A stretch of 64,000 nt of DNA from positions 74,440 to 138,439 of the forward strand of contig JBFMEZ010000025.1 of NCBI GenBank assembly GCA_040753215.1, written 5' to 3'. The notes under the pieces were generated by a model that ran no database searches, was not told the origin of the DNA, and was given only the letters and a program-made list of their open reading frames with translations. Both the position numbers and the translations under genes were made by a program. This document shows, piece after piece, positions 1-64,000 of the stretch. Positions within the stretch are counted from its first letter, which is position 1, and every line of letters starts with the position of its first letter. This stretch comes from Candidatus Micrarchaeota archaeon (GTDB lineage: Archaea; Micrarchaeota; Micrarchaeia; Anstonellales; Bilamarchaeaceae).

Positions 1-261
1 CGTGGTGGGGTAGCGCGTGTGCGCAATCCCGGCGCTCCCGTTCATATCCATATCCTTCTCAGAGAATATGCGCGAGACCAGCCCAATCCCCCTCTTCTCC
101 TCCAGTTTTTTACCGTTGTAGACCGCCATGCCCGCGGCATCCTGGCCCCTGTGCTGGAGCGCGAGCATGCCGTTGTAAACGTAGTTAGCCACGGGCTTGC
201 CGGTTTTGGACAGCACGGCGACTATGCCGCAGCTCTCCCGTTTTCCGTTCCCGGTTTTCAT
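1..261 (-). CDS. purF: Amidophosphoribosyltransferase (PurF-like class II glutamine amidotransferase), N-terminal part; the gene continues beyond the window start
   Basis: Reverse-complement translation reads MKTGNGKRESCGIVAV...YNGMLALQHRGQDAAGMAVYNG. It has a propeptide followed by a nucleophile Cys and an LQHRGQDAAG motif, as in PurF. The six-frame track only lists ATG-containing ORFs, so this partial gene is not in it. Confidence 0.55.
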   Translation of the reverse strand, partial: MKTGNGKRESCGIVAVLSKTGKPVANYVYNGMLALQHRGQDAAGMAVYNGKKLEEKRGIGLVSRIFSEKDMDMNGSAGIAHTRYPTT

Positions 262-443
262 ATCTCTGCGGAGATAACTTGCAGAAACCTGCCGGTTTCC
301 GCAATCCGGTTTCCAGTGCGCCGGCTCGTTTTCCATATCACATCTTTGCCGTTGATGTTTTAAAAACATCGTTTTGCCCTGCTGAATTGTAACCATGGTT
401 ACAAACCAGTTCTCAGTTTCCAGTTCCCTGTTTTCGAAACAGG

Positions 444-1631
444 CTAGAAAAACTCGCCCAGCCTTCTCTGCCTGAGGATTTTGCTCCTCTTCACATATTC
501 CGAAATCCCCTTCCTCAGCCGGCTTCCAGCGGAAGCCAGCGCCTCAGAGAGAGTAGAATATTTCCTCACGTTCAGCGTCGCATCCCTCACGTTCTCCCGT
601 ACCTGGAACACTCCAACAGGAATCTGGTACCCTTCATAAATTTCCCGTATGGAAACCACCCGCGCCTGCCTCCTTATCCTGTCCAAAAACTCCAGAACCC
701 CTATGCGCACAGCGTAATATCCGCCCGCCTGCGCGTCCGCATAAGCGGTCCTCCCCCCGAACGGCTCGTATTCCCCGCTCACCCGGAAATTATCGCTCCC
801 GGGCGTCCATATTGTCCCTGGCGCCCATGCCTCAAAGTTCTCAAATTCCCATTTTCCCGGCATCACAATTATCTCAAAATGATTGGATAGCGATTCATTG
901 CTCAGCACATAGAAATCCGGAACCTCCCCATACCCCCGAACCCTCTCCATCAGGTGCTTCCCGAGCATGTCATCCGTCGCAGTGATGCTCCACCGCGTGG
1001 GCACCATCTTCCTGTTCTCCTGCATCCCAAGAAGCCCTGCAGACAAAACCTTTGTGATATAATAGTTATCCAGCCCCGTCTCAAACATCTCCGTGGCAAT
1101 CTCCCTCGCCTTCGCCCTCTCATGCAGCAATTCATCCGCCTTCTTCGGCACCTTCGGGTTCTCGCAAAGCCTCACATCCTTCATCGTCCCTGAAGCCCCT
1201 ATGGGCTGCGCAACGGAAGAAAAAGTGGGGCTGAACACCGGCTCTTTCGAGAATCTCATCTCCACATCCACCGGCCGCACGCTCATCGCCACATCCTGCG
1301 TCTCTTCCGCCATCCTGCCTTCCGGCCTTATCCCCCCATACCTTTTCCCGCGTACAACATTCACCCTGTGCTCTATTATCTTCTCATAACCCATCTCATA
1401 CATTTCCCGCTCGCCCGCGTATTCTTTAAGTGGCAGCACCGGCCCCCAGGAAACCGAAGGATAGCCGAAGCTGCCCACAAAAACCTCCGCGCTTTCTCCG
1501 AAAATATCCTTCTTCCCCAGGCTCTCCTGCCCCCTTCTCATCGCGCCCAGTTTGCTGAGCAGCGGGCAGTAGTCCAGCCCACACATCTTCCTTGTGCCTT
1601 TGCAGATGTGGCAATAGTTGTCCGGTCTCAT
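444..1631 (-). CDS. NreA-like archaeal DNA-repair protein (Nre family, N-terminal Cys4 zinc motif)
   Basis: 395 aa. The N-terminus reads CHICKGTRKMCGLDYCPLL, a Cys cluster typical of the archaeal Nre family. Size and overall architecture are consistent with that family. Confidence 0.45.
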   Translation of the reverse strand: MRPDNYCHICKGTRKMCGLDYCPLLSKLGAMRRGQESLGKKDIFGESAEVFVGSFGYPSVSWGPVLPLKEYAGEREMYEMGYEKIIEHRVNVVRGKRYGGIRPEGRMAEETQDVAMSVRPVDVEMRFSKEPVFSPTFSSVAQPIGASGTMKDVRLCENPKVPKKADELLHERAKAREIATEMFETGLDNYYITKVLSAGLLGMQENRKMVPTRWSITATDDMLGKHLMERVRGYGEVPDFYVLSNESLSNHFEIIVMPGKWEFENFEAWAPGTIWTPGSDNFRVSGEYEPFGGRTAYADAQAGGYYAVRIGVLEFLDRIRRQARVVSIREIYEGYQIPVGVFQVRENVRDATLNVRKYSTLSEALASAGSRLRKGISEYVKRSKILRQRRLGEFF

Positions 1632-1798
1632 GTAGTTCTCGGTCTCCGGTTTCCAGTTTCCAGCCCGGGTAGCATACTGTTTATTCCGTTTGCCTTCTAA
1701 TAAACCTTCGCACGCCTCAGCCCGGTTTTCCCTGCATACATTCCTTACGCCGTCGGCTCCCAGATAGGTTTATATAACATTTCCGAGTAAATATAGAA

Positions 1799-2533
1799 GT
1801 GGTAATGATGGCGCATAAAGCCAGACGTCATTCTAAAGAAAAAAAGAGGCCGAGCGCAAGGAAGCCCTCCCGTGCGGCAAAGCGCGCTAAGGCAAAGCCC
1901 AGCCGCAAGGCCGTGCGTAAGCGCCTGCCCCACGTAAAATCCTGGCCGAAGTCCATGGTTAAGCTCAGGCCAAAATCCGCACAAAAAACAAAAAAGGCCG
2001 CGGAGGCCCCCGCAAGGAAGGAGGCGCCGCCAAAGCCGAACACGGAGCTCCTCACACTACTCGGAGATGCGCGCATCCGCCAGCTTCTCGTGGATGCGGG
2101 CGGCGAGCACACTCTGGAGATAGTAAAATCCTTCTCAAAGGAGCTGAGCGACGATGACCTCGCCAAGAAGCTCAAGATAAAGATAAGCGATGTCCGCGCC
2201 ACGCTAAACCGGCTCCACAACATAGGGGTTGTCCAGTACAACCGCTACAAGGATGCGGAGACGGGCTGGTTCTCCTATTTCTGGTCCCTCAACATGGATA
2301 AGACAAAGGGATGGGTGGAGGAGCAGCTCATGAAGGATTCCGCGCCCGGCGACATCTCCAGCTCGGAATACTATTTCTGCCCCAAGTGCGGCTCAGAGAG
2401 CATCTATGAGTTCGCAGCCGCTTCTGACTACTCCTTCAGGTGCCCGCTCTGCAACCGCGCCCTTGAATTCGTGGACGAGGATGCAGCGAAGGATTTGTTC
2501 CCAAGGGGCCCGAGGCGCCCGTCCACCCCGTAA
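1799..2533 (+). CDS. tfe: Transcription factor E (TFIIE-alpha homolog) with an unusual ~80-aa Lys/Arg/Ala-rich N-terminal extension
   Basis: The protein has a winged-helix region (LLTLLGDARIRQLLVDAGGEHTLEIVK...ATLNRLHNIGVV) followed by a C-terminal zinc ribbon (CPKCGS...CPLCNRAL). A TATA-like TTTATATAA box lies about 25 nt upstream of the ATG. Confidence 0.75.
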   Translation: MVMMAHKARRHSKEKKRPSARKPSRAAKRAKAKPSRKAVRKRLPHVKSWPKSMVKLRPKSAQKTKKAAEAPARKEAPPKPNTELLTLLGDARIRQLLVDAGGEHTLEIVKSFSKELSDDDLAKKLKIKISDVRATLNRLHNIGVVQYNRYKDAETGWFSYFWSLNMDKTKGWVEEQLMKDSAPGDISSSEYYFCPKCGSESIYEFAAASDYSFRCPLCNRALEFVDEDAAKDLFPRGPRRPSTP

Positions 2534-2600
2534 TCGGTTCTCTGTCTCCGGTTCCCAGTTTCCCCGCACGCTTTTATCCCTTTCCTCCTAATCCATAGCC

Positions 2601-3005
2601 ATGGGGAAGGAAAAGCATGAGAAGCGCATACAGGAGATTAACGCCTACTTAGTCCCATCCTTCCAGGGCAAGTTCCTTATCCTACGCAGGAGGGGCTCCA
2701 GCATCTGGGAATTCCCCGGAGGCGGCGTGGACTGGGGCGAGGACCCTTATGCAGCAGCCATACGCGAATGCAGGGAAGAGATAGGGCTCGCGCCCCACTC
2801 CGTAAAATTAGTAGGGATAACCTCCGCCACTTATGAGAAAGATGGAACCGAAAAGCACTCCATCTACATCGTCTATAAGGGAGAAATAAGCTCGGACAAA
2901 TACGAATTAGGATTAGAGCATGAGGAGGGAAGGTGGGTTTCCCTCACCGAATTACAGTTCATGCACCTCGGGCTGAATGCGCAGGACGTGCCCCAAATGC
3001 TTTAA
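2601..3005 (+). CDS. NUDIX hydrolase
   Basis: The Nudix box GGGVDWGEDPYAAAIRECREEIGL is present. Confidence 0.8.
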   Translation: MGKEKHEKRIQEINAYLVPSFQGKFLILRRRGSSIWEFPGGGVDWGEDPYAAAIRECREEIGLAPHSVKLVGITSATYEKDGTEKHSIYIVYKGEISSDKYELGLEHEEGRWVSLTELQFMHLGLNAQDVPQML

Positions 3006-3770
3006 TCAGTTTTCGGTTCCCTATTTCCAGTTCCGCCCGTTCCCTTCCTCTTCTTCAGGAAAAATATGTACTTCTCCGCCCTCTCCAATCTGCCCTTCAG
3101 CCTTCTCACTTCCGCATCCCTCGCCACCTCCCCAACCCGCGCACTCCTTGCCCTTCTCAGCTCCGCCTCCAGCCCGTCCGCCCTCGCCTTCTCGTATTCC
3201 AGCGCCTTTCTAAGATTTGCATTCTCCTCCGCCAGTCTTGCAACCCGTTCGTCCCTCCTGCCCGATGCCCCCTCTCTTTTCACTTCCTTCTCTTCTTCCG
3301 CCACCCTCTTCTCCTCCTTTCTCGTCAGCATCAGTTCCGCATTGTGCAGAGAATACCCCTGCACAACCATATGCTTCAATAAATCCCTGTCCAGCGCAGT
3401 ATCCATCCCCTCAATCTGCCTCAGCCGGTTCTCATACGCGTGGTAGGCCTTCATCGCGCCTGCGTATGCATCCCTTATGTGCACATCATCAATGAACCTG
3501 CCCATTTCCTTCTTCTCCTCCTGCGTGAGGCTCCGCTCAGGATAAGACAACCGTACATTGAACCTTGCAGCCACCTTCTGCACAAAGCTGGGAGGCGGAT
3601 TCACATCGCTCGCAATCAGGGAAGGAACGCCCACCTTCCTTATGATTTCCACAACCCTCTCGTCGCTTGCCTCCTTCTCGCATCCAGAGGCAACAAGCTC
3701 GCCTTTCAAATTGAGTGCCGCAAAAGCCGTATACACGCCCGGGTCAATGCCAACAATGAGGTGTTGTATC
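3002..3770 (-). CDS. RNase H-like (RuvC/YqgF-fold) domain protein with C-terminal coiled coil (DUF460-like)
   Basis: The IGIDPGV motif lies just upstream of the first GTG/ATG, and the C-terminal half is an E/R/K-rich coiled coil. No canonical start codon precedes the catalytic motif; the in-frame candidates are ATT/CTC. Confidence 0.4.
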
Positions 3771-3781
3771 CAATCCCCTTC

Positions 3782-4999
3782 CTATCCAGTTATAACGTAA
3801 TCCTGCTTCAAAAGGACCTTCTGCCCAGGGCGGAGGTTCCTCGTAACCGTAACCCCGCTCCCAACCCAGCAATCATTTCCAATAAGCTTTCCAGGCATCG
3901 TGCAACTAAGAACCCCGAACTTCACATTATCCCCAATCAGCGCCCCAAGCTTCTTCCTCCCGGAATTCACCCACCCCTTCTCCACAAGCACGACCACATT
4001 GCTAGCGTCAAACCTGTAATTTGCAACCTGTGTCCCCGAACCGAAATTAACCCCCTGCCCGACCACGCTATCCCCAATATACGATAAATGCTTCGCCTTC
4101 ACATCATCAAATAGAATACTGTTCTTCACCGTAGTGGATTCACCAATCTCGCAGTTCTTCCCAATTGAATTGAACCCTCTCAAAAGTGCATGAGGCCCAA
4201 TCCTGGTTCCGGCCCCGATATACGAAGCCCCCTCCACAAAGCTATCCACGACCTCCGCCCCCTCCTCCATTATCAGCTTCCCCTTCACAGTGGAATTCTC
4301 GACAGTCCCTGCGTTTGCCTCCATCTTATCCAAAAGATACTGATTCAAATCGAAAAGGTGCCACGGATACCCCACGTCCATCCAGAACTCCTCCGTCTCC
4401 ACCACGTGCGCGCCCTTCAGCACATCCGTAATCTCATACTCCCCCCGCGGTGAGGGCGCGAGTGCCCTGATCTCATCAAAAATCTTCTTATTGAACGCAT
4501 AAACAGAGATGTTCGCAAGGTTTCCCTTCGGGTGCTCCGGCTTCTCCTCCATGCCCACGAGCACCCCATCCTTCACTTCCGCAATCCCGTACCTCTGCGG
4601 CTCATCCACTTTTTTGAGCGCAACCGTCTTCTTCCCGTCATATTTCTCAATCACGTCCCTGTAAATCTCCGGGCTGCACACATTGTCCGCAGCCACCACC
4701 AGAAACTCCTCCACCGCCTTCTCCCTCGCATCATAAATCGCGGCAGCAGTCCCGTGCCTTTCCCCCTGCACCGCAAACTCAATCGCCATCCCCAAATTTT
4801 CTTCCTTCAAGTAATCGATAATCTGCTCCTTCCTGTACTTCACCACCACTACCGCTTCCTTCACCCCCGCATTCTTCAGATTGGACAGCACATTCCACAC
4901 AAGCGGCTTCCCGGCCACCTGCAGCATCGCCTTTGGCCGCGTATAGGTAAGGGGGCGCATCCGTTCGCCTTCCCCGCCCGCCAAAACGATTGCTTTCAA
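3782..4999 (-). CDS. Bifunctional sugar-1-phosphate nucleotidyltransferase / acetyltransferase (archaeal GlmU-like, UDP-GlcNAc synthesis)
   Basis: The N-terminal nucleotidyltransferase fold reads MKAIVLAGGEGERMRPLT. The C-terminus is a left-handed beta-helix hexapeptide-repeat domain. Confidence 0.75.
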   Translation of the reverse strand: MKAIVLAGGEGERMRPLTYTRPKAMLQVAGKPLVWNVLSNLKNAGVKEAVVVVKYRKEQIIDYLKEENLGMAIEFAVQGERHGTAAAIYDAREKAVEEFLVVAADNVCSPEIYRDVIEKYDGKKTVALKKVDEPQRYGIAEVKDGVLVGMEEKPEHPKGNLANISVYAFNKKIFDEIRALAPSPRGEYEITDVLKGAHVVETEEFWMDVGYPWHLFDLNQYLLDKMEANAGTVENSTVKGKLIMEEGAEVVDSFVEGASYIGAGTRIGPHALLRGFNSIGKNCEIGESTTVKNSILFDDVKAKHLSYIGDSVVGQGVNFGSGTQVANYRFDASNVVVLVEKGWVNSGRKKLGALIGDNVKFGVLSCTMPGKLIGNDCWVGSGVTVTRNLRPGQKVLLKQDYVITG

Positions 5000-5064
5000 G
5001 TTTCCACCCGATTTACTCTCTGCGCAAGAGAATAAGAAATTAACTAACGCCTACACACTAACGC

Positions 5065-6402
5065 CTAAACAGCCTTCCTTATTATTTCCCTCGCCTTCCC
5101 CGCAACCTTGTCCAGCAATTCCTTATTCTTCGCTTCGGCCGTCAGTCTGATTATGCTTTCAGTTCCGGAAGGCCTAACAAGAACCCAATACCCTTCTCCA
5201 TCTATCCGTATCCCGTCCCCGGTTTCCAGTTTCCAGTTGCCGGTTTCCCGTTTCCAGCCTGATTCAAGCTCCGGCATTATCCTTTCCATCGCCTTTTTCC
5301 TGTCCGCAGTCTTATACTTCTCCCTGACCATTGGATTGGGTTTAAACCGGGCCGCAAGCGCACTGAATTTCCCTTTCTCACAGAACATCTCCACAAACTT
5401 CGCGGCAGCCATTACCCCATCAGGCACAAGCACTCCCCCCCTAAAGATGTACTCCCCAGCCGGCTCACCGCCAAAGACCCCCTCGCTCTTCACCATCTCC
5501 TCGCTCACATGCACGCTCCCCACAGAAGTCAAAACAAACTCCACCCCATTCTTCTCAACCGTCTCCTTCACAATGAGCGAGCTCTCCACCGTGCTCACCA
5601 CCTTCCCCTTCTTCTTTGCCAGCTCTTCCTCAATCATAAGCGCAAGTTGCACATCCGCATTCAAAAGCTCCCCTCTCTCATCCACAACTGCGCACCTGTC
5701 CGCATCCCCATCATGCGCAATGCCCAAATCCGCCCCGCATGCCCGTACCGCAGCAGAAAGCCAGGGCAGATTCTCCTTATTCGGCTCAGAAGGCCGGTTG
5801 AACCCCCTGGTTTCGCAGTTCAAGGATACAACCCTGCACCCCAGCTCCCTAAGAAGATAGGGCGTAACCACCGCCCCTGCCCCATTGCAGTCCACAACAA
5901 CCTTCGGCTTCTTCTTCGCAATCAGTTTCGCATCCACATTCCTCTTCACAAGTTCAACATATTCAGGAATTACATCCTCAACCCTCCTTCCCCCTGGAAA
6001 AGCCCCGTATTCCATCCCCTTTTCATATCTTTCCAGAACCCGCTTCTCTTCGTTTCTGCTTATCTCCCGCCCTTTTCTCATGAATTTCAAGCCATTATAC
6101 TCGGCCGGATTATGGGAAGCCGTAACCATCATCCCCCCGCACCCGAATTTCATGCTCGCAAAAGCCACTAAAGGAGTAGGCACAATCCCCAGCCCGATCC
6201 CATCATGCCCCGAACCCAAAACCCCACTCATGGCCGCAAAAGCCAGCGGAACCCCGCTCTCCCGCGTATCCCTTCCTATGCAGACATCTGATTCGGCAAA
6301 TGCATTTGCCATCCTTAACGCTAACTCAGGCGTAATCTCCTTTCCATAGATTCCCCTTATCCCCGAAGTCCCAAACATCGGTTTCCTATTCCCCAAAAGC
6401 AA
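5065..6402 (-). CDS. glmM: Phosphoglucosamine/phosphohexose mutase (GlmM/ManB family)
   Basis: The TASHNP phosphoserine motif, GIRG, and a C-terminal LVRPSGTE motif are present. A GTTTCC heptamer array is inserted in frame near the C-terminus (WKRETGNWKLETG). Confidence 0.8.
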   Translation of the reverse strand: MLLGNRKPMFGTSGIRGIYGKEITPELALRMANAFAESDVCIGRDTRESGVPLAFAAMSGVLGSGHDGIGLGIVPTPLVAFASMKFGCGGMMVTASHNPAEYNGLKFMRKGREISRNEEKRVLERYEKGMEYGAFPGGRRVEDVIPEYVELVKRNVDAKLIAKKKPKVVVDCNGAGAVVTPYLLRELGCRVVSLNCETRGFNRPSEPNKENLPWLSAAVRACGADLGIAHDGDADRCAVVDERGELLNADVQLALMIEEELAKKKGKVVSTVESSLIVKETVEKNGVEFVLTSVGSVHVSEEMVKSEGVFGGEPAGEYIFRGGVLVPDGVMAAAKFVEMFCEKGKFSALAARFKPNPMVREKYKTADRKKAMERIMPELESGWKRETGNWKLETGDGIRIDGEGYWVLVRPSGTESIIRLTAEAKNKELLDKVAGKAREIIRKAV

Positions 6403-6475
6403 ATATAAAGATAAGTTTGTGCATTTTGGTGTTTAAAAGTGTCTTTTAAAACCCTTCGCAACCCTATATTATTGA

Positions 6476-8341
6476 ATGGCAGGCCAGAACGGAGATTCAA
6501 AAGCCCCACGGCAGGCAGTGGTTCCCCCAGAGCCGGGGCCGCCGGCCAGGAGGCTCGAATCCCGTGTCCCCACGCTCCCGCCCCAGGCTCCAGCACAGCC
6601 CAAGCCCCTGGTCGCAGGAATAGACAGGGCAGCAGGAATAAAGCCCTCTCAATCAACGGTTCCAGGGAGAACGCGGCCAAGGATTACCCGCATTTCCGAG
6701 TATCTCGCCGAGCTTAGGAGGATGGAAATGGCGCAGTCCCCCCCGCCCGCCGCGAGATTTGACAGGGACACGTACGAATTCATGCAGGGGTTGCGCGGAA
6801 AGGTTCAGGAGAGAAGGGAGCCGATGGACTGGTCCGGCATAGGCTGCGTAAAAGAAGCGCCTGCCCCGCATTCGCTCGTGGATACGCTCACAAACGGTTT
6901 CCCGGCAGCCGCGGAAGTGCCGGCCGGGGCTCCGCCAGGCACCGACGGGCTGCTTTCAAAGGAGCTGTGGGTTGAAGCCGGCCTCCCGCGCCTGCGCAAG
7001 AAGAAGCCGGCATCCATTGATGAGCCCCCTGACATCAAGAAGCGCCTTGACCAGTGGTGCCTTTCGCTTGACCATCCCGCAAAGGAGGTCCTGCTCAATT
7101 CCCTCATAGAGGACGCGGTCTCCGAATTCTCGGCCCTGAAGCGCGCGTCAAAGGGCCTGGTGACCGTCTGCTCCGGAGGAAGGCCCGACTACCTTCTCGA
7201 AGCCGAGGTCGGCGCACCGGTCGGCAACATCTCAGCCCAGTTCCTCAGGAAAATGAACACAATGAGAAAGCATGGCATTCTCCCGGAAGCGGACGCAAAG
7301 GCGCTGGTTGAGCAGCTCGTCCGCTTCGTCTTCCACAATCCCGGCCCGGTGGAGGGCCCCGGCATAACAGAGGCCGGCATGAGGAACGGCTTCTTCCGCG
7401 CTGTCACATGGTGCATATGCACGTGCACGAACCCCTCCCTGTTCCAGGAATTCTTCTCGAAGAACAACATACTGCTCATAGATGCGGTCGGGATAGCGGC
7501 AGGCCTCAATTCAGACGAGGCCAGGGCAGTTATGGGCGATGCGGGCGTTCGCTCCGCGCTTTACAGGCTCCTGAAAAAGAGGTGGGTGGCCACAGGTTTC
7601 GAGCACCTCAAGGAGACGCTAAGGGCGGACAGCGCCAGGGGGTTGCTCGACCCAAGGGCTGCGTTCCACTTCACCACGGTCCTTTTCAGGGAGGCCGGCG
7701 AATACCAGCGCATCGTACAGTCCTACTCCATACTCGCAAGGAACATGAGCAACCTTAAGGTAGTATCCCCCTCGCGCGGCATTCTTTACCTAAGCGAGAG
7801 GGAGTTCATCGCCTGCCTCAGGTCTAGGGGAAACCTGCAGCCCAGGCTCAGGGCCGGGATAGACAGGATGCACGAGTTCATAGCCGGGCTTTTCGCAGGC
7901 AGGGCAAAGGGTTCTGGCCAGGAGGAACACCAGTATGCGGTGGGCAGGAGCCCGGCGGAGATATCCGGGATATTCAACACGGTCCTTGAGGGGCTGGATT
8001 TTTTCATCGGAGACCCCAAGATGCGCAGGATGGCCCTGGAGGCGATACAGCACTATGGGATAGGGGGCGGGGAGGGCCAGCCGGCTTCCTTCAAGAAGAT
8101 ATTCGCGCTCTGCCTCTTCACGCGCTACAGGGACGTGCAGGATTACGGCAGGCTCTTCAGGCTGCTCTTCGACTATTCTGACCCAATAGTCTCGGACCTG
8201 GCCCTGGACCATGCCGCGTGGCTTCTGGCGCAGGAGGCAAACTTCATCCTGCTGCGCGAGGAAAAGCCGCGGGAGTCCGCCGCCACCCTAAGCCCGGAGG
8301 ACCTCGCGCAGATACTCGCGGAAGGGGATTCCCCGTTCTGA
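6476..8341 (+). CDS. Hypothetical protein with Pro-rich N-terminus and no recognisable domain
   Basis: 621-aa ORF with coding-like composition. A TATA-like sequence lies about 27 nt upstream. Confidence 0.45.
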   Translation: MAGQNGDSKAPRQAVVPPEPGPPARRLESRVPTLPPQAPAQPKPLVAGIDRAAGIKPSQSTVPGRTRPRITRISEYLAELRRMEMAQSPPPAARFDRDTYEFMQGLRGKVQERREPMDWSGIGCVKEAPAPHSLVDTLTNGFPAAAEVPAGAPPGTDGLLSKELWVEAGLPRLRKKKPASIDEPPDIKKRLDQWCLSLDHPAKEVLLNSLIEDAVSEFSALKRASKGLVTVCSGGRPDYLLEAEVGAPVGNISAQFLRKMNTMRKHGILPEADAKALVEQLVRFVFHNPGPVEGPGITEAGMRNGFFRAVTWCICTCTNPSLFQEFFSKNNILLIDAVGIAAGLNSDEARAVMGDAGVRSALYRLLKKRWVATGFEHLKETLRADSARGLLDPRAAFHFTTVLFREAGEYQRIVQSYSILARNMSNLKVVSPSRGILYLSEREFIACLRSRGNLQPRLRAGIDRMHEFIAGLFAGRAKGSGQEEHQYAVGRSPAEISGIFNTVLEGLDFFIGDPKMRRMALEAIQHYGIGGGEGQPASFKKIFALCLFTRYRDVQDYGRLFRLLFDYSDPIVSDLALDHAAWLLAQEANFILLREEKPRESAATLSPEDLAQILAEGDSPF

Positions 8342-8462
8342 GTTTCCAGTTTCCGTGTCTCTGCGGAGACAACTCCATGTTGCTTCGGCAACAACTGGCG
8401 AAGTTCTGCGGAACTTCACCATGGCAGAAACCCGCGGGTTTCCGCCATCGGGTTTCCAGTCA
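8341..8462 (+). repeat. Family A structured repeat (copy A1), flanked by GTTTCC heptamers
   Basis: A core of four consecutive hairpins: gtctctgcggagac, ttgcc-tc-ggcaa, gaagttc-tgcg-gaacttc, and atggcagaaacc...ggtttccgccat. It is near-identical to copies at 40809-40900 and 59453-59544. Confidence 0.8.
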
Positions 8463-9446
8463 TCTTTCTACGGTCGCGTTGTACCTCATCCCGTTCCAGA
8501 CTATCTTCACGTCCTCCCCTAGATAGTTCTCAATCACCGTTATGTTCCTCACGGTACCCAGGACCGCTGCGTTCTTCAGCGACTGCCTTGAATTTGTCCA
8601 GTCGGTTGCGCTCCCGCTTATCACAATCAGCTCCGGCTTCGTCTGGTCCATCATCCAGTTTATCTCAGTCAGCCCCGCGCCCATGCCGTGGTTCGGCCAC
8701 TGCACTATCTGGCACGGCCCGCTGAGCTGCGCGACCCTCTGCTGCGAGCCCAGTATGTCGCCCGTGAGCAGCACGCACAGCCCGCGGTCTTCAACCTTAA
8801 GGACAATCCCGTCATTATTCACGTCAAAGAACCTGTCCTCCCCCTTTATCGGGTTGAGCACGGTTATGTTTATCCCGTTCAGCACCGCACGGTCCCCTTC
8901 GCCAACAATCTTCAGGCTCTCTTCCCCAAGGTTCGCCAGGTAGGCGGCGTATTCCTGGCCCCCCTCCTCCGGCCTCCACACCTCCCCGAACCTGAACCTG
9001 TTGGACACGTACTCCAGCCCCCCATAGTGCTCAGGGTCATCGTGGGTTGAAACCACAAGCTCAAAATCGTCCACGCCCTTCTCCAGCAGCATGTTCACGA
9101 GTTTCTGCTGGCTTACAGAAGGCCCCCCGTCCACGAGTATGTCCGTGTCCCCTTTCTTTATGAGGACCGCATCCCCCTGCGTGTCCCCGGAGCCCACGTT
9201 GAAGAAATACACGTACAAATCCGTATTCGGCGTGCTCACGTACTCCGTGGCGCTCGCCTGCGGCGGGGTTGCGTTGCCCTGCGTGACCACAGTCCCCTCG
9301 CCCTCCCTTATCACAAGATAGCCGCCGGAAGCGTTTCCGGTTTCCGGTGTCCTGTTTCCGGTTTCCTGTTCTCCGGCAGGCGGCTGTCCGCCGCCGATGC
9401 AGCCCAAAACAAGCAAAAGAACCAGCCCGAATGCGATCCACTTCAT
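8460..9446 (-). CDS. Secreted metallo-beta-lactamase-fold lipoprotein (ComEC/Rec2-type MBL domain)
   Basis: Signal peptide with a lipobox-like LGCIGG. The MBL motifs LIDGG and HxHxDH-like STHDDPEH are present. An in-frame heptamer array after the signal peptide encodes ETGNRTPETGN. Confidence 0.6.
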   Translation of the reverse strand: MKWIAFGLVLLLVLGCIGGGQPPAGEQETGNRTPETGNASGGYLVIREGEGTVVTQGNATPPQASATEYVSTPNTDLYVYFFNVGSGDTQGDAVLIKKGDTDILVDGGPSVSQQKLVNMLLEKGVDDFELVVSTHDDPEHYGGLEYVSNRFRFGEVWRPEEGGQEYAAYLANLGEESLKIVGEGDRAVLNGINITVLNPIKGEDRFFDVNNDGIVLKVEDRGLCVLLTGDILGSQQRVAQLSGPCQIVQWPNHGMGAGLTEINWMMDQTKPELIVISGSATDWTNSRQSLKNAAVLGTVRNITVIENYLGEDVKIVWNGMRYNATVER

Positions 9447-9891
9447 ATTCTACACCAACAACCTCTTGGGTAATTCTTTTTATAAACATGCGCCGAATCC
9501 GTCCGGAATAATGCGGCAGAGAATAACACAACGGGCTTAAAACTCCCGCATCACCAGACTCCACATGGTTTCCAGACTTAGTTTCAGGTCAGAGGCAGAG
9601 CTAGGCAGGTATGTGGAACAGTAGCAGGGCAAGCTGGTCCCTGGTCGAAACGGCTTCAGGAAGATACTCGACCCCGAGGGCATGATAAGGGCCAACGTAA
9701 TACAGAATACGGACGGCTCCATCAGCGGGACCCAGTTTGCGACCCCGTTCCACACCCGGCGGGCATACGAAGAGAGAAAGGGCCATATCGGCCAGCCGGT
9801 GGAAAGGAGGGCTGGAGGGCTGCGCAGCGGATTCTGGCCGCAGGAGTGCATGCTGGATTAGAAGTTTCCGGTTTCCAGTTTTTTCTTATTC

Positions 9892-10437
9892 CTACTTTAT
9901 TAACTTCCCCCGCGCGTCCTCTAACTGTACCCTGCCGACGTCTTGCTTCCTCCGCAATTCCGGCATCAGCGCACCGGAGAAATGCAAAGGTTCAACTTCC
10001 ATGAATATCTTTTCCATAAACCCGAAAATCCGCTCCGCCTCCTTCCTTTCCCCCTTCCTCAGGTGGTCGAACATCCTCCTTTTCAGCTCGCCCATGCAAT
10101 CCAGCAATCCATCCAGATAGGACTCATCTCCCACCCCGACCTCCTTCTGCGAAAGCACTTTTCCGTCCCTCGCAATCCCGAGGTAAACCATTCCCTCGGT
10201 GTATTCCGCCTTAGGGTGCTCCAGCCGCCACTCCAATCCCGTGGCATTCTTCTCCATTTCCCCGAGCACCTTCTTCGCCTCCCCGAGCAATTTCTCCGCC
10301 TCTTCAAAATTCCCCAGGTGCGTTTCCTTTATGGATTTTGAGCAGAGCCGCACGGCCTCCCTCTCCTTCACGATGAGCGAATCCAGCCGTTTCTCCTTCT
10401 CAAGCATCCTCTTCTCAATCTCAGAAACAAGTTCCAT
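9892..10437 (-). CDS. All-helical hypothetical protein, possibly translin-like
   Basis: 181 aa, charged and helical. It has a GEL(K/R)R-like segment (LLDCMGELKRRMF) reminiscent of translin. This is a weak call. Confidence 0.3.
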   Translation of the reverse strand: MELVSEIEKRMLEKEKRLDSLIVKEREAVRLCSKSIKETHLGNFEEAEKLLGEAKKVLGEMEKNATGLEWRLEHPKAEYTEGMVYLGIARDGKVLSQKEVGVGDESYLDGLLDCMGELKRRMFDHLRKGERKEAERIFGFMEKIFMEVEPLHFSGALMPELRRKQDVGRVQLEDARGKLIK

Positions 10438-10523
10438 GCCTTATTCTCTCACTCCTGCTTAAAAAACTCTTTCCAAAACCCGCAGTCCCCGGTTTTAAAA
10501 CATTTCCTATCATAAATAATAAC

Positions 10524-11537
10524 ATGGCTGAAACCACCTACCAGCCGCAGACACAGCAAAGAATCCTGCAGGTGCCCGCCGCTGAGCAAAAAGACGCATT
10601 GTTCCGCAAGCATCCGTTCCTCAAGCACTTCGGCACCAGGCAGCGCAACAAGGCCGGGGAGTGGCTGATGGTGCTGGCAGAACGTGAAAAGCTTGTTTCG
10701 TCGTTTGTCCAGTGCATTGTGGATGAACTTGCAAGAAAGGATGCACGCGAGAAGATGTGCTCTCTGGTGGCGGGTCCTTCTCCCGAAGCAATGGATAAGT
10801 TCATAGAAGCCGCGAAGGCAAAGGCCGAAGACTATGGCATCGAAACAGATGGCTTGAGACACGAATCTGTGCTAGAGAAAATAAGGCGGAGCCCCTTAGA
10901 TGCGGTCGAGATAACAGTATTGGCAGATGTGCTTCGTGCCAACGGAATCTTCTTTGGCCGTTATGGCCACAATATAGTTGACGCCTTTATCGCGGACATA
11001 ATCAAATATGCATCGTTCCCCTTCATGACTAAGCCGGCGGCGTATGTTCTTTGTAAAGATACCATGTTGTTTTTTGGGAGGGTTGTCGAGCCAGGGTCCC
11101 CCCTCTTCTTTTTTATGCCATCCGCATGGGCTGACGGGCACCAGTTTGTAATACCCCACTCACGGTGGTATAGATCCGAAGCGCTTTGCCCCGAAGCCAT
11201 ACAGCACGAAGCACAACACATGTTCGATGCTAATGCAGGGATTATTTTCGAGAATATTGAATACACACCATACCTTGCTGGATTTGCATTTGCACCGGAA
11301 GTACGCGTCTATCCTCAGTTGCCAGACCCAGGGCCTCATTCTTCAGCCCGTTTGCGCATCCACAACGAACTCATGGCGCTATTCGATTTCGGCGATGCCA
11401 TCAGGCTAATTTCTTTGTCTCCAGAGCAGGTTAATGCAGCCGCGCTCGCGCTGTTGAATGCCGAATACAAGAGGAAGATTGGCTTCACCTACGATGAGCT
11501 GGTCGCACCGTTCAAAGAATTGCAACCCGTCATCTAG
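10524..11537 (+). CDS. Hypothetical protein with an HExxH motif (possible zinc metallopeptidase-like)
   Basis: The motif reads AIQHEAQHMF. The gene is lower in GC than its neighbours, and no other domain was recognised. Confidence 0.4.
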   Translation: MAETTYQPQTQQRILQVPAAEQKDALFRKHPFLKHFGTRQRNKAGEWLMVLAEREKLVSSFVQCIVDELARKDAREKMCSLVAGPSPEAMDKFIEAAKAKAEDYGIETDGLRHESVLEKIRRSPLDAVEITVLADVLRANGIFFGRYGHNIVDAFIADIIKYASFPFMTKPAAYVLCKDTMLFFGRVVEPGSPLFFFMPSAWADGHQFVIPHSRWYRSEALCPEAIQHEAQHMFDANAGIIFENIEYTPYLAGFAFAPEVRVYPQLPDPGPHSSARLRIHNELMALFDFGDAIRLISLSPEQVNAAALALLNAEYKRKIGFTYDELVAPFKELQPVI

Positions 11538-11577
11538 TTTTTAATCCGTTCCCTCCATTACTGCACATGGTGCTCTA

Positions 11578-12228
11578 ATGATAGTCCTCAATCTTAAGAA
11601 TTATTCCGCCTCCTTCACCCGCTGCCTCGCCCTCACGGACGCGGCCGCGAAGGTCTCCCATGATTCCGGCATGCGCATAATCGTGTGCCCCCCTCCCACC
11701 CACCTAAACTGTTCCGCCTCCATGTACAAGGACGTCTTCGCCCAGCACACGGATGCGTTCGAGCAGGGCGCGCACACAGGTTTCCTCATTCCGGAGGCGC
11801 TCAAATCCATCAACGTAAAGGGCTCATTGGTAAACCATTCCGAGCACAGGATAGGCACGGAGAATGTAGGAAAAACCGTTTCCCTGCTCAAAACCCACGG
11901 ATTGGAAACCGTGGTTTGCGGAGAAAATGCGACAGAATGCGCAGAATTAGCCAAGTTCGGCCCGGATTACATCGCGGTTGAGCCACCCGAACTCATCGGC
12001 TCAGGCATTTCAGTTTCCACAGCGAAGCCCGAAGTGATTACTTCTACAGTAGATGCAGTAAAAGCAGCCAACCCTTCCGTCCGCGTCCTCTGCGGCGCCG
12101 GAGTCTCCACAAAGGAGGATGTAAAGAAATCCCTGGAATTGGGCGCAAAGGGAGTCCTGCTCGCCTCCGCATATGTGAAGGCAAAGGACCCGGTCAAGTT
12201 TTTGCAGGAGTTCGCCGGGGCGTTCTGA
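11578..12228 (+). CDS. tpiA: Triosephosphate isomerase (archaeal type)
   Basis: The NHSEHR active-site motif is present and the protein is ~216 aa. Confidence 0.85.
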   Translation: MIVLNLKNYSASFTRCLALTDAAAKVSHDSGMRIIVCPPPTHLNCSASMYKDVFAQHTDAFEQGAHTGFLIPEALKSINVKGSLVNHSEHRIGTENVGKTVSLLKTHGLETVVCGENATECAELAKFGPDYIAVEPPELIGSGISVSTAKPEVITSTVDAVKAANPSVRVLCGAGVSTKEDVKKSLELGAKGVLLASAYVKAKDPVKFLQEFAGAF

Positions 12229-12344
12229 AAAAATGTGCCAGTCCGTGTCCGTTTAAATATTTCAGTACATAATACAACCATGAACTCAAGACGTTTGCAA
12301 TTTGTTCAGTTGGGACTGCCCATTCGTACCCGGAAGCAAGGAGA

Positions 12345-12947
12345 ATGGCTGCAAGCCGGGACATGGAACTCCCCGCTTACAAGTTGCTTGACAGATATTT
12401 CCTGAACCATGCTGGTTCCGGAATGGCCAAAGAACTCCTTGCCCACCCGGAAAAGGACGGCGTTTTCCAGAGAGGAAGGGACATCAGGGATTCCTTATCA
12501 GACCTCTCAATCCCGGCGTCTGAAGTGCCTCCGCAGGCATTCGGAAGGAAAGGAATCGGGATGCTGGTGGTGCCGAGGGATGGGGAAGAGGGACTGGAGG
12601 CAAGCAAAGGGCGGACATACGTCCATCCGCAGCCCATAGCAATTTTCAATGGAATGGTACAGACCTCCGGTAGATGGGTGTACGGATGCATGCCGCATGG
12701 CAACTTGGGGTTTCCAGTCGCAATGTCAATCTACGATACGTGTGCAGAAGATACGAAGAGGTCGCTTTTACGGACTGCGGGCGAGGGCATTAGGCCTGTC
12801 AAGTGCGGGTGCGTCATCGTAAAGGGCGCATGGTACAACAAATTCGTCTACCTGGGCGGCAGTCCGTCGTATGGTCTTAGAGTGGTTGGAGTGCTTCCCT
12901 CCAGCGAAAGCGCCCCGCAGCACTATTATGGACTAGGCGGCAGGTAG
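12345..12947 (+). CDS. Hypothetical protein inside an inserted island
   Basis: 200-aa ORF with no recognisable motifs. Confidence 0.35.
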   Translation: MAASRDMELPAYKLLDRYFLNHAGSGMAKELLAHPEKDGVFQRGRDIRDSLSDLSIPASEVPPQAFGRKGIGMLVVPRDGEEGLEASKGRTYVHPQPIAIFNGMVQTSGRWVYGCMPHGNLGFPVAMSIYDTCAEDTKRSLLRTAGEGIRPVKCGCVIVKGAWYNKFVYLGGSPSYGLRVVGVLPSSESAPQHYYGLGGR

Positions 12948-13142
12948 CGTTTTAGGGGAATGCCTTAGGCCAATTATGGAACTTATCTGGGCAGCCCAAA
13001 ACTTTAGCCGTAGAATATCTGCCTTAGTGAAAGGTCCTTGGGCAAACTGACATGCACCCACTTCTTTCTTTCAACCCATCGTCTTTCCATATCTGTTAAT
13101 AAACATATCGCACGTAATATACATATCAAACAGGTGAAAGAA

Positions 13143-13364
13143 ATGGTAAGCATAACACTGTCCGTCCCTCTGGAGCTGAAGAAGGAGATGGAGGTCTTCC
13201 CGGAGATGAACTGGAGCGAGGTCGCGAGGCAGGCGATAATCAGGAAACTGCAGATGCTCAAGAAGTTCAGGGAATTCTCGAAGGAGAGCAAGCTCACAGA
13301 AGATGATGCGCTGCGGCTCGGCCAAGAAGTCAGCGCGGCGGTTTCAAGGCGCCACAAGAGATGA
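13143..13364 (+). CDS. vapB: VapB-type antitoxin (RHH/CopG-like)
   Basis: The protein begins MVSITLSVPLELKKEMEVFPEMNWSEVARQAI, typical of archaeal VapB antitoxins. It sits immediately upstream of a PIN-domain gene. Confidence 0.6.
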   Translation: MVSITLSVPLELKKEMEVFPEMNWSEVARQAIIRKLQMLKKFREFSKESKLTEDDALRLGQEVSAAVSRRHKR

Positions 13365-13368
13365 AGGG

Positions 13369-13764
13369 ATGCAGCTCGTGGTGGATGCGAACATCCTTTT
13401 CGCTGCCCTGATAAAGGACAGCAAGACAATCGAGCTTCTTTTCAGCGATTTTGCGATGTTCTTCGCCCCGGAATTCATACTTGAGGAATTCCAAAAGCAC
13501 AGGGACGAAATCCTGCAAAAGACCAGCAGGAGCCCGGAGGAGTTTGATTCCGTATTCGAAATCCTTAAGGAAGTCATCATCGTTGTGCCAAAAGAGGACT
13601 ACGAAGGCATGCTTCCCGCCGCGGATAAAATCGCCCCGGACCCTAAAGACGCCCCCTATCTCGCCCTTGCGCTCAAGTTGAACATTCCGATATGGAGCAA
13701 CGATAAGAGGCTAAAAACCCAAAACGAAGTGAACGTATACAGCACAAAAGAGCTTTTGGGATAA
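13369..13764 (+). CDS. vapC: VapC PIN-domain toxin
   Basis: The protein begins MQLVVDANILFAAL, with a conserved Asp in the first strand. It is ~130 aa and lies directly after vapB. Confidence 0.65.
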   Translation: MQLVVDANILFAALIKDSKTIELLFSDFAMFFAPEFILEEFQKHRDEILQKTSRSPEEFDSVFEILKEVIIVVPKEDYEGMLPAADKIAPDPKDAPYLALALKLNIPIWSNDKRLKTQNEVNVYSTKELLG

Positions 13765-13999
13765 GCAAAGGACCCGGTCAAGTTTTTGCAGGAGTTTGCG
13801 GCGGCATTCTGAAAAGTGTGGTAATAGCTTCTTAAATATTCCCATATACTAATACCTTTATGAACGCTACAATTCATGCAGCAAGATTGATCCGCGGCCC
13901 GGCGCTGGAAGTGCTCGTCCCCAGGAGCAGGGGCGTGCCTTTTGACGAGGCGCTCGGGGTTGCGGAGCGGGGAAGGATGTTATTGCTTCAAACCTGAGA

Positions 14000-14563
14000 T
14001 TGCACAGGGCACAAACAACCGGGGAGTGGAGGGCCATTAGAGAAGTTTTTGCATGCTGGACGGGTACAATGGTGGGCTTCGTGGAGCCGGGCGAAAGGCT
14101 TGGGGAGGCAATTGTGTGGAACGAGCCCGGAACAGCCATTGAAAGGGTTTTCCCGGTTCCAAAGAGGTTCAGGGAGCTGAGGGATTGCGCCCTTGTTGTG
14201 GAACATCCATATTACACTATTGAGCCAAAGGGGAATGAAAGGATTGTCAGGGCAGAAAGGGGAAAGGTGGAAGTTGTAGAGGAATTGCCACCTGAGGATG
14301 GCTTTTATCTTATAGACCCGAAGCACGGCATCCCGCAGGGAAAAAAAGTGGAGCCAGAAGGTCGGGTGGATTTGGCAAATCTGTCTAGGATTGCGAAAAG
14401 GGTGGGCCTTGTTGCCTGCGGCAACAACAACTGGGGCGGCTACGTCAGGCGGTACGTCGACGCGGTCTACCAGGTGTCCTGCAGGCTCGGGGTGGCAGTG
14501 GAAGCCCCCGGAGGGGGCGCGCCGAAAATGCACCGCCAACACAGAGGAGAAGCGCTGGAATAA
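14000..14563 (+). CDS. Hypothetical protein
   Basis: 187-aa ORF within the island. No motif was recognised, and the start is uncertain. Confidence 0.35.
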   Translation: MHRAQTTGEWRAIREVFACWTGTMVGFVEPGERLGEAIVWNEPGTAIERVFPVPKRFRELRDCALVVEHPYYTIEPKGNERIVRAERGKVEVVEELPPEDGFYLIDPKHGIPQGKKVEPEGRVDLANLSRIAKRVGLVACGNNNWGGYVRRYVDAVYQVSCRLGVAVEAPGGGAPKMHRQHRGEALE

Positions 14564-14860
14564 GCCAAGCGCCTCGCGCAAGGCGCGGCATCTGCAGTTG
14601 AGCATCTAGGCACGGTGGTCGCAGCCGAGCGCCTAGAAGAGATAAGGGCGTTGATTGCGGCAGTTGAAATTGAGCATTCCACCCATCTCTGATGGGTGGT
14701 GGGGGGTGGAATGCAGCTGTCAAAATGCTCCCAGTGCGAGCGCCCTTGCAAGCCACCGGCCTGCGGCCGGTGGTGGCGCGAGCATTTTGACAATCTCTAG
14801 CCCGCCAGCGCGAAAACATATAGTCCAAACTATGCAAATATCATAGCCGGGACTATATTT

Positions 14861-16297
14861 CTATCTGACCGGCAAGGAGTCAAACATCCGCGTTATATCT
14901 TTCAACTCCAGCCCAACCACCCCCCGCTCTTCCATGTATCTTTTCGCAGATGGCGTAAATCCTGCCTTCGCAACGACCAGCATCCTTACGTTTGAGCGCT
15001 GTTCATGCGTGCAGGAAAGGAAGGAAATCCTGCTCTCAAGCTCCGCCACAACCTGCGCGTCAGCAGGCGTGTTCTCCCACTTCACCTCGCCCACGAGCAT
15101 GGATTTCTTCCCAAGCGCTACGATATCCATGTCTCCCTCCTTGCGCCCCCACCAGCTTCCAAGCTCGTAGAACTCCAGAACCGCGTCCCCAAGCTTTTTG
15201 CCGTTCCATTTCGCCAAAAGCTCCTTCACCACGCTTTCAAACACGCGCCCTTCGAAAGCAGGCATCTCCGCCGCAATCCTTTCCTTGACATAATTGTAGT
15301 TCTCTATCTCAAGCGCGGAAAGGTTCCTGAACACGAAATTGTACCAGAAGGCGAAGAAATTGTCCTGGAAAACATACTGCGGCCGGTGCTTGCCGCAGAG
15401 GGGCGTAATCTTTTTTATGAGCTCAAGGTACTTCTCCAGCTTGTTCAGGTAAAAACCCATCTGGCCTGCGCCAATCCCGGTCTGGTCAGATATTTCCTTC
15501 GGATTCCTGTGCCCGCCAGCAATTGCTGCCAGGATGGAATTGTACCTTCCCGTATTCTTCAGCTCCATCCGCAGGAGCGCCTGCGGCTCGTCGCGCAGAA
15601 GCCCGTCCTTCTTCAGCATTGCCGCCTCCACAACCCCCATGTACTTTGAAGCGTCGGTGCACTGCTCCGCAAAGCGCAGGTAGCTCGGCATCCCGCCGTA
15701 AGTTGCATAAAGCTTCATGAGCATCCCTTCATCAATCCCCGGAAGCGCCTGCCTGAACGACTGGTAGTCAAAAGGGCGAAGCTTTATCCGTGCGGTCGCC
15801 CTCCCAAAGAGAGGCGATTTGCTGCTTATCGCTATGCGTTGTATCGCGCCAACCGCTGAGCCGAGGAAAACAACCATTATCGGCACATCTTTGAGCTTGG
15901 TGTCCCATAATTTCTGGAACCTAGTGAAGGCCCTCGGGTCCGTGCGCATTCTCTGGAATTCATCAATCACTACGACGGTCTTCCTTTCCCCCGCCCTCTC
16001 ACCGAGAAATGAGAAGAAAGACTCCCACGCCCTGAAGTCTGCCCTGACCTCCGGCCACGATATGGATACATCTTCGGATATTGAACGGAGCATGTCCGCA
16101 GGAGCCCTCTCGTCCACGAGAATGTAAGCTCCTTCGTCCTTGGGAACGTTGTCGGCGAGGAATTTCCTTACAAGCTCGGTTTTCCCAACCCTCCTCCTGC
16201 CATACAGGATGATTAGTTCCCCGCGGCGCAGGTTCTCAAACCTCTGCCTGAAAGTTTCCAGCTCCTCTTTTCTGTCGGTGAATTTTACCATGCACAA
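14861..16297 (-). CDS. Archaeal ATPase family protein (AAA+ Arch_ATPase with C-terminal DUF234-like domain)
   Basis: Walker A reads GRRRVGKT and Walker B reads VVIDEFQ. The C-terminal winged-helix/DUF234-like region is of a type common in archaeal accessory regions. Confidence 0.65.
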   Translation of the reverse strand: MCMVKFTDRKEELETFRQRFENLRRGELIILYGRRRVGKTELVRKFLADNVPKDEGAYILVDERAPADMLRSISEDVSISWPEVRADFRAWESFFSFLGERAGERKTVVVIDEFQRMRTDPRAFTRFQKLWDTKLKDVPIMVVFLGSAVGAIQRIAISSKSPLFGRATARIKLRPFDYQSFRQALPGIDEGMLMKLYATYGGMPSYLRFAEQCTDASKYMGVVEAAMLKKDGLLRDEPQALLRMELKNTGRYNSILAAIAGGHRNPKEISDQTGIGAGQMGFYLNKLEKYLELIKKITPLCGKHRPQYVFQDNFFAFWYNFVFRNLSALEIENYNYVKERIAAEMPAFEGRVFESVVKELLAKWNGKKLGDAVLEFYELGSWWGRKEGDMDIVALGKKSMLVGEVKWENTPADAQVVAELESRISFLSCTHEQRSNVRMLVVAKAGFTPSAKRYMEERGVVGLELKDITRMFDSLPVR

Positions 16298-16363
16298 TAC
16301 TTATAGTTCAAACTATATAAATGTTATTGTTTCGGCTATAACTTAGAAAACCAGCACAAGTAG

Positions 16364-18268
16364 TCATCCGTAAAATATCGGCCTCAGAGACAATTCCTTG
16401 GGCATGCTGAGCTGCTCAAATGGTTTATCCGCAGTTTTCTTCTTAATCTCCGCAGCCAGCTCCTCAGCCTTCATCTCTTTCTTTTCCCCGGTCTCACGAA
16501 CAGTAACAGAAAGCTTGCCGCTCTCCATTTCCTTGTCCCCAACCACAGCAACATAAGGAACCCAGTCCTTTTCCGCCTGCCTTATCTTCTTTGCGAGGCT
16601 TTCCTGCGTATCATCGATGTCCGTCCGTACCCCCTCAAACTTTGCAAACAGTTTCCCTGCATATTCCAGATGCCTGTCTGCAATAGGAATAATCCGCACC
16701 TGCGTTGGAGAAAGCCAGAGCGGAAGCATCGCCTTCTCCCCCTTCTCCATCCTCATCGCTTCCTTCTCCAAGAGAGCATAGACCACCCTTTCCAGGCTCC
16801 CGGAAATGGATGCATGCGTAATCACGGGCTTCTTCCTGCTTCCATCCTCATCCACATAATGGATTCCGTACGTGCCTGCATTCTCCACATCAATCTGCAC
16901 CGTAGTAAGTGCAGAAGCCTTGTCCATCGAATCCAAAAAGTTGAACTCAAATTTCGTAATGAAGTACGCATACCTCTCATCAAACATCTCCACAAGCACC
17001 GGCTTTCCAATCCTCTTCACCATCCTCGCATACCATTCCTTATTTTTCTCATAGAAATCCGTCTCTATGCGGAAGCCCACCTCCGCCTTCTCAAACAACC
17101 CAACCGAAGAAAGCCAGGAAATCCCAAGCCCAAGCTGCCTCTCAAACTCCTCCTGCGCCTGTGGAATGTCCCTGCAGAGGGCGTGCATATCCGGCATCGT
17201 GAAAGCCCGCAATCTCTTCAGCCCGGCGAGCTCCCCTCCCTGCTCGCGCCTAAATGAATAGCGCGTCAATTCATACATTTTCAAAGGAAGGTGCCTGTGC
17301 GAAATCACCATTCCCGTGGCCATCAAAAACTGCCCGAAGCAGGCGGAGAACCGTAAAAACAGCTTCTTCTCGTCCGAAAGCACCACATACTGCCTCGCAG
17401 GGAAGCGGTCAAGGTATTTCTTCAGCGTCGGGTGCTCAAAATCATACATCACGGGCGTCTCCACCTCCATCGCCCCATAATCCACGCAGAAATCCGTTAT
17501 GTCCTTCTCAAGTATTCTTTTGATCAGCCGCCCGTTCGGGTACCAGCGGAAGTTCCCCTGATCCGTCCCAGGCTCGTAATCCACGAACTCGTGCTCCTTC
17601 ATTATCTTCACGTGCGGCGGCTCCTTCTCATACGCCCGCACCTTCTTGGCCTCATAGGTCATGAACTTATGCAATCCCTCATGTCCCTTGTAATTGAACT
17701 TCTCATGCTCAACCAGCTTCCCTTCCGGAGTAAGCACATAGAACCTGCTCTGCAGCCCCGCCTCCTTTTTTAGGGATTCCGAAACCCTCTCTTCGCTCTC
17801 CACGCCCTTTATCTTCATCTCCTTTTTCTCTGCCTTCATTCCCGGAGTGAAAACGCGCGAAAGCTCACTAAGCGGATGGCCTTTTGCCTCCACCTTGAAT
17901 TTTTTATAATAGCCGAAAGGCGCCCTAAGCACCGTAAACCCGTTCTCCTTCAGCGCCCCCTCGATATCCTTGAGCAATTGTATCGCCGCTTCCGGAGAGG
18001 ATGGCGTGCTCCCAAAAAGAAGGTGCGCATACGGATAAAGCATCACATTCCTGCATTTCACCTGCTCGGAGACAGACAAAAGGTCATCCACGGCCTGCTG
18101 CGCAATCCCGTTCAGGTCCTCCTCATCGCTCTTCTCCACCGCAATCCGGACCCAGATTACGTCCTTCATCTCGCCTTTTTCCATTTCCTTGGGAATAGCT
18201 TCCGCAAACTTGGTCTTCCTGGTGGTCTCGTACGAAACCCTGTCCGCATGGATGATAAGCTCCTTCAT
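16364..18268 (-). CDS. thrS: Threonyl-tRNA synthetase, archaeal type with N-terminal editing domain
   Basis: The protein has an N-terminal archaeal editing domain, class II aaRS core motifs, and a C-terminal anticodon-binding domain. Confidence 0.9.
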   Translation of the reverse strand: MKELIIHADRVSYETTRKTKFAEAIPKEMEKGEMKDVIWVRIAVEKSDEEDLNGIAQQAVDDLLSVSEQVKCRNVMLYPYAHLLFGSTPSSPEAAIQLLKDIEGALKENGFTVLRAPFGYYKKFKVEAKGHPLSELSRVFTPGMKAEKKEMKIKGVESEERVSESLKKEAGLQSRFYVLTPEGKLVEHEKFNYKGHEGLHKFMTYEAKKVRAYEKEPPHVKIMKEHEFVDYEPGTDQGNFRWYPNGRLIKRILEKDITDFCVDYGAMEVETPVMYDFEHPTLKKYLDRFPARQYVVLSDEKKLFLRFSACFGQFLMATGMVISHRHLPLKMYELTRYSFRREQGGELAGLKRLRAFTMPDMHALCRDIPQAQEEFERQLGLGISWLSSVGLFEKAEVGFRIETDFYEKNKEWYARMVKRIGKPVLVEMFDERYAYFITKFEFNFLDSMDKASALTTVQIDVENAGTYGIHYVDEDGSRKKPVITHASISGSLERVVYALLEKEAMRMEKGEKAMLPLWLSPTQVRIIPIADRHLEYAGKLFAKFEGVRTDIDDTQESLAKKIRQAEKDWVPYVAVVGDKEMESGKLSVTVRETGEKKEMKAEELAAEIKKKTADKPFEQLSMPKELSLRPIFYG

Positions 18269-18361
18269 CTGTAATACCTCTATAATGTAACCATGGTTAC
18301 ATGCCAGTTTTCAGCTTCCGGTCTCCAGTTTCCAGAACGGGAAACCCGAAACAGGAAACCA

Positions 18362-20008
18362 TCAATCCCCAACCCCCTCTATAATAGCGGCATAAGCCGG
18401 CCTGGATATCAGCAATCCAAGCAGCGCACCCAGTATTGTCGAAATCGCGAACCCGATAATCTCCACCATTCCGGAGAAAAGCAAAGGAACCATCGCAAAC
18501 ACAGCCACCGTAACCGTAGTCGTCACAATCTCGAACGCCTTCGCCAGCTTCTCCTCCCTCGTCCCTTCCTTCTTCAGCAGCTCATCCGTAATCACGATCT
18601 GCGAGTCCACTCCCACCCCAATCGCCGCAATAATCCCCGCCATCCCGGCCAGATCAATAGTGAAAGACCCTATCACCGAAAGAAGTATCACCATCTCAGA
18701 GACGCTTATCGCAATAATGGGCAGGAGTATGCTCACCTTCCTGTACCTCAGCGAAACAAGGATGGAGATAGCCACAAGCGCCAGCCCGAGCCCTATTATG
18801 CTCAGCCTCAGGAACTCTTCTCCCAAAGGTGCGGGAACCACGGTCTTGGAACCGATGGAAATCTGCACAGGAAGCGCCCCGCCCTTCAGGATGGATTCTA
18901 TCTTCCTCTCGCTCTCATAAGCATTCCTTGTCTTGTCCGCTCCCGTCCCCTGCGCAGCCCCGCCTATCTGGAACCCATAATTAGGTATCCCCGTAGTAAT
19001 AGAAGGCGAAAGCCGCGGCGATGAAAGCAGCCCGACCGCCTTCCACTCATCCACCGTAGTCCCCTGCACATCCTCCGAATACTGGAATTTTGGGGAAATC
19101 TCCCCATCCTCCACAACACTTAGCACGAACCCCTTCGCTTCCAGCTGGCTTCCAATCTCCCCAGCCAGCGAGCTTGAAACAATCGCCTTCGTCCTGTTTG
19201 TTTTCGGCGTAAGGTTTCCCAAACCCCCATCATAAACATACAGCCCAATATCATTCCCATCCAGCCGCAGCGCCTCCTCCATCGCGGATAGAATCCCCTC
19301 CCTGTCCGCAACCTGCGCATTCCTGCCCAGCTCTTCCCATGCAGCCACCACAACCGCATCGTTCGGCCTGTCCAGGAACATGTATATGGGATAATTCCCC
19401 TTTCCCTTCACCGCTTCCGCAAAATGCTCCGCCCCCTCCCTGTTCACCGAGAACGCGACCCCCCAGTCCTCCCCCCTTAGCGCTGAAGGCGGCACCCTGT
19501 AAATAGTTCCCGGGAGTATATACTCCCCCCTCATCGCCTCCTTCCCGTCCACAACCCCGGTATACACCCCCTGGTGGGCAAGCACGTCCTCAACTGATTT
19601 TATGAAACCCGGGTCCGAGCTCGGCACCTCCACGTTTATCTGCGATTCACCGACCGCCCTCACCTTCACTTCCGTAAGCCCAAACGCGGATGCCCTTTTC
19701 TTTATCGTATTCACCATCTCGTCCATAAGGCTCGATGGCACAGGCTGCTCCAGTATTACCGGAATCCTCGTCCCCCCGCTGAAATCTATCCCGAACTTCA
19801 GCCCGTGCAGCCCCATGTTGAAAAGCGCAAGGAGTATTATCGCCCCCAGCCCCATCATCTTCAGCTCTTTCCCGTGCCAGAAGTGCGTGAGTGCCCCGAA
19901 CACGATTAGCGCGAGCATGAGGAAAAGTCCGGAGAAAACCGGATAGAGATAAATGGCAGCAGCGAAAAGGAGGACAAGCGCAGCCAGCACTTTCTTTGCG
20001 TCTATCAT
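18362..20008 (-). CDS. secD: Protein-export membrane protein SecD
   Basis: The GIDFSGG motif, a large periplasmic domain, and six C-terminal TM helices are present. The start is assigned to MIDAKK. Confidence 0.75.
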   Translation of the reverse strand: MIDAKKVLAALVLLFAAAIYLYPVFSGLFLMLALIVFGALTHFWHGKELKMMGLGAIILLALFNMGLHGLKFGIDFSGGTRIPVILEQPVPSSLMDEMVNTIKKRASAFGLTEVKVRAVGESQINVEVPSSDPGFIKSVEDVLAHQGVYTGVVDGKEAMRGEYILPGTIYRVPPSALRGEDWGVAFSVNREGAEHFAEAVKGKGNYPIYMFLDRPNDAVVVAAWEELGRNAQVADREGILSAMEEALRLDGNDIGLYVYDGGLGNLTPKTNRTKAIVSSSLAGEIGSQLEAKGFVLSVVEDGEISPKFQYSEDVQGTTVDEWKAVGLLSSPRLSPSITTGIPNYGFQIGGAAQGTGADKTRNAYESERKIESILKGGALPVQISIGSKTVVPAPLGEEFLRLSIIGLGLALVAISILVSLRYRKVSILLPIIAISVSEMVILLSVIGSFTIDLAGMAGIIAAIGVGVDSQIVITDELLKKEGTREEKLAKAFEIVTTTVTVAVFAMVPLLFSGMVEIIGFAISTILGALLGLLISRPAYAAIIEGVGD

Positions 20009-20144
20009 TTTTTCTCCCCACCCATGTGCTCCTTGTAATACAACACCATCACCGCTCTCCTTTTTTCTCGCTCCAGCTCGCCAGTGGCTCGCTTCCGCTC
20101 TGTGCGGCAAATAGGCAAAAAGGAGACCAAAAACCCCAGACTAT

Positions 20145-21251
20145 TCATCCGCCCACCTTCGCCGCATGCTCCTTATACCACAACACCATCACCGCATTTA
20201 ATCCCCAGGTCGCAAACACGTCCCCAACCAGCCCCGCGAGCGCAACCGCCGAAATCTCATAATAAACCGCTATGTGCGTAATCACCGAGACCGCAAACAG
20301 CACCAGGAAGGCAACCATCGCCGAGAAGCTCATCGTCATCCCGGTCTTCATCGCATCAAACGCGTTCTCCCTCGGGTCGCCCCTCCTCTTCACCAGCCGC
20401 GTGGTCAGCAGCACATCCGTGTCCAGCGAGAACCCGACAAGCATCAGCAATGCCGCAAACGAAGGCAATGTAAGCGGTATTCCGAAAATGCTCATCGCGC
20501 CCAGCGCTATTACCACATCGCTCGCAGCGCCCGTAAGCACCGCAAGGCTCGGCACGAGCGTCCTGAAGAAAAAGAACACCAGGATAGTGCTGAGTATTGC
20601 GGAGAAAACAACAACATTGAACGCCTGCTCGAGGAAGTGCGTGCTAAGCGCCGGGCTCACGGTCACCGCCGACCTGCTCGTGTATTCCACGCCCCTGTCC
20701 ACAACCCCCATCACCTGCTCCATCTGCAGGTCGCTCATCCTCATGTAGGCCTCGTTGAATGCGCCCCTGAGCGCATTCAGGTTGGTGTAAAGCCTCGCCT
20801 CTGTATTCGACCCCGCGAGCTCAAACATCCTGTCCGCAATCCCATCCAGCTTCTCCCTCTCCGCCTCATACTCCGCCTGCACCGATGCGTTCTGGTTCGC
20901 CTCCGCCTCCAGCCGCGCCACCTTATCCAGCTGCGTGCCGAACTCCGCCTTCAGGTCGTCCGCCTCATACATCTGCTCGGTCTGCGACACCTCTATCTCC
21001 ATCTTCCTCCCCAGCTCGCTCTCGTACATCTTCACGTTCGCATCAAAGCCGGCAGCCCTCAGGTCCTCCTGCAGTGCGGCCGCATCCGGCTGGTTCGTCA
21101 CTTCTAAAGTTATGAGCGTCCCCCCCCTGAAATCCACGCCCAGCTTCAGGTTGGGCAGGTAGTATATGGATAAGATTATGAGTATGAGCGGGAATATGAG
21201 CAACAGCCGGTAATCTCCCTTATATATATTAGGAATCATCTTATACCCCAA
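20145..21251 (-). CDS. secF: Protein-export membrane protein SecF (with extended periplasmic coiled-coil insert)
   Basis: The GVDFRGG motif and an RND-like TM bundle are present. The secF-secD gene order matches archaeal secFD. Confidence 0.75.
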   Translation of the reverse strand: MGYKMIPNIYKGDYRLLLIFPLILIILSIYYLPNLKLGVDFRGGTLITLEVTNQPDAAALQEDLRAAGFDANVKMYESELGRKMEIEVSQTEQMYEADDLKAEFGTQLDKVARLEAEANQNASVQAEYEAEREKLDGIADRMFELAGSNTEARLYTNLNALRGAFNEAYMRMSDLQMEQVMGVVDRGVEYTSRSAVTVSPALSTHFLEQAFNVVVFSAILSTILVFFFFRTLVPSLAVLTGAASDVVIALGAMSIFGIPLTLPSFAALLMLVGFSLDTDVLLTTRLVKRRGDPRENAFDAMKTGMTMSFSAMVAFLVLFAVSVITHIAVYYEISAVALAGLVGDVFATWGLNAVMVLWYKEHAAKVGG

Positions 21252-21278
21252 AAACCTGTCTGTATTATCCGATAATGT

Positions 21279-21318
21279 TTATAAAATACCGACTTTGTTT
21301 ATAAAATACCGACTTTCA
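21279..21318. promoter_or_regulatory. Tandem direct duplication of a TATA-box promoter element (gtttataaaataccgacttt x2)
   Basis: The 20-bp unit contains TTTATAAAAT and is repeated head-to-tail. It lies in the divergent intergenic region between secF and the sigma-like gene. Confidence 0.6.
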
Positions 21319-21378
21319 GCATCTCCTTCTCCGTCCTATGCGCGGGTTTTTAAAAACGAATCATTATAATAAATAGTT

Positions 21379-22452
21379 ATGCATGGTTCTATCACAGCCA
21401 GCGCCAGAGTGGTGCCTTCCCGCAATAGGAGCCTTCGCGGCAGGCCTCCGCTTGAAAATGTGGTCGCCGCGATCCTAAAGCCGGCGGGCCGCACGAAAGA
21501 AGAGGTGGCTTCCGCAGAGCAGGAGCTAGTCCAGAGGCGGGATTCCGGCAATTTGGGTAAAATCCGGCTTTGCTTGGCAATAAGGGCGATGGGGGCTGAG
21601 CCCTGCGACGCAAAGAAGGGACGCCTCGGCACCATTGTCCCGGATCACCTCCCGGACAGGACATTTGCAGAAGCTTGGGAGATGGTCCTCAAAAATATCC
21701 GCCTCATCGGGAAGTTTCTCTCCAGAATTCAAAATTTGCTAAAGAAATGCAACATCCCTGAAAAAGACGCCGAGCAGATACTCACCGAAAACATGTTCTG
21801 GGCCGCGCTTTTCCACGACGGCTCGAGAGCCGCATTCTCCACATACGCCATGGAATGGTTCAAGAGGGGCCGCACGGGAATCGTTGCAGAAGCAGGCCTC
21901 ATCACATTCCCGCACCACATAGTCACAGAGATGATAATGTTGGAGCGGTTCCGCGACAGGCACCCCCTCATGCCAGCGCACAGGATTGCAGATTGCCTGG
22001 ATATGGCTCCTGTGCGCGTAGAGAGGCTTATGCGCCTCCGCGGGCTCCGCGAATCATCCATACGCCCCTTAAATGCAGATACGCTTTTCAATTCCGACAC
22101 CCCTACCTTCAGGATGCACGAAACCCCGGACGAAACCCGCGGGGTGGTGCCCATAACGAGCTTCCCGCATGATGTGGTCGAGAAGATGAGGCCGCACCAG
22201 GAAGACGCTATCCTCAGGGAACAGCTCGACCAGAGCATGCGCAACGCCCTGCTGGTCCTGACTCCAAGGGAATCGCGGGTCCTGAAGATGCGCTTTGGGT
22301 TTGGAACGGGGGAAGGTGACACCTTCGAAGAAGCCGCCCGAAAGATGAACGTAACCAGGGAACGCATCCGCCAGATAGAAGCCAAGGCGCTGCGCAAGCT
22401 GTGGCACCCATCGCGCAGGTCTTTGCACCATTTCTTAGAGGATGATGATTAA
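21379..22452 (+). CDS. Bacterial-type sigma-70 (RpoD-like) homolog with degenerate region 2 and near-canonical region 4.2
   Basis: The C-terminus LTPRESRVLKMRFGF...VTRERIRQIEAKALRKLWHPSRRSLHHFLEDDD matches RpoD region 4.2 and even its C-terminal FLDD ending. Region 2.4-3.0 reads FSTYAMEWFKRGRTGIVAEAGLITFPHHIVTEMIML (compare FSTYATWWIRQAITR...RIPVHMIETINKL in RpoD). Region 2.1 reads EMVLKNIRLIGKF (compare EMVEANLRLVISIA). The first ~100 aa are unrelated to sigma factors. Confidence 0.65.
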   Translation: MHGSITASARVVPSRNRSLRGRPPLENVVAAILKPAGRTKEEVASAEQELVQRRDSGNLGKIRLCLAIRAMGAEPCDAKKGRLGTIVPDHLPDRTFAEAWEMVLKNIRLIGKFLSRIQNLLKKCNIPEKDAEQILTENMFWAALFHDGSRAAFSTYAMEWFKRGRTGIVAEAGLITFPHHIVTEMIMLERFRDRHPLMPAHRIADCLDMAPVRVERLMRLRGLRESSIRPLNADTLFNSDTPTFRMHETPDETRGVVPITSFPHDVVEKMRPHQEDAILREQLDQSMRNALLVLTPRESRVLKMRFGFGTGEGDTFEEAARKMNVTRERIRQIEAKALRKLWHPSRRSLHHFLEDDD

Positions 22453-22507
22453 TCCTGCTTATTATGCAGGCAGGTAAATTGGCAGACAGCATACTGCTGA
22501 CAGCAAA

Positions 22508-22530
22508 TGCGGCCGCCGGGATTCGAACCC
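22508..22530 (-). other. Displaced 23-nt copy of the tRNA-Gly(TCC) 3' end (T-arm plus acceptor), an att-like duplication
   Basis: Identical to positions 23141-23163 of the intact tRNA. It is separated from the tRNA by the cdd cassette. Confidence 0.8.
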
Positions 22531-22534
22531 TCCC

Positions 22535-22629
22535 AAAAACGCGGAGGGGAGCGCCCCTCCCCATTTTTAGGGTTCATTCTGACCCTCCCCCAACTTCTCT
22601 TTGCAACCCTTTGCCAGTACTCCTTACGC
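22535..22629 (+). repeat. Family B repeat, copy B1
   Basis: It contains aaaacgcggaggggagcgcccctcccca (a near-palindromic hairpin), then ttctgaccctccccc, ctttgcaa, and ...actccttacgc. Nine other copies are present in the window. Confidence 0.8.
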
Positions 22630-22634
22630 AAGGT

Positions 22635-23024
22635 TCAATATGCCTTATCCCAAGGATATGGAAGCAGCTCCCTGAGTTTGGCTACTTTATTTTTTCCAAT
22701 AATAACTTCTGTATCCAGGTTTTCTTCACTAATCTGGCTCATGAACTCTCTGCACGCTCCACACGGAGGGATAATTCCATATTCCGAAACTGCCACTATT
22801 TTCTTTATTTTGTACTCCCCGTTCGTAACCATGGCAGCGATGGCACCCTGTTCTGCACAGAAACCCATGCCAGAGGCGGTGTCTATACTTACGCCCGAAT
22901 AAATAGTGCCTTTATTTGAAATTAGCGCACATCCAACATCCCCGATTGTGAATCCGTGTTTTATCTTTCTCGGCTTCAATATGGATTTGGCCTTCTCAAC
23001 CAGTTGCTCATCCGTTATTTGCAT
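22635..23024 (-). CDS. cdd: Cytidine deaminase
   Basis: The zinc-binding motifs CAEQGAI and PCGACREFM are present. The protein is ~129 aa, starting at MQITDEQL. The gene is markedly AT-rich (~40% GC) relative to its surroundings. Confidence 0.8.
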   Translation of the reverse strand: MQITDEQLVEKAKSILKPRKIKHGFTIGDVGCALISNKGTIYSGVSIDTASGMGFCAEQGAIAAMVTNGEYKIKKIVAVSEYGIIPPCGACREFMSQISEENLDTEVIIGKNKVAKLRELLPYPWDKAY

Positions 23025-23099
23025 GATTATTGCTCTTTCATCAAATTTTAAAGCCTTAATTCCACCGGTCTTTGACCAGCGGTAGTTCACAAACAAAGC

Positions 23100-23140
23100 A
23101 CGGATACCGAAAACCCAAAACGGGAAACAGGAAACTGTTT
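23100..23140 (-). terminator. T-rich GTTTCCN heptamer array immediately 3' of tRNA-Gly(TCC)
   Basis: On the transcribed strand it reads aaaacagtttcctgtttcccgttttgggttttcgg, with several oligo-T runs. An equivalent array follows tRNA-Gly(GCC) at 38521-38559. Confidence 0.5.
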
Positions 23141-23211
23141 TGCGGCCGCCGGGATTCGAACCCGGGTCGTTGGCTTGGAAGGCCAAAATCCTACCGCTAG
23201 ACTACGGCCGC
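23141..23211 (-). tRNA. tRNA-Gly (anticodon TCC)
   Basis: Cloverleaf: acceptor GCGGCCG/CGGCCGC, D-arm TAGTCTAGCGGTAGGA, anticodon stem ttggc/gccaa with loop cttCCaa, and T-arm GGGTTCGAATCCC. CCA is not encoded. Confidence 0.85.
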
Positions 23212-23287
23212 TCTCCTTTTTACATCGTGAAGCTCGCCATAGCTCGCTTCACTCTGCCTTTGGGTTGCCTCGCTCATGCTGCAGCAT

Positions 23288-23334
23288 TCTGCATCGCTGC
23301 GGCGATGTCTGGCGAAGTTCTGCGGAACTTCACC
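23288..23334 (+). repeat. Family A repeat, partial copy A2
   Basis: It contains the gcatcgctgcggcgatg hairpin followed by tctggcgaagttctgcggaacttcacc. Confidence 0.6.
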
Positions 23335-23396
23335 ATCGCTCGGCGCAAAAAGGAGCCCAAAAACCTCAAGCTCCTTTACCTCATTTCTCTCTACGT

Positions 23397-23448
23397 TTCT
23401 GACCCCCTCCCACTTCACTTTGCAACTCTTTGAACGTACTCCTTACGC
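23397..23448 (+). repeat. Family B repeat, partial copy B2, upstream (on the minus strand) of tRNA-Gly(TCC)
   Basis: Reads ttctgaccccctcccacttcactttgcaactctttgaacgtactccttacgc. Confidence 0.7.
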
Positions 23449-23500
23449 GTGGGGTTCAGTATTTATATTATGGCAAGAGAAGAAAATTAAAAGACCGCGC

Positions 23501-24817
23501 TCAGAGCACGGGCAGATACTCCTTAACTTCCCACGGCGTGACCTGCGTCCTGTACGCGTCCCAGTGCATCCTCTGGGCATCCAGCAGATTGGAATAGATA
23601 TGCTCCCCCAGCGTCTCCCTGATTAAGGAATCCTTCTCCATCTCCTCCATCGCCTCCCCCAGGGACCCCGGCAGCGTCTTCAGCCCTTTCGAATGCTCCT
23701 CTTCGTACACATCCTCCTCAACCGGCTCCGGCGGCTCCATCTTCTTCTCTATTCCATCCAGCCCCGCAGCAAGCATCACCGCAAAAGCCAGATAAGGATT
23801 GCAGGAGGGGTCCGGGCACCGAAGCTCGCACCTCGCAGCCCCGCCCCTCCCCTTCTGGTGCCTAGGAACCCTTATGAGCGCAGAGCGGTTCACCTGCCCC
23901 CAGCATATGTACACCGGCGCCTCATACCCCGGAACAAGCCTCTTATACGAATTCACCGTTGGCGCAACCACCCCTGCGAATCCCCTCGCATGCGCCAGCT
24001 GCCCTGCAATGAAATTCCTCGCAGCATCCGAAATCCCGAACCTCCCTCCCCCATCCGCAAACGCATTCCCCCCGTCCTTCCACAGGCTCTGGTGTACATG
24101 CATCCCGCTCCCGTTAATCCCAAACACAGGCTTAGGCATGAAGGACGCAAAAAGCCCGTATTTCTTGGCTATGATTTTCACCGCATCCTTGTAGGCCATA
24201 ACAGAATCCGCAACCCCCAGCGCATCCCCATACCTGAAATCTATCTCGTGCTGCCCGGGCGCGACCTCATGGTGCGACATCTCTATGGAGAGCCCCATCG
24301 CCTCAAGCGCAGGCACAAGCTCCCTCCTCATGCCCGCCGCAAGGTCCATCGGGCTCAGGTCGAAATACGCACCGCTGTCATGCGGCTCCGGGGAAGTGCT
24401 AAGCCCATCCTTCCCCTGGAAGAGGAAGAACTCCAGCTCAGGCCCGGTCTTATAAGAATACCCCATCCCCTCCGCCTTCTTCAGCACCCTTTTCAGAACC
24501 CCCCTCGGGTCCCCCTCAAACGGCTTCTCCTCCGTAGTATACACATCGCACATCACCCTCGCCACGCTCGGCTCCCACGGGAGCACCGCAAAGGTCCCGG
24601 GCTCCGGCTTAAGGAGCATGTCGCTCTCGCAGATCCTCGCAAACCCCTCTATGGAGCTCCCGTCAAACCACATCCCGCTCTCCAGTGCATCCTCCAGCCG
24701 CCCCACGGGAATCTCGCAGTTCTTCGCAGTCCCAAGCACATCCACGAACCTGAGCTGCACGAACCTCACTCCCTTCTCTTCCGCCTCGGATAGAACTTTT
24801 TTTGCCTCCTCTTCCAT
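23501..24817 (-). CDS. glnA: Glutamine synthetase type I
   Basis: GS catalytic-domain motifs are conserved. The start is assigned to MEEEAKKVLSEAEEKGVRFVQLRFVD. The longer ORF upstream only covers a heptamer array. Confidence 0.85.
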   Translation of the reverse strand: MEEEAKKVLSEAEEKGVRFVQLRFVDVLGTAKNCEIPVGRLEDALESGMWFDGSSIEGFARICESDMLLKPEPGTFAVLPWEPSVARVMCDVYTTEEKPFEGDPRGVLKRVLKKAEGMGYSYKTGPELEFFLFQGKDGLSTSPEPHDSGAYFDLSPMDLAAGMRRELVPALEAMGLSIEMSHHEVAPGQHEIDFRYGDALGVADSVMAYKDAVKIIAKKYGLFASFMPKPVFGINGSGMHVHQSLWKDGGNAFADGGGRFGISDAARNFIAGQLAHARGFAGVVAPTVNSYKRLVPGYEAPVYICWGQVNRSALIRVPRHQKGRGGAARCELRCPDPSCNPYLAFAVMLAAGLDGIEKKMEPPEPVEEDVYEEEHSKGLKTLPGSLGEAMEEMEKDSLIRETLGEHIYSNLLDAQRMHWDAYRTQVTPWEVKEYLPVL

Positions 24818-24959
24818 AAACTCAACCCCCTTCAGTTTCCGGTTCCCTGTTCTCAGTTCCCCGAATTTGGTTCCAACCTTTGTTTCCGCCCATTTATTAC
24901 CCTTTCCCGCATTCCGCGATACAAATGCCTTAAATATATTCCTATTCCAATACAAATGC

Positions 24960-25439
24960 ATGAAAAAATTCTCAAAATTGATTAAAAATGAACAAATGAT
25001 GCTCGACCATCTGGACGAGGAGCTCCTGGATGCGCTCTGCCAAAACCCCCGCCGCTCCTCCCGCGAGCTCGCGAGGGAGCTCAACTCCTCCCCCTCCACA
25101 ATCCTCAAGCGCCTCTCCTCCCTGGAGAAATCAGGAATAATCCGCGGCTATTCAATAGAGCGCAACTGGGAATCCCTCGGCTACGATTTCATGGCCCTCA
25201 TCGAAGTTACCATCCGCAAGGGCGCGCTGCTCGAAGTGCAGAAGAAAATCTCACAGCTCCCCGGAGTGGTTTCAGTGTACGATGTGACTGGCCAGGCCGA
25301 TTCCATGGTGCTCGCCCGCTGCAGGAACCGCAGGGAATTCAGCGGGCTCGTGAAGAAGATACTCGCCATGGAGCAGGTTGAGCGCACCAACACCCACGTG
25401 ATTCTCAATACAATAAAAGAGAACTACCGCATGCTCTAG
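24960..25439 (+). CDS. lrp: Lrp/AsnC family transcriptional regulator, divergent from glnA
   Basis: An HTH_AsnC domain (RRSSRELARELNSSPSTILKRLSSLEKSGII) is followed by a RAM domain. A TATA-like TTAAATATATT lies about 25 nt upstream. Confidence 0.8.
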   Translation: MKKFSKLIKNEQMMLDHLDEELLDALCQNPRRSSRELARELNSSPSTILKRLSSLEKSGIIRGYSIERNWESLGYDFMALIEVTIRKGALLEVQKKISQLPGVVSVYDVTGQADSMVLARCRNRREFSGLVKKILAMEQVERTNTHVILNTIKENYRML

Positions 25440-25473
25440 ATTTCTTTTTATTTCTAACCTCCCAAATCCCCGC

Positions 25474-25854
25474 ATGGAATCCTTTACAATCCGCACTTCC
25501 AGGAAGGTGGAGGTCCTGGACATCACTTCCGAAGTCTCCAAAAGAATGAAGGGCGGTTCCCTCTGCGTGCTCTTTACCCCGCACACCACCGCCGCGCTGA
25601 CCGTAAACGAGTTCGAGCCCCTCCTCAAATCCGATTTGGAGAGATTCTACTCCTCCACGATACCGGAGAAAAACTGGAAGCACAACTCCATAGACAACAA
25701 CGCTGAGGCGCACCTCCTCTCATCCATTATTAAGCCTTCCGTCGCAATCCCAGTAAAAGGCGGTTCCCTTTCCCTGGGAACATGGCAGAAAATCCTTTTC
25801 ATAGAGCTGGACGGCCCGCGTACCCGCACCGTCCACATGCAGGTGTTGGAATGA
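25474..25854 (+). CDS. YjbQ/UPF0047 family protein (secondary thiamine-phosphate synthase-like)
   Basis: The length and the pattern VLFTPHTTAALTVNE...AHL match the YjbQ family. Confidence 0.6.
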   Translation: MESFTIRTSRKVEVLDITSEVSKRMKGGSLCVLFTPHTTAALTVNEFEPLLKSDLERFYSSTIPEKNWKHNSIDNNAEAHLLSSIIKPSVAIPVKGGSLSLGTWQKILFIELDGPRTRTVHMQVLE

Positions 25855-26549
25855 GGGCAAAAGTCCTGTACAACAAAACGAAGGATTGGGCGGTGAAAAC
25901 CGCGAAGGAGGTTTCGGAATTCCTGAAATCCGCAAAGGTCCAGCAGGTGGAAAAGGGCGCGGACTTCACCATAGTAATCGGGGGGGACGGCACCATCCTC
26001 TATCACAAGAATGAGCTGGAGGGCGCAATCTTCGGGGTTGGGAGCGAGCGCAGCTACGTATGCCAGTCAAGGCAGGAGAACTGGAGGGAAAAGCTCCGGT
26101 CCTTCCTCAAAAACCCCCGCGCAGAGGAGCGCATCCTCCTCTCTGTTTCCATGGAGGGAAAGGAAATCGGCTTCGCGATAAACGATGCCGCCTTCCTCTC
26201 AAGGGACCACAACATGCTGCACATTTCCATCTCCGTGGATGGGGGTTCCTGCACCTTCCCAGCGGACGGCCTCATAATCTCAACCCCCACCGGCTCCACC
26301 GCCTACTGCTATTCCGCTGGCGGGGTGAAGCTGGATGCGCCCCTTGATGCGGTCGAGCTCGTCCCCATCGCCCCCTTCAAGCACTGCTTCGACCCGATGG
26401 TCGTCTCGGCCCAGCGGGAAATAAGGGTGAGCACCGAAGAGCCCTGCCACCTCCTTATAGATGGCCAGCAGCTCATCCAGCTCAAGGAGAAAACCCCGGC
26501 CGCTATCCGGAAGCACAAAAGGAAAATCGCATTCGCGGAGGTCCCCTGA
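25851..26549 (+). CDS. nadK: NAD kinase
   Basis: The GGDGT motif and the NE/D short motif are present, with a conserved C-terminal domain. Confidence 0.8.
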   Translation: MRAKVLYNKTKDWAVKTAKEVSEFLKSAKVQQVEKGADFTIVIGGDGTILYHKNELEGAIFGVGSERSYVCQSRQENWREKLRSFLKNPRAEERILLSVSMEGKEIGFAINDAAFLSRDHNMLHISISVDGGSCTFPADGLIISTPTGSTAYCYSAGGVKLDAPLDAVELVPIAPFKHCFDPMVVSAQREIRVSTEEPCHLLIDGQQLIQLKEKTPAAIRKHKRKIAFAEVP

Positions 26550-26806
26550 TGGGCATGGAAATAGTGAAGAAGGGCTACACGGAAGCCCACATCCGCATCG
26601 CAGGAATCCTCCAGCTCCACAGGTTCATTGTAGTGAAGGAGAAAACCGCTTTCGGTGAAATCCCCGTCTTGGTCCCCGAGAGAAAAATCGCCCTTCCGCT
26701 AACCGAGGCCCTCAAGGTGGCGAACGAATCCGGCCTGCCCGCCCGCTCCTCCTCAGGCCTGGTTTTCCCGCCCGGAAAATTCGCGAAGGATTTCGCCCGG
26801 AAGTGA
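26549..26806 (+). CDS. Small hypothetical protein
   Basis: 85-aa ORF whose start overlaps the nadK stop. Confidence 0.3.
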   Translation: MGMEIVKKGYTEAHIRIAGILQLHRFIVVKEKTAFGEIPVLVPERKIALPLTEALKVANESGLPARSSSGLVFPPGKFAKDFARK

Positions 26807-26810
26807 TCCC

Positions 26811-28175
26811 ATGCCGGAGATGCGCATCTACCCCCTGAAGAACGTCCCCGAAGAAATAATCGCAGCCGCCTTCGCAAAAACCAGCCGCTCCCCCGAGCCC
26901 TTCGACAAGATAGCGGCAGAGCTGAGCGCCGAATCATCTTCAAAATTCCACGAGAAATGGGTAGTGGGCTACGGCCACTCCAGCGTAGCCGAGCATTCTG
27001 TCGCCCATCTCGCAGCCGAAAACATCTCCCGCCTCGCGATAGAAACGATAGAATCCAACCGCCTCGGCTCCTACACCGAGAAATCCACCCGCTACCAGCA
27101 ATTAGATGAGGAGCATACCCATCTTCCTGAAGAAATCAAGGGAACCTCCCTCGAGCGCAATTACAAGGATGCCCTGGACATTCTCTTCTCCACCTATGAA
27201 AAGTCCCTCTCAGCCCTTGTGGATTACTACTCCTCCCAATCAAAGCCCGAACCAGGAAAGGAGAAGGCCCACGAAATCAAGCTCAAAACCATGGCAATGG
27301 ATTCTGCCCGCTTCCTCCTCCCCAACTCCACCCTCGCAAACGTTGGAATAACGATGAACGCCCGCTCCCTCGAGCACGCGCTCGTAAAGATGCTTTCCCA
27401 TCCCCTTGCAGAAGTAAGAAGGGCAGGCCTTCTCCTGAGGGATGCAGGGATGCAGGCATTCCCGACTCTTCTCAGGAAGGCGGAGGAAAACACAGCGCTT
27501 GCCGGGTTCCAGGAAGAATCCAGAAAACAATTCAGCCCGTTCTCCTCCCCCGCAGGAAGCAAGCACGCCTCCCTCATCCACTACGATAAAAATGCCCTCG
27601 AAAACCTCTCCGCCTCCATCCTATACCGCTGGAGCGGCCTCTCCTATGAAGATGCACTGGAGCATGTGCGCTCCTCCAGGCCTTCCAGTCCGATGGAAAT
27701 ATTCAGGTCCGTAACCGCCCGCTTCCCCGAAGGCCTCAAGCCAATCCGCGAGTTCGAGCACATCACCTACACCTTCGATTTGCTGATGGACCAGGGCGCC
27801 TACTACGAATTCAAGCGCCACCGCATGCTCACCATAAGCGCCCAGGAGCCCACAATCTCCCTCGGCTACAGAATCCCCCAGGATATAGAAAAATGCGGAA
27901 TGAAAAAAGAATTCGCAGAAGCGATGAAGGAGAGCGAGGGATGCTTCCGGGAAATAGAAGAAACCCATCCCTTTGCAGCCGGCTACATCGCCACGAATGC
28001 CCACCACCGCCGCGTCCTCGCAACCATGAACCTCCGCGAGCTCGCAACCTTCATAAAGCTCAGGAGCGCCCCATTCGCCCACTTCACCATCCGCGAGCTT
28101 GCCCTTGAGATGCTGGAGGAATTGAGGAAAGTCCACCCGGAATTCGCGGAATCCATAGGGCCCGGAGTGGTTTAA
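26811..28175 (+). CDS. thyX: FAD-dependent thymidylate synthase ThyX-like, tandem two-domain form
   Basis: The N-terminal half reads GHSSVAEHSVAHL...RYQQL. The C-terminal half carries RHRMLTISAQ, the ThyX RHRxxxxxxxS-type motif. At 454 aa it is about twice the usual ThyX size. Confidence 0.55.
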   Translation: MPEMRIYPLKNVPEEIIAAAFAKTSRSPEPFDKIAAELSAESSSKFHEKWVVGYGHSSVAEHSVAHLAAENISRLAIETIESNRLGSYTEKSTRYQQLDEEHTHLPEEIKGTSLERNYKDALDILFSTYEKSLSALVDYYSSQSKPEPGKEKAHEIKLKTMAMDSARFLLPNSTLANVGITMNARSLEHALVKMLSHPLAEVRRAGLLLRDAGMQAFPTLLRKAEENTALAGFQEESRKQFSPFSSPAGSKHASLIHYDKNALENLSASILYRWSGLSYEDALEHVRSSRPSSPMEIFRSVTARFPEGLKPIREFEHITYTFDLLMDQGAYYEFKRHRMLTISAQEPTISLGYRIPQDIEKCGMKKEFAEAMKESEGCFREIEETHPFAAGYIATNAHHRRVLATMNLRELATFIKLRSAPFAHFTIRELALEMLEELRKVHPEFAESIGPGVV

Positions 28176-29053
28176 TGGTCTCAGGAAAGCACCTGCAAAG
28201 GGAGTTCATGCTCTTTATACTCCTCTCCGCCTTCATATTATTGCTTGAGCTTGCAGGCGGCCTTTTCACCAACAGCCTCTCGCTTTTGGGAGATGCGGGC
28301 CATGTTTTCGTGGACTTGCTCGCACTCCTGCTCGCATATTTTTCAATGTGGCTTTCTCAGAAGAAGGCCGGCAGGGAATTCACATTCGGCTACCACCGCG
28401 CAGAAATAGTAGCCACCATCGCAAACGGCCTAATCCTCTTACTCATAACAGCATACATCTTCTACGAATCATACATTCGCCTCATTTCTCCCCCACCGGT
28501 TAAAGGGCCCGAGATGCTTGCAATCGCGCTTATCGGTCTTTTCGCGAATGCCTACGTGCTGTTCAGAATGAGGCATTTTGCAGAAAAAAGCATCACAGTC
28601 AAAGGTGCATACCTCCATGTACTGAGCGATGCGCTCACCTCTGTTGCGGTAGTGCTCTCTGGCCTCCTCATCATATACACGGGCAATTATGTATTCGACC
28701 CAGTTGCAGGCGCATTAATCGGCCTTTTTATACTTGGCGGCTCCCTGCGCCTTCTTCGGGATTCGTTGCGGATAATAATGGAGGCGTCGCCCCGGGGCAT
28801 AGATTTGGAGGCGGTTTCAGCAGACATATCCGGGATAAGCGGCGTAAAGGATGTCCACGACCTCCATGTATGGACAATAACCTCTGGCTTCTTTGCCCTG
28901 ACCGCGCACGTGCTCGTGGATGCAGAAAGCACGAGAGACATGAACAGGATAGTTGCGGAAATAAAAAAGATGCTCAGGAAAAAGTACTCAATAACCCACG
29001 CGGTGATACAGGCGGAGTGCCCAACCTGCATAGATACCGAGCACCCGCATTAG
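28175..29053 (+). CDS. Cation diffusion facilitator (CDF) family metal efflux transporter
   Basis: Six TM helices with HxxxD motifs are followed by a C-terminal cytoplasmic domain. Confidence 0.8.
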   Translation: MVSGKHLQREFMLFILLSAFILLLELAGGLFTNSLSLLGDAGHVFVDLLALLLAYFSMWLSQKKAGREFTFGYHRAEIVATIANGLILLLITAYIFYESYIRLISPPPVKGPEMLAIALIGLFANAYVLFRMRHFAEKSITVKGAYLHVLSDALTSVAVVLSGLLIIYTGNYVFDPVAGALIGLFILGGSLRLLRDSLRIIMEASPRGIDLEAVSADISGISGVKDVHDLHVWTITSGFFALTAHVLVDAESTRDMNRIVAEIKKMLRKKYSITHAVIQAECPTCIDTEHPH

Positions 29054-29080
29054 AGCTGCTTCATAAACAAGGGAAAACCC

Positions 29081-30055
29081 ATGAAAATAATTTCCTTCTC
29101 CAACGGAACGCTCACCATTCTCGACCAGAGGAAGCTCCCGCGCAAAATCCAATATGCAAAATGCCGCAATTACTCAGAAATCTCATCCGCCATAAAAAAC
29201 ATGGCAGTCCGCGGTGCCCCTGCAATCTCAATAGCCGCAGCCTACGGATACGCGCTCGGCGCCCTCTCCGGAAAAGAAAAGGAGGCATGCTCCGCTCTCC
29301 TCTCCTCCCGCCCAACCGCGATAGACCTGAAAAATGCCCTAGATTTCATGAAGAAAGGCAAAGGCAATCCTATTTCACTCGCAAGGAAGTGGGAACAATC
29401 CGTATATGAAAACTGCCGCCTCCTCGGAATCCATGGCCAGAAACTAATCCCAAGAAATGCGAAAATAATGACACACTGCAACACAGGCCCGCTTGCAGTT
29501 GGAAAATACGGCACCGCCCTCTCCGCAATATTCTTCGCCCACAAAAGCAAAAAGCGCCCGTTTGCATGGGTGAAGGAAACCCGCCCCCGCTTCCAGGGCG
29601 CCCTCACTTCCTGGGAGCTTAAGCGCTGGGGCATCCCGCACAGGGTGATAGTCGATTCTGCCGCCGCCTTCCTGATGCAAAAGGGCGAGGTGGGCCTCAT
29701 AATTCTCGGCGCAGACAGGATTTGCAGGAACGGCGATTTCGCAAACAAGATAGGCACCTATTCCCTCGCAGTCCTTGCAAAGGCCCACAATATACCCTTC
29801 TACGTATCCGCCCCCAGCTCAACCCTCGACCATTCCTCCAGCTCAGGCAAAGACATCCCAATAGAATACAGGGATGAAAATGAAATACTGAAAACAAATG
29901 GAAAGCCTGCCTATGCAAAAGGCACAAAAGCCCTCAACCCCGCATTCGACATAACCCCCGCCTCCCTCGTAACCGCCTACATAACCGAAAAAGGGGTATT
30001 CCGGAGCTTGGATGCGCTATGGAAGAGTATGAAGGCCCGAAGTTCAGGGCAATAA
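29081..30055 (+). CDS. eIF-2B alpha/beta/delta family protein (methylthioribose-1-phosphate / ribose-1,5-bisphosphate isomerase family)
   Basis: The motifs AVRGAPAIS and THCNTG are present, giving the typical e2B2 fold signature. Confidence 0.75.
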   Translation: MKIISFSNGTLTILDQRKLPRKIQYAKCRNYSEISSAIKNMAVRGAPAISIAAAYGYALGALSGKEKEACSALLSSRPTAIDLKNALDFMKKGKGNPISLARKWEQSVYENCRLLGIHGQKLIPRNAKIMTHCNTGPLAVGKYGTALSAIFFAHKSKKRPFAWVKETRPRFQGALTSWELKRWGIPHRVIVDSAAAFLMQKGEVGLIILGADRICRNGDFANKIGTYSLAVLAKAHNIPFYVSAPSSTLDHSSSSGKDIPIEYRDENEILKTNGKPAYAKGTKALNPAFDITPASLVTAYITEKGVFRSLDALWKSMKARSSGQ

Positions 30056-30555
30056 AAGTCCCCGGGGAGGTTCCGCTCCGTTGCGCAGAGCGCCTCCTCA
30101 GCCTCGATGCCCAGCCCGGCGCATTCCTGCCGCCCTCCACAAACGGAAACCTGAGCATCCTCTGTGAAAAGGGCTTCCTGATAAAAGGTACAGGCGCCAC
30201 CCTCACCCTCCTCGCAATCGAAGACCTATCCTACGTTTTCTCCCTTGATGAGCGCTCATTATCCGTAACCTTTGCGGGTGCAGCCCCATCCTCGGAGTCC
30301 TTCATGCACCATCTCATCTACCGCTCCGTCCCCGCCTCCTCCATCCTCCATTTCCATGGCGAAGAACTGCTCTCGCGCAGCCTTCCATTTCCATCCGTTC
30401 CCCCTCTCCCATACGGCTCCCTGGAGCTCGCAAAGGCGGTTTCCCTGGAGGCGAAAAGAAGCAAAACCATAATCCTCAGGGAGCACGGCTTCGTCATCTG
30501 GGCAGAGAGCGATGGAGAGCTCCTTTCCCTGCTCCGGAATCTTCTGCAGAAATAG
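30019..30555 (+). CDS. Class II aldolase/adducin-like protein (possible MtnB-type dehydratase)
   Basis: His-x-His metal site candidates and the neighbourhood with the e2B2 isomerase support this. It is a weak call. Confidence 0.35.
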   Translation: MEEYEGPKFRAIKVPGEVPLRCAERLLSLDAQPGAFLPPSTNGNLSILCEKGFLIKGTGATLTLLAIEDLSYVFSLDERSLSVTFAGAAPSSESFMHHLIYRSVPASSILHFHGEELLSRSLPFPSVPPLPYGSLELAKAVSLEAKRSKTIILREHGFVIWAESDGELLSLLRNLLQK

Positions 30556-30942
30556 CTACCCGATGGTTATTTTCCCGTTCGAATTCCCCACCCTTATCTC
30601 TCCCGAATACTCCCCGCCATCGCATTCCACCCCGCAGCCCGAAACGCTTGCGTTCGCCTCAGCCCCGGAAACCGAAACAAATATCGCATTCCCCCCGCAC
30701 GCGATTTCCGCCCTCTCCATAGAATAAGCCCTTGAATTCCCATCCCCCAGCGCGCAAATCTCATTTCCAATCGCAGCAATATCATTTGCGACAATCCGCG
30801 CCTTCTCCCTCGCATAGACCTGCGCCTCTGCCCCTTTGATTGAAGTCAGCGCAAACAAAGAAACAGCAAGCAAAGATATCCCTACCGCAACCAAAAGCAA
30901 ATATTCAGCAGTCACCTGCCCTCTCCTTTTTGCTTCCTGCAT
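30556..30942 (-). CDS. Archaeal type IV pilin-like protein (class III signal peptide)
   Basis: The N-terminus reads MQEAKRRGQVTAEYLLLVAVGISLLAV, a class III signal with an R-G-Q cleavage context and a hydrophobic stretch. Confidence 0.55.
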   Translation of the reverse strand: MQEAKRRGQVTAEYLLLVAVGISLLAVSLFALTSIKGAEAQVYAREKARIVANDIAAIGNEICALGDGNSRAYSMERAEIACGGNAIFVSVSGAEANASVSGCGVECDGGEYSGEIRVGNSNGKITIG

Positions 30943-31011
30943 TTGGGTATCCTCGCTCGCTGCTGCTCGCTCGGAAGCAAAAATGAGCCCAAAAACCTCA
31001 AGCATCGATGC

Positions 31012-31254
31012 TTACCTGCAATACCCATACTGGCAAAGCCCGGAGAGGCAGTCGGAATTCACGTCGCACGGGTCCCCCGCCTGCCCGGTCCCTCCCTGCG
31101 CATCCCCGCTCTCCGCCAATACCTCCCCGACCCGGCTCTCCACCGCTTCCCCTCCCTGCCTCGCGGCGTTCATCAGGTATACAGCAGCAATAGCAACAAT
31201 CGCAATCACGACCGCCAGCAGTATCAGCATCTCAGCGCTTACCTGTCCTCTCAT
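31012..31254 (-). CDS. Small archaeal pilin-like protein (class III signal peptide)
   Basis: The N-terminus reads MRGQVSAEMLILLAVVIAIVAI. Confidence 0.55.
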   Translation of the reverse strand: MRGQVSAEMLILLAVVIAIVAIAAVYLMNAARQGGEAVESRVGEVLAESGDAQGGTGQAGDPCDVNSDCLSGLCQYGYCR

Positions 31255-31258
31255 AGGC

Positions 31259-32008
31259 TCACCGTATATACGTGATCTCTTTCTTCTCCCCCACGGCCTG
31301 CCTCTCTATCTCGCTTTCAATCTTTTTAATCACTTTCTCCCTCTCCTTCGCCTCCTGCTCAAGCTGCGCAAGGTCCAGCTTGAAGCCGAAGAGCTTCTGC
31401 AGCTTCTCCAGCACCGCCGTAGCCGCAGAGGCATCCACGTAGCTCCCGTGCGTCTCGCCCATGATGCACATCGCATCCATCCCCCTCACGCGCGCAAGCG
31501 CAGGAAGCAGCCCCGCCACCCCCACGATGGAGCCCTTCGTTTCCCCGAATATGAAATGCTCCTTGTACCGGTCCCTTACGCGCTCGCTGTTCGCGGCCGC
31601 AAAAACCTTCTTCGGCCCGCCCATCTTCCCGGAGCTGTACCCGCCGATTGTGATTATCGCCCTGATTTTGTGCTTCTCCGCATAATCTAGGATCTTTCCC
31701 GCCACCTCGTACTGCCCCTGCCCCGTGATCGCCTGCACGTCCCCGACAACCAGCACAAGGTCCCTGTCCTTGAGCCGGATGAGGTAAAACTTGTTCTTGA
31801 GCAGCCGCATCCCGCCCTTCTTCGTCATCAGAACCTGGTGCGGGAAGTGGGGCGAGTACAAATCCGCAATCTTCTTCCCGCCCATCTTCTTTATCATGTA
31901 TTTTGCAACGACCTGCCCGACCAGCCCTATCCCCGGAAGCCCTGTAATCAATACCGGGTTCCTCAGCTTCCCTGCTCCTTCCTTCTCAATTATGGTGGTT
32001 TCAATCAT
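31259..32008 (-). CDS. PAC2-family proteasome assembly chaperone / ATP-grasp superfamily (COG1938)
   Basis: The protein matches the family, and it sits in the conserved S27e-aIF2a-Nop10-COG1938 neighbourhood. Confidence 0.6.
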   Translation of the reverse strand: MIETTIIEKEGAGKLRNPVLITGLPGIGLVGQVVAKYMIKKMGGKKIADLYSPHFPHQVLMTKKGGMRLLKNKFYLIRLKDRDLVLVVGDVQAITGQGQYEVAGKILDYAEKHKIRAIITIGGYSSGKMGGPKKVFAAANSERVRDRYKEHFIFGETKGSIVGVAGLLPALARVRGMDAMCIMGETHGSYVDASAATAVLEKLQKLFGFKLDLAQLEQEAKEREKVIKKIESEIERQAVGEKKEITYIR

Positions 32009-32154
32009 TCTAACCCCTTCTCCTTCCTCCTGTACCTAGCATAACGGTCGTTAATATTATAAGGCGGAGGGTGCACGGGCTTCGCCTTCCTGCCGCAGTG
32101 CTCCTCCAGCATCGTATAAGCGCCGCACGAAACGCACCTCCCCATCTTTTTCAT
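32005..32154 (-). CDS. nop10: H/ACA RNP protein Nop10
   Basis: Translates to MKKMGRCVSCGAYTMLEEHCGRKAKPVHPPPYNINDRYARYRRKEKGLE, a zinc ribbon plus the Nop10 tail. At 49 aa it is below the ORF-track size cutoff. Confidence 0.7.
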   Translation of the reverse strand: MKKMGRCVSCGAYTMLEEHCGRKAKPVHPPPYNINDRYARYRRKEKGLE

Positions 32155-32198
32155 CAGTCTTCAGTCCCCAGCTCCCGGTTTCCAGCCGGATGCTTTCC

Positions 32199-32942
32199 CT
32201 ACTTGTTTTCCTCGACAGAAAATGCGCAGTCCTTCCCCTTGAGCGCCTTCTCGACCCTCGCCGCGGTCCTGTCCATCTCCTTGTCCGCGGCCTTCGGGTC
32301 CTCGCTCTCCACCTTCATCCGGTACCTCCCGGCCCCGAGGTAATGCGCCGGAACCCCTTCCAGCGCCTTCTTTATCACTTCAATGCCGTCCGGCTCGTAG
32401 CACGTTATCTTGAATGTCCTCGAGATCTCGACCACTGGCTTCTTCACGTATTTCGCGACAAGCTCCTCTATCTCCTTCCCCAGCTCATCCGGGATGTCCA
32501 GCCCTTCAAAGGCGGAGCCCCCCTCATCCCTCACCGACTCGAAGAAGGAGAAAAGCTCCCCGTGCTTCTCCTCTATCTCGCTTCTCAGCTTCTCGAAGGG
32601 CTTCCTTGATTTCGCATTCTTAAGCGCAACCTGCAGCAGCTTGGCGGCCCGCGTCTCCCTCCTCATCGCCTCGAGCTTGCCCACCCTCTCGCTCTCGCTC
32701 ACCCTCTTGAGCGAGAGGTCCACCTGGTTCTTCTCCCTGTCCACCCTGTGCACCTTCAGGACAAGCTTCTGGTTTTCGGAAAGGAATTCGCGTATGTTCT
32801 TTATCCAGCGGGGCGCGACCTCGGAAACGTGCATGAACCCCTCAAGGTTCCCGTATTCGGTGAGGGAGCAGAACGCCCCGTATGGCATTATCTTCTTCAC
32901 GACCGCAAAAACCAGTTCGTTTTCTTTTGGAAGCGCAACCAT
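32199..32942 (-). CDS. eif2a: Translation initiation factor 2 alpha subunit
   Basis: An S1 domain (MPYGAFCSLTEYGNLEGFMHVSEV) is followed by helical and C-terminal domains. The start overlaps the rps27e stop (ATGA). Confidence 0.85.
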   Translation of the reverse strand: MVALPKENELVFAVVKKIMPYGAFCSLTEYGNLEGFMHVSEVAPRWIKNIREFLSENQKLVLKVHRVDREKNQVDLSLKRVSESERVGKLEAMRRETRAAKLLQVALKNAKSRKPFEKLRSEIEEKHGELFSFFESVRDEGGSAFEGLDIPDELGKEIEELVAKYVKKPVVEISRTFKITCYEPDGIEVIKKALEGVPAHYLGAGRYRMKVESEDPKAADKEMDRTAARVEKALKGKDCAFSVEENK

Positions 32943-33106
32943 CATTCCATCTCGGATACAATTGTCCCTCCGACCACTATGCACTTCCCGCCCCTCGGCT
33001 CAACCAGCCTCTTGTTGCACACCCTGCAGCCCACGCGGCTTGAGGCGCTCTCGAAAATGACCTGCTCGTTCCCGCACTCACACTTAACCTTCATGTACCT
33101 GCTCAT
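32942..33106 (-). CDS. rps27e: Ribosomal protein S27e
   Basis: Translates to MSRYMKVKCECGNEQVIFESASSRVGCRVCNKRLVEPRGGKCIVVGGTIVSEME, with the C4 zinc-finger pattern of S27e. It is below the ORF-track cutoff. Confidence 0.75.
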   Translation of the reverse strand: MSRYMKVKCECGNEQVIFESASSRVGCRVCNKRLVEPRGGKCIVVGGTIVSEME

Positions 33107-33112
33107 AAATCA

Positions 33113-33394
33113 TCATCTCTTCAATTCCACTTTCTTCTTCGTCCTCCCCCGCAGGACCTTCTCAACGCTCTTCTTGCACTCCGGGCAGGTGAGCATCAGC
33201 TTCTGCCTCTTCCCCTGCTTCTTCACGGCCTTCTTCCCCTTCCTCTTTCCCCCGTGCCCCAGAAGGCTCCTCTCGTGCCTCCTCGTCCCGTGGGCGAGGC
33301 TCCTCGCCCTTCCCTTGCTGGCAATCTTCACCTTCATCCTCTGGTGCCTGCTGCACGTGGGGCAGTATGTCCTGATCTCCTTTGGAAATTCCAT
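33113..33394 (-). CDS. rpl44e: Ribosomal protein L44e
   Basis: The N-terminus reads MEFPKEIRTYCPTCSRHQRMKV and the C-terminal region carries a CPECKK zinc ribbon. Confidence 0.75.
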   Translation of the reverse strand: MEFPKEIRTYCPTCSRHQRMKVKIASKGRARSLAHGTRRHERSLLGHGGKRKGKKAVKKQGKRQKLMLTCPECKKSVEKVLRGRTKKKVELKR

Positions 33395-33460
33395 CCTAAA
33401 TCACCTTAAATTACTGAAGCAGCTCCACCATCTTTTCCTTAAGAAGCCACTGCGCTCCGA

Positions 33461-33561
33461 ACCGCGGGGAGAGCGCTCCCCCCATTCAGTTTCCTGTTTC
33501 CAGCCTCCAGTTTCCCTAAACCCTAAACGGGAAACCGGGAACTCTCTGACCCCCTCCCACT
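33461..33561 (+). repeat. Family B repeat (copy B3) fused to an inverted GTTTC-heptamer hairpin, flanked by a ~50-bp duplication of the upstream gene's 3' end
   Basis: The displaced copy 33411-33460 encodes AQWLLKEKMVELLQ*. The current gene end 33562-33611 encodes EEAQWLLKEKMAELLQ*. Confidence 0.7.
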
Positions 33562-34119
33562 TCATTGTAGGAGCTCTGCCATCTTCTCTTTCAGAAGCCA
33601 TTGGGCCTCCTCACCAGGCAGCTCCGCCTCGTCCCCCGTCTTGAAGGGCCCGTAGACCTTCTCGTCCAGCCCTTTGTAGGGGCTTATATCTTTTACGAAC
33701 TTAATTCTTTTAATGTTTGCCTTCCCGCCCCCGACCACAACCGCATCCGTCCCTGAGACGGAAATACTGCACTTCTCCGCGTCCACGAGCCCGTGCATAG
33801 CTGCCTCGTTCCTGTCCACGACCTCCCTGAGCCGGGCCAGGAACTCCTTCTCCTCCGGAGTCAGCCCCTTCACCTCGCTCTTCCCGCGCAATGAAATGAG
33901 CACAATCTTTTCCATCCTCTTGTTGATGATGCCTTTCGCAATCCTCTTCACGTTCTCGCATTCCTTTATCACGAGCAAATTCTGCGAAGAAAGCGCCTCG
34001 CTCTTCCTCGCTTCGAGAAAAGCCCTCAGCTCCGGGTAGAACCCCTCATCAAGGGCCGCGAGCTCCGCGTTCTGCATCTCGGAGCGCTGCAACTCCCTCA
34101 GCCTTGAGTACGTGAGCAT
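33562..34119 (-). CDS. Hypothetical protein, possibly GINS (Gins51-like) by size and conserved neighbourhood
   Basis: 185 aa with a helical N-terminal half and a beta-rich C-terminal half. It is located upstream of rpl44e, as gins51 is in many euryarchaea. Confidence 0.3.
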   Translation of the reverse strand: MLTYSRLRELQRSEMQNAELAALDEGFYPELRAFLEARKSEALSSQNLLVIKECENVKRIAKGIINKRMEKIVLISLRGKSEVKGLTPEEKEFLARLREVVDRNEAAMHGLVDAEKCSISVSGTDAVVVGGGKANIKRIKFVKDISPYKGLDEKVYGPFKTGDEAELPGEEAQWLLKEKMAELLQ

Positions 34120-34173
34120 AAGATTCCTTCCCCACTTACTTTACCGGAAAATGAATATAAACCGGTAAGTTTG

Positions 34174-35076
34174 CTATCCAACATACTCCCAGTACTGCTT
34201 CACGAAAACCGAGAACAGATACCGCACGAAATGCGCGCTCCGTTTCGAGTAGTCCACCTTCCGCAGCACAAGATAATAGAGCATTTTTTCTGCATCAAAT
34301 ATATTCAGCAGCGGATACCCGTTCCTCAGCAGCACCAAGTTCATGAGCAGCCTGGACATCCTTCCATTCCCGTCCCTGAACGGGTGTATGCGCACAAACT
34401 TGAGGTGCACGAGCGCCGCCAGCTCAAAGGGGTTCAGCTTCCCCTTCGCCTCCGAGTACCACCTGAAGAACTTTCCCATCAGCTCCGGCACCTCCTCGTG
34501 CCTCGGCGCAAAATAGCCTCCCACCCGCACATCCACATCCCTGTACCTGCCCGCATCCCGCATGGAACCATCCATCTGCATCCTGTGCAGCTTCAGCACC
34601 AGCTTCTCAGAAATATCTTCTCTGTTGCTGAAGAGGAAATCGACGCACTTCTTCATGTTCCTCGCTTCCCGCGCGTACTCCCCCTTTCCCTTCACTCTTC
34701 TCCCCAGCAGCGCCGCCTCCGTCTCCTCCAGCGTGAGCGTGCTTCCCTCAATCGCATTCGTGTTGTAGATGAAGCTTACCAGCCGCTCCCTCTCTTCCTT
34801 CCAGAGGTTCTTTCCTATCCTGTGCTTTTTCGAGTAATTTTTCCTTATTTTTTCCAGCACCTCCGTTTCCTCTTCTGAAAGAATGGGCTTCGGGCGCTCC
34901 CGCCTCGGCTTCTCAAAGCCGGCCGGCGTATGCACGCCGAGGTATTTCCGCACCTTCTTCGTCTTCTCCCCAACTCTCTTCGTCTCCGTAAGATAGTAGT
35001 AAGTCTTTCCCGCGATTTTTTTCTTCTCTATGTATCCCGCCATACATACATTTAGGGGGCACGCCATTTTAAACAT
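34174..35076 (-). CDS. Fic family protein (AMPylase-type Fic/Doc domain)
   Basis: The Fic motif HPFRDGNGRMSRLL is present. The start is uncertain: MACPL or MAGYIEKK. Confidence 0.8.
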   Translation of the reverse strand: MFKMACPLNVCMAGYIEKKKIAGKTYYYLTETKRVGEKTKKVRKYLGVHTPAGFEKPRRERPKPILSEEETEVLEKIRKNYSKKHRIGKNLWKEERERLVSFIYNTNAIEGSTLTLEETEAALLGRRVKGKGEYAREARNMKKCVDFLFSNREDISEKLVLKLHRMQMDGSMRDAGRYRDVDVRVGGYFAPRHEEVPELMGKFFRWYSEAKGKLNPFELAALVHLKFVRIHPFRDGNGRMSRLLMNLVLLRNGYPLLNIFDAEKMLYYLVLRKVDYSKRSAHFVRYLFSVFVKQYWEYVG

Positions 35077-35214
35077 TTAGGGGGCACAGTTCCAGTTTCC
35101 TGTATCCGGTTTTCAGTTTCGATTGCTTTATGGCTATGCTTTCCATTTTTGTAGTCCCATCCAATCGGGAAAGTGGAGACTGAAAACCTGTTGCTGGAAA
35201 CCGAAGACTGATTT

Positions 35215-35238
35215 AGCCCCGGAGGGGGATTGAACCCC
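35215..35238 (-). other. Displaced 24-nt copy of the tRNA-Thr 3' end (T-arm plus acceptor)
   Basis: Matches positions 35871-35894 of the intact gene. It is followed directly by B-family copy B4 (35241-35333). Confidence 0.75.
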
Positions 35239-35240
35239 TC

Positions 35241-35333
35241 CAAGAAGAAGGGGGAAGGCGTTCCCCCCTCTCTTTAGGGTAATCATACCCCCCTTCCACT
35301 TCACTTCGTCACTCTTTGCACGTGCTCCTTACG
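35241..35333 (+). repeat. Family B repeat, copy B4
   Basis: Reads aagaagaagggggaaggcgttcccccctctctttagggtaatcata...cttcacttcgtcactctttgcacgtgctccttacgc. Confidence 0.75.
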
Positions 35334-35375
35334 CCCGACCGAAAGAGATTAAATCCACGCCCCAGAACATCTCGT

Positions 35376-35867
35376 ATGCAGATAATCATAAGGAAAGCCC
35401 GCCCGGGCGACATCGAACTGCTCGCGCCCATGTGGAGGGAACTCACCAATTACCATACTATTCTCGCAGCCAGAAATCCGGCAAGAAAAGAGTTTACCGC
35501 AATGGTCGGAAACGCAGAATCACTATGGAGAAAGTGGATTCTGAAATGGATTCGCTCGCCCAACGGGCTCGTGCTGATAGCGGAGCATGCCGGCAAGCCA
35601 GTCGGTTATTCCTTCAATTTCATCAAGAAATCCAATCCGGTGTATCGCGTAAATAAGATGGGCTGCATGAGCGACCTTTACGTCGCACCCGGCTACCGCA
35701 ATAAAGGAATTTCCTCACGATTCAGGGACGAAGCATTCAAGTGGTTCAGAAAGAAGGGCTTGAGGCACGCTTGCATAGGCGCCCACGGCTCCAACAAAAG
35801 AGCCCTGAGCATTTATCGGAAATGGGGTTTCTTCGACTTCTCAGTTGATCTAAGAAAGAGGATATAA
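35376..35867 (+). CDS. GNAT family N-acetyltransferase (cassette cargo)
   Basis: Acetyl-CoA binding motif region GYRNKGISSRF. The protein is ~163 aa starting at MQIIIRKARPGD. Confidence 0.7.
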   Translation: MQIIIRKARPGDIELLAPMWRELTNYHTILAARNPARKEFTAMVGNAESLWRKWILKWIRSPNGLVLIAEHAGKPVGYSFNFIKKSNPVYRVNKMGCMSDLYVAPGYRNKGISSRFRDEAFKWFRKKGLRHACIGAHGSNKRALSIYRKWGFFDFSVDLRKRI

Positions 35868-35870
35868 CCA

Positions 35871-36078
35871 AGCCCCGGAGGGGGATTGAACCCCCGACCT
35901 CTCGCTGTCCCGTTTCCGGTTTCCGCATCTCTGCGGAGATGACTCCGCTTCTCTGCGGAGAAGACTGGCAGAATCCTTCGGGATTCCGCCATGGCAGAAA
36001 CCTGCTGGTTTCCGCCATCCTGTTTCCAGTTCCGAACCGGATTACGAGGCGAGCGCTCTACCGCTGAGCTACCGAGGC
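35871..36078 (-). tRNA. tRNA-Thr (anticodon CGT) with ~136-nt intron (about 35906-36041) in the anticodon loop at or near position 37/38
   Basis: Exon 1 reads GCCTCGGTAGCTCAGCGGTAGAGCGCTCGCCTCGTAA and exon 2 reads GCGAGAGGTCGGGGGTTCAATCCCCCTCCGGGGCT. The anticodon stem is ctcgc/gcgag with loop ctCGTaa. The intron contains a family-A repeat copy. Confidence 0.7.
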
Positions 36079-36080
36079 GC

Positions 36081-36174
36081 AAAGAGGAAGGGGGAAGCGT
36101 TCCCCCTTCTCTTTAGCGTAATCATAACTCCCTTCAACTTTGCTTAGGGGATGCTTTGCTCGTACTCCTTACGC
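36081..36174 (+). repeat. Family B repeat, copy B5, directly upstream of the tRNA-Thr 5' end
   Basis: Reads aaagaggaagggggaagcgttcccccttctctttagcgtaatcataac...ctttgctcgtactccttacgc. Confidence 0.75.
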
Positions 36175-36304
36175 ATTTCTTTGCTCCCCAACTTTTATTA
36201 AATTGAGGAGAACGCCAGGAGCAGGATTTGAACCTGCAATCCCTTGCGGGACTCGTTTTCGAGACGAGCGCGTTCACCGGGCTCCGCCATCCTGGCAGCA
36301 ATTA

Positions 36305-36982
36305 TTATACTCCGCTTATTTTCTTAAACCTGATTGCATCCTCGCCCATAGTAATGTTGTTGAAGAATACGTACTCCGCTCCCCTCGTTTTCTTTGCAAT
36401 TTCCTTTAGCTCCGCATCGCTGAATGTATAATAATACATCATCCTTTCTCCCAATCCGTGCAATCTGTAATACCCAATTTTCCGATGAAAACTCTCCTGC
36501 CTCAAAGGGTCCACAATATGCTCCAGCTCTAGTTCTTCAAATAGGGGCTCCGCAATCTCCCGTGTCCAGTCCTTGCTCCATCTCACCTCCCACCCCAGCC
36601 TAAACTCTTCCCGCTTAATCTTCCCGAAGAATTTCCTCGCCCTCGCAATATTCTCCTTCGTAGGCTTAAATGAAGCAGGAGATTGGAAAACCAGAAAGTC
36701 CGCCCTCAACAATTCCGCAACTTTCTTCGTCTCCCAAAATGCCTTCACCGATTCCGCTCCTCTAAACCTGTCAAAATGCGTCACAGTTCGCAAAACCTTC
36801 AGCGTAAACTCAAACTCCGGATTCACCGAATCCGCCTTCGCCCTCCACTTCTCCGCGGTCTTCAGCATAGGCAGTTTATAGAAGGTGGAATTCACCTCCA
36901 CCGCAGGAAATGCATGCACATAATTCAGCAGCCTGTCTCCCCTCTCAGGAAAAGAAGACCATCCGCAGGTTCCTATTTTCAT
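36305..36982 (-). CDS. DUF72 family protein
   Basis: The N-terminus reads MKIGTCGWS and a YRLHG motif is present. Confidence 0.7.
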   Translation of the reverse strand: MKIGTCGWSSFPERGDRLLNYVHAFPAVEVNSTFYKLPMLKTAEKWRAKADSVNPEFEFTLKVLRTVTHFDRFRGAESVKAFWETKKVAELLRADFLVFQSPASFKPTKENIARARKFFGKIKREEFRLGWEVRWSKDWTREIAEPLFEELELEHIVDPLRQESFHRKIGYYRLHGLGERMMYYYTFSDAELKEIAKKTRGAEYVFFNNITMGEDAIRFKKISGV

Positions 36983-36987
36983 AGCAC

Positions 36988-37494
36988 TCACAAGAATTTG
37001 CTCATCACGCACACATCCTTGCCGCCCCAGTGCTTCCTCAGCCTCGCCTCTTCCTTATAACCCCTGCTCTTATAGAATTTGTACGCATTAATCGTGGGCA
37101 AAGTCCAAAGATAAATCTTCACGCACTTGTTCTTTCTCGCCATCTCCTCGCACTTTTCCAGCAATTCCGTGCCTATCCCGCTTCTCCTGCGTCCCTTCGC
37201 AACAGCAAAAGCGCCCACGCTAGCGACCTTCCTCCCCACACGCAGCGAAATCGCCCCGACTATCCTGCCCCCTTCCTTGGCGGATAAAAAGTACCTTTTT
37301 TCCTTATTAGAAAATGTCTTGTAATAATCCGCCCCGGCCTTGGGCCCGAAGAAATCCATGAAAAAGCCCTTCATCTCCCTGCCTACGAATTTTCTGTACG
37401 CCTTTTTGGAAACAGGAGCTATTCTCATGCTGGGCTTACGAAGCCAAAGGCTAAAAATCAGATTGCGGTTCCGGGTAGTCCACGCCCGCCGCAA
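36988..37494 (-). CDS. GNAT family N-acetyltransferase
   Basis: The acetyltransferase fold shows in AFAVAKGRRRSGIGTELL. The start is uncertain. Confidence 0.65.
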   Translation of the reverse strand: MRRAWTTRNRNLIFSLWLRKPSMRIAPVSKKAYRKFVGREMKGFFMDFFGPKAGADYYKTFSNKEKRYFLSAKEGGRIVGAISLRVGRKVASVGAFAVAKGRRRSGIGTELLEKCEEMARKNKCVKIYLWTLPTINAYKFYKSRGYKEEARLRKHWGGKDVCVMSKFL

Positions 37495-37549
37495 TTCCCT
37501 ATTGTGTCATATTATGTATTTTTATATTCTATCAGGCATAAATCAACTA

Positions 37550-38533
37550 ATGGGCGATTATGTTTCCCGCAATGCCAATCCTGTCCTTAAGAGCATAGCG
37601 CCGGTTGTCGAACGTTCGGTGCATGTCCGGATAGACTGGGACCGGTTAAAGCAATTTGCCAGCCGGTTCATGGAAGGCAACATAAGGCACTGGGTGGCAG
37701 CCTCCCACGTCGACCTCTCAGGCATGGGCGCCGATGAGAAACTAGCTTTCCTATTCGTCTTCAATTCGATCAGCTTCAGCTACTGGGGCAGCCCGAAATG
37801 GTCGGTTCCGCTCGAGGGCGTGCCCCAGCGCGGAACCCTCTACATGCTCCACTGCCTGCGCAGGGCGGTGGCCGAAGGGAAGCCCATCCTGAACCCAGAC
37901 TACCTCGCCACAATCCGCAGGGAGGAACTCGCGGAAATCCTGAAAGGAACCCCTGAAATCCCTCTTCTCGACGCGCGCAACAATATACTCCGGCAGCTGG
38001 GCAGCGTGACCGCCACCGGCTGGGGCGGCAAATTTTCAAATTACCTGGAAGCCGCATGTGGGGATGCGGTGGACCTCCTACTGGTCATTGAACACGCCCT
38101 GCCGTCTTTCTGGGATGAGCCATGTTACGGAAATGATGGCGTGAGGGTTTTCTTCTACAAGCGCGCCCAGCTTCTGGTTTCAGATATCCATGCAGTATTC
38201 AACGGCGAGGGATACGGTGATTTAGTGCGCACCGAAAAACTGACCGCATGCGCCGACTATATTCTCCCCATGGTTCTCAGGCACCATGGCATACTCGTGT
38301 ACAGCCCTGTTCTCGCGGATGTTGTCGATAACGGAGTTGAGGTCAAAAACGGCAGCGATGAAGAAATCGAGATAAGGGCCAACACCGTATTTGCGGTAGA
38401 ACTGCTAAAGAGCGAGCTTCTTGGGAGGTTTCCGGGCATAACCTCCATGCAACTGAACGATTATCTCTGGCTCTCAAGAACAAGGCTTCCAGAAGGCGTG
38501 AAACATCATCTCACAAGGACAACTGCCTACTGA
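37550..38533 (+). CDS. DUF2419 / Qng1-like protein (queuosine 5'-phosphate N-glycosylase/hydrolase family)
   Basis: Several segments align to human C9orf64/QNG1: VFFYKRAQLLVSDIHAVFNGEGYGD, ADYILPMVLRHHGILVYS, EEIEIRANTVFAVELLK, and LNDYLW. A TATA-like TTTTTATATT lies about 25 nt upstream of the MGDYV start. Confidence 0.65.
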   Translation: MGDYVSRNANPVLKSIAPVVERSVHVRIDWDRLKQFASRFMEGNIRHWVAASHVDLSGMGADEKLAFLFVFNSISFSYWGSPKWSVPLEGVPQRGTLYMLHCLRRAVAEGKPILNPDYLATIRREELAEILKGTPEIPLLDARNNILRQLGSVTATGWGGKFSNYLEAACGDAVDLLLVIEHALPSFWDEPCYGNDGVRVFFYKRAQLLVSDIHAVFNGEGYGDLVRTEKLTACADYILPMVLRHHGILVYSPVLADVVDNGVEVKNGSDEEIEIRANTVFAVELLKSELLGRFPGITSMQLNDYLWLSRTRLPEGVKHHLTRTTAY

Positions 38534-38559
38534 AACTGGAAACCGAGAACTGGATGCTG
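38521..38559 (-). terminator. T-rich heptamer array 3' of tRNA-Gly(GCC)
   Basis: The transcribed strand reads aaatcagttttcagcatccagttctcggtttccagtttca. Confidence 0.45.
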
Positions 38560-38630
38560 AAAACTGATTTGCGGCCGCCGGGATTTGAACCCGGGTCGCC
38601 AGATTGGCAATCTGGAATCCTACCGCTAGA
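38560..38630 (-). tRNA. tRNA-Gly (anticodon GCC)
   Basis: Reads GCGGCCGTAGTCTAGCGGTAGGATTCCAGATTGCCAATCTGGCGACCCGGGTTCAAATCCCGGCGGCCGCA. The anticodon stem is ccaga/tctgg with loop ttGCCaa. Confidence 0.85.
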
Positions 38631-38633
38631 CTA

Positions 38634-38768
38634 CGGCCGCTCCAAGAGGAAGGGGGAGCGCCCCCTTCTCTCTAGGGTACTCATAACCCCCCATCAATTG
38701 CGGGGCTGTGAATTCATTCTGACCCCCTCCCACTTCACTTTGCAATGCTTTACTCGTACTCCTTACGC
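38634..38768 (+). repeat. Family B repeat, copy B6 (long form), upstream of tRNA-Gly(GCC)
   Basis: Reads aagaggaagggggagcgcccccttctctctagggtactcataa...cattctgaccccctcccacttcactttgcaatgctttactcgtactccttacgc. Confidence 0.75.
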
Positions 38769-38853
38769 ATAGGGGCGTGCATCTCTTCTAACCGAAGAGC
38801 ATTCCTATTTTCCAATAAAACCTTTTATTAACTTTCTTGCAGCAATTTGCTCC

Positions 38854-39924
38854 GTGAATTCTGTCCATATAATCGGCGCAGGGCCTGCTGGCGCAGTCGC
38901 CGCAATCTCAGCCCTCCGCGAGGGTCACAGAGTAGAAATGAGCGAGGAGCACCCTACTCCCGGCTTTCCTGTTGACTGCTCCGGCCTTGTTTCTAGGGAA
39001 GGCCTGGAATCCCTCTCCGGCCTGGTTGATTACAGGAACCACACCATCAACCCAATTCACGGCGCAATCCTGGATTTCTCCGGCCACACCCTCAGGATAG
39101 ATGCTAGGAAGCCGGTCGCATTCGTAATCAACCGCGCTTCCTTCGACCTCTCCCTCTCCAAAAAGGCCGAATCCGAAGGCGCAAGATTAATCTGCAATGA
39201 GCGCATCTCCTCCCAATTCCGCGGCGATTCCATAATAGGCGCAGACGGCCCCAATTCATCAGTCGCTTCCCATTTCCAATTCCCGCAAATCCGCCGCTTC
39301 GTCCTCACCGCCCGCTGCACCGTAAAATATGATGGGGAAAATCCCCATTCCATCCGCGCCTACCTCTCCAACAAGCTCTCTCCCGGCTTCTTCTCCTGGC
39401 TCATCCCCCACAATGAGGAATACGCGGAAATGGGAACGGGTGTCCTCCTTCCCAAAAACCCACTCCCGTCCCTCCATTCCCTCTCCAGAAGAACAGGAAT
39501 CCCGCTCCCAAAGGAAATCCGCTTCGCCCTTATCCCTCTCGAATGCAGGAAGAAAACCTCCCTCCGCTCCGCAGGAAAATCCGTCCTTCTCGCAGGAGAT
39601 GCAGCCGGCCAGGTAAAATCCACCACCGGAGGAGGGGTCTTCTTCGGAACCTCCTGCGCCCGCCTCGCGGGAAGGCATGCATTCTTCCCCGAAGTATACG
39701 AGAAGGAATGGAGAGCCCTGCACGGGAAAGACCTGCGCCTCCACAAATTTGCCCATCGCCTCTACGGCCTGCTCCCCGACCCGCCCATGAACCTCGCAGG
39801 GAAAGCCCTCTCTTTCTTCAAAGTGGAGAGATACCTGGAGGAAAGGGGGCAGATGGACAGGCCGACGGAAATCCTCCGCCCTTCCCTCCTGGGGCACACC
39901 TTCTCCTCGCTGATGCAAAAATAG
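38854..39924 (+). CDS. FAD-dependent oxidoreductase, geranylgeranyl reductase family
   Basis: The N-terminus reads HIIGAGPAGAVAA (Rossmann FAD motif), and the GDAAG motif is present. Confidence 0.7.
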   Translation: MNSVHIIGAGPAGAVAAISALREGHRVEMSEEHPTPGFPVDCSGLVSREGLESLSGLVDYRNHTINPIHGAILDFSGHTLRIDARKPVAFVINRASFDLSLSKKAESEGARLICNERISSQFRGDSIIGADGPNSSVASHFQFPQIRRFVLTARCTVKYDGENPHSIRAYLSNKLSPGFFSWLIPHNEEYAEMGTGVLLPKNPLPSLHSLSRRTGIPLPKEIRFALIPLECRKKTSLRSAGKSVLLAGDAAGQVKSTTGGGVFFGTSCARLAGRHAFFPEVYEKEWRALHGKDLRLHKFAHRLYGLLPDPPMNLAGKALSFFKVERYLEERGQMDRPTEILRPSLLGHTFSSLMQK

Positions 39925-39973
39925 CAATATTTATAAACAACCTCGAACCCACTATTCCCGCACAAGGTGGCGT

Positions 39974-40474
39974 ATGATAATCCGGTATGAACAGACGAAA
40001 TCAAAGGAAGAGCAGCCGGAGCACAACGGCTTCCCCCACCTTCCGCAGTATACGCTCCCGATGCTGCCCCACCACTACGAAGAGCTCCCGCGCCACCACA
40101 AGGACCAGGTCGTCTGGTCCTACGTCCCCTGGATAAGGGAATCGCGCACAGATTTCTACGAAATCCTCGCCCTGCCGCAGGAGGAGCGCCTCAGGATATA
40201 CGAGCGCATAGTGCTCGGCCACAGCGTGAACATAGCCGGTGAGGTCGCCCGGGTCGAGCTGAAGAGCCCCAAGACAGGCAGGGTAACCCGCTCCACGGAG
40301 AGGGACGTGAGGAAGGTCATCTCCTATATAGAGGAAAACCCGGACATAAAGGCCGAGCAGCTCGTCGGCTACGTCCAGCCTAAGGTTTTCAGCCGCCTCA
40401 TGCTATACATAAAATTCTCCGGGAACAACCAGGCGTCGCTCAGGAAATTCTTCGAAGGGCTCCTGAAGGAATAA
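39974..40474 (+). CDS. Hypothetical protein
   Basis: 166-aa ORF with no recognised domain. Confidence 0.35.
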   Translation: MIIRYEQTKSKEEQPEHNGFPHLPQYTLPMLPHHYEELPRHHKDQVVWSYVPWIRESRTDFYEILALPQEERLRIYERIVLGHSVNIAGEVARVELKSPKTGRVTRSTERDVRKVISYIEENPDIKAEQLVGYVQPKVFSRLMLYIKFSGNNQASLRKFFEGLLKE

Positions 40475-40511
40475 GTAGCTTTCTCTTCAAATCAATCCAT
40501 CTGGTGCATCT

Positions 40512-40790
40512 ATGGAATATATCATACTCTCACCCTGCACAACCGCAAAGACCCGGGAACTCCGCATGCGCGGCAGGATAGACATCCGCAAGGCGGAGAA
40601 AGCCCTCCCCCCGGAAGCTGATATCCTCGCGTTCACAGAAGTGTTCCTTTCCCTCGCCTACAAGGGAAAACCCTTCTCCCTCTACCCCTCCGGAAAGATA
40701 ATAGTGAAGGATTCGGAGGCGGAAGAGGCGAAGTCCCTTCTGAAGGAGATGTTCTCCCTTTTAGAGAGAAAAGGGTGCCTGAGTGAGTAG
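40512..40790 (+). CDS. Small hypothetical protein
   Basis: 92-aa ORF. Confidence 0.3.
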   Translation: MEYIILSPCTTAKTRELRMRGRIDIRKAEKALPPEADILAFTEVFLSLAYKGKPFSLYPSGKIIVKDSEAEEAKSLLKEMFSLLERKGCLSE

Positions 40791-40808
40791 CCAGTCCCCC
40801 GTTTCCAC

Positions 40809-40900
40809 ATCGCTTCGCGATGACTCCATGTTGCCTCGGCAACAACTGGCGAAGTTCTGCGGAACTTCACCATGGCAGAAACCTTCCGGGTTTCCGCCAT
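40809..40900 (+). repeat. Family A repeat, copy A4, overlapping the 5' end of the PHP gene
   Basis: Reads atcgcttcgcgatgactccatgttgcctcggcaacaactggcgaagttctgcggaacttcaccatggcagaaaccttccgggtttccgccat. Confidence 0.8.
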
Positions 40901-41538
40901 CCAGTTTCCCGAAGCTAAACATTGACTTCCACGTGCACACCTCCTTCTCTTCGGATGGAAGGATAAAATTAGCTGAACTCGCCTCCCTTTCCAAACAATT
41001 CGGAATAATCCCCGCCCTCACCGACCACAACAACATGGATGCCTGCTCCCCCTTCAAAAAATTCGAAATCCCCTTCATCCCCGGAGAGGAAATCCGCGTT
41101 GCACAGGGCGATTTCATAGGCCTCTTCCTCTCCGAGCCGATTCCTGAAGGGATAGATTTCTACGAAGCCCTCGACTTAATCCGTGCGCAGGGAGCCCTCG
41201 CTTATGTCCCGCACATGTTCGACGCACTCCGCCCCGGAGTAGTAAAGGAGGAATACGGAAAAGCCGCAGACATAATAGAAGTATTCAACGCCCGCTCCTT
41301 CGCCCGCTTCGACAGGCAGGCAGAAGAATTCGCCAAAAGGGAAGGCAAATTAATGGCGGCAGGAAGCGACGCCCACTTCCCGTTCGAATTCGGGCACACT
41401 TATACCGAATTAAGCCTCACCCCAGACCAACTGGAACCCAAATCTCTTCTCCGCGCTTTAAAGAATGCGAGAATAGCAGGAAAGCGCACTTCTTTTCTCA
41501 AGAGGAAAATAGCGAAATATACCGGAATCTACATCTAA
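40828..41538 (+). CDS. PHP-domain phosphoesterase; the only in-frame ATG lies inside repeat A4
   Basis: The PHP motif begins at LNIDFHVHTSFSSDG, with a later GSDAH motif. No ATG/GTG/TTG lies between the repeat and the first His motif. The annotated N-terminus MLPRQQLAKFCGTSPWQKPSGFPPSSFPK is therefore repeat-encoded. Confidence 0.6.
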   Translation: MLPRQQLAKFCGTSPWQKPSGFPPSSFPKLNIDFHVHTSFSSDGRIKLAELASLSKQFGIIPALTDHNNMDACSPFKKFEIPFIPGEEIRVAQGDFIGLFLSEPIPEGIDFYEALDLIRAQGALAYVPHMFDALRPGVVKEEYGKAADIIEVFNARSFARFDRQAEEFAKREGKLMAAGSDAHFPFEFGHTYTELSLTPDQLEPKSLLRALKNARIAGKRTSFLKRKIAKYTGIYI

Positions 41539-42509
41539 AGGAACTCCCTAATCGGGTTCAGCATCCTCTCTTCTATCGCAGAAATATATTTGTGGTTCCC
41601 AATCACATGCCCGAATTTGGTCTTTACCCCGCTTATGAACCTGTGCAGCTCAGCCGTATTCTCCACAATCACATCCACCTCAATGTCCCAGCTCCCTATG
41701 CACTTGTTCAGGAACACCACATTATCATGCTCAAGGCAGAAGCCCAGGAACTCCTTCTCCTTTTCTCTCGTAATGCTTCTAAAGTTTATCAAAATCTTAT
41801 AGTACTCAAACCCCATCCTCTTCGCATCAAACCACGCCGTATACCCAAGTATGAACCCCTCTCTAGTAAGCCGGTCCATCCTATACCTCACCGCATCAGG
41901 GGTGAGCCCAACCTTCCCAGCCAAATCCACCGTCGTCGCCCTCGCATCCCCATACAATGAAGCCAGTATCTTCATATCCGTTTCATCCCGCTTCTCTGCC
42001 TCCACCACCCTCTCCAGCGGGAACTCCGGGTGCCTCTCCCCTCCCACCGCCCTGTTCCACGATAAATATGTCTGGTACGTAGTAGTGACGACCGTCTTCT
42101 CCACAATCCTCGCCCCAAACCTTTCCGTCATCATATTTATCGCATCCTCCACCTCCTTCTCGTCCCTCGCTACAATCCTCCACAGCACGTCATACGCCCC
42201 CTCGCATACCACCCCCCAGAGCGTCCGCTTGTAGGATTCGAACAGCGCCACCACCTCCTTCTCCGCCTTCTCATCGAACACGTCAAATCTCAGGTAAATC
42301 CTGTATGCCTTGAAGCCCAGCTTCGCAAGGTTGACGTCAGCAAACAGCAGCGATATTGTGCCCGCCTCTCTGAGCTGCCTCATCCTCCGCTCCACTGCGC
42401 TGCTGCTCATCGGGGCGGTAATCCAGATGCTTTGACATTTTCTTTCTTTTATTTTTTCTGCATTATAATGCATAAAAATATGCAAAATTGTTTCGATGCT
42501 TTCCACCAA
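41535..42509 (-). CDS. Tandem-duplicated Lrp/AsnC family transcriptional regulator (two HTH_AsnC plus RAM units)
   Basis: Two HTH_AsnC segments (SSSAVERRMRQLREAGTI and ARATTVDLAGKVGLTPDAVRYRMDRLTREGFILGY) are each followed by a RAM-like domain. Confidence 0.65.
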   Translation of the reverse strand: MVESIETILHIFMHYNAEKIKERKCQSIWITAPMSSSAVERRMRQLREAGTISLLFADVNLAKLGFKAYRIYLRFDVFDEKAEKEVVALFESYKRTLWGVVCEGAYDVLWRIVARDEKEVEDAINMMTERFGARIVEKTVVTTTYQTYLSWNRAVGGERHPEFPLERVVEAEKRDETDMKILASLYGDARATTVDLAGKVGLTPDAVRYRMDRLTREGFILGYTAWFDAKRMGFEYYKILINFRSITREKEKEFLGFCLEHDNVVFLNKCIGSWDIEVDVIVENTAELHRFISGVKTKFGHVIGNHKYISAIEERMLNPIREFL

Positions 42510-42613
42510 TTGATACGCATTCTATTAAATCAATTTGAACAAATGACCATCAAAATATGAAATCAATTTTATAAAATGCATATATTTAAAAGGAATTAGC
42601 CCGTAATACTTAC

Positions 42614-43816
42614 ATGGACCAGGAACTCATTGAACTCAACAACGAAGCAAAAAAGGAAGGCAAAAAATACGCAAAAAAAAGGTTCATCTACCCGAAAATA
42701 GCCGCAGGGCTGGCGGAGCGCGAACACACTGCCCTCGTTGGCCCGAGGGGCGCGGGGAAGACAATCCTGCTTAAGCAGCTTCTTGCGGGCAACGAAAGCG
42801 CATTCTATGTTTCACTGGACACCTCAAGGATAGAAGGCGGGCTGTTCAGGCTTGCAAAAGAGCTATCGGATTCCGGCATCAAGCTGCTCCTTCTGGACGA
42901 GATACACGGCTATCCCGGCTACGATTTGGAGCTCAAGAGGATTTACGATTTCCTGGGAATCAAGATTGTCTTGACCAGTTCTTCTGCCCTTACCCTCCAC
43001 GAGCTGGCGGCCGACCTCTCCAGGAGGATGCGCATCATAAAAATCAGGCCGTTCTCCTTCAGGGAATACCTGTTCTTCCAGAACGATGAGCTGCTGGAGC
43101 CCCTCAGCTTCGTGCAGTTATCCGATGAGAAATCTTCACGGGAATATCTGGGCAGAGCCCTCCATGCTGAACCCCGCCTGGAAGAATACATGAAGGGAAG
43201 GAATTATCCGCTGGCGCTCGGGAGGCAGGATTTCCTGCCGTTGTTCAGGAACATCCTTGAAACAGTCATAAACAGGGACCTGATCAGGACAGGGAAGGTC
43301 AGCCACGACGAAACCCTCCATATCGCCAGGCTCGTGGCATATCTCGGCAAATCCCATCCGGAGGATATGAACTACACATCCATTGCAAAGAACATAGGCA
43401 TAAGCAGGCATATGGCCGAAAAATACGTGGGTCTGCTGGAAAAGGCATTCGTGTTGCATGTGGTGCCGCCGGAAGGGCAGGGCGTCATGAAGGAGCCCAA
43501 GGTGCTCATTGCCCTCCCGTACCGCCTCCTCTATCGCCCATACGAGGAGTGCATCGGAGCCCTGCGCGAGGACTTTTTCGTCGATTCTGCCGTCTGGCTC
43601 GGCTTCGGCCCAAAATATCTCAAAACCAACCGTGGGGAAAAAACCCCGGACTATGCGATTGACGATACGGTTTTTGAAATAGGAGGACCAGGCAAGGGGC
43701 ATTCCCAGTTCAAGGGGTTCGCACTGAAGAGGAAGATAATACTGACACATCCCGGAATGCTTGATGCAATGCGCCGGCCACTATTCTTCATGGGCTTGCT
43801 GGAAGAAGGGCAGTGA
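42614..43816 (+). CDS. AAA ATPase of the AAA_14/DUF4143 family (COG1373)
   Basis: Walker A reads GPRGAGKT and Walker B reads LLLDEIH. A C-terminal DUF4143-like domain is present. Confidence 0.7.
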   Translation: MDQELIELNNEAKKEGKKYAKKRFIYPKIAAGLAEREHTALVGPRGAGKTILLKQLLAGNESAFYVSLDTSRIEGGLFRLAKELSDSGIKLLLLDEIHGYPGYDLELKRIYDFLGIKIVLTSSSALTLHELAADLSRRMRIIKIRPFSFREYLFFQNDELLEPLSFVQLSDEKSSREYLGRALHAEPRLEEYMKGRNYPLALGRQDFLPLFRNILETVINRDLIRTGKVSHDETLHIARLVAYLGKSHPEDMNYTSIAKNIGISRHMAEKYVGLLEKAFVLHVVPPEGQGVMKEPKVLIALPYRLLYRPYEECIGALREDFFVDSAVWLGFGPKYLKTNRGEKTPDYAIDDTVFEIGGPGKGHSQFKGFALKRKIILTHPGMLDAMRRPLFFMGLLEEGQ

Positions 43817-43920
43817 CCAGGGAAGATATCCGCAGATTTGCAGCCTCAGATTGTCGGTTATGGAAGGAAAAAATCCGCAAAAGTTTCCTTCCATGTTAGA
43901 CGCCTTATAGCATCGTTTTT

Positions 43921-44122
43921 CACTGAACCTCCACGGCTCGGTCACACCTTGTAGTCGCCTGCGTGGCGGCGATAGGTCTGCCTAGCCATTGGGTGCGGCT
44001 ACAAGGTGTGAGGAAGCCTCGGCATTTATGCCGGGGAGGAGAGCCGAGGCTTCCTCTAAAGGCAGCAGGAATACATCTGCCCTTTATCTACGAAGAAGCC
44101 ACGGCCTTTAGTGGAGGTTCAC
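43921..44122 (+). repeat. Family C ~200-nt structured repeat, copy C1
   Basis: 99% identical to 46120-46325. The ends (cactgaacctccac...gtggaggttcac) are inverted-repeat-like and can pair. It has internal hairpins (gaggaagcctcggc/gccgaggcttcctc and caccttgtag/ctacaaggtg). Confidence 0.8.
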
Positions 44123-44186
44123 AAAACGCTTATTTAAGAAGATACCATTAATCGCAAAAACGATAAATGACTCGGTCCGACGATGA

Positions 44187-44882
44187 CTATTTTTCTCCAA
44201 CCACAATCGCAAAATTAGCTAAAGGTGGCACCAGCACCCGTGTTTTTCTGAACCCAAACCCATCCATAATCTTCTTCAGCTCAAGTGGGCAGATAGGGTA
44301 TTCCTTCGGATGCTTTTCCTGGTACTCCTTGCTCATGCCTTTCAGCGCCTGCGCCCAGCTCCGGTCGAATTCTCTTGCCCTTTTTGGATTCTTCTTTCTT
44401 AATCTCCAAACTTTTTCCTTATACTCGCTACTGGGCTTAAACCAGTCCCCTATCACCAGTCTTCCGCCTTCACGAAGAGACTTCCGTATCCGGGAAATAA
44501 CAGCCGCCTTATTCTTCACGTGATGAAAAGCGAGGTTGGAAACCACATAATCTGCACGCCCGCCGAACCCCTCTATCGGAGAAGCTTTGAATTTCATATT
44601 CTTAATTCCAGCAACCCTAACCTTCCCCATTGCTACCTTCATCATGCCTTTGGAAACATCCACGCAAGTTACCTGCGCCTTCGGCTTCCTCTCCGCAAGC
44701 CTTATGGCAAGCCCTCCACTCCCGGCTCCCAGGTCCGCCACCCTGCATTTCCGGTCCGGAACCTCCCTTATTATGTTGTCCACAAGCCATCTGTAAAACA
44801 AGTATTGGTACCTGTCCTGCTCTTCGTACTCTTTCGCGTATTTATCGAAGAACTCCTTTGCCTTTTTCACAATCAAAACCAC
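44187..44882 (-). CDS. Class I SAM-dependent methyltransferase
   Basis: SAM motif I reads VADLGAGSGGLAI. The start is a GTG that overlaps the stop of the displaced fen-1 tail. Confidence 0.75.
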   Translation of the reverse strand: MVLIVKKAKEFFDKYAKEYEEQDRYQYLFYRWLVDNIIREVPDRKCRVADLGAGSGGLAIRLAERKPKAQVTCVDVSKGMMKVAMGKVRVAGIKNMKFKASPIEGFGGRADYVVSNLAFHHVKNKAAVISRIRKSLREGGRLVIGDWFKPSSEYKEKVWRLRKKNPKRAREFDRSWAQALKGMSKEYQEKHPKEYPICPLELKKIMDGFGFRKTRVLVPPLANFAIVVGEK

Positions 44883-44945
44883 TTATCCAAAGTCCGCTGG
44901 CTCCGCGTCTCCTTCACGTTGCTCATCATCCCTTCCAGCGCCTTC
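44876..44945 (-). other. Displaced duplicate of the fen-1 3' end (last 22 codons, ending in a canonical PIP box)
   Basis: It encodes ALEGMMSNVKETRSQRTLDKWF*. The current gene end is EGMLSNVKETRSQRTLDKWL*. Nucleotide identity over 70 bp is about 70%. Confidence 0.75.
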
Positions 44946-44951
44946 TCCCGG

Positions 44952-45020
44952 AAAAACGCGGGGAACCCAGGTTCCCCCCATTTTTACCGTTTATTCTGAC
45001 CCCCTCCTAACGGTTTTCAG
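44952..45020 (+). repeat. Family B repeat, short copy B7, lying between fen-1 and its displaced 3' end
   Basis: Reads aaaaacgcggggaacccaggttccccccatttttaccgtttattctgaccccctcc. Confidence 0.7.
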
Positions 45021-46054
45021 AGCCACTTATCCAATGTTCGTTGGCTTCTTGTTTCTTTTACATTGCTTAGCATTCCCTCTAAAGCTCTTTCTACCCTCTC
45101 CCTTGAGAAATCGTGCTCCTCCACCAACAATTCTATTACTCCCTCCCTGCTCGCCTTCCCCCACCCCAGCTCTCCGACCTCCTTCACTGGCGGGCTCATG
45201 AAAAAACCGAAAATCGCCTCCACATCCTCAGGAAACTCATATCCCTTCTCCTTCTTCAAATATGCCCTCACCTTCTCCAGCGTATCATTCTCTTTCACAA
45301 TCTTCAGACCGGTTTTCGGCCCAATCCCCCGCACCCCTTCATTGAAATCCGTTCCCACAAGAATCCCAATCAAAATCAATTGCTCCCTCTTCAGCCCAAG
45401 CGCCTTCAGCGTCTCTTCCAGCTCCACCCTCTCAATCTCTATATCTATGAACCTATTCTGCTTCGGCACCTTCCTTTTCCCGGTAATGGACAAATTCCTC
45501 AAAAGCACCGGCGACCCAAATAGAACCGAATCATAATCCTGCGATGCGGCCGCATAGCAAAGCCCTGTCCCCACCATCCACGCTGCCTGCGCCTCCCCTT
45601 CAGAGGGCGCCTGCACCCAGGGAATCCCCATCAGTGAAAGCAGCCTCTTCCCCTCATCCACCATCTCCTTGGTGAGCCGCGAGCTTGCCTGCGCATATTT
45701 CCTCGCCTCCTCAATTTTCTCCTCCGCAAGCGCCTTCTTCCATTTGTGCTCCGCCTCCCTCCGCACCTCTATCCTTTCCTCTATAGTTTTCCTCTTGAAT
45801 TCCGGCGGAGGCCCGTCAAACACATAAATAGGTTTTATCCCAGCATTCACCAATCTTATGCTCCTGTAAAATAGCCCAGATAAATGCCCGGTCACCCGCC
45901 CCTTCATATCCATTAAGGGCGTCCCGTCCTCCTGCCTTATGGAAGCCAAAAATTGATAGAGTATATTCATCCCATCTATCGCTATGCTCTTTCCCGCAAG
46001 CTCCTCCAGCTCGACCTTGTGCTTAATTGCAAGGTCGCCCAAATCTACTCCCAT
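45017..46054 (-). CDS. fen: Flap endonuclease 1
   Basis: The XPG-N and XPG-I motifs and the N-terminal sequence MGVDLGDLAIKHKVELEELAGKSIAIDGMNILYQFL are present. The C-terminal PIP-like box reads QRTLDKWL. Confidence 0.9.
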   Translation of the reverse strand: MGVDLGDLAIKHKVELEELAGKSIAIDGMNILYQFLASIRQEDGTPLMDMKGRVTGHLSGLFYRSIRLVNAGIKPIYVFDGPPPEFKRKTIEERIEVRREAEHKWKKALAEEKIEEARKYAQASSRLTKEMVDEGKRLLSLMGIPWVQAPSEGEAQAAWMVGTGLCYAAASQDYDSVLFGSPVLLRNLSITGKRKVPKQNRFIDIEIERVELEETLKALGLKREQLILIGILVGTDFNEGVRGIGPKTGLKIVKENDTLEKVRAYLKKEKGYEFPEDVEAIFGFFMSPPVKEVGELGWGKASREGVIELLVEEHDFSRERVERALEGMLSNVKETRSQRTLDKWL

Positions 46055-46119
46055 CCTAATCCTCGCTTACCTATAATCAGGCATACTTTTATTTCTCTGC
46101 CTGCCGCAGCCGGCAGACT

Positions 46120-46325
46120 CACTGAACCTCCACGGCTCGGTCACACCTTGTAGTCGCCTGCGTGGCGGCGATAGGTCTGCCTAGCCATTGGGTGCGGCTA
46201 CAAGGTGTGAGGAAGCCTCGGCATTTATGCCGGAGAGGAGAGCCGAGGCTTCCTCTAAAGGCAGCAGGAATACATCTGCCCTTTATCTACGAAGAAGCCA
46301 CGGCCTTTAGGCCGTGGAGGGTCAC
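46120..46325 (+). repeat. Family C repeat, copy C2
   Basis: See copy C1. This copy ends in the perfect hairpin gccacggcc-ttta-ggccgtggag. Confidence 0.8.
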
Positions 46326-46567
46326 AGAACAAGGAACTTCGTTTTAGCCAGCACTTCATGCACTGCTGCAATCTCCATCCTTGACTCTATTGCCTCTATT
46401 TTCTTCCTAATTCTCTCGTACTCCTCCTCTTCTATGAACTCCTCCCCGCATTTGCCGCACACAAACAGGGTCGTGTCCGAAATAACATACCTGCCAAGAA
46501 ACATCCTATTTACTCCGCTAACCTTCTTCATGGAATGCCTGCATTTTGCGCATTTTATGCCGCTCAT
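46322..46567 (-). CDS. Zinc-ribbon protein (YgiT/MqsA-type antitoxin-like), downstream partner of the DUF4258 gene
   Basis: Two CxxC pairs are present (CAKCRH...CGKCGE). The gene overlaps the upstream gene by 4 nt. Confidence 0.45.
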   Translation of the reverse strand: MSGIKCAKCRHSMKKVSGVNRMFLGRYVISDTTLFVCGKCGEEFIEEEEYERIRKKIEAIESRMEIAAVHEVLAKTKFLVL

Positions 46568-46872
46568 CTTTTCTTCACCTTATGGTACTGTTCCACCTGC
46601 CATCTCGAAGATTCGTATCCTGTGATTATTATAATCCTGTCCTCTTCCTCTTCCAGCACCAATGTATAGTACTTGTCCGCCTTTTGTTTATAAACGCATA
46701 AGGTCGCCCCGCTCACCTTGTCCTCCAGCCGGACGCCCTTCTCAACGATCGCTCTCACTTCCGCTATCGGCATCTTCCTTTCCAAGAGCCTGTCAGCCGC
46801 ATGCTTCGTCATTATCATTCGCTTGTTTCTCATTCTATCCGTCATGAACTTTCTGCCCCAGAATAAAAACAT
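46564..46872 (-). CDS. DUF4258 family protein (toxin-like)
   Basis: The conserved DUF4258 N-terminal region MTKHAADRLLERKMPIAEVRAIVEKG is present. The start is either MFLF or MTKH. Confidence 0.5.
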   Translation of the reverse strand: MFLFWGRKFMTDRMRNKRMIMTKHAADRLLERKMPIAEVRAIVEKGVRLEDKVSGATLCVYKQKADKYYTLVLEEEEDRIIIITGYESSRWQVEQYHKVKKR

Positions 46873-46932
46873 TTGCCAGGTGCGATGCCACTAATCGGTT
46901 CTCAGTTTCCGGCTCCCAGTTTCCAGAACCAT

Positions 46933-47469
46933 CTACTCGTTCTTCTTTTTCTTCTGCATTTCCAACATATCCAGGAGAGTAAGCTCAGTCTTCCCCCCTC
47001 CGCCTTTAGGGGTAGGTGAAACCGAGACCTCCACCTTCTCCACTAATTTTATTCCCAAGGCCTTCTCCAGTTTCCTCGCCTCCTCCAGGCTGGGCGCAAC
47101 CCTCTCATTCTCAATCTTGTCCAGCCAGGAGGCCTTCACATTCACTTTCCGCGCCAGCTCCTCAATCGTCATCACGCGCGTCTTCTTCTCCTTCTTCCCG
47201 TATTCGTTCACTTCCTCAAAAGTAATCTTTACATTCTCCCGCGCCCTCCTGATTTTCCGCCCGTACCCGTCCACCACTTCCTCTTCCATCCGGAACTGTT
47301 TCGGAGTAGTATAGTCCACTTTAACGGGCGCTTCCTCTTCTTCCCCGCTCCCCAAAGAATGCAGAATCTTCCCGTGGTAGGCGCAGCGGGGGCACACCGC
47401 CATCTTCGCGCCCTCCACCGCGATTATGAAGGCAACCCCCTTCCTCCCGCAGATGTCGCAATCCACCAT
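46933..47469 (-). CDS. mbf1: Archaeal multiprotein-bridging factor 1 (aMBF1: zinc ribbon plus HTH_XRE)
   Basis: An N-terminal CDICGRK...CPRCAYHG zinc ribbon is followed by a C-terminal HTH (MTIEELARKVNVKASWLDKIENE). Confidence 0.7.
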   Translation of the reverse strand: MVDCDICGRKGVAFIIAVEGAKMAVCPRCAYHGKILHSLGSGEEEEAPVKVDYTTPKQFRMEEEVVDGYGRKIRRARENVKITFEEVNEYGKKEKKTRVMTIEELARKVNVKASWLDKIENERVAPSLEEARKLEKALGIKLVEKVEVSVSPTPKGGGGKTELTLLDMLEMQKKKKNE

Positions 47470-47518
47470 AAGCTAATTTTGCAGTTATTCTTATAAGCTA
47501 TGCCTCCCCTACCCAACC

Positions 47519-47938
47519 ATGAAAACAATCTCCAACCTCCAGGAGCTTCTCAAGAACATGAAGCCAACCCTCTCAAAGGGAAAATTCTACATGGCTTCAA
47601 TAGATGAATCCGAACTTATGGCTCTTGCCGGCTATGCAGATTACATAACCGACATATTCCGCGAGAAGGAGGGCCTGAGCATCGTGTTTTCCGAAGAAAT
47701 AAAGGAAGAGATGGAAAGCTTGACTGAAAAGAAGATATTCGGCCCCTTCGCCCTCATAACCCTAAATGTATACTCCGACCTCATGGCAGTGGGCTTCCTT
47801 GCAAAAATAACAGAAACCCTTGCGAAGGAAAAAATAAGCGTGAACGCCTTCTCCGCCTACAACCACGACCATCTTTTCGTCCCATACGAAAGGAAGGAAG
47901 ACGCCCTAAAGGCACTTCAGAAGCTCCAGAAAAGCTGA
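47519..47938 (+). CDS. ACT-domain containing protein
   Basis: Small beta-alpha-beta-beta-alpha-beta-like regulatory domain of 139 aa. This is a weak call. Confidence 0.35.
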   Translation: MKTISNLQELLKNMKPTLSKGKFYMASIDESELMALAGYADYITDIFREKEGLSIVFSEEIKEEMESLTEKKIFGPFALITLNVYSDLMAVGFLAKITETLAKEKISVNAFSAYNHDHLFVPYERKEDALKALQKLQKS

Positions 47939-47995
47939 GGCAAAATCCCGCACAAAGGTAAAGTGTTTTAATCCCGCCCCTCCAAATCCCTCCCA

Positions 47996-49348
47996 ATGGA
48001 CCACGTCAAGCTCTTCGCAGTAATACTCCTCACGGCAATCGCTATCTGGGCAATAGTCCAGACCGACCTACCGCCCACTGCAAAGTTCATCTCTTCGATA
48101 ATAATCCTCGCCATCTCCGGAGAGATAATCGCCCGCATCGCAAAGCTCCACAGCGACTGGGGCCTCATCCTTCTCCGCACCCAGAAGGGGATAGACATGG
48201 CAAGGGATTTTGCAAAAAGGGAAAAGTTCTGGAACCTCTTCTCTGATTTCGGCCTCGCCCTTTCCTATGGAATCCTCTCCTTCTTCGTAATAGAGAGAAG
48301 GGGCGCAAAAGAGAAGGCAGGCATAATCGCAGCCGCCCTCCTCACCATAACCTTCCTCCTCTTCTTCGTCTCGCCGCTCATCCTCCCCTTCCTTTCCTAC
48401 ACGCTCGGGATGCCGATAGGTGGAGGAAGGGCCGCGCATATAGACCCGCTCAGCTCCCTCCTCATTCTCGCCCTGGTCTATGTCGGCGGCTTCGTGTTCT
48501 TCATAACCGCCAGCCTCCTAATGTACGCGTTTGTGGTGATAGGCGCGGTCGCATCCACCCTTTTATGGGGAACAACCGCAATCTCAGAGACCGCTCCCGG
48601 CCTCACCCTTATTCTCCCGGGCATAAACATCCCGCTTTTCGAGGGCCTGCTCGCCCTCATAATCATCCTTCTGGTCCATGAAGGCGCCCACGCGGTCCTC
48701 GCGGTAATAGGGAAAATCCCCATCCTCTCCTCAGGAATCGCATTCTTTGGGATAGTCCCAATAGGAGCATTTGTGGAGCCCGATGAGAAGCGTCTTGCCA
48801 CCAAATCCCCAGAAGTGCAGAAGCGCGTAATAGTCGCGGGCTCCACTGCCAATCTAACCACCTCCATCCTCTTCTTCATCCTCCTCATTGCTTTCCTCTC
48901 CCTTTCCGCACCGTTCAAGGAAAAGGGATGGTATGTGCTCAGCGGAATGGACAACGGGACCATAATTTATGCGATAAATGGAATCCCGGTGGAAAACCTT
49001 CCGGAAAATTATGCTGCCCCGAACACCACCATAAACCTCACCACCAATCGCGGAATAATCGAACGCACCGCCAATTCCACCGGAGGCTACGACATCTCAT
49101 ACATCCCGATGGACTACGCACCCTTCACCCAATACGCGAACCCGATCCTTTCCTTCATCTTCAAAACTTTAGTCCTCGCATTCGCCCTCAATTTCATCAT
49201 AGGAGTAGTCAACCTCCTCCCGCTCCCCTTCTTCGATGGGATGCGTTTGCTGGAATTGTCCGTAAACAATAAGCGCTTCACTGATTTTGTAATGTATCTC
49301 ATCCTGGCGGCTTTTCTGTCCAATTTACTCCCCTGGTTCTTCAGATAA
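47996..49348 (+). CDS. Site-2 protease (M50 family intramembrane metallopeptidase)
   Basis: The HEGAHAV (HExxH) motif lies in a TM helix. Multiple TM helices and a PDZ-like insert are present. Confidence 0.75.
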   Translation: MDHVKLFAVILLTAIAIWAIVQTDLPPTAKFISSIIILAISGEIIARIAKLHSDWGLILLRTQKGIDMARDFAKREKFWNLFSDFGLALSYGILSFFVIERRGAKEKAGIIAAALLTITFLLFFVSPLILPFLSYTLGMPIGGGRAAHIDPLSSLLILALVYVGGFVFFITASLLMYAFVVIGAVASTLLWGTTAISETAPGLTLILPGINIPLFEGLLALIIILLVHEGAHAVLAVIGKIPILSSGIAFFGIVPIGAFVEPDEKRLATKSPEVQKRVIVAGSTANLTTSILFFILLIAFLSLSAPFKEKGWYVLSGMDNGTIIYAINGIPVENLPENYAAPNTTINLTTNRGIIERTANSTGGYDISYIPMDYAPFTQYANPILSFIFKTLVLAFALNFIIGVVNLLPLPFFDGMRLLELSVNNKRFTDFVMYLILAAFLSNLLPWFFR

Positions 49349-49467
49349 TTTTACCGCATTCATCCAACATTGATTACTGGCATTACTGGAACCGAGGTCT
49401 CCTTTTATTTAAAAATAGCCCCATATAAATACATATACAATAGAACATATATGGGGTTCTGAAAAAG

Positions 49468-49782
49468 GTGAAGAAAATGGAGGAAAGATTGGAGGAGTTT
49501 GAGGAAATAGAGGAGCCAAAAAAGGGGAGAAAGCCAAGTTCTGATGAGTCCGAATCCGCACCGAGCGAAAGCGTTGGCGCGAGGCCGGACTTCCGCGTGG
49601 TCCAGACCGAAAGGGATGCGGAGGGCAAGACAATATACAAGAACGTGGGTGGGCTCTGGAAGCGCACGAGCAAGAATGGAAACACATACTACAGCATGAG
49701 CATAGGCCGATTGAGGCTGCTCGTATTCCCTAACGACAGGGATGGTGGTTCTTATGGCAGAGAAGACAGAGAAGAAATATGA
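49468..49782 (+). CDS. Hypothetical acidic/basic small protein
   Basis: 104-aa ORF with a strong Shine-Dalgarno-like sequence (aaaaggtgaag) about 8 nt upstream. Confidence 0.4.
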   Translation: MKKMEERLEEFEEIEEPKKGRKPSSDESESAPSESVGARPDFRVVQTERDAEGKTIYKNVGGLWKRTSKNGNTYYSMSIGRLRLLVFPNDRDGGSYGREDREEI

Positions 49783-52252
49783 GCTCCCGAAGGAGCTGGA
49801 GGACCTTCCTGGAATAGGGGAGGCGACCGCGGAGAGGCTGCGCAAGGCCGGTTATACATCTATGGACCAGATTGCGGCCGCGATGCCCCACGAGCTCGCG
49901 GAAGCGGGTGAATTCGGGGCGGAAGCCGCAAAGAAGGCCATCGCAGTTGCGCAGGAAGCTGTGGAGACCGGCTACGAGACCGCGGACCTGATATTCGAGC
50001 GCAGGAAGGAAATCAAGAGGATTCCAACCGGCTCCAAGAACTTCGACGATTTGATTGGAGGCGGAGTGGAGACCCAGGCAATCACCGAGTGCTTCGGAAA
50101 GTTCAGTTCTGGGAAATGTGTTTCCGGGGATACCCCGCTGGTCTTCTTCAATTCCAGCTCCCCGCACATTCGCTCCTTTGAGGACGTATATAATACATAC
50201 AAGACCGAAGAGTTCGAGCAGGATGGCGGCACATTCTCCGTTCCCTCAAAGGAACTGCACGTGCTCAGCCTCGGGGATGACTGCCAATTGAGGAAGGAAA
50301 AGGTCCAGCACCTCTACAAGGAGAAAGTAACTTCGATACAAGAGATGGAAACCTCCCGCGGCTCGGTCATAAAGGCGACGAAGAGGCACCCGCTCCTCGT
50401 TTTCTCAGAAGAAGGGATGGAGTGGAAATCTTCTGGCCTTCTTTCCGAAGGGGCGTACGTTGCGGTGCCAAAAGAGATAAGGACAGAATCAGAGACGGAG
50501 ATAAGCGCAGAGGATGCATATTTCCTCGGCCTCTTTGCCGCTGAGGGTACAGCCAATCCATTCAGCATAACCAACTACGATGAAAAAATAAACGCAAAGC
50601 TGCACGACTACATACGAAAGAGGTTCGGCAGGGAGCCGTCCTTCAGGAAGGAGAGGGGCCTCACGCTCCTTTTCAAGGACGCAGAACCTTTGCTCGGGGA
50701 GCTCGCCTCTTCCAATTCCGGGACGAAGTTCATACCGGACAGCGTGCTCAGCGGAAGTGATGAGATTGCTGCCTCATTCCTGTCGGGCTACATAGATGGC
50801 GACGGCTTCGTCTCCAACTGCCCCGAGCTTTGCACGAAATCCGCAAAACTCGCCTCCCAGCTGACCTACCTCCTTTCCCGCTTTGGGATAGGCTGCTCGG
50901 TCAGGCACAAGAAGGTGGAGGAGAGCAGGTTCTACAGGATTTTCATAACCGACGCAGGAAGCAAAACGCGCCTCATGAAAATCCTGGGCCAGAGCACGAA
51001 GGGCCTGGATGCGCTTTCCTGCGAAGGCAAGCACTCGGAATACGGGATTCCGTCCAAACCATTGCGCACAATCCTGAAGCGGCTGCACGGGAAGCTCTCA
51101 GGCACGCACAGGAGGGACATCTCGGCCAAGAAGGCGGAAATAGCGGAGGGAAAGTTCTTCAGCCTCTATTTTAACTACCTTGCAAGGACTCCCGCGACCC
51201 GCGTGGCCACGGAAGAAACCGTGAAGCTTGCCCTGGATTTCTACAGGGAGAGGGTAGGGAAGATGCGCGGGCACGAGGCGCTCCTCTCGGAGCCAACAAG
51301 TGAAAAAATCCTCAACGCGCTTAGGGACATTCTGTTCAAGAGCACTGCCCTTGTGCAGAGGCTCGGGATAAAGAGGCCGACCTTCCAGAATTTCGTAACC
51401 AGGAAGAAAGTTCCGGAGGAAAGGGTTGCGCAGGTCGCCTCGGCTATCCGCACCCTTATTGCGGAGACTCTCTCGGACCCAGCCCTTGCAAAAGACCTCA
51501 AGACGCTGGAACTGCTCGCAAACGGGAACATGCGCTGGGAAAAGGTCATAAGGATGGAAGAGAAGCCCTACGACGGATATGTGTACGACCTGGTCGTTCC
51601 GGGGGCGCACAACTTCGTCGCTGGCTTCAAGCCGATGCTGATGCACAACACGCAGGTCGGCTTCCAGCTCGCGGTGAACGCCCAGAAGGCCCTCTCAGCC
51701 AACGGAACGCCCGCAAGGGTCCTCTTCATAGACACGGAAAGCACCTTCCGCCCGGAGAGGATAATCCAGATTGCGGAGGCGCAGGGGCTGGATCCGCAGG
51801 AGGTCCTGAAGAACATCCTCGTCGCCAAGGCTGAGAACTCAGACCACCAGCTGATTCTCGTGGAAAAGGCCGGCAACGTAATCGAGAAGGAGAACATTAA
51901 GCTGATAATAGTCGACTCCCTCACCTCCCACTTCCGCGCTGATTACGTAGGCAGGGGCGCCCTTAGCGAAAGGCAGCAGAAGCTGAACAAGCACATCCAC
52001 ACCCTGCAGAAGTATGCGGACAAGTACAACATCGCAATCTATGTGACCAACCAGGTCATGGACAACCCGGGGATTCTTTTCGGGGACCCGACCATGCCGA
52101 TTGGAGGCCACATTTTGGCGCACGCAGCGACCTACCGCCTCTACCTGCGCAAGAGCAAGGAGGAAAAAAGGATTGCGAGGCTCGTGGATTCGCCCAACAT
52201 GCCCGAAGGCGAGACGGTCTTCAAGGTCACGAAGGGCGGCGTAATCGATTAG
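49757..52252 (+). CDS. radA: DNA repair and recombination protein RadA, interrupted by a 511-aa intein with LAGLIDADG homing endonuclease domain (intein approx 50117-51649)
   Basis: The N-terminal HhH reads LPGIGEATAERLRKAGY. The Walker A motif is split GKFSSGK|CVSGDTPL...MLMHN|TQVGF. The intein carries LAGLIDADG motifs YFLGLFAAEG and LSGYIDGDG. The exteins total 325 aa, typical of RadA. Confidence 0.9.
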   Translation, partial: AEKTEKKYELPKELEDLPGIGEATAERLRKAGYTSMDQIAAAMPHELAEAGEFGAEAAKKAIAVAQEAVETGYETADLIFERRKEIKRIPTGSKNFDDLIGGGVETQAITECFGKFSSGKCVSGDTPLVFFNSSSPHIRSFEDVYNTYKTEEFEQDGGTFSVPSKELHVLSLGDDCQLRKEKVQHLYKEKVTSIQEMETSRGSVIKATKRHPLLVFSEEGMEWKSSGLLSEGAYVAVPKEIRTESETEISAEDAYFLGLFAAEGTANPFSITNYDEKINAKLHDYIRKRFGREPSFRKERGLTLLFKDAEPLLGELASSNSGTKFIPDSVLSGSDEIAASFLSGYIDGDGFVSNCPELCTKSAKLASQLTYLLSRFGIGCSVRHKKVEESRFYRIFITDAGSKTRLMKILGQSTKGLDALSCEGKHSEYGIPSKPLRTILKRLHGKLSGTHRRDISAKKAEIAEGKFFSLYFNYLARTPATRVATEETVKLALDFYRERVGKMRGHEALLSEPTSEKILNALRDILFKSTALVQRLGIKRPTFQNFVTRKKVPEERVAQVASAIRTLIAETLSDPALAKDLKTLELLANGNMRWEKVIRMEEKPYDGYVYDLVVPGAHNFVAGFKPMLMHNTQVGFQLAVNAQKALSANGTPARVLFIDTESTFRPERIIQIAEAQGLDPQEVLKNILVAKAENSDHQLILVEKAGNVIEKENIKLIIVDSLTSHFRADYVGRGALSERQQKLNKHIHTLQKYADKYNIAIYVTNQVMDNPGILFGDPTMPIGGHILAHAATYRLYLRKSKEEKRIARLVDSPNMPEGETVFKVTKGGVID

Positions 52253-52254
52253 TT

Positions 52255-53580
52255 ATGTCTTTTGATTTTTCCCCCTTTTTGGAGGCATGCGCCGAGGCGA
52301 AGCGCACTGCCTTCTCCTTTTCCAATCCTTTAATCGTACATCACCTTGACGCCGACGGGGTATCGGCCGGCGCAATAATCGAATCCGCATTCTGCGCCGA
52401 ATGGAGAAAGCACAGAAGGATTTGCATAAAGAAATTGGGCGATACGGAATTAGACCAGATAAAAGATGAAAAAGAAATCATATTCGTGGATTTGGGCGGA
52501 GGCAATCCCCGCGTGAACGAGTTGCACGATGTCCTGATAATAGACCATCACCAGACCAAAGGCGTTGCGAAGCACCAGATTAATCCCCTCCTTTACGGAA
52601 TAGATGGCGGGGACGAGCTCAGCGCAGCCGGAACCGCAGCACTGGTCTTCAATACCCACTACGACCTCGGAGTTGTTGGTGCGGTGGGCGACATGCAATA
52701 CCCCCTCCGCGGGGCCAACCGCCTCCTAATCGAGCGCGGGCAGAAGAAAGGCGAAATAGAACTCGCAAACGAGCTCCGCATGTTCGGCCGTTACTCCCGC
52801 CCCCTCACCCAATTCCTCGCCTACTCGGATGAGCCCTACCTTCCCGGCATCTCCTTCAATGAATTGAATGCGGAAAAATTCCTCTCGGATTTGCAAATCC
52901 CTCTCCAGAAAGGAGAGAAATGGCGCACCTACTCAGACTTATCCGGATCTGAAAAGAAAAAATTAGTTTCCGCCCTTTCCGACCTCCTGGTGGAGAAAGG
53001 AAAGCCCTTCCTCGCTGAAAATCTCATCGGCGAGACCTACCTCCTCACGAAAAGGGAAAAGAGGAGCGAGACCTTCGATGCTTCCGAATTCTCCACAATG
53101 CTCAACGCATGCGGAAGGCACGGCAGGCCGGATGTCGGGGTAGCTGTCTGCCTCGGCGAAAAATGGGCAGAAGAAGAGGCAGCGCAGCTCCTCCGCCTCC
53201 ACAAGACAAGAATCCGCGAGGGAATTCTCTTCGCCCGCGAATCAATCGTGGATTTCGGCCCCTTCCTCTTCCTGGACGCACGGGACAAAATAGAGGATTC
53301 GGTGCTCGGGATAGTGTGCGGGATGGCAATAGGCGGCTCGCCCAAGCCGATTCTCGGAATCGCATCTTCCGAGGAAGGAAAATCCATAAAGGTCTCGGCT
53401 CGTGGAACCCGCGGCCAGGTGGATGCAGGCCTAAACCTCGGGAATGCGATGGCTGCAGGCGCAGAAGCGTCGGGAGGGGTGGGCGGCGGCCACAAAATCG
53501 CCGCAGGAGCAAACATCCCTTCCGGGAACCTAAATCTTTTCCTTACGGCAGTCGCCGGTTACTTACGTCAAAAGCCGTAG
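52255..53580 (+). CDS. DHH/DHHA1 family phosphoesterase (archaeal RecJ-like / NrnA-like)
   Basis: The DHH motifs HHLDADG and IIDHHQ and the DHHA1 GGGH motif are present. The gene lies immediately downstream of radA. Confidence 0.75.
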   Translation: MSFDFSPFLEACAEAKRTAFSFSNPLIVHHLDADGVSAGAIIESAFCAEWRKHRRICIKKLGDTELDQIKDEKEIIFVDLGGGNPRVNELHDVLIIDHHQTKGVAKHQINPLLYGIDGGDELSAAGTAALVFNTHYDLGVVGAVGDMQYPLRGANRLLIERGQKKGEIELANELRMFGRYSRPLTQFLAYSDEPYLPGISFNELNAEKFLSDLQIPLQKGEKWRTYSDLSGSEKKKLVSALSDLLVEKGKPFLAENLIGETYLLTKREKRSETFDASEFSTMLNACGRHGRPDVGVAVCLGEKWAEEEAAQLLRLHKTRIREGILFARESIVDFGPFLFLDARDKIEDSVLGIVCGMAIGGSPKPILGIASSEEGKSIKVSARGTRGQVDAGLNLGNAMAAGAEASGGVGGGHKIAAGANIPSGNLNLFLTAVAGYLRQKP

Positions 53581-53614
53581 CTATATATGGCACATAGCAA
53601 CTTTTATATACCTT

Positions 53615-54202
53615 ATGCGGAAATACAATCCTATGGGTCCGTATTCTGGCGGCAGGTTTCTGCGCACCAGCGCGATGCCGCCAAACGTAATAAAATTCAC
53701 GCCTGAGAGGCGGAAGAGGGACGTTCTCCCGCCAGACCGGCTTATGCCGGCAAAAGTAATCGATATTGCAGGGGCGCTGACAGCCAGGCGCAGCAAGGAG
53801 CTGGCCTCCGTAGCGTCTTCCCTGCAATCCGGCTGGAACATCCTGAGCGATGCCGTATTCCACGGAAAGGGCAGGCACTCCATCAATCAGGCGGTGGAAT
53901 CAATGGCCGTAAGCCTCTCCAGGATAAGCGAGATAATCAAAAGGGACCCGCACGTGCTTTTTCTCCCGGCAAATGGACGCAGGCACCTCATGTCGGACCT
54001 TGCGCAGCTCATAAAGGAGTTCACGCAGCAGAAGGACAAGGGCGCATTCAGGCGCGCGGCAGAGCCGCCCAGCGACCACTGGCTCCTCGCCTGGGTGGTA
54101 TGGAACTTCTATGTAATCGCCATGCTCACACACGGGCTGAAGATAAGCGAGGATGCAAAGCGCTATGAAGAATTCCACCAGAAGGCAGCCACCCGGCATT
54201 AG
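53615..54202 (+). CDS. Hypothetical protein
   Basis: 195-aa ORF that overlaps the ksgA start by about 50 nt. Confidence 0.35.
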   Translation: MRKYNPMGPYSGGRFLRTSAMPPNVIKFTPERRKRDVLPPDRLMPAKVIDIAGALTARRSKELASVASSLQSGWNILSDAVFHGKGRHSINQAVESMAVSLSRISEIIKRDPHVLFLPANGRRHLMSDLAQLIKEFTQQKDKGAFRRAAEPPSDHWLLAWVVWNFYVIAMLTHGLKISEDAKRYEEFHQKAATRH

Positions 54203-54929
54203 GAAAAGCAGGAGGCTGGGCCAGCATTTCCTCAGCAGCCCCCAAATCCTGGAATTCGAAGCCGAAGCCGCAGGGGTGGAGGGCAAAACCGTAGTAGAAA
54301 TAGGCGGGGGGGACGGAAGGCTCACAGAAAAGCTGCTTGCAAAAAGCCCGAAGAAACTGACCGTGGTGGAAAAGGATTCCCGATGGGCAGATTTCCTCGG
54401 GCACAAGTTCGGAGACAGGATAGAAGTCCTTCAGAAGGATTTCCTGGACACGGAGCTTGATGCGGAGATATTCGTGGGCAACATACCATACTACATCTCC
54501 TCCCCCATCATTTTCCACATCGCAAAAAGGGATTTCTTGCGCGCCCTCCTTATGGTCCAGGAGGAATTCGCGGAGAGGATGGCCGCGAAGCCCCACACAA
54601 AAGAATACGGGCGCCTCAGCGTCACCTCCCAGCTCCTCTTCAGGATAAAACTCCTGAAAAAGGTGAAGAGGGGCGCCTTCTCGCCCCCTCCGGAAGTGGA
54701 TTCCGCGATAATCCTGCTCGAGAAAAGAACATCCTCCCTGGACCCGTGGACAGAGAAGATAATCCTCGCCCTCTTCCAGCACAAGAACCAGATGGTTTCA
54801 AATGCCCTCAGGCATGCGGGCATAGCCCCGAAGGCATGGCTCCCGAAAAAGAGGCCCAGGGAGATGGGCCCCGAAGAAATAGTAAAACTTGCGGAGTCTA
54901 TCCGGCCTTCAGGTGCTGCTCGAGCGTGA
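54153..54929 (+). CDS. ksgA: 16S rRNA (adenine1518/1519-N6)-dimethyltransferase KsgA/Dim1
   Basis: The N-terminal LGQHFL, SAM motif VVEIGGGDG, and NIPY motif are present. Confidence 0.85.
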   Translation: MQSAMKNSTRRQPPGIRKSRRLGQHFLSSPQILEFEAEAAGVEGKTVVEIGGGDGRLTEKLLAKSPKKLTVVEKDSRWADFLGHKFGDRIEVLQKDFLDTELDAEIFVGNIPYYISSPIIFHIAKRDFLRALLMVQEEFAERMAAKPHTKEYGRLSVTSQLLFRIKLLKKVKRGAFSPPPEVDSAIILLEKRTSSLDPWTEKIILALFQHKNQMVSNALRHAGIAPKAWLPKKRPREMGPEEIVKLAESIRPSGAARA

Positions 54930-55239
54930 AATTCTCCTCCCCCTCAACCGTAAGCTTCACCGGGCCCTGGGAGAGCGGATAAAAAAACTCGACCCTGTCC
55001 CCCGGCTTAAGGTCCTCTTTCACAAACACTATCGGCTCCTCGCCCACCACGTCCTCTATCACGGCCCTCTTTATCGGGATGAACGTCTGGAGGAACACCC
55101 TGCTCTTCCCCTCGTACGCGGTCTTCTCGAATTTGACGAGCGATGAGAACCTCCGCCACAGGAAGAAGAGTATTATCAGGAATACTGCCAGCCCGAAGAA
55201 CGCAAACAAGCCCAGGAGTATCAGCTTTATGTCCATCAA
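54898..55239 (-). CDS. Small membrane protein (one N-terminal TM helix)
   Basis: The N-terminus IKLILLGLFAFFGLAVFLIILFFLW is a hydrophobic helix. 113 aa. Confidence 0.4.
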   Translation of the reverse strand: MMDIKLILLGLFAFFGLAVFLIILFFLWRRFSSLVKFEKTAYEGKSRVFLQTFIPIKRAVIEDVVGEEPIVFVKEDLKPGDRVEFFYPLSQGPVKLTVEGEENFTLEQHLKAG

Positions 55240-55625
55240 ACCATCCCAAGCCTCGCCCTGGAACGCAGCACAATGACCTTTACTCCCGCATTTTTTAATT
55301 TATGCCTGAGCGCGGCATCGTTCGTCGCCACAACCGCGCCCTCCTTTTCGGCGTATTCAGCAATCCAGCCGTCCACATCCCCGGCGCTCCTCACCCTCCT
55401 TACTTTATGCGCCTCCAGGAACTTCAGCGCAAACCTCGCTGCCGCCCCCTCCTTCCCCCTGCCCTTCGCGAGCTTCCCAAGCTCCGCGGCCACGCCATCG
55501 GGCACGACAAGCTCGTGCGGCGCCTCCAGCAGCCCCTCAATCTGCTTTGCGATGTCCACTCCGAACTGGTAGGGGAGGAGCAGGAAGTTCGTGTCCAGGA
55601 CAACCTTCTTCAGGATAGAATCTCC
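55236..55625 (-). CDS. PIN-domain protein downstream of ftsY; start codon unclear
   Basis: The PIN first strand with catalytic Asp (KKVVLDTNFLLLPYQF) lies upstream of the first in-frame ATG/GTG. Only ATC/CTG codons are available. The reading frame stays open across the ftsY stop. Confidence 0.45.
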   Translation of the reverse strand, partial: GDSILKKVVLDTNFLLLPYQFGVDIAKQIEGLLEAPHELVVPDGVAAELGKLAKGRGKEGAAARFALKFLEAHKVRRVRSAGDVDGWIAEYAEKEGAVVATNDAALRHKLKNAGVKVIVLRSRARLGMV

Positions 55626-56710
55626 CCTATAATCCTGTCGGGGTCGAACGGCTCGATGTCCCCGTACCCCTGCCCGGTCCCCACGTATATCACCGGCAGC
55701 CCGGTCACCTTTGACACGGAAACAACCGCCCCTCCCTTCGCATCGCAGTCCAGCTTGGTGAGTATCACGCCGTCAAGCCCTATCTCCTTATGGAAAACCG
55801 AAATCTGCTCCACAATCGCGTTCCCCGCGATGCTCTCCCCGACATAAATCTTGAGCTGCGGCGCGATGACCCTGTCCATCTTCTTCAGCTGGTTTATGAG
55901 GTTTATGTTCGTGTCCTGCCTTCCCGCAGTGTCTATGAGCACTGCATCCGCCCCGTGCGCCTTCGCGTATTCCACCGCGTCGAACGCGAGCGCGGTCGGG
56001 TCCGAGCCGTAGGCGCCCGAGACGACCTTCACCCCGAGCCGGTCCCCGTGGTGCCTAAGCTGCTCCACTGCAGCAGCCCTGAAGGTGTCCGAAGCCGCAA
56101 TCACGACCGATAGCCCCTCATTCTGCAGCATCTTCGTTATCTTCGCTATCGTGGTTGTTTTCCCTGAGCCGTTCGGCCCCATGATCATTACCTTCGCAGG
56201 CTTTTCCGTTTCCCTCACCCTCTCCGGGATGGAAAAGCCCTTCACGCCCACAAGCCCGATGAGCGTCTCCCTGAGCTGCCCCTTCACGAATTCCGCGGTC
56301 TTTCCCTTCGGGATTTTCGCCCCCACGACCCTCTTCCTGAGCTCTTTCTTCACGTCCTCGGCAACCTCAAGCGCCACATCGCTCTCTATGAGCCCGAGCT
56401 CCAGTTCGTCCAGCAGCTCCCCGACCTCGGATTCCTTTATCTCCGATGCGCCGGTGATGGTCTCCTTTACGGCAGAAAAGATATCCTTCCTTACCTTCCT
56501 TTCCAGCTCCGCGGTTTCCTGCCCCGCAACCCTTCCGGTTTCCAGTTTCCGGCTCCCAGTTTCCCGGGCGCGTTCCTCCCTCCTTTCCATAATTGGGGCG
56601 GCTGCCTCCGCCGCCTTTTTCTCTTCAAAAACAGCCTCCGGCTTCCTCTCCTCCTTCCCGGCTATGCTCTCCACGAAACCCGAAATCTTCTTCTTCAGGA
56701 GCTCAAACAC
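55610..56710 (-). CDS. ftsY: Signal recognition particle receptor FtsY
   Basis: The NG domain motifs GPNGSGKTTT, DTFRAAA, and DTAGR are present. The N-terminal acidic region contains an in-frame heptamer array (ETGSRKLETG). Confidence 0.9.
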   Translation of the reverse strand: MFELLKKKISGFVESIAGKEERKPEAVFEEKKAAEAAAPIMERREERARETGSRKLETGRVAGQETAELERKVRKDIFSAVKETITGASEIKESEVGELLDELELGLIESDVALEVAEDVKKELRKRVVGAKIPKGKTAEFVKGQLRETLIGLVGVKGFSIPERVRETEKPAKVMIMGPNGSGKTTTIAKITKMLQNEGLSVVIAASDTFRAAAVEQLRHHGDRLGVKVVSGAYGSDPTALAFDAVEYAKAHGADAVLIDTAGRQDTNINLINQLKKMDRVIAPQLKIYVGESIAGNAIVEQISVFHKEIGLDGVILTKLDCDAKGGAVVSVSKVTGLPVIYVGTGQGYGDIEPFDPDRIIGEILS

Positions 56711-56750
56711 TCAATACCCTCTCCCTTCCGGCATCGTGCGCACCTGCGCA

Positions 56751-57155
56751 TCAGCCAGCCTCCTCATGGGCCCTTCCCCCCTTTTCCCTGTATGCCTTTT
56801 CAAGCCTCGCGAACTCCTCGTCAGCCTTCCTGAGCTCGTTCCTGAGGTTCTGGATTGCGGCCTCAGTCATCTTCATGCGCGCATCTATCTCCTTCTTCGC
56901 GCCCTCCGCATCGTATTCCATTATGTAGTTCGCGCCTACCGGGATGTACACCTTCTTCGCCTCAAGCCTCGCCTTTATGAACGCCCCGCCGCCCACGGGC
57001 ACGAGCCCCTGCTCCTCCTTCATCTGGGCGATTGTGGTGAGCGAATTGTTCAGGTCCAGCATGGAGAGCATCATCCTCTCCACCTCCCTCTCTATGTAAT
57101 TCCTCTGCTGCCCCACAAGCCTTGCCCGCGAAACGATCTCTTCCCTCTCCATCAT
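56751..57155 (-). CDS. pfdA: Prefoldin alpha subunit
   Basis: Coiled coil - beta hairpin - coiled coil architecture with motif YIPVGANYIMEY. The conserved position between rplX and ftsY also supports the call. Confidence 0.75.
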   Translation of the reverse strand: MMEREEIVSRARLVGQQRNYIEREVERMMLSMLDLNNSLTTIAQMKEEQGLVPVGGGAFIKARLEAKKVYIPVGANYIMEYDAEGAKKEIDARMKMTEAAIQNLRNELRKADEEFARLEKAYREKGGRAHEEAG

Positions 57156-57171
57156 CCCACCTTTTCCAGAG

Positions 57172-57262
57172 AAAACGCGGGGGAAGCGTCCCCCCCATTT
57201 TCTTCTATCTCTCTGACCCCCCTCAACTTCGCATCAAAATTCTTCTGACTTCTTCTTACGCT
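57172..57262 (+). repeat. Family B repeat, copy B8, inserted between rplX and pfdA
   Basis: Reads aaaacgcgggggaagcgtcccccccattttcttctatctctctgacccccctcaacttcgc...cttcttacgc. It is flanked by similar ~11-18 bp segments ggagaaggtggtctagatga / ggaaaaggtgggatgatgg. Confidence 0.7.
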
Positions 57263-57274
57263 CCTAGCCGTCAT

Positions 57275-57450
57275 CTAGACCACCTTCTCCACGTTCTCGA
57301 CCTTTATCATGCTCCTCGGTATCCCGTTCGCCGCCCCGAGCAGCATGTAGGCCTTCTCCACCGCGAATTTCTCGGTGCCTGCCTCGACCTCCTTGGCGAA
57401 CTTTCTCCACTCCCTTCCAAGCCTCATCGTCCCGCTTACCCTGAATTTCA
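57275..57450 (-). CDS. rplX: Ribosomal protein LX (L18Ae)
   Basis: Translates to MKFRVSGTMRLGREWRKFAKEVEAGTEKFAVEKAYMLLGAANGIPRSMIKVENVEKVV. At 58 aa it is below the ORF-track cutoff. Confidence 0.7.
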
Positions 57451-57487
57451 TATTTTCACCCTATTCCATCTATGAATCACTATTTCC

Positions 57488-57808
57488 TCATCCCACCTTT
57501 GCCCCTTCGCCCACATCCCTGTCCACCGTCAGCAGCACAACCCCTTTATCGTCCCATGCCGCCAGCAGCATCCCCTGCGATTCCAGCCCCATCATCTTTT
57601 TCGGCTCCAGGTTTGCTAGCACCACTATCTTCTTCCCCACAACCTCCTCAGGCGCATAGTCCTTCCCGATTCCGGCGACCAGCTGCCTCCTTTCCGTTCC
57701 GAGGTCCACATCCATCCTCAGGAGCTTCTCCGAGCCCTGGACCCTCTCCGCGGCGGCCACCCTCCCGATGCGCATCTCCAGCCTGGCGAAATCCGCATAG
57801 CTTACCAT
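57488..57808 (-). CDS. tRNA-binding domain protein (Trbp111/CsaA/EMAP-like OB fold)
   Basis: The protein starts MVSYADFARLEMRIGRV and continues ...LVAGI...ESQGMLL. 106 aa. Confidence 0.7.
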   Translation of the reverse strand: MVSYADFARLEMRIGRVAAAERVQGSEKLLRMDVDLGTERRQLVAGIGKDYAPEEVVGKKIVVLANLEPKKMMGLESQGMLLAAWDDKGVVLLTVDRDVGEGAKVG

Positions 57809-57812
57809 AGCC

Positions 57813-58487
57813 CTACCCCAGGAAGCCCAGCGCCTCCTCGGCCCTACCCATCTCAAAGGCGCTGGTGCCCTCTCCGGCCACATATCCCCGGTCGTTGGCG
57901 AGCATGCACACCGAAACGAACCCCGTCCCCATGTTTGCGGTGCCTTTCGCACCCTTCACCCTGAAGATCCTTTCCAGTTCCCCCACTTCCTCCTCATTCG
58001 CCCCGTAGTGCACAAGGAATCCCCTGTTGGTGGCAACGCAGAGCGAACCGACGGTGGCGTATCCTCCGATGTGCATCGGCACCAGCTCCACCCCGAGGCA
58101 TTCCTCCATCCTTCTCCTCTCCGCCGCATGCACGTGCACGCTGATTATCCCGCCCCTGTCGTTCACGGCGATGTTGTTCCCGTGCGCGTTCAGCTTCTCC
58201 CCGCTCGCGTAAACCTCCAGCCCGGTTTCAACCCTGAGCTTTCCCATGAGCGCCCCGTCAAACCGCGGCATGACAATCCCGCGCGAATTCATCGCCGCGT
58301 AAATACCGTTCAGGCTGCTCCCCCCCATGCCGCAAACCACCCCCCTGGTCCCGAGCGCGCCGCATACCCTGTGCACAAAGTTCGCGGAAGCGCCCTCCGG
58401 GAATATGGTGTGCGAGTTGTTCGTGGCCGCGAATATGCCGATGAACGGGTTTCCGTAGTAGGCGGCCTTCCTGTGCTCGAGCGTCAT
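57813..58487 (-). CDS. eif6: Translation initiation factor 6 (aIF6)
   Basis: Five-fold pseudosymmetric repeats with characteristic GNxxxxN/D motifs. 224 aa. Confidence 0.85.
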   Translation of the reverse strand: MTLEHRKAAYYGNPFIGIFAATNNSHTIFPEGASANFVHRVCGALGTRGVVCGMGGSSLNGIYAAMNSRGIVMPRFDGALMGKLRVETGLEVYASGEKLNAHGNNIAVNDRGGIISVHVHAAERRRMEECLGVELVPMHIGGYATVGSLCVATNRGFLVHYGANEEEVGELERIFRVKGAKGTANMGTGFVSVCMLANDRGYVAGEGTSAFEMGRAEEALGFLG

Positions 58488-58882
58488 TTCTTCTCTTCCT
58501 TCTCCGGCCCTTTTTTGGATGCCTCCTTCCCTTTTTCCGGCGCTTCCTTCCCGTGCGCCTCTTTCGGGGCTTCCTCGGGCTCCTTCCCCTTTTTCTCTTC
58601 CTTCTTCGCCTCCTTCTTTTCCTCCGGCTTCTCGTCTATGAGGTAGGCCCTCACAACCCCCGCCTCCTTCACAGCCCTCATCTTCACCTTCCTGGGCGGC
58701 TTCTGCATCCCCCTCCGGAAAAGCAGCTCATTCGCCTTTTCGCTTATCTTCACGTCCTCCGCCTTCATGTGCCTTGAGAGGAATGAGCGCACGATCTTAA
58801 CGGCCCTCCTTGCCCTCCTCACCCTGGAGTAATCGTACGCCTTTCCCAGTGGTATCGTATAAATCCTTTCAAGCTCAGCCAT
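58484..58882 (-). CDS. rpl31e: Ribosomal protein L31e with Lys/Glu-rich C-terminal extension
   Basis: The protein begins MAELERIYTIPLGKAYDYSRVRRARRAVKIVRSFL and continues ...VKISEKANELLF. The tail is KEAKKEEKKGKEPEE.... Confidence 0.8.
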   Translation of the reverse strand: MAELERIYTIPLGKAYDYSRVRRARRAVKIVRSFLSRHMKAEDVKISEKANELLFRRGMQKPPRKVKMRAVKEAGVVRAYLIDEKPEEKKEAKKEEKKGKEPEEAPKEAHGKEAPEKGKEASKKGPEKEEKK

Positions 58883-58888
58883 GCTCTC

Positions 58889-58978
58889 ACTCCTCCCTAA
58901 AACGCGGAGGGGAGCGCCCCTCCCCATTTTGAGGGTTCATTCTGACCCTCCCCCATCTCCCCTTTCCATTGCTTTGCA
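58889..58978 (+). repeat. Family B repeat, copy B9, inserted between rpl39e and rpl31e and flanked by a 15-bp direct duplication (catgctctcactcct)
   Basis: The duplicates at 58870-58884 and 58977-58991 contain the rpl31e RBS/ATG and the rpl39e stop region respectively. Confidence 0.75.
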
Positions 58979-58983
58979 TGCTC

Positions 58984-59142
58984 TCACTCCTTAATCCTCA
59001 GCTTGCTGGTCCTCCATTCCCTTCTCCTGTTGTTCCAGAGGACCTTCCTTTTGGTCCTCACGGTGACGAATATCGGCATCCTCCTGTTCTGCCTGCCCGC
59101 CTTCGCGAGCCTTCTCTTTTTCAGTCCGCTCTTCTTTCCCAT
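58984..59142 (-). CDS. rpl39e: Ribosomal protein L39e
   Basis: Translates to MGKKSGLKKRRLAKAGRQNRRMPIFVTVRTKRKVLWNNRRREWRTSKLRIKE. It is below the ORF-track cutoff. Confidence 0.75.
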   Translation of the reverse strand: MGKKSGLKKRRLAKAGRQNRRMPIFVTVRTKRKVLWNNRRREWRTSKLRIKE

Positions 59143-59151
59143 ATGAACACC

Positions 59152-59433
59152 CTACTTGAACACGATCTTCGTTTCCCTTTCGCCCCCGCGCATCATCCGC
59201 AGAAGGGCAAGCACTTCCGCATCCCCGAGCTTCTTCCCGCCCCTCTTCGCGTACGCGAGAACCTGCCTCGCGGCAGCGGCATACAGCTCCGGCTTCGCAA
59301 GCCTCACGTTCATGAGCCGCTCATACGCTTCCGGGGTGAGGCAAAGGCGTAGCGCCGCTTTCAGCTGCGCCTCCATCCTTTTCGCTTCCAGGAGCCTTTC
59401 CTCTTCGCTCCCGGCTCCCTCCTCTTCGCCCAT
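59152..59433 (-). CDS. PDCD5/TFAR19-like double-stranded DNA-binding protein
   Basis: The segment LTPEAYERLMNVRLAKPELY matches the family. The position between rps19e and rpl39e is conserved. Confidence 0.7.
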   Translation of the reverse strand: MGEEEGAGSEEERLLEAKRMEAQLKAALRLCLTPEAYERLMNVRLAKPELYAAAARQVLAYAKRGGKKLGDAEVLALLRMMRGGERETKIVFK

Positions 59434-59452
59434 ATAAGTCCCCAGTTTCTAT

Positions 59453-59544
59453 ATCGCTTCGCGATAACTCCATGTTGCCTCGGCAACAACTGGCGAAGTT
59501 CTGCGGAACTTCACCATGGCAGAAACCCCCCGGGTTTCCGCCAT
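59453..59544 (+). repeat. Family A repeat, copy A5 (between rps19e and the PDCD5-like gene)
   Basis: Reads atcgcttcgcgataactccatgttgcctcggcaacaactggcgaagttctgcggaacttcaccatggcagaaaccccccgggtttccgccat. Confidence 0.8.
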
Positions 59545-59570
59545 CCGGTTCCCAGTCCCCGGTTCCGCGC

Positions 59571-59984
59571 TCAGCCGCCCTTTATCGCGGTTGCTGCTTT
59601 GTCAAGCAGCGCCCTCCCTTTCGGGGTCAGTTCCCTCCCTTTCCTGGCCTTCCTCATGAGCCCGGCCTTCTCAAGCGCCTGCATGGCCTTCCTTATCGTT
59701 GAGCCCCCGGCGGGCCTGTGCTTCTGCGGCTTCACGCCCCTTCCCTTCCTTCCGCCGTAGTGCCTCCTCAGCCTCTGCACCCCGGTCCCCGGGTTCACGT
59801 ATGCCTGCCTCATGACCGAGGCGCACCTCACAAACCAGAAGTCAGGGTCCTCGGGGGGCCTCTCGGCGTGGGCGCCGCTCTTCACTATTCCCACGAACGC
59901 GGGCCTCTCTATCCCCATCTCCCTGAGCCTTCCGGCCACTTCCTTCACGAGCCTGTTCGGCTCCACGTCATAAGCTCTGACCAT
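59571..59984 (-). CDS. rps19e: Ribosomal protein S19e
   Basis: The protein begins MVRAYDVEPNRLVKEVAGRL and continues ...PAFVGIVKSG. 137 aa. Confidence 0.75.
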   Translation of the reverse strand: MVRAYDVEPNRLVKEVAGRLREMGIERPAFVGIVKSGAHAERPPEDPDFWFVRCASVMRQAYVNPGTGVQRLRRHYGGRKGRGVKPQKHRPAGGSTIRKAMQALEKAGLMRKARKGRELTPKGRALLDKAATAIKGG

Positions 59985-60077
59985 ATATCCACCTTATCCT
60001 GTATCGCAACTCTCTAATAAGCTGGAATTGTAAGTCAATATATTCTGTCGTTTCCTATTTAAACCTTACAGATTCGC

Positions 60078-61994
60078 TCAGATGAATTCCGAGAGCCCGT
60101 CCACCGTGGTAATGGTGACCTTCCCGTTCTCCAGCTTCAGGTCCATCTCCGCCCTCGAGAGCGGCTCCATGGAATCCAGGAACCTCCTCTTCTCCTCCTC
60201 GTCCTCAAAAACGAGTATGAGGTGCTTGTCCGTGTTGAAATATTCGGTGCTCACCACGAACCTGTCAAGCTCGAACCCTCCCCACGCGTCCCTGAACTTC
60301 TCGCCCGAGAGGACCAGCGCATCCCTCGCCTTCCTCTTCATTACGTTCTTCCTCACGTCCCCCCATCCGCGCAGCTGGTAGTAGTCCCCGTACCTCTCCA
60401 CGAGCCCCCGCTCCTCCATCTTCTTCATCAGGCTCTCCACGTCCCCGTCATACATGTCCGCACCGTCGGTCATGTTCTTCTTGAAGCTCTGCATCAGCTC
60501 CTTCAGCGAAACGGGCACGTCCTTCCACCCGCAGCTCTTCTCCACGTCCCGTATCGCATCCACCACCTGCCCGGGCGCAACCCACACCGTGTTGGCCTTC
60601 TTCTTCCCCATCTTCTCTATCCTCAGCGTATAAACCGGCCTCCTCCTGATGCTCGCATAAACGTAAACCCCCGCGATTACCGCGAGCCCTGGCACCAGCC
60701 ATTTGAGGTAAACGTCGAACAGCCCCTCCTCCTTCTGGCTGTACGGTATGGTCTCCACATACTCGAGGTACCTTACCCTGAAGTTGTTCTCCCCCGCCCT
60801 GAGCCTCGCGGGGACCGCCATCTGCCCGTCGGCTATTGAGAATTCCCTCTCCTCGTCCCCGTCCATCGAGACGGCCGCCCTGCCGCTCTTGACCGGTACG
60901 CCGTCCACAGTCACGTTGAATATCACCCGCACGTCCCTCACGTCGACTATGCTTACGTCTATCCTCTTCACGTGCATGTGCGCGGAGCCCAGCATCCCGG
61001 AGCTATCGTAAACCCAGAATATGTAGTCCCCCGGCTCCTCAAACTCGAACGTATAGTAGAACACCTTCTCGCTCCCCACGTACCCAAGCTCCTCCGCGGC
61101 TATCTGGTCGCCTTCCCTCTCCAGGGTGTAGAGCACCTTCCCCGCGCTCTGGTTGACCGTGAAGAAAAGCTCCGCCTTCTCCCAGGGGTATATGCTCGGC
61201 GTTACGGTCACCTCTATCGGCTCCATCGGCATCCTCTGGGAGTCGATTATGCCCTTCTGCCCGCCCGCCTCGTAGATGAACCTGTAGTATCCCCCGTGCC
61301 CGAGCGGGACGAACAACGTTTTCCTGCCGGAGAACGAGGAGAATGCGAAATCCGACTCCGCGCTCTCAGCCCACTCGTTCTTCAGGATCTCCTCCGCCAG
61401 CTCCTCCGGCTCCCCGCGCGCGTCCAGGAAGTCGCCCAGCTTCATCTCCCTAACCACGAGCTTCTCCCTGCTCTCGTTGTCCAGCTGCGCGAGCCAGTAG
61501 TCCTGCCTTAGTTCCCTCGACAGGACGAAATCCGTCTTCCCTATGTACACTATCCTGTTGTCGCGCGAATGCAGCGCGCCCAGGTCGTCCAGCACATACC
61601 TGGGCATCGCCCCGCTGGGTATGATTATGACGCTCTCCCTGATGGCCCTCAGGTCCGCGGCGCTCACCACCTGCACGCTCATCCCGTACTGCTCAAGCCC
61701 GCTCATCCTCTCAACGAATTCCCCGAACCTGTTCGTCGTCTCATCGTCTATCCCTTCCTCGCTTAATACCGCAACAGAGGTTTTCGGCTTCTCTCCCAGC
61801 GCGACGAGCCTCGCGCTCCCGCTCCCGTTGGCCAGGAAAAGGTAGTATGCGTCCACTCCCGCCCTGCCCCCCTTTATGGGCTGCACGAACCCGGTGGGCG
61901 CCTGCTCCTCCTTCGTGCCGAGCAGCGTCATCGCTATTGTAGCCGCAAGGAAAAGCGCAACTATCCCCAGCATTATCAGCTTCCTGCCGGCCAT
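60078..61994 (-). CDS. Hypothetical membrane-anchored protein (N-terminal TM, large extracellular domain, second TM, cytoplasmic tail)
   Basis: 638 aa with hydrophobic segments at the N-terminus and near residue 440. No domain was recognised. Confidence 0.45.
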   Translation of the reverse strand: MAGRKLIMLGIVALFLAATIAMTLLGTKEEQAPTGFVQPIKGGRAGVDAYYLFLANGSGSARLVALGEKPKTSVAVLSEEGIDDETTNRFGEFVERMSGLEQYGMSVQVVSAADLRAIRESVIIIPSGAMPRYVLDDLGALHSRDNRIVYIGKTDFVLSRELRQDYWLAQLDNESREKLVVREMKLGDFLDARGEPEELAEEILKNEWAESAESDFAFSSFSGRKTLFVPLGHGGYYRFIYEAGGQKGIIDSQRMPMEPIEVTVTPSIYPWEKAELFFTVNQSAGKVLYTLEREGDQIAAEELGYVGSEKVFYYTFEFEEPGDYIFWVYDSSGMLGSAHMHVKRIDVSIVDVRDVRVIFNVTVDGVPVKSGRAAVSMDGDEEREFSIADGQMAVPARLRAGENNFRVRYLEYVETIPYSQKEEGLFDVYLKWLVPGLAVIAGVYVYASIRRRPVYTLRIEKMGKKKANTVWVAPGQVVDAIRDVEKSCGWKDVPVSLKELMQSFKKNMTDGADMYDGDVESLMKKMEERGLVERYGDYYQLRGWGDVRKNVMKRKARDALVLSGEKFRDAWGGFELDRFVVSTEYFNTDKHLILVFEDEEEKRRFLDSMEPLSRAEMDLKLENGKVTITTVDGLSEFI

Positions 61995-61996
61995 CT

Positions 61997-63511
61997 TTAC
62001 CCCTTCCCTATTCGGCTACCCCTCAGCCAGTCCAGATCATTCTTATAGAACGTCCTTATATCCGCAAGCCCTTCCATGAGCATCATCGGCCTTTCCAGGC
62101 TCAGCCCCCACGCAAGCACCGGATAAACGCCGCAGAGCGGCTTCGTCATCTCGGGCCTGAATATCCCGGCCCCGCCAAGCTCCATCCAGCCCCCGGTTCC
62201 CGGCGAACCAAACCTCCGCTCCTCCTTCCCTTCAGTTGCTCTGGAGGTTTGGTTCGGTTCCCCGTTTCCGGCTTTCCGCTCAAAAAATACCTCTATCTCC
62301 AGGCTCGGCTCCGTGTACGGGAAATAGCTCGGCCTGAACCTTATCTTCTCAAACCCCAGCCTGCTGTAGAACTCCTTCAGCAATCCGAGAAGGTGCCTGA
62401 AGTTCGCCCCGTCCCACGCCACTATGCCCTCCACCTGGTGGAATTCCGCAAGGTGCTTGAAGTCCGTCGCCTCGTTCCTGAACACCCTTCCCACGCAGAA
62501 GTATTTTTTCCCCTTCCCCCCGCTTTTCCTGAGCGTCTCATCCAGCTTCGCGAGGTACCTCGCGCTCACCGCGGTCGTGTGTGTGCGCAGAACCATCTTC
62601 CGTGCCTCTTCCGCGCTCCATGGGCATTTCCATCCTTCCTCATGGCTCTTCTTCACCTTCTCTACTATTTTCCTGTCCGGCAGCTCCCCGTCCATTTCCA
62701 GATAGAAAGTGTCCGCCAAATCACGGGCAGGGTGGTCCTGCGGCTGGAACAGGGCATCGAAGTTCCAGAACGCGCTCTCGACCATGGGCCCCTCCATCTC
62801 CTCGAATCCCATCTCTATGAAAATCCTCCTTATCCTTTCCGTCATCCGCGTCAGCGGGTGCATCTTGCCCACCGGCTCATCAGCCGCCGGCGCGACCGCA
62901 TATGGGCTGAACTCCGCGCCCTTCCACTTCCCGCTCACGATAATCCCATGCGTCAGCTCGCCGATCTCCTCCCCCATCCCGCCGATTCCCTTCGCCTCCC
63001 CCTCGCCCTTTTTTGTGAGCGCCACGAGCATCTTCCTGTGTTCGCTCTCCAGGAGCAGCCCCCTCCCCACGAGGGTTTCCAGTTCCCGGTTTCCCGTTTC
63101 CAGCTTCTCCGGCTCCCTCGCCGCCTTCTCAAGCGCATACTCCCCCGGCTTCCTGACCGCCTTTACCCTCCCGTTCTCAATCGCAATCCAGCCGTTCTTC
63201 TTCGCCCACATCACCCCTATTCTTTTTTCTTCTTCACTCAGTTCCCCCACCGCCTTCCCGCCCTTCGCCGCAACCCTCACTTCCGGGAACCCTTCCCTCA
63301 AAAACCGTTCGCACTCCGCGCTCCTCGCATATTCTTTCGCGGCCCTCTCCTCCACTTCCACAAGCCCCTTCTCCTGCAGCCAGAGCGCCGCCCTCCTGAA
63401 CGCGTCCAGCTCTCCGGGCCCCTTCGCAAGGGCTTCCAGGCCGTGGCTGCCGGCTCCGGCATCCAGAAGCCTCTTCAGCAGAATCTTTTCCGTCCTGTGG
63501 AGTATCATCAC
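61997..63511 (-). CDS. pheS: Phenylalanyl-tRNA synthetase alpha subunit (archaeal type)
   Basis: The class II core motifs FRNEATD...EFHQVEG and the C-terminal motif 3 are present. Two in-frame heptamer-array insertions are present (PEKLETGNRELETLVG and ERKAGNGEPN). Confidence 0.85.
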   Translation of the reverse strand: MMILHRTEKILLKRLLDAGAGSHGLEALAKGPGELDAFRRAALWLQEKGLVEVEERAAKEYARSAECERFLREGFPEVRVAAKGGKAVGELSEEEKRIGVMWAKKNGWIAIENGRVKAVRKPGEYALEKAAREPEKLETGNRELETLVGRGLLLESEHRKMLVALTKKGEGEAKGIGGMGEEIGELTHGIIVSGKWKGAEFSPYAVAPAADEPVGKMHPLTRMTERIRRIFIEMGFEEMEGPMVESAFWNFDALFQPQDHPARDLADTFYLEMDGELPDRKIVEKVKKSHEEGWKCPWSAEEARKMVLRTHTTAVSARYLAKLDETLRKSGGKGKKYFCVGRVFRNEATDFKHLAEFHQVEGIVAWDGANFRHLLGLLKEFYSRLGFEKIRFRPSYFPYTEPSLEIEVFFERKAGNGEPNQTSRATEGKEERRFGSPGTGGWMELGGAGIFRPEMTKPLCGVYPVLAWGLSLERPMMLMEGLADIRTFYKNDLDWLRGSRIGKG

Positions 63512-63537
63512 TGCTCCCTCTTTTTCCTCGCCAAGAC

Positions 63538-63650
63538 AAAACGCGGAGGGGGGCGCCCCTCCTCATTTTTTCCTGGATGGTGAAATTCCGCAGAATTTCG
63601 CCAGACATCGCCGCAGCGATGCAGATTTTCTGATCCTCCCCCCACTTCAC
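63538..63650 (+). repeat. Family B repeat (copy B10) with a nested inverted partial family A copy (A6, 63579-63624)
   Basis: Reads aaaacgcggaggggggcgcccctcctca, then rc(tggcgaagttctgcggaacttcacc...), then cctccccccacttcac. It is flanked by ttttcctc-containing direct repeats. Confidence 0.7.
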
Positions 63651-64000
63651 TCATCCTCCGCTTTTCCTCTTCCTCGCTTGTAGATAGAAATACGAGCCCG
63701 CCACTATCAGCACGAGCAGCAGCGCGGGTACCCCCTGCGGGCCGCGCAGGAAACCGTAAAGTTCCGTCCTCGCGCCTATGAAGAAGCCGACCACCTCCTG
63801 GTCCAGGCTCTCCTCCTTCTCGAATATGAGCGAGAAGTGCGCGAGCACCTCGTTCTGCCAGCTCATCTGCACCCTCCCGCCACTCTCGGCGCTCTCCTCC
63901 GGCAGCGGGCTCACGTAGAGCACCTTCGCCCCCTGCGGCAGCTCGAAGGTGATCCTCTGGTTCTCCCCCAGTATGACATCCCCGAGCTCGCTCGTCTCGA
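63651..64000 (-). CDS. C-terminal part of a protein with C-terminal TM anchor and basic tail (gene continues beyond window end)
   Basis: The ORF ends ...ALLLVLIVAGSYFYLQARKRKSGG*. Its upstream sequence runs off the window. Confidence 0.4.
   Translation of the reverse strand, partial: ETSELGDVILGENQRITFELPQGAKVLYVSPLPEESAESGGRVQMSWQNEVLAHFSLIFEKEESLDQEVVGFFIGARTELYGFLRGPQGVPALLLVLIVAGSYFYLQARKRKSGG

Follow-up and report, generated by a model that had tools for sequence, protein, structure and literature searches.

Heptamer arrays of a Micrarchaeota genome as probable edges of a modular, hairpin-forming repeat family

The arrays of GGAAACN heptamers that punctuate a 64-kb window of a Micrarchaeota genome, by which we mean the whole stretch of 64,000 nucleotides analysed here, are probably the outer, conspicuous parts of a small family of modular, hairpin-forming repeats with a recent history of spread. 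We favour an account in which the arrays are the terminal or minimal parts of short, modular, non-autonomous repeat elements specific to this Micrarchaeota lineage. In its copy number, its hairpins, its in-frame copies and its presence in intergenic DNA and an RNA gene, the repeat is a protein-coding palindromic repeat of the kind described as RPE in Rickettsia and MJRE in Methanocaldococcus jannaschii.

Array abundance and element architecture

The first-pass annotation of this DNA had named 17 places with GTTTCC/GGAAAC arrays, and the motif is present at all 17. Its frequency exceeds the background, since GTTTCC was observed 99 times in the window versus 37.7 +/- 6.5 expected and GTTTCCNGTTTCC 12 times versus 0.00 expected, and nine phased arrays (at least three units with at most one mismatch per unit) were counted versus none across 100 shuffles. 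The hexamers show a strong strand bias (74 on the plus and 25 on the minus strand), and one orientation is common to 15 of the 19 arrays and seven of the eight hairpin copies of the window, whereas its genes with Pfam support lie in about equal number on the two strands. The arrays had been described as microsatellites; their units are phased, but the unit is a degenerate NGTYYYC with at most two perfect units in succession, and therefore these are not clean microsatellites. L001, L002 and L003, 99.9% identical over their common parts, show no indels.

A covariance model recovered eight hairpin copies in the window, which together with about 17-19 arrays make up ~2% of it, as estimated from part coordinates. 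The element consists of zero to four short perfect hairpins between flanks of one to three GGAAACN units and measures ~35-135 nt. On the GGAAAC strand its core reads GAT-GGCGGAAACC-loop-GGTTTCTGCC-AGT-YATCKC-loop-GMGATR, where the first hairpin has 10 bp, formed by GGCGGAAACC/GGTTTCTGCC or covarying variants, and always contains one G.U/G.T wobble near its base. In the full element this is followed by zero to two extra hairpin modules of 6-8 bp with CCAGT/GGAGT linkers, by the last hairpin, YATCKC/GMGATR, and by one to three further GGAAACN units. The solo arrays are the zero-hairpin form of the element; they have an ordered pattern of units and common ends, GTTCTGGAAACTGG...GAGAACY, as in the array at 46897-46932, whose units run GGAAACT GGGAGCC GGAAACT GAGAACC within the bounds GGTTCT...AGAACC.

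The fold of the hairpins is well supported. In the stem alignment 98.9% of the cells pair and three pairs are changed on both sides, giving a covariation score that was reached by none of 500 shuffles, and compensation is complete in variant first hairpins such as GGTGAAGTTC/GAACTTCGCC and GGCGGAATTC/GAATTCTGCC. Each variant keeps the wobble, which on the opposite strand would give an A.C mismatch; the wobble thus pairs on the GGAAAC strand only. The long-form copies have fold stability z scores of -4.8 to -7.1, and over all tested elements z ranges from -3.3 to -7.1, with one weaker exception (33481-33545, z -1.4). The element is also poor in stop codons, with one to three over the six frames of a 119-nt copy versus 6.4 in random windows. 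The copies labelled E1 to E7 are listed here.

8342-8460, minus strand: E1, long form; heptamers, four hairpins, heptamers
35905-36036, minus strand: E3, long form; intron of tRNA-Thr(CGU), with the repeat copy itself at 35912-36030
40793-40911, minus strand: E2, long form; 5' end of a PHP-domain gene that lies on the plus strand, the element being read antisense and in frame with the ORF
59437-59555, minus strand: E5, long form; just after the S19e stop codon, within a ribosomal-protein operon
250-315, minus strand: E4, short two-hairpin form; purF leader or propeptide; 79.5 bits with the covariance model
23281-23346, minus strand: E6, variant two-hairpin form with GGTGAAGTTC/GAACTTCGCC as first hairpin; leader upstream of tRNA-Gly(UCC); 48 bits
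63567-63632, plus strand: E7, variant two-hairpin form; leader upstream of pheS; 53 bits; the sole hairpin copy of opposite orientation

No matching family was found in Rfam. Terminal inverted repeats were seen at none of the insertion boundaries that could be reconstructed, the core being flanked by direct GGAAACN repeats, and an arrangement resembling them occurs only at 35090-35210 and in the inverted array pairs. Target-site duplications were likewise not found at the Nre, SecF, E1, E2 and E5 boundaries, where the empty sites are approximate, so that both hallmarks of MITEs are missing. A Pfam scan of the window ORFs revealed no transposase, integrase or reverse transcriptase and no Y1/HUH gene, and no autonomous partner element was identified in any sequence examined.

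Two other readings of this DNA were rejected. The GTAACCATGGTTAC palindrome adjoins two arrays, but it is kept in the relative L004 without arrays and is thus a separate conserved site; it lies within 286-444, which had been listed as one example and which in fact comprises the element at 250-315 and the array at 408-443, with this unrelated palindrome between them. Origin-recognition boxes (TTCCAGTGGAAAC-like dyads) do not fit either, as the arrays are direct repeats dispersed across 64 kb and are not grouped round an AT-rich stretch beside an orc1/cdc6 gene.

Copies between genes and the record of insertion

Comparison with syntenic relatives at 76-82% nucleotide identity shows that copies were, to judge by the alignments, added at many unlinked sites after divergence. 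Insertions that are specific to the window and measure 15 nt or more number 18; 10-11 of these are family sequence, versus none among the relatives' own insertions, and the loci of the relatives (~52 kb) hold no core copy and very few arrays. E1 takes up precisely the space from one stop codon to the other in a convergent gene pair; in L001 and L004, which lack E1, the two genes overlap. E5 is an insertion relative to L149. DPANN genomes are small and tightly packed, yet this one tolerates a family that is behind most recent insertions in the window. The solo and paired arrays that lie mostly outside genes are as follows.

408-443, minus strand: array with a small hairpin, immediately past the stop codon of Nre
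1634-1669, minus strand: array between the starts of Nre and TFIIE-alpha, two divergent genes
2536-2571, minus strand: array 2 nt past the TFIIE-alpha stop codon; T-rich in the plus-strand transcript
3009-3035, minus strand: array after the NUDIX stop codon; doubles as C-terminal codons of DUF460
9863-9881, minus strand: short array that follows the stop codon of translin and borders a 418-nt insertion specific to the window
18303-18362, unstranded: inverted array pair directly after the SecF stop codon; hairpin of -26.7 kcal/mol, z -3.85
23100-23140, plus strand: array immediately behind tRNA-Gly(UCC), in whose transcript it is T-rich
24835-24861, minus strand: array in the glutamine synthetase 5' UTR, between a TATA-like box and the ATG
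32156-32191, minus strand: array after the eIF2-alpha stop codon
33481-33545, unstranded: inverted array pair after the Gins51 stop codon; hairpin weaker than that at 18303-18362
35090-35210, unstranded: two inverted arrays ~60 nt apart, MITE-like, upstream of a Fic gene; z -3.3
38521-38566, plus strand: array behind tRNA-Gly(GCC), in whose transcript it is T-rich; also after the plus-strand queuosine-salvage gene
46897-46932, minus strand: array abutting the stop codon of an HTH gene

Beyond the window, the core is present in ~12 metagenome contigs and at least five Micrarchaeota MAGs, among them CAIXOA01, JAGVON01, JACCLI01, JAQUBA01 and JAXDAS01. It lies in frame in at least eight conserved genes across MAGs, and in other Micrarchaeota MAGs the host genes include those for Cu-ATPase, MiaB-like, GatD, EndoIV-like, uS9 and FolC-like proteins. 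The core was not found in IMG/VR, in which a scan for (GGAAACN)3 gave 61 contigs, mostly unrelated phage microsatellites; a single one of these, L083, has inverted pairs like those of the window, and this tailed phage encodes a terminase and a portal protein and carries no core copy. Because unrelated phage contigs also carry GGAAACN arrays, the heptamer alone is not diagnostic of the family.

The arrays had been assigned to gene ends, which holds for many of them, although 1634-1669 lies between divergent promoters, 24835-24861 in a 5' UTR, and 3009-3035, while past the NUDIX stop, within the coding end of DUF460. It is conceivable, though we consider it improbable, that the copies are selected cis signals which regulate their neighbours as terminators, 3'-end stabilisers, processing sites or protein-binding sites. 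Many copies begin 0-8 nt downstream of a stop codon, the hairpins are stable with covarying stems and a conserved wobble, and the reading is T-rich after both tRNA-Gly genes; furthermore, such repeats can serve as protein-binding sites when they lie near a terminase gene, and the arrays of the unrelated phage contig L083 lie upstream of its terminase gene. However, the orientation of the copies tracks the chromosome strand and not the gene: transcripts after the minus-strand Nre, translin, eIF2alpha and HTH genes read GGAAAC with no T run, and a T-rich reading like that of archaeal oligo-T terminators arises only after both tRNA-Gly genes and after TFIIE and NUDIX, which lie on the plus strand, so the proposal that intergenic copies are oligo-T terminators on whichever strand is transcribed finds no general support. 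Copies also sit in 5' UTRs, coding sequence, an intron and between divergent promoters. Finally, at the orthologous positions of the relatives the elements are absent and the spacers much shorter, and the elements are therefore not required there. Under the repeat-family account that we prefer, any influence on termination or mRNA stability would be incidental and confined to particular sites.

Copies inside protein genes and a tRNA gene

In-frame arrays had been reported in GlmM, the MBL lipoprotein, FtsY and, twice, PheS, and all of them were confirmed.

5207-5263, minus strand: GlmM; two 21-nt half-repeats, peptide ...SGWKRETGNWKLETGDG
9333-9374, minus strand: MBL lipoprotein; linker after the lipobox, peptide ...EQETGNRTPETGN
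56533-56572, minus strand: FtsY; hypervariable N-terminal linker, peptide ...RETGSRKLETG
63074-63109, minus strand: PheS site 1; linker of the N-terminal domain, array shared by the closest relatives only
62189-62275, minus strand: PheS site 2; heptamers, a 14-bp perfect hairpin (CGAACCAAACCTCC/GGAGGTTTGGTTCG) and more heptamers, z -3.4

GlmM has exactly seven extra residues (21 nt, three units) versus 19 of 19 aligned relatives, and the AlphaFold model, on which we placed the insert as had been suggested, puts it in domain 4 in the surface loop of lowest confidence (pLDDT ~60). PheS, one of whose coding arrays encodes ...EKLETGNRELET, carries at its second site the motif but not a simple array: the heptamer-hairpin-heptamer composite is a 78-nt, in-frame insertion of 26 residues in a hypervariable loop. 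The remaining arrays, in FtsY, the MBL lipoprotein and PheS site 1, occupy variable linkers and are shared at most by the nearest relative. Thus the idea that the motif expands or transposes, with loops and linkers tolerating it, is borne out by both insertions and by these linkers, and since the arrays are confined to variable loops and linkers with at most nearest-relative sharing, the objection that they encode residues conserved in unrelated archaea fails.

By net count, in-frame sequence adds 21 nt to GlmM, 48 to purF (E4), 78 to PheS and 48 to uS9 (L119 versus the orthologous L107), so all four measurable coding insertions are stop-free multiples of three, for which the chance probability is ~(1/3)^4. 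Within genes, selection would pass only such multiples. As far as reading frames can tell, the in-frame copies are translated, which lengthens the GlmM and PheS proteins and may lengthen PurF as well, should its start be the upstream ATG. E2 carries an in-frame ATG, the only in-frame start upstream of the PHP domain, which would supply this protein with both a start and an N-terminus. Together with the intergenic copies, these positions show that copies persist where harm is small: past stop codons and in leaders, a tRNA intron, surface loops, linkers and termini.

These coding arrays also bear on the rival account of a pure microsatellite, in which arrays arise and grow in place from chance GGAAAC seeds by slippage or tandem duplication and nothing moves. 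The arrays of GlmM, the MBL lipoprotein and PheS site 1 are each two diverged 21-nt half-repeats, relatives have one 'GKRETGD' or 'QETGG' seed at these sites, TRF detects periods of 7, 14, 22 and 26, and GGAAACN arrays exist in unrelated phages too. In the MBL lipoprotein, PheS site 1 and FtsY there is little or no net insertion, and these arrays fit local slippage or duplication equally well because relatives hold single GGAAAC-like seeds at the same coding sites. As an explanation of the whole family, however, we judge it unlikely, given that 119-nt four-hairpin copies stand at unlinked loci with up to 93% identity (E5 versus E2), that solo arrays repeat an ordered set of units with common ends, that several sites, such as those after the Nre and SecF stop codons, have no seed in relatives, and that the same core lies in unrelated genes of other genomes. 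The reading that we consider best, and to which we give somewhat better than even weight, combines a stop-poor selfish repeat of the RPE/MJRE kind with local growth by 14/21-nt duplication.

The tRNA-Thr(CGU) gene (35871-36078, minus strand; 46 bits with the Rfam tRNA model) contains E3 as an intron of ~136-138 nt in its anticodon loop, at position 37/38, which consists wholly of repeat sequence. The predicted fold comprises the anticodon stem, two further helices, CUCG(U)/(A)CGGG of 4-5 bp and UCCGGUU/AACCGGA, and ACA as a 3-nt bulge on the 3' side; heptamer sequence of the element provides the helices flanking the splice sites. As in archaeal bulge-helix-bulge tRNA introns, the site is 37/38, the central helix has 4 bp and the 3' bulge has 3 nt; unlike in these, the 5' splice site sits in a 3x2 internal loop, making the motif a relaxed one, the intron is unusually long and all repeat, and the other copies do not have the motif. 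That arrays flank a multi-hairpin family, one copy of which is a tRNA intron, had been missed by the first-pass annotation.

This intron raises the possibility that all copies are RNA elements related to bulge-helix-bulge introns, excised by the splicing endonuclease from mRNAs as well and spread by intron transposition. The canonical position and the element helices round the splice sites agree with this, as does the broad-specificity three-unit splicing endonuclease of Micrarchaeota (ARMAN-2). We nevertheless regard it as very improbable: coding insertions that are all stop-free multiples of three argue against excision, the flanks of the other copies are direct and not complementary and do not form the two-bulge motif, the position, CUCG/CGGG helix and ACA bulge being seen in the tRNA-Thr copy only, and 20 related loci yielded no other copy within an intron. 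For the selfish-repeat reading, the tRNA-Thr copy is a concrete candidate route for the origin of long archaeal tRNA introns.

Likeness to known repeats and possible mode of spread

Rickettsia palindromic elements are, in the account given in PMC2229807 (after Ogata et al. 2000), dispersed hairpin repeats located in intergenic DNA, RNA genes and, in frame, protein genes, whose host genes are undisrupted and for which no transposase is known. The Micrarchaeota family is likewise dispersed and forms stable hairpins, with copies in intergenic DNA, in an RNA gene and in frame in conserved genes that have insert-free orthologs. It differs in being archaeal (DPANN), in having several short independent hairpins instead of one long palindrome, in its direct heptamer flanks in place of terminal inverted repeats, and in its variable module number and strong one-strand polarity; the likeness is one of kind, and sequence homology is not claimed. 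It thus offers a second, archaeal system beside Rickettsia in which the creation of protein loops by selfish hairpin DNA can be studied. The MJRE repeats of M. jannaschii (Suyama et al. 2005, as cited in PMC2229807) are archaeal palindromic repeats described there as mostly extragenic, with a few copies within coding regions that do not destroy the genes. Compared by description and not by sequence, both are archaeal palindromic repeat families with tolerated coding copies; M. jannaschii belongs to a different phylum, and neither heptamer arrays nor an intron copy are part of the MJRE description. Only three MJRE2 copies are reported to lie inside genes, as against the at least eight conserved genes that hold the Micrarchaeota core alone in frame.

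REP elements are by definition extragenic and have a conserved 5' GTAG. With REP/BIME-RAYT and IS200/IS605-derived elements our family has in common one active strand, short imperfect hairpins, the orientation bias and the frequent position just after genes, and all of them show neither terminal inverted repeats nor target duplication; unlike these elements, it enters coding sequence, and no Y1/HUH gene accompanies it in the window. BOX elements of Streptococcus pneumoniae (boxA-(boxB)n-boxC) are bacterial, intergenic only and without heptamer arrays, and the likeness, a variable count of an internal hairpin module between fixed ends, is in architecture and not in sequence.

From the wobble that pairs on one strand alone, the biased orientation and the missing terminal inverted repeats and target duplications, we infer that new copies may arise in copy-and-paste fashion through a single-stranded intermediate that bears the hairpins, while arrays and hairpin modules would grow and shrink locally by tandem duplication of 14, 21 or ~22-24 nt. 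A bolder version, which we put forward only tentatively and hold to be rather unlikely, would have lagging-strand-template DNA or RNA mobilised as a single strand by a hairpin-recognising enzyme or the tRNA-splicing machinery, the tRNA-Thr intron being a gain or replacement caught in the act and the element a source of novel loops in essential proteins that a reduced DPANN genome encodes.

A family description was not found in the literature searched on Micrarchaeota/DPANN repeats, archaeal heptanucleotide repeats and Micrarchaeota tRNA introns. The elements also affect annotation: ARAGORN missed the tRNA-Thr(CGU) gene, which the element hid, and in gene calls of such MAGs they produce false N-terminal extensions and shadow ORFs. 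When the translated long form was compared with 1.84 billion representative proteins, three matches were unrelated repeat proteins, and the one true match was a 55-residue ORF.

The heptamer arrays and the hairpin element

The first-pass annotation described GTTTCCN heptamer arrays at gene ends and in frame inside genes, and the motif was present at every place it listed, window 5217-5262 reading GTTTCC-A-GTTTCC-A-GTTGCC-G-GTTTCC-C-GTTTCC. All five coding occurrences were in frame and encoded ETGN/WKLETG-type peptides; a heptamer array permits no stop codon in any frame. The window contains 99 GTTTCC hexamers (74 on the plus strand, 25 on the minus), against 37.7 +/- 6.5 expected from dinucleotide-preserving shuffles, and the phased doublet GTTTCCNGTTTCC occurred 12 times against 0 expected. 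Requiring three or more phased units, each with no more than one mismatch, gave nine arrays, compared with none in 100 shuffles; a looser scan gave 19, of which 15 have GTTTCC on the plus strand. The unit consensus, NGTYYYC, is degenerate and the arrays are therefore not clean microsatellites. Two inverted array pairs formed significant hairpins (18303-18362, z -3.85; 35090-35210, z -3.3).

Sequence comparison indicates that the heptamer arrays are parts of a larger repeat, an element of ~119 nt with four near-complete copies in the window (8342-8460, 35912-36030, 40793-40911 and 59437-59555), those at 40793 and 59437 being 93% identical, alongside partial and short copies. Read on the minus strand, a full copy starts with one to three GGAAACN units and a first hairpin, GG-ATGGCGGAAACC-loop-GGTTTCTGCCAT, continues with a second hairpin, CCAGT plus a third hairpin and YGGAGT plus a fourth, and ends with two to three further GGAAACN units; in the short form only the first hairpin and the last are present. 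Solo arrays share common ends and a common unit order (GGAAACT GGRAVCC GGARRCY GAGAACY), and appear to be the family's zero-hairpin form. Across six frames the 119-nt copies hold one to three stop codons, whereas random windows average 6.4.

A covariance model trained on 17 short copies found eight copies in the window, seven in the same orientation and one in the opposite orientation (63567-63632). The stems vary by compensatory changes, such as TGTCTC/GAGACA, CATCGC/GCGATG and CATCTC/GAGATG, or TGTTGC/GCAACA vs CTTCTC/GAGAAG between copies. When the copies were aligned, 98.9% of cells were paired, three pairs had changed on both sides, and the covariation score was reached by 0 of 500 shuffles. 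Variant first hairpins found with the model were fully compensated (GGTGAAGTTC/GAACTTCGCC, GGCGGAATTC/GAATTCTGCC, GGCGAAGTTC/GAACTTTGCC and GGTGGAATTC/GAATTCCGCT), and every one carried one G.U (G.T) wobble near the base of the stem, which on the opposite strand is an A.C mismatch. Since the wobble pairs exist on one strand only, the GGAAAC strand is the one with the maintained structure.

On a gene map made by Pfam scans, the element copies (E1-E7) and arrays were positioned as follows.

8342-8460 (E1): spans exactly the stop-to-stop gap of two convergent genes, which overlap in relatives
40793-40911 (E2): 5' end of a plus-strand PHP gene, antisense, in frame, source of its sole upstream ATG
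35905-36036 (E3): intron of tRNA-Thr(CGU)
250-315 (E4): purF leader or propeptide, +48 nt, in frame
59437-59555 (E5): after the S19e stop codon within a ribosomal-protein operon; the spacer in the related contig L149 is 27 nt
23281-23346 (E6): upstream of tRNA-Gly, within a second repeated leader sequence
63567-63632, plus strand (E7): upstream of pheS, within the second repeated leader sequence
1634-1669: array between divergent promoters
24835-24861: array in the 5' UTR of glutamine synthetase
0-8 nt past stop codons: arrays at Nre, SecF, HTH, eIF2alpha, translin, TFIIE and NUDIX genes
after genes: arrays at both tRNA-Gly genes
C-terminal codons of DUF460: array

Intergenic arrays had also been described as looking like oligo-T terminators on whichever strand is transcribed. 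A selected role as terminator or stabiliser fails as a general rule: orientation is set by the chromosome and not by the transcript, some copies occupy 5' UTRs, coding sequence or an intron, and relatives manage without them. Locally such a role may still apply, as with the T-rich reading that follows the two tRNA-Gly genes.

Comparison with relatives and copies within genes

GlmM, PheS and FtsY matched proteins of a Candidatus Micrarchaeota archaeon MAG at 100% identity. The closest relatives' proteins among 5.8 billion searched were only 80-86% identical, and syntenic contigs from three relatives (L001-L003, L004 and L149) were 76-82% identical to the window in nucleotide sequence. A global alignment over ~30 kb of synteny was used to list all indels of at least 15 nt. 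Ten of the 18 window-specific insertions were plainly family sequence and an eleventh had an array at its edge, as against none of the five insertions (two at one locus) belonging to the relatives. The covariance model found no match in the relatives' loci (~52 kb), where the strict array definition gave a single array compared with 1.4 per 10 kb in the window. These comparisons mark the family copies in the window as recent insertions.

Within coding sequence, GlmM has exactly seven residues more than each of 19 aligned relatives, at a site where close relatives have a single GKRETGD and more distant ones GKVSxxD; the array DNA consists of two diverged 21-nt halves. In the AlphaFold model (mean pLDDT 87.7) the insert falls in a loop between helix 360-379 and strand 390-394, the lowest-confidence stretch of domain 4 (pLDDT ~59-65). 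PheS gains 26 residues at 62189-62275, where relatives have 0-13 additional residues, through heptamers, a perfect 14-bp hairpin and further heptamers. The arrays of the other PheS site (63074-63109), FtsY and the MBL lipoprotein lie in variable linkers, and are shared by the nearest relative only or amount to a few residues. With the GlmM and PheS inserts in loops and the others in variable linkers, the earlier suggestion that the motif is tolerated there stands; residues conserved in unrelated archaea were looked for at these sites and not found. The measurable net coding insertions (21, 48, 78 and 48 nt) are all multiples of three.

Among the GTDB representatives, an exact scan for the first hairpin detected the core in five or more Micrarchaeota MAGs; the other matches there were bacterial and apparently without the rest of the element. 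The core was also present in ~12 JGI metagenome contigs. Many copies lie inside long same-strand ORFs, mostly in the frame giving ...VSAS(Y/H)R..., and Pfam identified six such ORFs as real conserved genes: a Cu-ATPase (HMA domain and ATPase core separated by the element), a MiaB-like enzyme (TRAM domain split by the element), GatD (element between GatD_N and the asparaginase domain, plus an ETGNRKLETG array), an EndoIV-like TIM barrel, uS9 and a FolC-like ligase. Orthologous uS9 genes carry, at the same site, a four-hairpin form in contig L119 and a two-hairpin form in three other contigs, a difference of 48 nt, so module number alters in place and in frame. Local duplication in tandem (14, 21 and ~22-24 nt) clearly plays a part. 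Pure slippage, in which arrays arise in place, does not account for near-identical copies that lie at unlinked loci and in other genomes.

A scan of IMG/VR found no core. One of its contigs, a tailed-phage sequence with terminase and portal genes (UViG 3300035696_002945), has several GGAAACN arrays at 2233-2704 and 8611-8669, including a cluster ahead of the terminase genes and, directly past a stop codon, a perfect inverted pair; the hairpin core is absent from the contig.

The tRNA-Thr intron and the nature of the family

By Rfam alignment, 35871-36078 holds a complete tRNA-Thr(CGU) whose anticodon loop is interrupted by 138 nt; ARAGORN did not call this gene in the window. In the predicted pre-tRNA fold, the anticodon stem is joined by a 4-5 bp helix of loop CUCG(U) with intron-end (A)CGGG, the 3' splice site lies in a 3-nt bulge (ACA), a UCCGGUU/AACCGGA helix is built from heptamer sequence, and the 5' splice site is inside a 3x2 internal loop. 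As modelled, the intron is at the canonical position, has a relaxed bulge-helix-bulge motif and consists entirely of repeat sequence. Removal of the coding copies by splicing as well is unlikely, given insertions in multiples of three and the absence of the two-bulge motif outside the tRNA. A tRNA intron made of repeat, together with a wide range of in-frame insertions in essential genes, is notable in a reduced archaeal genome.

The simplest account is a selfish, non-autonomous repeat of the type for which Rickettsia palindromic elements were the first described example, a similar type being reported later from Methanocaldococcus jannaschii (reviewed in PMC2229807). Unlike those repeats, the present family is built from several short hairpins, is flanked by direct heptamer repeats instead of terminal inverted repeats, varies in module number and is polar to one strand. 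Copies may move, as REP/RAYT or IS200/IS605 elements do, via an intermediate that is single-stranded and bears hairpins; pointing to this are the one-strand wobble, the 7:1 orientation bias in a window whose genes are evenly split between strands and whose plus strand is C-rich throughout, and the absence of both inverted ends and target duplications. Pfam scans found no enzyme of either type encoded in the window. We found no description of the family in the literature searched, and Rfam has no model for it.

Other repeats and features of the window

A second repeat family (22529-22635, 23397-23454, 35246-35340, 36100-36176, 38680-38774, 44946-45031, 58892-58977 and 63538-63660) reads TAAGGAGTACG...GTGAAGTGGGAGGGGGTCAGAA on the minus strand, and a GGGGAGGGG-CGCT-CCCCTCC hairpin comes next. 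Each of the four tRNA genes has a copy upstream, as do L31e, pheS and others; relative to L149, the one ahead of L31e is an insertion. E6, E7 and the hairpin elements of contigs L018, L144 and L011 are inserted within this family, between its halves or in its hairpin. A minus-strand copy of part of tRNA-Thr, comprising its T-arm and 3' acceptor strand, lies at 35221-35245 and is preceded by a leader copy of its own. A GNAT acetyltransferase gene separates it from the tRNA-Thr gene, and the copy looks like a partial tRNA duplication of attachment-site type.

Direct repeats of 192 nt (43920-44111 and 46119-46310; 99% identical) flank methyltransferase and FEN1 genes. The sequence folds very stably (-99.9 kcal/mol, z -6.7) and matches the archaeal HgcC RNA family only below threshold (24.5 bits; gathering score 50). 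It may be a duplicated structured non-coding RNA. The perfect palindrome GTAACCATGGTTAC at 389-402 and 18287-18300, upstream of purF and of thrS, is kept at both places in L004, which has no arrays there, and is probably an operator for a putative regulator. SecD and a divergently oriented gene carrying a sigma-70 region 4-like domain are separated by a spacer in which, at 21276-21316, the 20-nt sequence TGTTTATAAAATACCGACTT is perfectly duplicated in tandem (two copies). RadA (49742-52252) has 836 residues, with an intein and a LAGLIDADG domain, vs 321 residues and no intein in the L149 ortholog. The ThyX ORF at 26811-28175 (454 residues), in which two stretches match the Thy1 family, appears to be a fused or duplicated ThyX.

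Follow-up and report, generated by a model that had tools for sequence, protein, structure and literature searches.

Family A, a small, gene-less and insertion-prone stacked-hairpin DNA element of a tiny DPANN archaeon

Results

Overall organization of Family A

Family A is present at all seven places named by the earlier note in the window (the whole 64,000-nt stretch of Candidatus Micrarchaeota DNA analysed here). All seven loci lie outside ORFs or in an intron, with the focal copy standing in the gap between two convergent genes and the others in the contexts listed in Table 1. They comprise three full copies, two two-hairpin cores, one minimal copy, and one copy filling the 136-nt intron of tRNA-Thr(CGU). 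The four-hairpin unit described earlier holds for the three full copies, whereas the remaining copies are modular, consisting of H1+H4 (240–326), H1+H3 (23288–23336 and 63577–63628), or, in the tRNA intron, a pair each of H1-type and H4-type hairpins. Identity among the three full copies is 88–97%; the pairwise values for their 92-nt cores are 88.2, 90.3, and 96.7%, and the claim that all of them exceed 90% must be corrected. The cassette arrangement around the core at 23288–23336 is also found upstream of tRNA-Leu in the related locus L003, and the core at 63577–63628 has the H3 variant GAAATTC/GAATTTC, a compensatory change.

Table 1. Positions (window numbering) of Family A copies, their hairpins and heptamers, and associated features
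Feature	Position	Strand	Context
Minimal copy (heptamers, H1, H4, heptamers)	240–326	+	Immediately upstream of the purF start codon, − strand
Solo heptamer array GTTCTCT GTCTCCG GTTCCCA GTTTCCC	2537–2564	+	Orthologous array in L007 carries an H1+H3+H4 core
Focal copy, left heptamers GTTTCCA GTTTCCG	8342–8355	+	Start 1 base past the stop codon (8339–8341) of a + strand 621-aa ORF
Focal copy, H1 TGTCTC-TGCG-GAGACA	8356–8371	+	Covarying hairpin; ATCGC, ATCTC or ATCAC in other copies
Focal copy, H2 TGTTGC-TTCG-GCAACA	8378–8393	+	Optional; missing from the L007 copy and all two-hairpin cores
Focal copy, H3 GGCGAAGTTC-TGCG-GAACTTCACC	8397–8420	+	7-bp perfect stem and outer stem with conserved C·A mismatch (U·G on − strand)
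Focal copy, H4 ATGGCAGAAACC-CGCG-GGTTTCCGCCAT	8421–8448	+	Palindrome from an inverted heptamer; conserved A·C mismatch (G·U on − strand)
Focal copy, right heptamer GTTTCCA	8452–8458	+	Directly followed by the stop codon of the convergent MBL-fold gene (8460–9446, −)
49-nt H1+H3 core alone	23288–23336	+	In a conserved cassette upstream of tRNA-Gly(UCC)
tRNA-Thr(CGU) gene	35871–36078	−	Rfam span; 136-nt intron 36042–35907 after position 37
Diverged copy (two H1-type, two H4-type, heptamers)	35905–36039	+	Nearly the whole intron of tRNA-Thr(CGU)
Full copy 2 (heptamers, H1–H4, heptamer)	40787–40921	+	Conserved 92-aa ORF on one side, PHP-domain gene on the other, both +
Full copy 3	59431–59565	+	Ribosomal-protein operon spacer, rps19e (59571–59984, −) / PF01984 DNA-binding protein gene (59155–59433, −)
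Inverted H1+H3 core	63577–63628	−	G-rich terminator-like hairpin on one side, D7-type unit on the other

The repeat is far from a chance assemblage of hairpins, with nine matches to the H3 18-mer against 0.02 expected by chance and six to the H4 pattern against 0 expected. When a covariance model derived from the copies was applied unfiltered to the whole window, it recovered exactly the same seven places and no further Family A copies, its other matches being only about 20 bare heptamer arrays, aligned as the two ends of the model with the core deleted. As had been proposed, the copies are dispersed rather than segmentally duplicated, because the flanks of the three full copies are 44–54% identical in global alignment, a level assumed to be about that of unrelated sequence; segmental duplication was ruled out by this comparison. 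The one point in favor of recent duplication or an assembly artefact is the 96.7% identity of copies 2 and 3, to be set against seven different gene contexts and the presence of related units in independent NCBI, ENA, JGI, and Logan assemblies, and such an origin has a negligible probability.

Hairpin structures and their covariation

Family A is a mosaic of three parts, namely flanking (GTTTCCN)n heptamers, the hairpin H4, and a 49-nt H1+H3 core with optional H2. The H3 and H4 units are 24–28 nt in length and stand in direct tandem in all window copies; the inverted arrangement was seen only in L001, in a nested insertion. Earlier described as perfect, the hairpins depart from this in H4 and in the outer stem of H3, where one conserved A·C on the plus strand corresponds to a G·T/G·U wobble on the minus strand. 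This mismatch keeps its position across all H3 and H4 variants, and survives a compensatory change from GGC/ACC to GAC/ATC in L013. The foot ATGGYG...YGCCAK is likewise conserved, and differs from the GTAG motif.

Stem complementarity is maintained by compensatory changes, as the earlier note had suspected: both partners have changed in 6 of the 15 pairs of the H1+H3 core, and 98.3% of its cells are paired, a level reached by none of 500 shuffles. H4 also covaries (GAAACC/GGTTTC against GAATCC/GGATTC, and TGGC/GCCA against TTGC/GCAA). Both strands fold far below shuffled controls (z of −4.2 to −6.4 as RNA and −4.7 to −6.0 as DNA), with the minus strand folding better in either form. H3 is conserved 26/26 across genomes, but its near-invariance is partly an ascertainment artefact, because the collection scans used H3 as the probe; a reading of this conservation as strong purifying selection was therefore dropped as being partly by construction. 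Two further candidates were rejected. Compared by eye with the hammerhead ribozyme (CUGANGA / GAAA), the three-way junction formed by the core on its closing stem gave no fit in either orientation, and a bulge–helix–bulge excision signal around the core did not apply, the hairpin-loop contexts having neither 3-nt bulges nor a complementary exon–intron helix.

Transcription and orientation

Family A is oriented independently of transcription, being read in the plus RNA form in the plus-strand operon at 40.8 kb and in the minus RNA form in the rps19e operon at 59.5 kb and in the tRNA intron. One DNA-strand orientation prevails in six of the seven copies and 16 of the 20 solo arrays (combined 22:5, binomial p = 0.0015), statistics that are small and confounded with a 2:1 excess of minus-strand genes. 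The G·T-containing strand is the one that is G-rich at third codon positions in genes of both orientations, and the skew is uniform across the window in which the 6:1 copy and 16:4 array orientations were counted. Inside the D7/B cassettes, the Family A core occurs in both orientations. An attempt to read a single RNA strand from the wobble pairs was weakened by the H4-type hairpins of L001, which oppose the core orientation, and by the transcription of copies in both senses.

The loops of the plus strand (UGCG, UUCG, and CUCG closed by C–G) resemble stable RNA tetraloops, a hint that selection may act at the RNA level on the strand opposite to the wobbles. One alternative is a structured RNA module of use to the host, maintained for its RNA fold as a 3′-end or intercistronic stabilizer, a terminator, a processing signal, or a protein-binding platform. 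It would account for the covariation in every stem, for the conserved G·U on one strand and the YNMG-type loops closed by C–G on the other, and for the location of all copies in places where transcription is likely (operon spacers, a tRNA leader, the tRNA intron, and a convergent gap); within a TnpB element, too, the core falls in the omega-RNA region, with the G·U pairs in that orientation. The opposite senses of transcription at 40.8 kb and at 59.5 kb and the intron are difficult to reconcile with such a module, as is the preference of wobbles and loops for opposite strands. Moreover, Family A is missing from the orthologous spacers of relatives with 83–89% amino-acid identity, and so is not needed there. 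Rfam provides no match: at the gathering score, Rfam 15 reported only tRNAs in the window and six loci, and a search at E up to 10 of the element in one locus (L016) gave chance-level matches only. We regard the module as an unlikely explanation. The discrete ~90-nt structured ncRNA gene family that had been put forward finds no support, given the two transcription senses, the lineage-specific insertions, and the lack of an Rfam match, and a dedicated RNA gene family is unlikely.

Heptamer arrays flanking the hairpins

As the earlier note had it, GTTTCCN heptamers flank every copy. A further heptamer forms the 3′ arm of H4 and keeps the 7-nt phase of those downstream, and the core orientation is always fixed relative to its heptamers. 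The heptamers are also an independent, expanding array family that had been missed. GlmM has gained exactly 21 nt (three units, +7 aa) compared with 15 orthologs that already have four heptamer-like units, and in the linker of the MBL protein one QETGG seed has grown to six units. These arrays are translated in frame inside conserved proteins, the translated part being heptamer arrays only, whereas the hairpin core was seen inside no ORF. No terminal inverted repeats were found in the six-copy alignment, whose ends are direct heptamer repeats. The 7-mers immediately beside the core agree at 5–6 of 7 positions, which is indistinguishable from the surrounding array; since the flanks are heptamer repeats and the relatives are ~15–20% diverged, exact insertion boundaries and any target duplication are unreadable.

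These features raise the possibility of spread without a transposase, in which slippage or duplication would lengthen arrays from GGAAAC-like seeds, fold-back duplication of the array would give rise to H4, and the core would be copied between arrays by ectopic recombination or gene conversion via the heptamers. The enlargement of arrays at pre-existing seeds (GlmM and the MBL linker), the fixed orientation of the core relative to the heptamers, the heptamer sequence and phase of the H4 arms, and the alignment of solo arrays as the element minus its core are all consistent with this scheme. It leaves unexplained the sharp-ended 49-nt core in heptamer-free hairpin loops (the TnpB right end, tRNA leader hairpins, and B-type hairpins), and it conflicts with the arrival of copy 2 with its heptamers at a site that is array-free in L009; also, 14–28 nt of degenerate homology is short for recombination. 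We consider it rather improbable.

Empty and filled orthologous sites

L033, L034, and L035 lack the element at the focal site, their two convergent genes having a 4-nt overlap; over ~19 kb of synteny with 83–85% amino-acid identity, no H1, H3, or H4 hairpin was found in these three relatives. The site of copy 2 is empty in L009, and no array stands there either, so that this copy was gained together with its heptamers. Arrays with and without hairpins alternate at two further sites. The orthologue of the solo array at 2537–2564 in L007 holds the core, which makes the window array the "empty" state of a Family A site. In the tRNA-Thr(CGU) gene, removal of the 136-nt intron leaves a canonical 72-nt tRNA, called tRNA-Thr(CGT) by ARAGORN, and the orthologous intron in L036 is only 42 nt long, consisting of a bare four-unit heptamer array without hairpins. 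Because the intron exists there without hairpins, Family A is a passenger in the intron and not an intron family. Inspected by eye, the splice sites allow a central helix and 3-nt bulges to be drawn, though with one or two extra unpaired A's beside the outer helix, and the motif would be a relaxed bulge–helix–bulge. Among the three options raised in the earlier note, the MITE-like one fits best, with the focal site empty in three relatives and other sites either empty or filled.

A core shared with an IS605-family TnpB element

Sharp ends (TCYGCAT...CACCAT) delimit the 49-nt core in more than 10 contexts that are unrelated to one another and come from at least four Micrarchaeota genomes; in sister genomes, the core occupies the tip of unrelated hairpins rich in G+C. 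Most metagenome matches are located at contig ends. In L005, positions 6441–7631 encode TnpB (OrfB_IS605, 7e-29; Cas12f1-like TNB, 1e-22), and the core lies within CCCCGCC[core]TTTAGGGCGGGG, the right-end hairpin in the omega-RNA region, 12 nt from the element tip; a matching TTTA-loop hairpin marks the left end. In L005, L029, and metagenome loci, the core thus stands at the 3′ end of a tnpB gene, within the structured stretch that runs to the IS right end next to a guide, and in the G·U orientation. This IS is active, as L037 and L036 differ by an insertion, and it gives mini-derivatives composed of left end and right end (L012, L011, and the D5 pair of the window). The earlier note was right about the repeat family, whereas the mosaic make-up and the core shared with the IS605/TnpB right end went unnoticed.

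Empty/filled pairs exist for the core as well, at the TnpB right-end hairpin (L018 at 5609 versus the rest) and at the tRNA-upstream hairpin (window 36087–36109 versus L008 and L013). As one IS copy is without the core, the core is an optional insert and not part of the scaffold. In blastn comparison of the window with the IS right end, the match was limited to the 46–52-nt H1+H3 core (31 nt at the three full copies), with no match to the remaining TnpB scaffold region; the GTGAC tip and the TTTA-loop hairpins of the TnpB element are absent from Family A, and no tnpB gene accompanies the copies in the window. The identity of the H1+H3 core to part of the TnpB 3′ scaffold region, in sense and G·U orientation (L005 and metagenome loci), might suggest that the copies derive from TnpB guide (omega) RNA genes, as relics or as free-standing versions. 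Given the confinement of the similarity to the core, the window without tnpB, the IS copy from which the core is missing, and a 3′ flank made of heptamers with no unique guide, this origin is highly improbable.

Discussion

Family A is a small, gene-less, insertion-prone stacked-hairpin DNA element of a tiny DPANN archaeon. Based on the observations described above, we favor, with moderate confidence, its interpretation as a lineage-specific, non-autonomous, mosaic mobile DNA repeat resembling REP/BIME or PATE elements, in Candidatus Micrarchaeota. On this reading, every copy represents a short (GTTTCCN)n array that gained a hairpin core, made up of H4, as an inverted copy of the adjacent heptamer, and the discrete 49-nt H1+H3 module, with H2 as an extra; the 49-nt module is itself an insertion unit. 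The hairpins may be recognized and moved as single-stranded DNA, as are IS200/IS605 ends and REP/BIME by HUH Y1 transposases, with the G·T-containing minus strand of the window as the probable active strand. Copies would survive where they are harmless, that is, in intergenic and intra-operon spacers, existing hairpin tops, tRNA leaders, and a spliced tRNA intron, and are presumably neutral.

No gene for a Y1/HUH transposase, RAYT, or TnpB came to light in the 64-kb window. The search for a Y1 transposase, by HUH...Y motif scan and by tblastn with an approximate IS608 TnpA query, was also negative over the window and ~330 kb of related loci; scanning viral contigs with three patterns returned no matches, and a search of the literature on Micrarchaeota repeats and tRNA-intron repeats found nothing relevant. 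As no transposase was found there, the single-strand mechanism is an inference. A bolder reading, which we hold to be doubtful, is that the 49-nt H1+H3 unit is the smallest self-contained mobile unit so far seen in archaea, a two-hairpin "micro-element" pasted specifically at the loop/3′-arm junctions of hairpins including the TnpB recognition hairpin, with (GTTTCCN)n as its landing pads or as 7-bp insertion/excision footprints. If true, DPANN archaea would possess a hitherto undescribed system of hairpin-into-hairpin transposition or recombination, of which the "ETGN" linkers in proteins and the longer tRNA intron would be by-products.

REP/BIME-type repeats and single-strand transposases have so far been a bacterial story, and a comparable mosaic system in a DPANN archaeon of roughly 1 Mb would show that very reduced archaeal genomes are colonized too. 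A free-standing hairpin module tied to the TnpB right end and omega-RNA bears on how the scaffold tolerates or acquires insertions. The gain of a repeat that took an archaeal tRNA intron from 42 to 136 nt is a concrete, datable case, and the associated heptamer arrays put in-frame peptide into conserved enzymes. In practical terms, repeats of the Family A type break metagenome assemblies and can seed false ORF calls.

Among known systems, archaeal tRNA introns at position 37/38 resemble Family A in that one copy is the body of the 136-nt intron at the canonical position, but the other copies are without bulge–helix–bulge context. Classical MITEs, defined by terminal inverted repeats and target-site duplication, differ in that Family A has no terminal inverted repeats. 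The Rickettsia palindromic elements, of which Ogata et al. wrote in 2000, are said to be small repeats tolerated in unusual places including functional RNA genes; the in-frame translation of heptamer arrays in conserved proteins such as GlmM is similar, unlike the hairpin core, which was seen in no ORF. With TnpB omega-RNA (reRNA) and the IS605 right end, Family A shares the core, placed there in the 3′ tnpB-proximal region 12 nt from the tip in the G·U orientation, whereas the window copies are devoid of tnpB, the remaining scaffold, and a unique guide-like 3′ flank.

PATEs are MITE-like derivatives of IS200/IS605, as in Haloquadratum (PMC3119063). Like them, Family A is hairpin-based, without terminal inverted repeats or coding capacity, and its H1+H3 core is identical to sequence within the right end of an IS605-family TnpB element that makes mini-derivatives. 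In contrast, it has neither the left and right termini of that element nor its TTTA-loop hairpins, and as only the optional 49-nt insert is shared, it is not classifiable as a deletion derivative of that IS.

Binding and cleavage of REP by TnpA-REP need a stem mismatch and a conserved 5′ motif (PMC3333891). Family A likewise consists of short imperfect palindromes with a conserved foot and one conserved stem mismatch, in which the apical stems vary between copies yet stay complementary. Also in common with REP/BIME/REPIN (RAYT) systems, its units form mosaics clustered with other short motifs, are extragenic, located between convergent genes and within operons, and vary in number and composition at a locus between relatives. 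The differences are that the host is archaeal (DPANN), that neither RAYT nor REPtron turned up in the window or in ~330 kb of related loci, that the hairpins are in tandem whereas REPINs and BIMEs are defined by inverted pairs, that the foot is not GTAG, that the units are embedded in 7-nt repeat arrays, and that the 49-nt two-hairpin unit behaves like an independent insertion module. Altogether, Family A looks like an archaeal counterpart of the bacterial REP/BIME or miniature-transposon repeats, and not like a new RNA gene.

Copies of Family A in the window

The focal copy of Family A, a dispersed hairpin repeat (H1–H4) flanked by GTTTCCN heptamers, exactly fills the gap between two convergent stop codons. 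Six copies were used to build a covariance model, which, run unfiltered on both strands of the window, recovered the seven places named in the earlier note, all of which hold the element, and no further hairpin-bearing copy; the other ~20 weak matches are bare heptamer arrays that align to both model ends and skip the core. The H3 18-mer has 9 matches in the window versus 0.02 expected, and the H4 pattern 6 versus 0. Compared pairwise, the full cores of the three complete copies share 88.2, 90.3, and 96.7% identity, so that the figure of >90% given earlier holds for two comparisons and fails for the third. With small corrections of this kind, the earlier observation holds. Their 100-nt flanks are 44–54% identical in global alignment (a level assumed, without a control alignment, to be that of unrelated sequence), indicating dispersed repeats, as had been proposed, rather than segmental duplications; we give practically no credence to a duplication or an artefact.

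Features of Family A and associated elements (positions in the window unless a related locus is named; 8342–8460 is the span of the whole focal stretch)
Feature	Position	Strand	Remarks
Left heptamers GTTTCCA GTTTCCG	8342–8460	+	focal stretch
H1 TGTCTC-TGCG-GAGACA	8342–8460	+	after the two heptamers
H2 TGTTGC-TTCG-GCAACA	8342–8460	+	after H1
H3 GGCGAAGTTC-TGCG-GAACTTCACC	8342–8460	+	after H2
H4 ATGGCAGAAACC-CGCG-GGTTTCCGCCAT	8342–8460	+	after H3
CGG, then one heptamer	8342–8460	+	end of focal stretch
621-aa ORF	6476–8341	+	stop codon 8339–8341, left edge of focal copy
MBL-fold gene	8460–9446	−	convergent; stop is right edge of focal copy
H1+H2+H3+H4	8342–8460, 40787–40921, 59431–59565		three full copies (focal, copy 2, copy 3)
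H1+H4 only	240–326		
H1+H3+H4	L007		
Two H1-type and two H4-type hairpins	35905–36039		tRNA-intron copy
Incidental H3	L007, 7190		identical top
Incidental H3 GAAGTCC-CGCG-GGACTTC	L013/L015		two compensatory changes
Incidental H3 GAAATTC/GAATTTC	63579–63602		
Array in GlmM	5208–5256		insert WKRETGN
Array in MBL-fold lipoprotein linker	9333–9374		reads EQETGNRTPETGN
Array in PheRS-alpha	63075–63109		encodes EKLETGNRELET
Array in purF propeptide	240–260		encodes MKTGNGKRES
192-nt repeat pair	43920–44111, 46119–46310		99% identical
Second repeat family	22510–22655, 23397–23475, 35190–35360, 36079–36200, 38641–38800, 63530–63700		

Mosaic anatomy of the repeat

The element had been described as one ~90-nt repeat of four perfect hairpins. 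The three full copies do contain all four, but the others vary in their hairpins, and Family A is a mosaic rather than a single 90-nt unit: left heptamers, H1, H4, and CCATCCN plus heptamers form a constant frame around a variable interior. H4 is built from the surrounding repeat, its 3′ arm GTTTCCG being a heptamer that keeps the 7-nt phase of the downstream array and its 5′ arm the inverted complement of that heptamer. H3 and H4 are related to each other, sharing a foot ATGGYG...YGCCAK, a variable yet complementary 6-bp top, and one non-Watson–Crick position, which contradicts the description as perfect. The + strand has A·C at this position where the − strand has G·T (G·U), and all observed variants retain it (GAAACC/GGTTTC and GAATCC/GGATTC; TTGC/GCAA feet; AAGTTC, AAATTC, and AAGTCC tops; outer pair G-C changed to A-T in L013). 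The mismatch accordingly gives the − strand the better fold, whether as RNA (e.g., −52.7 versus −51.1 and −72.1 versus −62.7 kcal/mol) or as core DNA (−16.2 versus −13.7 for the + strand). The + strand loops C(UGCG)G, C(UUCG)G, and C(CUCG)G resemble stable RNA tetraloops, and thus two RNA-type arguments point to opposite strands.

Empty and filled orthologous sites

Related loci from other Micrarchaeota genomes and from metagenomes (given L numbers) were compared with the window. At the focal site of L033–L035 (GlmM 83–85% identical, gene order shared), the MBL-fold gene and the convergent 530–549-aa gene overlap by 4 nt, leaving no room for the element; none of the H1, H3, and H4 hairpins occurs in these loci (13–20 kb), which contain 1–2 heptamer-like stretches versus ~ten in the syntenic 16 kb of the window. 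At the copy 2 site, the window has ~130 extra nt, heptamers included, relative to the syntenic L009 (75–88% amino-acid identity), where a 92-aa ORF abuts the PHP gene. L007 (77–89% amino-acid identity) carries the H1+H3+H4 core within an array that is bare at window 2537–2564, and lacks the arrays of window 1635–1662 and 409–436. For tRNA-Thr(CGU), whose Rfam match spans 35871–36078, a 72-nt tRNA, called Thr(CGT) by ARAGORN, remains once the 136 nt at 36042..35907 (after position 37) are excised; its intron is an L036-type array plus four hairpins, the L036 intron (neighbouring DUF72 gene 89% identical) being a 42-nt bare array, CGGAAAC TGGAAAC CGGCAAC AGGAAAC. Array only and array plus core are alternative states of one site, and the empty and filled orthologous sites make Family A a set of lineage-specific insertions, to which the MITE-like option comes closest among the three offered in the earlier note.

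Further differences were seen at these loci. A segment of ~420 nt (9447–9891) between the translin-like and MBL-fold genes, absent from L033–L035 (27–30-nt spacer), has GGAAAC heptamers at its borders and a 78–104-aa ORF on either strand, neither with a Pfam match. The 621-aa ORF, without a Pfam domain, is 70–90 residues longer than its L033–L035 orthologs, to which its C-terminal part, beside the focal repeat, aligns poorly. In L036 (2573–2690), tRNA-Ser is separated from the A/T-rich promoter-like box by ~105 nt that include a G-rich hairpin, whereas in the window (36298–36340) the tRNA directly follows that box, so that tRNA leaders are also insertion sites. A second repeat family, in which a G-rich hairpin comes after GCGTAAGGAGTAC...GAAGTGGGAGGGGGTCAGAA, precedes tRNA-Gly(UCC), tRNA-Thr, and tRNA-Gly(GCC), as well as two orphan copies of tRNA 3′ ends (22508–22530, duplicating 23141–23163; 35215–35238, duplicating 35871–35894); its units may be tRNA-leader cassettes or remnants of an att-like kind.

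Heptamer arrays

On the − strand, the arrays read (NGGAAAC)n with all frames open, and are translated in real proteins, including PheRS-alpha and the purF propeptide. The GlmM insert is exactly 7 residues (21 nt, three units) and is missing from 15 orthologs, which already hold four heptamer-like units at the site; the lipoprotein linker has six units versus a single QETGG seed in L033. These two comparisons indicate that arrays grow at GGAAAC-like seeds, whether through slippage or recombination or because recurrent insertion and excision leave 7-bp footprints. A perfect palindrome, TGTAACCATGGTTACA, lies beside heptamer arrays downstream of two minus-strand genes (388–403 and 18286–18301), and is kept at the orthologous L007 site.

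The 49-nt H1+H3 core

The 49-nt core is a separate module, the unit TCYGCAT..(H1)..GTCT..(H3)..CACCAT having sharp ends in >10 unrelated contexts. Its usual seat is the junction of the loop and 3′ arm of a larger G+C-rich hairpin. L008 and L013 have the core in the tRNA-upstream hairpin GAAGGGGGAA-GCG-TTCCCCCTTC, which is empty at window 36087–36109; a terminator-like B hairpin cassette is empty at window 22529–22614 and in L010, and filled in L002, L007, and window 63577–63628, with the core in both orientations relative to the cassette. In L001, the core lies within an H4-type hairpin in the opposite orientation. Spread without a transposase, through array expansion, fold-back duplication, and ectopic recombination, would account well for the arrays and H4 but leaves core insertions in heptamer-free hairpin loops unexplained, and we regard it as improbable.

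When one genome per species was scanned for the exact pattern, the H3 region turned up in three Candidatus Micrarchaeota/Micrarchaeia MAGs, and a metagenome scan added 24 further loci, mostly at contig ends, where a dispersed repeat would be expected. The GlmM of the window has 100% identity to an NCBI protein from a MAG of a Candidatus Micrarchaeota archaeon. With H3 as the search probe, its invariance across the collected loci is partly by construction; unbiased, incidentally found copies are of three kinds (see the table). Among 16 distinct core versions, 98.3% of stem cells are paired and 6 of 15 pairs have changes on both sides, as reached by none of 500 shuffles, and pairing was lost when the partners were slid. 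Most of the unbiased covariation is in H1 (ATCGC, ATCTC, ATCAC, GTCTC). Stem complementarity is thus kept via compensatory changes, as anticipated from the window alone.

Link to an IS605-family TnpB element

A repeat that begins GTGACATGCTCCCCGCC also has the core close to its start, in ~20 near-identical metagenome copies and in L005, where the neighbouring ORF (6441–7631, −) is TnpB (OrfB_IS605, 7e-29; Cas12f1-like TNB domain, 1e-22; HTH_OrfB_IS605, 2.5e-7). The tnpB-sense 3′ end in L005 reads ...GCCCCGCC[ATGGTGAAGTTCCGCAGAACTTCGCC AGAC ATCTCCGCAGAGAT GCGGA]TTTAGGGCGGGGAGATGTCAC, followed by the element end; the core, in the G·U orientation, lies 12 nt from the tip as an insert in the right-end hairpin CCCCGCCC-TTTA-GGGCGGGG, to which a hairpin with a TTTA loop at the left end, CCATGGGC-TTTA-GCCCATGG, is the match. 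A right-end hairpin without the core (L018, 5609) indicates that the core is an optional insert even here. The omega-RNA of this IS family is encoded in a region that includes the right-end hairpin; that Family A consists of omega-RNA relics is, in our estimate, very improbable. By blastn, Family A resembles the IS right-end region only over the 46–52-nt core (31 nt at the three full copies).

The TnpB element is active, in view of an insertion difference, mini-derivatives, and a repeat pair in the window. L037 and L036 have the same DUF72 protein, and only L037 has the IS, directly after tRNA-Ser (right end at ~2150–2286, ...TTCTCTAT|GTGACATG; IS-free site in L036 at ~2775–2800, ...TTCTCTAT|TTAAGAAAA), a strain-level polymorphism; left-end plus right-end mini-derivatives occur in L012 and L011. 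The L037 insertion suggests a TTAA-type target. Several other copies of the IS lie 30–50 nt upstream of tRNA genes (L011, L022, L023). The window has no tnpB; its 192-nt repeat pair, whose inverted ends derive from the IS left-end hairpin CCACGGCC-TTTA-GGCCGTGG, is a MITE/PATE of this IS family, and homologous copies were observed in L011, L025, and L028.

Orientation and strand asymmetry

Copy 2 is flanked by two + strand genes, so that the + form is transcribed there; the neighbours of copy 3, rps19e and a PF01984 gene, are both on the − strand, the intron and tRNA-leader copies are read as the − form, and the focal copy lies between convergent genes. Orientation is thus independent of transcription. 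A role at the RNA level would be in line with the covariation, likely-transcribed locations, and tetraloops; given this mixed orientation and the dispensability in close relatives, we consider it unlikely. The small ncRNA-gene family suggested earlier is not supported.

Six of the seven copies share one DNA-strand orientation with 16 of the 20 solo arrays, a 22:5 split overall (binomial p = 0.0015, with counts not fully independent), and the G·T-bearing strand of most copies is the G-rich strand. Third-position skew of the C-rich + strand is −0.12 in + genes and −0.38 in − genes (rough gene calls), and a single replication-type strand asymmetry across the window is suggested. The + strand GC skew is strong, uniform, and negative (−0.07 to −0.41 in most 2-kb windows; −0.02 to +0.08 in three), and the − strand holds about two thirds of the coding sequence. 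Going by GC skew in bacteria, the lagging-strand template would be the G-rich strand, a relation less established for archaea. If it applies here, the orientation of most copies would agree with that reported for IS200/IS605 elements, which insert into the lagging-strand template (PMC5027513); this agreement is suggestive only.

Comparison with known systems

We lean towards Family A being a non-autonomous mobile DNA element of the general REP/BIME and IS200/IS605-end kind, because its features match theirs: short imperfect palindromes, a conserved foot, a conserved strand-specific mismatch, covarying tops, mosaic clustering, extragenic location, and presence or absence varying locus by locus among relatives. 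Moreover, the IS605-family right-end hairpin physically carries the Family A core. Such sequences are handled as single-stranded DNA by HUH Y1 transposases. For E. coli REPs, binding and cleavage by TnpA-REP need the stem mismatch and a 5′ motif (PMC3333891). No Y1 transposase, RAYT, or TnpB was found in the window or ~330 kb of related loci. Family A differs from REP/BIME in lacking inverted REP pairs and GTAG, from IS200/IS605 derivatives in lacking IS termini, and from a classical MITE in lacking TIR; it would therefore work like these systems while being assignable to none. Altogether, Family A may be described as REP/BIME/PATE-like hairpin repeats in a DPANN archaeon, unusual in their 49-nt hairpin-into-hairpin module, heptamer landing arrays, and tRNA intron growth.

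What the first reader, a model, noticed from the sequence alone, without database searches (positions are those of the whole stretch)
12178..16408. A ~4-kb island between convergent tpiA and thrS is bounded and subdivided by diverged duplicates of both genes' 3' ends
The tpiA C-terminus (AKDPVKFLQEFAGAF*, 12178-12233) is repeated at 13763-13815 (AKDPVKFLQEFAAAF*). The thrS C-terminus (SMPKELSLRPIFYG*, 16368-16408) is repeated in antisense at 13008-13049 (SLPKDLSLRQIFYG*). The segments between carry a hypothetical gene, a vapBC pair, another hypothetical gene, a palindrome-rich 290-bp non-coding stretch, and an Arch_ATPase/DUF234 gene. This looks like at least two nested 3'-end-targeted insertions of the same kind as the family B events, but carrying cargo and lacking B. 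It points to a general 3'-end-capturing integration process in this genome.
Basis: seen in the sequence. Interest (0 to 1): 0.65.

Follow-up and report, generated by a model that had tools for sequence, protein, structure and literature searches.

The report
Gene-cassette hotspot between tpiA and thrS
In this tiny archaeon two essential genes that normally end back-to-back have been pushed 4 kb apart by a stack of small foreign gene cassettes, each still bordered by a leftover copy of the genes' ends: a familiar kind of integration scar, but at an unusual target and with no integration enzyme in sight.

Summary
The last ~50 nt of tpiA recur at 13765-13815 (47/51 identical) and the last ~52 nt of thrS recur at 13004-13055. 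Both repeats are far beyond chance.

The organism is a Micrarchaeota (DPANN) archaeon. In five close relatives tpiA and thrS are convergent with overlapping stop codons and no spacer, so the empty site exists. Ten further junctions carry at least six different cargo sets, five of them with tail duplicates of varying length (36-85 nt).

The copies are interleaved (tpiA, thrS', tpiA', thrS), not nested. This is what results when a segment spanning both gene ends is duplicated around an insert.

Differences between functional and displaced tails are mostly synonymous. The displaced copies were therefore once working gene ends of diverged alleles, not fresh in-situ duplications.

The cargo is modular:
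- two frameshifted genes of a DGR-target-type variable-protein superfamily
- a vapBC pair
- a 1.54-kb ATPase_2/DUF234 cassette with its own terminal repeats

No integrase, transposase or reverse transcriptase was found in the island or among the 49 window ORFs scanned (44 outside the island).

Best reading: an additive recombination hotspot built by Campbell-type insertions of DNA carrying its own copy of the target ends. The catalyst is unresolved.

The parts
11578..12228 (+). tpiA (triosephosphate isomerase), the left-hand core gene
   Evidence: Pfam TIM 8.8e-39. It is 90-93% aa identical to relatives, where it abuts thrS.
12181..12231 (+). Functional tpiA tail, copy 1 of the tpiA direct repeat (attL-like)
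   Evidence: 47/51 identical to 13765-13815; z = 30.7.
12232..13007 (+). Cassette 1: own promoter-like box (TTTAAATATTT, about 12253) plus a decayed hypFam gene. The original ATGAAC start is at 12280, there is a frameshift just after the start, the remaining ORF is 12345-12947, and a C-terminal remnant ends at TAG 13005-13007.
   Evidence: 62% aa identical to the intact 267-aa L019 gene and 51% to the L024 gene. Hit by L033, L029 and L027 family members. The about 50-nt upstream block is conserved at every family locus, tpiA-linked or not.
13004..13055 (-). Displaced thrS tail (thrS'), a pseudo-copy of the last 16 codons plus the stop
   Evidence: 72% over 64 nt to 16352-16415; z = 12.7. 8 of 11 nt differences in the 45 nt compared are synonymous, P = 0.00075. 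It is closer to the functional tails of L001 (29/33) and of L002, L003 and L018 (28/33 each) than to its own genome's tail (25/33).
13096..13764 (+). Cassette 2: vapBC. Promoter region from 13096, vapB 13143-13364 (RHH-type), vapC 13369-13764 (PIN_2).
   Evidence: PIN_2 4.2e-29. RHH_12 is annotated on homologues. 90% nt identical to L021 208-922 and 89% to L037.
13765..13815 (+). Displaced tpiA tail (tpiA'), starting immediately after the vapC stop
   Evidence: The same vapC-stop|GCAAAGG junction occurs in L021. 3 of 4 differences are synonymous. It shares the derived TTTTTG with copy 1, which suggests gene conversion.
13816..14563 (+). Cassette 3: promoter-like box plus a frameshifted gene of about 233 codons from a second variable-protein family. 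ATGAAC start at 13860, a 1-nt deletion near 13977, and the remaining ORF 'hyp187' at 14000-14563.
   Evidence: Homologue P0258 (64% id, 270 aa) spans both frames. 495 library representatives. The C-terminal 50 aa match the hypFam variable-region scaffold: hhalign probability 81.5%, E 1e-5. The DNA matches the L033 template repeat.
14564..14812 (.).
   Evidence: MFE z = -5.0 on the + strand and -4.9 on the - strand. No Rfam match and no other copy in the window or loci. Absent from L037, so it is not part of the ATPase cassette.
14813..16349 (-). Cassette 4: a discrete 1.54-kb ATPase_2/DUF234 unit (CDS 14861-16297) bounded by about 48-nt imperfect direct repeats that carry the palindrome TATAGTYCAAACTATA (14819-14834 and 16302-16317)
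   Evidence: Pfam ATPase_2 and DUF234. The whole unit is 85% nt identical in L037, where it lies next to a 71-nt tpiA' instead of thrS. The 16-mer occurs only at the two cassette ends, 0.02 expected.
16364..16415 (-). Functional thrS tail (attR-like copy)
16364..18268 (-). thrS (archaeal threonyl-tRNA synthetase), the right-hand core gene
   Evidence: Pfam tRNA-Thr_ED, tRNA-synt_2b and HGTP_anticodon. 89-91% aa identical to relatives.

Best explanation
The tpiA|thrS junction is a strain-variable, additive recombination hotspot in one Micrarchaeota genus. In the ancestral (empty) state the two essential genes converge and their stop codons overlap. DNA cannot enter there without damaging a gene unless the gene end is restored.

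The island was built by several Campbell-type (reciprocal, single-crossover) insertions. Incoming, probably circular, DNA carried its own copy of the last 36-85 nt of tpiA and/or thrS and recombined with the resident tail. Each event leaves one working 3' end on the gene and pushes the other copy inward as a partial pseudo-tail. These are the attL/attR-like repeats at 12181/13765 and 16364/13004. Because the two tails are contiguous in the empty site, a repeat spanning the junction yields the interleaved order seen here.

Later events and recombination between tail copies stacked and reshuffled four cassettes: hypFam, vapBC, hypFam2 and ATPase. Two of these have since decayed.

Shown here:
- the duplications
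- the empty sites
- independent occurrence of each cassette
- different repeat lengths in different events
- the coding-type (synonymous) divergence of displaced tails

Inferred:
- the circular intermediate
- the order of events
- the catalyst

On the catalyst I give roughly equal weight to two options. One is host homologous recombination using the tails as portable homology (about 0.35). The other is a tyrosine integrase acting in trans or since lost (about 0.30).
For: Empty site with overlapping stops in L002, L003, L004, L018 and L026.

Fifteen junctions surveyed:
- 5 are empty.
- 5 carry one gene without tail duplication: L001, L017, L024, L030 and L031 (L030 and L031 carry the identical hypFam protein).
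- 5 are composite with tail copies: the window, L019, L021, L025 and L037.

L021 and L037 keep tpiA-tail fused to a 36-nt thrS' exactly as in an empty junction, followed by vapB(C) and a tpiA'. This is the pattern expected of a junction-spanning repeat.

The tpiA repeats are 48-51, 71 and 85 nt long in three different events, and the thrS repeats are 36 and 52 nt. All end at the stop codon.

In L025 the distal 85-nt tail plus its downstream sequence is identical in type to the single-gene state of L019 and L024. The old tail was therefore displaced and a new one came in with the ATPase cassette.

Differences between functional and displaced tails are mostly synonymous with the stop kept in place: tpiA P = 0.027, thrS P = 0.00075, FEN1 P < 5e-5. 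The window thrS' matches the functional tails of other genomes better than its own.

The same cassettes occur in other arrangements or at other loci:
- the ATPase unit in L037
- vapBC at 67-69% identity at unrelated loci
- hypFam at four other loci with the same about 50-nt upstream boundary

The two window tpiA tails share a derived TTTTTG absent from all twelve other tails compared except the L037 tail'. This indicates exchange between copies.

The pattern matches the published description of attachment-site copies flanking integrated elements, repeat integrations that push older elements inward, and scattered partial target copies (10.1101/2020.12.28.424599).
Against: - No recombinase of any kind was found in the island, in the 49 window ORFs scanned (44 outside the island), or in the short composite contigs of relatives.
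- No free circular or plasmid/viral form was found.
- The cassettes are very small (0.8-1.5 kb) for integrative elements.
- The single-gene inserts in L001, L017 and L024 have no tail duplication, so at least some DNA enters this junction by another route.
- The order of events cannot be reconstructed uniquely. For example, the window and L021 share the right vapBC junction but have different left junctions.
- All comparison sequences are metagenome contigs, several under 2.5 kb.
Confidence: 0.6

Rival explanations
1. In-situ duplication. A tandem duplication or long target-site duplication of the roughly 100-bp junction arose locally, for example from staggered breaks and fill-in. Unrelated DNA was later inserted into and beside it.
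For: A duplicated junction segment also gives the interleaved order. L021 and L037 show an intact junction-type left copy. Simple insertions without duplication do occur at this junction.
Against: Fresh duplicates would diverge mainly by random changes in the dead copy. Instead, the changes are mostly synonymous and the stops are conserved. The window thrS' resembles other genomes' functional alleles more than its own. At least five different cassette|tail breakpoints (tpiA -48, -71, -85; thrS -36, -52) would each need a separate long duplication.
Confidence: 0.12
2. Integron-like platform. The cassettes are captured and excised by an integron-type integrase at folded attC-like sites, and the tail copies are incidental.
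For: The cassettes are small, mostly single-gene and lack an integrase. Cassette arrays without a nearby integrase are common, and integrons exist in Archaea including the DPANN group (PMC9668308). The ATPase cassette has palindrome-bearing terminal repeats, and a structured 250-nt stretch follows cassette 3.
Against: No tyrosine recombinase was found in the window. The cassettes carry their own promoters and lie in both orientations. No shared hairpin site recurs between cassettes. The long hairpin at 14719-14787 has its GTCAAAA/TTTTGAC ends in the opposite order to an attC R''/R' pair (read from the sequence; the attC layout is from my own knowledge). The boundaries are gene tails, not attC.
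Confidence: 0.04
3. Assembly artefact. Co-existing strains with different islands were threaded together through the shared tails by the metagenome assembler.
For: All sequences are MAG or metagenome contigs. The repeats (32-85 nt) are in the size range that can confuse short-read assemblers.
Against: Each truncated-tail junction (vapC-stop|tpiA', thrS'|vapB promoter, ATPase promoter|tpiA') must exist in real molecules. The same junctions recur in independent assemblies from different samples: the window, L019, L021 and L037. The exact identity between the window's copies is only 32 nt, shorter than a read.
Confidence: 0.03
4. The retained tail copies are kept for a function, such as terminators or 5' leaders for the neighbouring cassette genes, rather than being passive scars.
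For: tpiA' lies directly upstream of the promoter of cassette 3. The FEN1 pseudo-tail overlaps the start of the downstream methyltransferase ORF. The stops and reading frames are preserved.
Against: Repeat lengths and contexts differ between genomes. The hypFam promoter block works at loci with no tpiA tail. The synonymous bias is explained by earlier life as a real gene end.
Confidence: 0.05

Closest known systems
Integrative elements and genomic islands that insert into the 3' end of a tRNA or protein gene and carry a replacement end (att duplication), with tandem accretion and decay, e.g. the tycheposon islands of Prochlorococcus (10.1101/2020.12.28.424599)
   Same: - Partial copies of the target end flank each insert.
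- The gene stays intact.
- Repeated use of one site pushes older inserts inward.
- Degenerate remnants and scattered partial target copies occur.
- Cargo is defence/TA-type.
- Empty sites exist in relatives.
   Different: - The target is the overlapping ends of two convergent protein genes, so both ends are duplicated and interleaved.
- No integrase or other mobility gene is present in any of the five composite islands seen.
- The units are only 0.8-1.5 kb.
- The repeat length differs from event to event.
Campbell-type insertion-duplication by homologous recombination, and flexible genomic islands exchanged through flanking core genes (named from my own knowledge)
   Same: - The insert is flanked by direct repeats of the shared homology.
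- No dedicated recombinase is needed.
- Repeat length varies.
- Conversion occurs between copies.
- Different strains carry different cargo between the same core genes.
   Different: - The homology here is very short (36-85 nt) and 6-28% diverged.
- No circular donor has been seen.
- A first illegitimate join is still needed to create each cassette|tail junction.
Integron cassette arrays, including those reported in Archaea (PMC9668308)
   Same: Arrays of small, mostly single-gene cassettes, often with no integrase nearby.
   Different: No IntI and no attC sites at the boundaries. The cassettes have their own promoters and mixed orientation, and gene tails mark the boundaries.
Diversity-generating retroelement (DGR) target genes of DPANN archaea (concerns the cargo only)
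   Same: hypFam is a demonstrated DGR target in L033, in the arrangement Avd - target - template repeat - RT. The 88-nt VR/TR pair has 13 of 16 mismatches at template adenines. The window genes share the variable-region scaffold.
   Different: The window has no RT, Avd or template repeat within 64 kb, and both window genes are frameshifted.

Membership tests
Site-specific integrative element (tyrosine-recombinase type) | Direct repeats made of the target sequence (attL/attR) flank the insert | tested here: met
   tpiA 47/51 and thrS 46/64, z = 30.7 and 12.7. The same holds in L021, L025 and L037.
Site-specific integrative element (tyrosine-recombinase type) | An uninterrupted target (attB) exists in related genomes | tested here: met
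   L002, L003, L004, L018 and L026 have tpiA and thrS with overlapping stops.
Site-specific integrative element (tyrosine-recombinase type) | An integrase gene is encoded within the element | tested here: not met
   No Phage_integrase or other recombinase among the five island ORFs or the 44 other window ORFs scanned. tblastn with the L029 and L033 integrases was negative.
Site-specific integrative element (tyrosine-recombinase type) | Crossovers are confined to one short core shared by all events | tested here: inconclusive
   All tpiA repeats share the last 48 nt and all thrS repeats share the last 36 nt. Crossover points cannot be mapped without donor sequences, and sliding identity along thrS shows no breakpoint.
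Site-specific integrative element (tyrosine-recombinase type) | A free circular form carrying attP exists | not testable with these tools
   This needs raw reads. The tail pattern had no match in viral contigs, and the extra metagenome matches were chance hits.
Integron / cassette array | An IntI integrase with attI is present | tested here: not met
   No tyrosine recombinase domain in the window ORFs scanned.
Integron / cassette array | An attC hairpin site lies at the 3' end of each cassette | tested here: inconclusive
   No shared inverted-repeat site lies between cassettes. Only the ATPase cassette has palindromic end repeats. No attC-specific model was available.
Transposon / casposon | Terminal inverted repeats, a transposase or Cas1, and a short fixed-length target duplication | tested here: not met
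   No such genes. The duplications are 36-85 nt, variable in length, and derive from diverged alleles.
VapBC toxin-antitoxin pair | A small RHH-type antitoxin gene lies directly upstream of a PIN-domain toxin gene | tested here: met
   PIN_2 4.2e-29 for 13369-13764. The 73-aa upstream gene had no Pfam hit here, but its homologues carry RHH_12.
Diversity-generating retroelement | A reverse transcriptase and a template repeat matching the variable region with adenine-specific mismatches | tested here: not met
   No RT, Avd or TR in the window. The feature is met only at the related locus L033.
ATPase_2 / DUF234 ('Arch_ATPase') proteins | An N-terminal ATPase_2 P-loop domain plus a C-terminal DUF234 | tested here: met
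   ATPase_2 3.9e-17 and DUF234 2.7e-20. 141 homologues at E <= 1e-60 across DPANN.

The most novel reading that the evidence does not exclude
Micrarchaeota may exchange small gene cassettes that lack a recombinase of their own. In this reading the cassettes travel with a short copy of the 3' ends of essential host genes. They enter and leave the chromosome by recombination at those ends, so the gene tails act as portable attachment sites. This would make the overlapping ends of convergent core genes (tpiA|thrS, possibly FEN1) a previously undescribed kind of cassette platform in ultra-small archaeal genomes.
Probability: 0.25. Interest if true: 0.7.

Novelty: new variant of a known kind. Interest (0 to 1): 0.45.

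Why it matters
DPANN archaea have very small, tightly packed genomes, and little is known about how they acquire genes. This locus gives a concrete, comparable series of states across about 15 related genomes: empty, single-gene and stacked. DNA has entered repeatedly at a junction with zero intergenic space while keeping both essential genes intact.

The synonymous-type divergence of the displaced tails shows that the incoming DNA came from diverged relatives and supplied working gene ends.

If the process turns out to need no dedicated integrase, it would be a simple and general route for cassette exchange (defence ATPases, toxin-antitoxin pairs, DGR-type variable proteins) in streamlined genomes. 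If an integrase acts in trans, the locus defines its attachment site. Either outcome can be tested directly with read-level data from the source metagenomes.

Tried and rejected
- Exact look-ups of window proteins (tpiA, VapC) found no record.
- Viral-contig scans with the tail pattern, the ATPase, VapC and the hypFam profile found nothing.
- Three of the ten metagenome hits to the 20-nt tail pattern (L020, L022, L023) were chance matches with no extension.
- hyp200 vs hyp187 by BLASTP was not significant. Only profile comparison linked their C-termini.
- The AlphaFold model of hypFam had pLDDT 42, so no fold search was run.
- Rfam found nothing in the island.
- No template repeat for either variable-protein gene lies in the window.
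- No direct repeats flank the integrase-linked hypFam loci L029 and L033, or the vapBC homologues in L034 and L035.
- Sliding identity along thrS gave no recombination breakpoint.
- The apparent extension of the thrS repeat 12 nt beyond the stop (12992-13003) is the C-terminal remnant of the hypFam gene, not part of the repeat. A longer (about 100 nt) decayed thrS' could not be demonstrated.
- The idea that hypFam cassettes carry the tpiA tail to other loci was rejected, because other loci have the promoter block but no tail.
- No FEN1 locus from a relative was available to look for its empty site.


Full report
**1. The observation**

tpiA (11578-12228, +) and thrS (16364-18268, -) are correctly identified.

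The last 51 nt of tpiA, including its stop, recur at 13765-13815 with 47/51 identity and the first 32 nt exact. The last 52 nt of thrS recur on the same strand at 13004-13055; the ungapped match is 46/64 over 12992-13055.

Against 300 dinucleotide-preserving shuffles of the island, the local alignment scores are 48 vs 12.2 +/- 1.2 (z = 30.7) and 28 vs 12.1 +/- 1.3 (z = 12.7). No shuffle came close. The 20-nt core of the tpiA tail occurs exactly twice in 64 kb, against 0.01 expected.

The one correction is that the four copies are interleaved (tpiA tail, thrS', tpiA', thrS tail), not nested.

**2. Where this comes from and what the empty site looks like**

A scan of GTDB species genomes with ThrS found Micrarchaeota (DPANN) MAGs at 89-91% aa identity. 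A metagenome scan with the tpiA-tail pattern added seven true loci; three further hits were chance matches.

In L002, L003, L004, L018 and L026 the two genes are convergent with overlapping stop codons: TTAG, CTAG, or tpiA reading through as TTTCATCCGTAG. There is no intergenic base at all. The flanking order secD-thrS-tpiA-translin-like gene is conserved.

The empty junction therefore exists, and the 4.1 kb between the genes in the window is inserted DNA.

**3. The junction is a hotspot**

Fifteen junctions were surveyed.
- Five are empty.
- Five carry a single gene with no tail duplication: L001 (513 bp), L017 (about 410 bp, AT-rich), and L024, L030 and L031 (a hypFam gene; L030 and L031 carry the identical protein).
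- Five are composite with tail copies.

The composite junctions are:
- the window;
- L019: tpiA - hypFam - thrS' - vapB, then the contig ends;
- L021: tpiA fused to a 36-nt thrS' exactly as in an empty site, then vapBC, a 48-nt tpiA', and unrelated 36%-GC cargo;
- L025: tpiA, a 31%-identical ATPase_2/DUF234 gene, an 85-nt tpiA', then hypFam;
- L037: tpiA fused to thrS'(36), vapB, vapC truncated after 5 codons, the same ATPase cassette as the window (85% nt identity), a 71-nt tpiA', then a distant hypFam relative.

**4. Why both tails are duplicated and interleaved**

In the empty site the two tails are contiguous. Any repeat that spans the junction copies both. After an insertion flanked by such a repeat, the left copy reads tpiA-tail|thrS' and the right copy reads tpiA'|thrS-tail. 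L021 and L037 preserve the left copy in exactly this form. In the window and L019 a hypFam gene lies between tpiA and thrS'.

**5. The displaced tails were once working gene ends of other alleles**

- tpiA: 3 of the 4 nt differences between tail and tail' are synonymous.
- thrS: 8 of 11 are synonymous, and the stop is kept in place.

The probability of so few amino-acid changes with an intact frame under random substitution is 0.027 for tpiA and 0.00075 for thrS.

The window thrS' matches the functional tails of L001 (29/33) and of L002, L003 and L018 (28/33 each) better than its own genome's tail (25/33). L021's tpiA' matches the tails of L024 and L025 (44/45) better than its own (41/45).

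In L025 the distal 85-nt tail and its downstream sequence are of the same type as the single-gene state in L019 and L024. There, the old tail was displaced and a new one arrived with the cassette.

This argues against a fresh in-situ duplication. It argues for incoming DNA that carried its own, independently evolved, copy of the target end.

The two window tpiA tails also share a derived TTTTTG that is seen otherwise only in the L037 tail'. This suggests exchange between copies.

**6. The cargo is modular**

(a) Region 12232-13007 is a decayed member of a small Micrarchaeota-only family, hypFam (16 database relatives, no Pfam domain). It has a frameshift just after its ATGAAC start and a truncated C-terminus. 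In L033 this family is a demonstrated DGR target. The arrangement there is an Avd-like gene, the target, an 88-nt template repeat, an RT and an integrase. Of the 16 VR/TR mismatches, 13 fall at template adenines. The family also sits at other loci, always with the same about 50-nt upstream block and without any tpiA tail.

(b) vapBC at 13096-13764 (PIN_2) is 89-90% nt identical in L021 and L037. Homologues at 67-69% identity sit at unrelated loci without tail copies.

(c) Region 13860-14563 is a gene of about 233 codons with a 1-nt deletion near 13977. Homologue P0258 spans both frames. It belongs to a larger family (495 representatives) whose C-terminal region matches the hypFam variable-region scaffold (hhalign 81.5%, E 1e-5; DNA match to the L033 template repeat).

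(d) Region 14564-14812 is strongly structured (z about -5 on both strands). It is unique and has no Rfam match.

(e) Region 14813-16349 is a discrete ATPase_2/DUF234 cassette. Its two ends carry about 48-nt imperfect direct repeats containing TATAGTYCAAACTATA. That 16-mer is found nowhere else in the window, against 0.02 expected. The same holds in L037, where the cassette abuts a tpiA' rather than thrS.

**7. What is missing**

No integrase, transposase, Cas1 or reverse transcriptase was found among the five island ORFs or the 44 other window ORFs scanned with Pfam. tblastn with the L029 and L033 integrases, the RT and Avd was also negative. There were no viral-contig relatives of the tail, the ATPase, VapC or hypFam. 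Base composition of the island is unremarkable.

**8. Mechanism**

The anatomy is that of an additive island. Target-end copies flank each unit, newer units push older ones inward, and remnants decay. This matches the published description for tRNA-targeting elements (10.1101/2020.12.28.424599).

I therefore commit to Campbell-type recombination between a tail copy on incoming DNA and the resident tail as the generating process (confidence about 0.6). The catalyst is not resolved.

For host homologous recombination:
- absence of any recombinase
- tiny units
- event-specific repeat lengths (48, 71 and 85 nt for tpiA; 36 and 52 nt for thrS)
- conversion between copies
- module reshuffling between the window and L037

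For a site-specific integrase acting in trans or since lost:
- repeated use of the same site
- att-like repeat sizes, all sharing the terminal 36-48 nt
- an integrase next to hypFam in L029 and L033

The single-gene inserts without duplication (L001, L017, L024) show that at least one other entry route exists.

**9. The claimed generality**

A scan of the 3' ends of all 193 open frames of at least 120 codons found only tpiA, thrS and one more real gene with a duplicated tail. That gene is FEN1: 45017-45079 vs 44873-44935, 75% nt identity but 18/20 aa identity, P < 5e-5. The copies flank an about 80-nt hairpin element.

By contrast, the 120-nt 'B' repeat at 8342-8460 lies exactly between convergent stops that abut in L030, with no tail duplication. 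The 1085-bp insertion upstream of tpiA also has none.

A genome-wide process is therefore possible but not shown.

**10. Caveats**

All comparison sequences are metagenome contigs, several under 2.5 kb. However, the diagnostic junctions recur in independent assemblies, and the exact repeat in the window is only 32 nt, so mis-assembly is unlikely. The order of events cannot be reconstructed uniquely. The frameshifts could be sequencing errors.

**11. Verdict**

This is a real and well-delimited integration hotspot of a known general kind. It has three unusual features: a target formed by the overlapping ends of two convergent essential genes, interleaved double tail scars, and no recombinase in or near the island. 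It is of moderate interest and becomes directly testable with read-level data.

Noticed in passing
window 35871-36078 (-), with 35912-36030; other copies at 8342-8460, 40793-40911, 59437-59555, 23296-23339, 63576-63625, 263-305: Rfam reports a 208-nt tRNA hit, meaning a tRNA gene with an intron of about 137 nt. That intron coincides with one copy of the roughly 120-nt three-hairpin 'B' repeat. Another copy lies exactly between two convergent stop codons that abut in relative L030. B may be a mobile intron-like element.
   Followed up: partly
window 44873-45079: The last 63 nt of FEN1 (45017-45079) are duplicated at 44873-44935. They are 75% nt identical but 18/20 aa identical, with nearly all changes synonymous. 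The copies flank an about 80-nt hairpin element (AAAAACGCGGGG...CCCCCCATTTTT + ATTCTGACCCCCTCC) that has further copies at 22529, 58892 and 63538. The scar type is the same as at tpiA/thrS.
   Followed up: partly
window 43920-44111 and 46119-46310: Two 192-nt direct repeats, 99% identical, flank the methyltransferase and FEN1 genes. Each has pairing ends (GAACCTCCAC...GTGGAGGTTC) and an internal 47-nt palindrome. Neither has an Rfam match.
   Followed up: partly
window 10442-11526 (ORF 10524-11537): A 1085-bp insertion carrying a 337-aa ORF with no Pfam domain lies between the divergent translin-like gene and tpiA. It is absent from L003, L004, L018, L025, L026, L030 and L037, and has no flanking duplication.
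   Followed up: partly
L033 7154-11097 (also L029 7105-9709): A complete DGR in a Micrarchaeota contig: an Avd-like gene, a hypFam target (VR 8515-8602), a template repeat (9013-9100; 13 of 16 mismatches at template adenines), an RVT_1 reverse transcriptase and an adjacent tyrosine integrase, with a PIN/antitoxin pair next door.
   Followed up: partly
window 14564-14812: A unique, strongly structured non-coding stretch (MFE z about -5 on both strands) lies downstream of the variable-protein gene. It has no Rfam match and no other copy, and it is not part of the ATPase cassette. It might be a remnant of a DGR 3' element or an unknown RNA.
   Followed up: partly
window 14819-14834 and 16302-16317; L037 847-862 and 2306-2321: The palindromic 16-mer TATAGTYCAAACTATA occurs only at the two ends of the ATPase_2/DUF234 cassette in both genomes, inside about 48-nt imperfect direct repeats. 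It could be a cassette-specific recombination site or an operator.
   Followed up: partly
window, 12 sites including 408, 1634, 2536, 5207, 9339, 18306, 46897, 56537, 63074: A GTTTCC-rich motif of about 36 nt (AGTTCTCGGTCTCCGGTTTCCAGTTTCCAG-like) recurs in intergenic regions. It also lies next to hypFam insertion sites in L027 and L032.
   Followed up: no
window 12280-12947 and 13860-14563: Both variable-protein genes in the island are frameshifted near their 5' ends relative to intact homologues. They are either pseudogenes or carry single-base assembly errors.
   Followed up: yes
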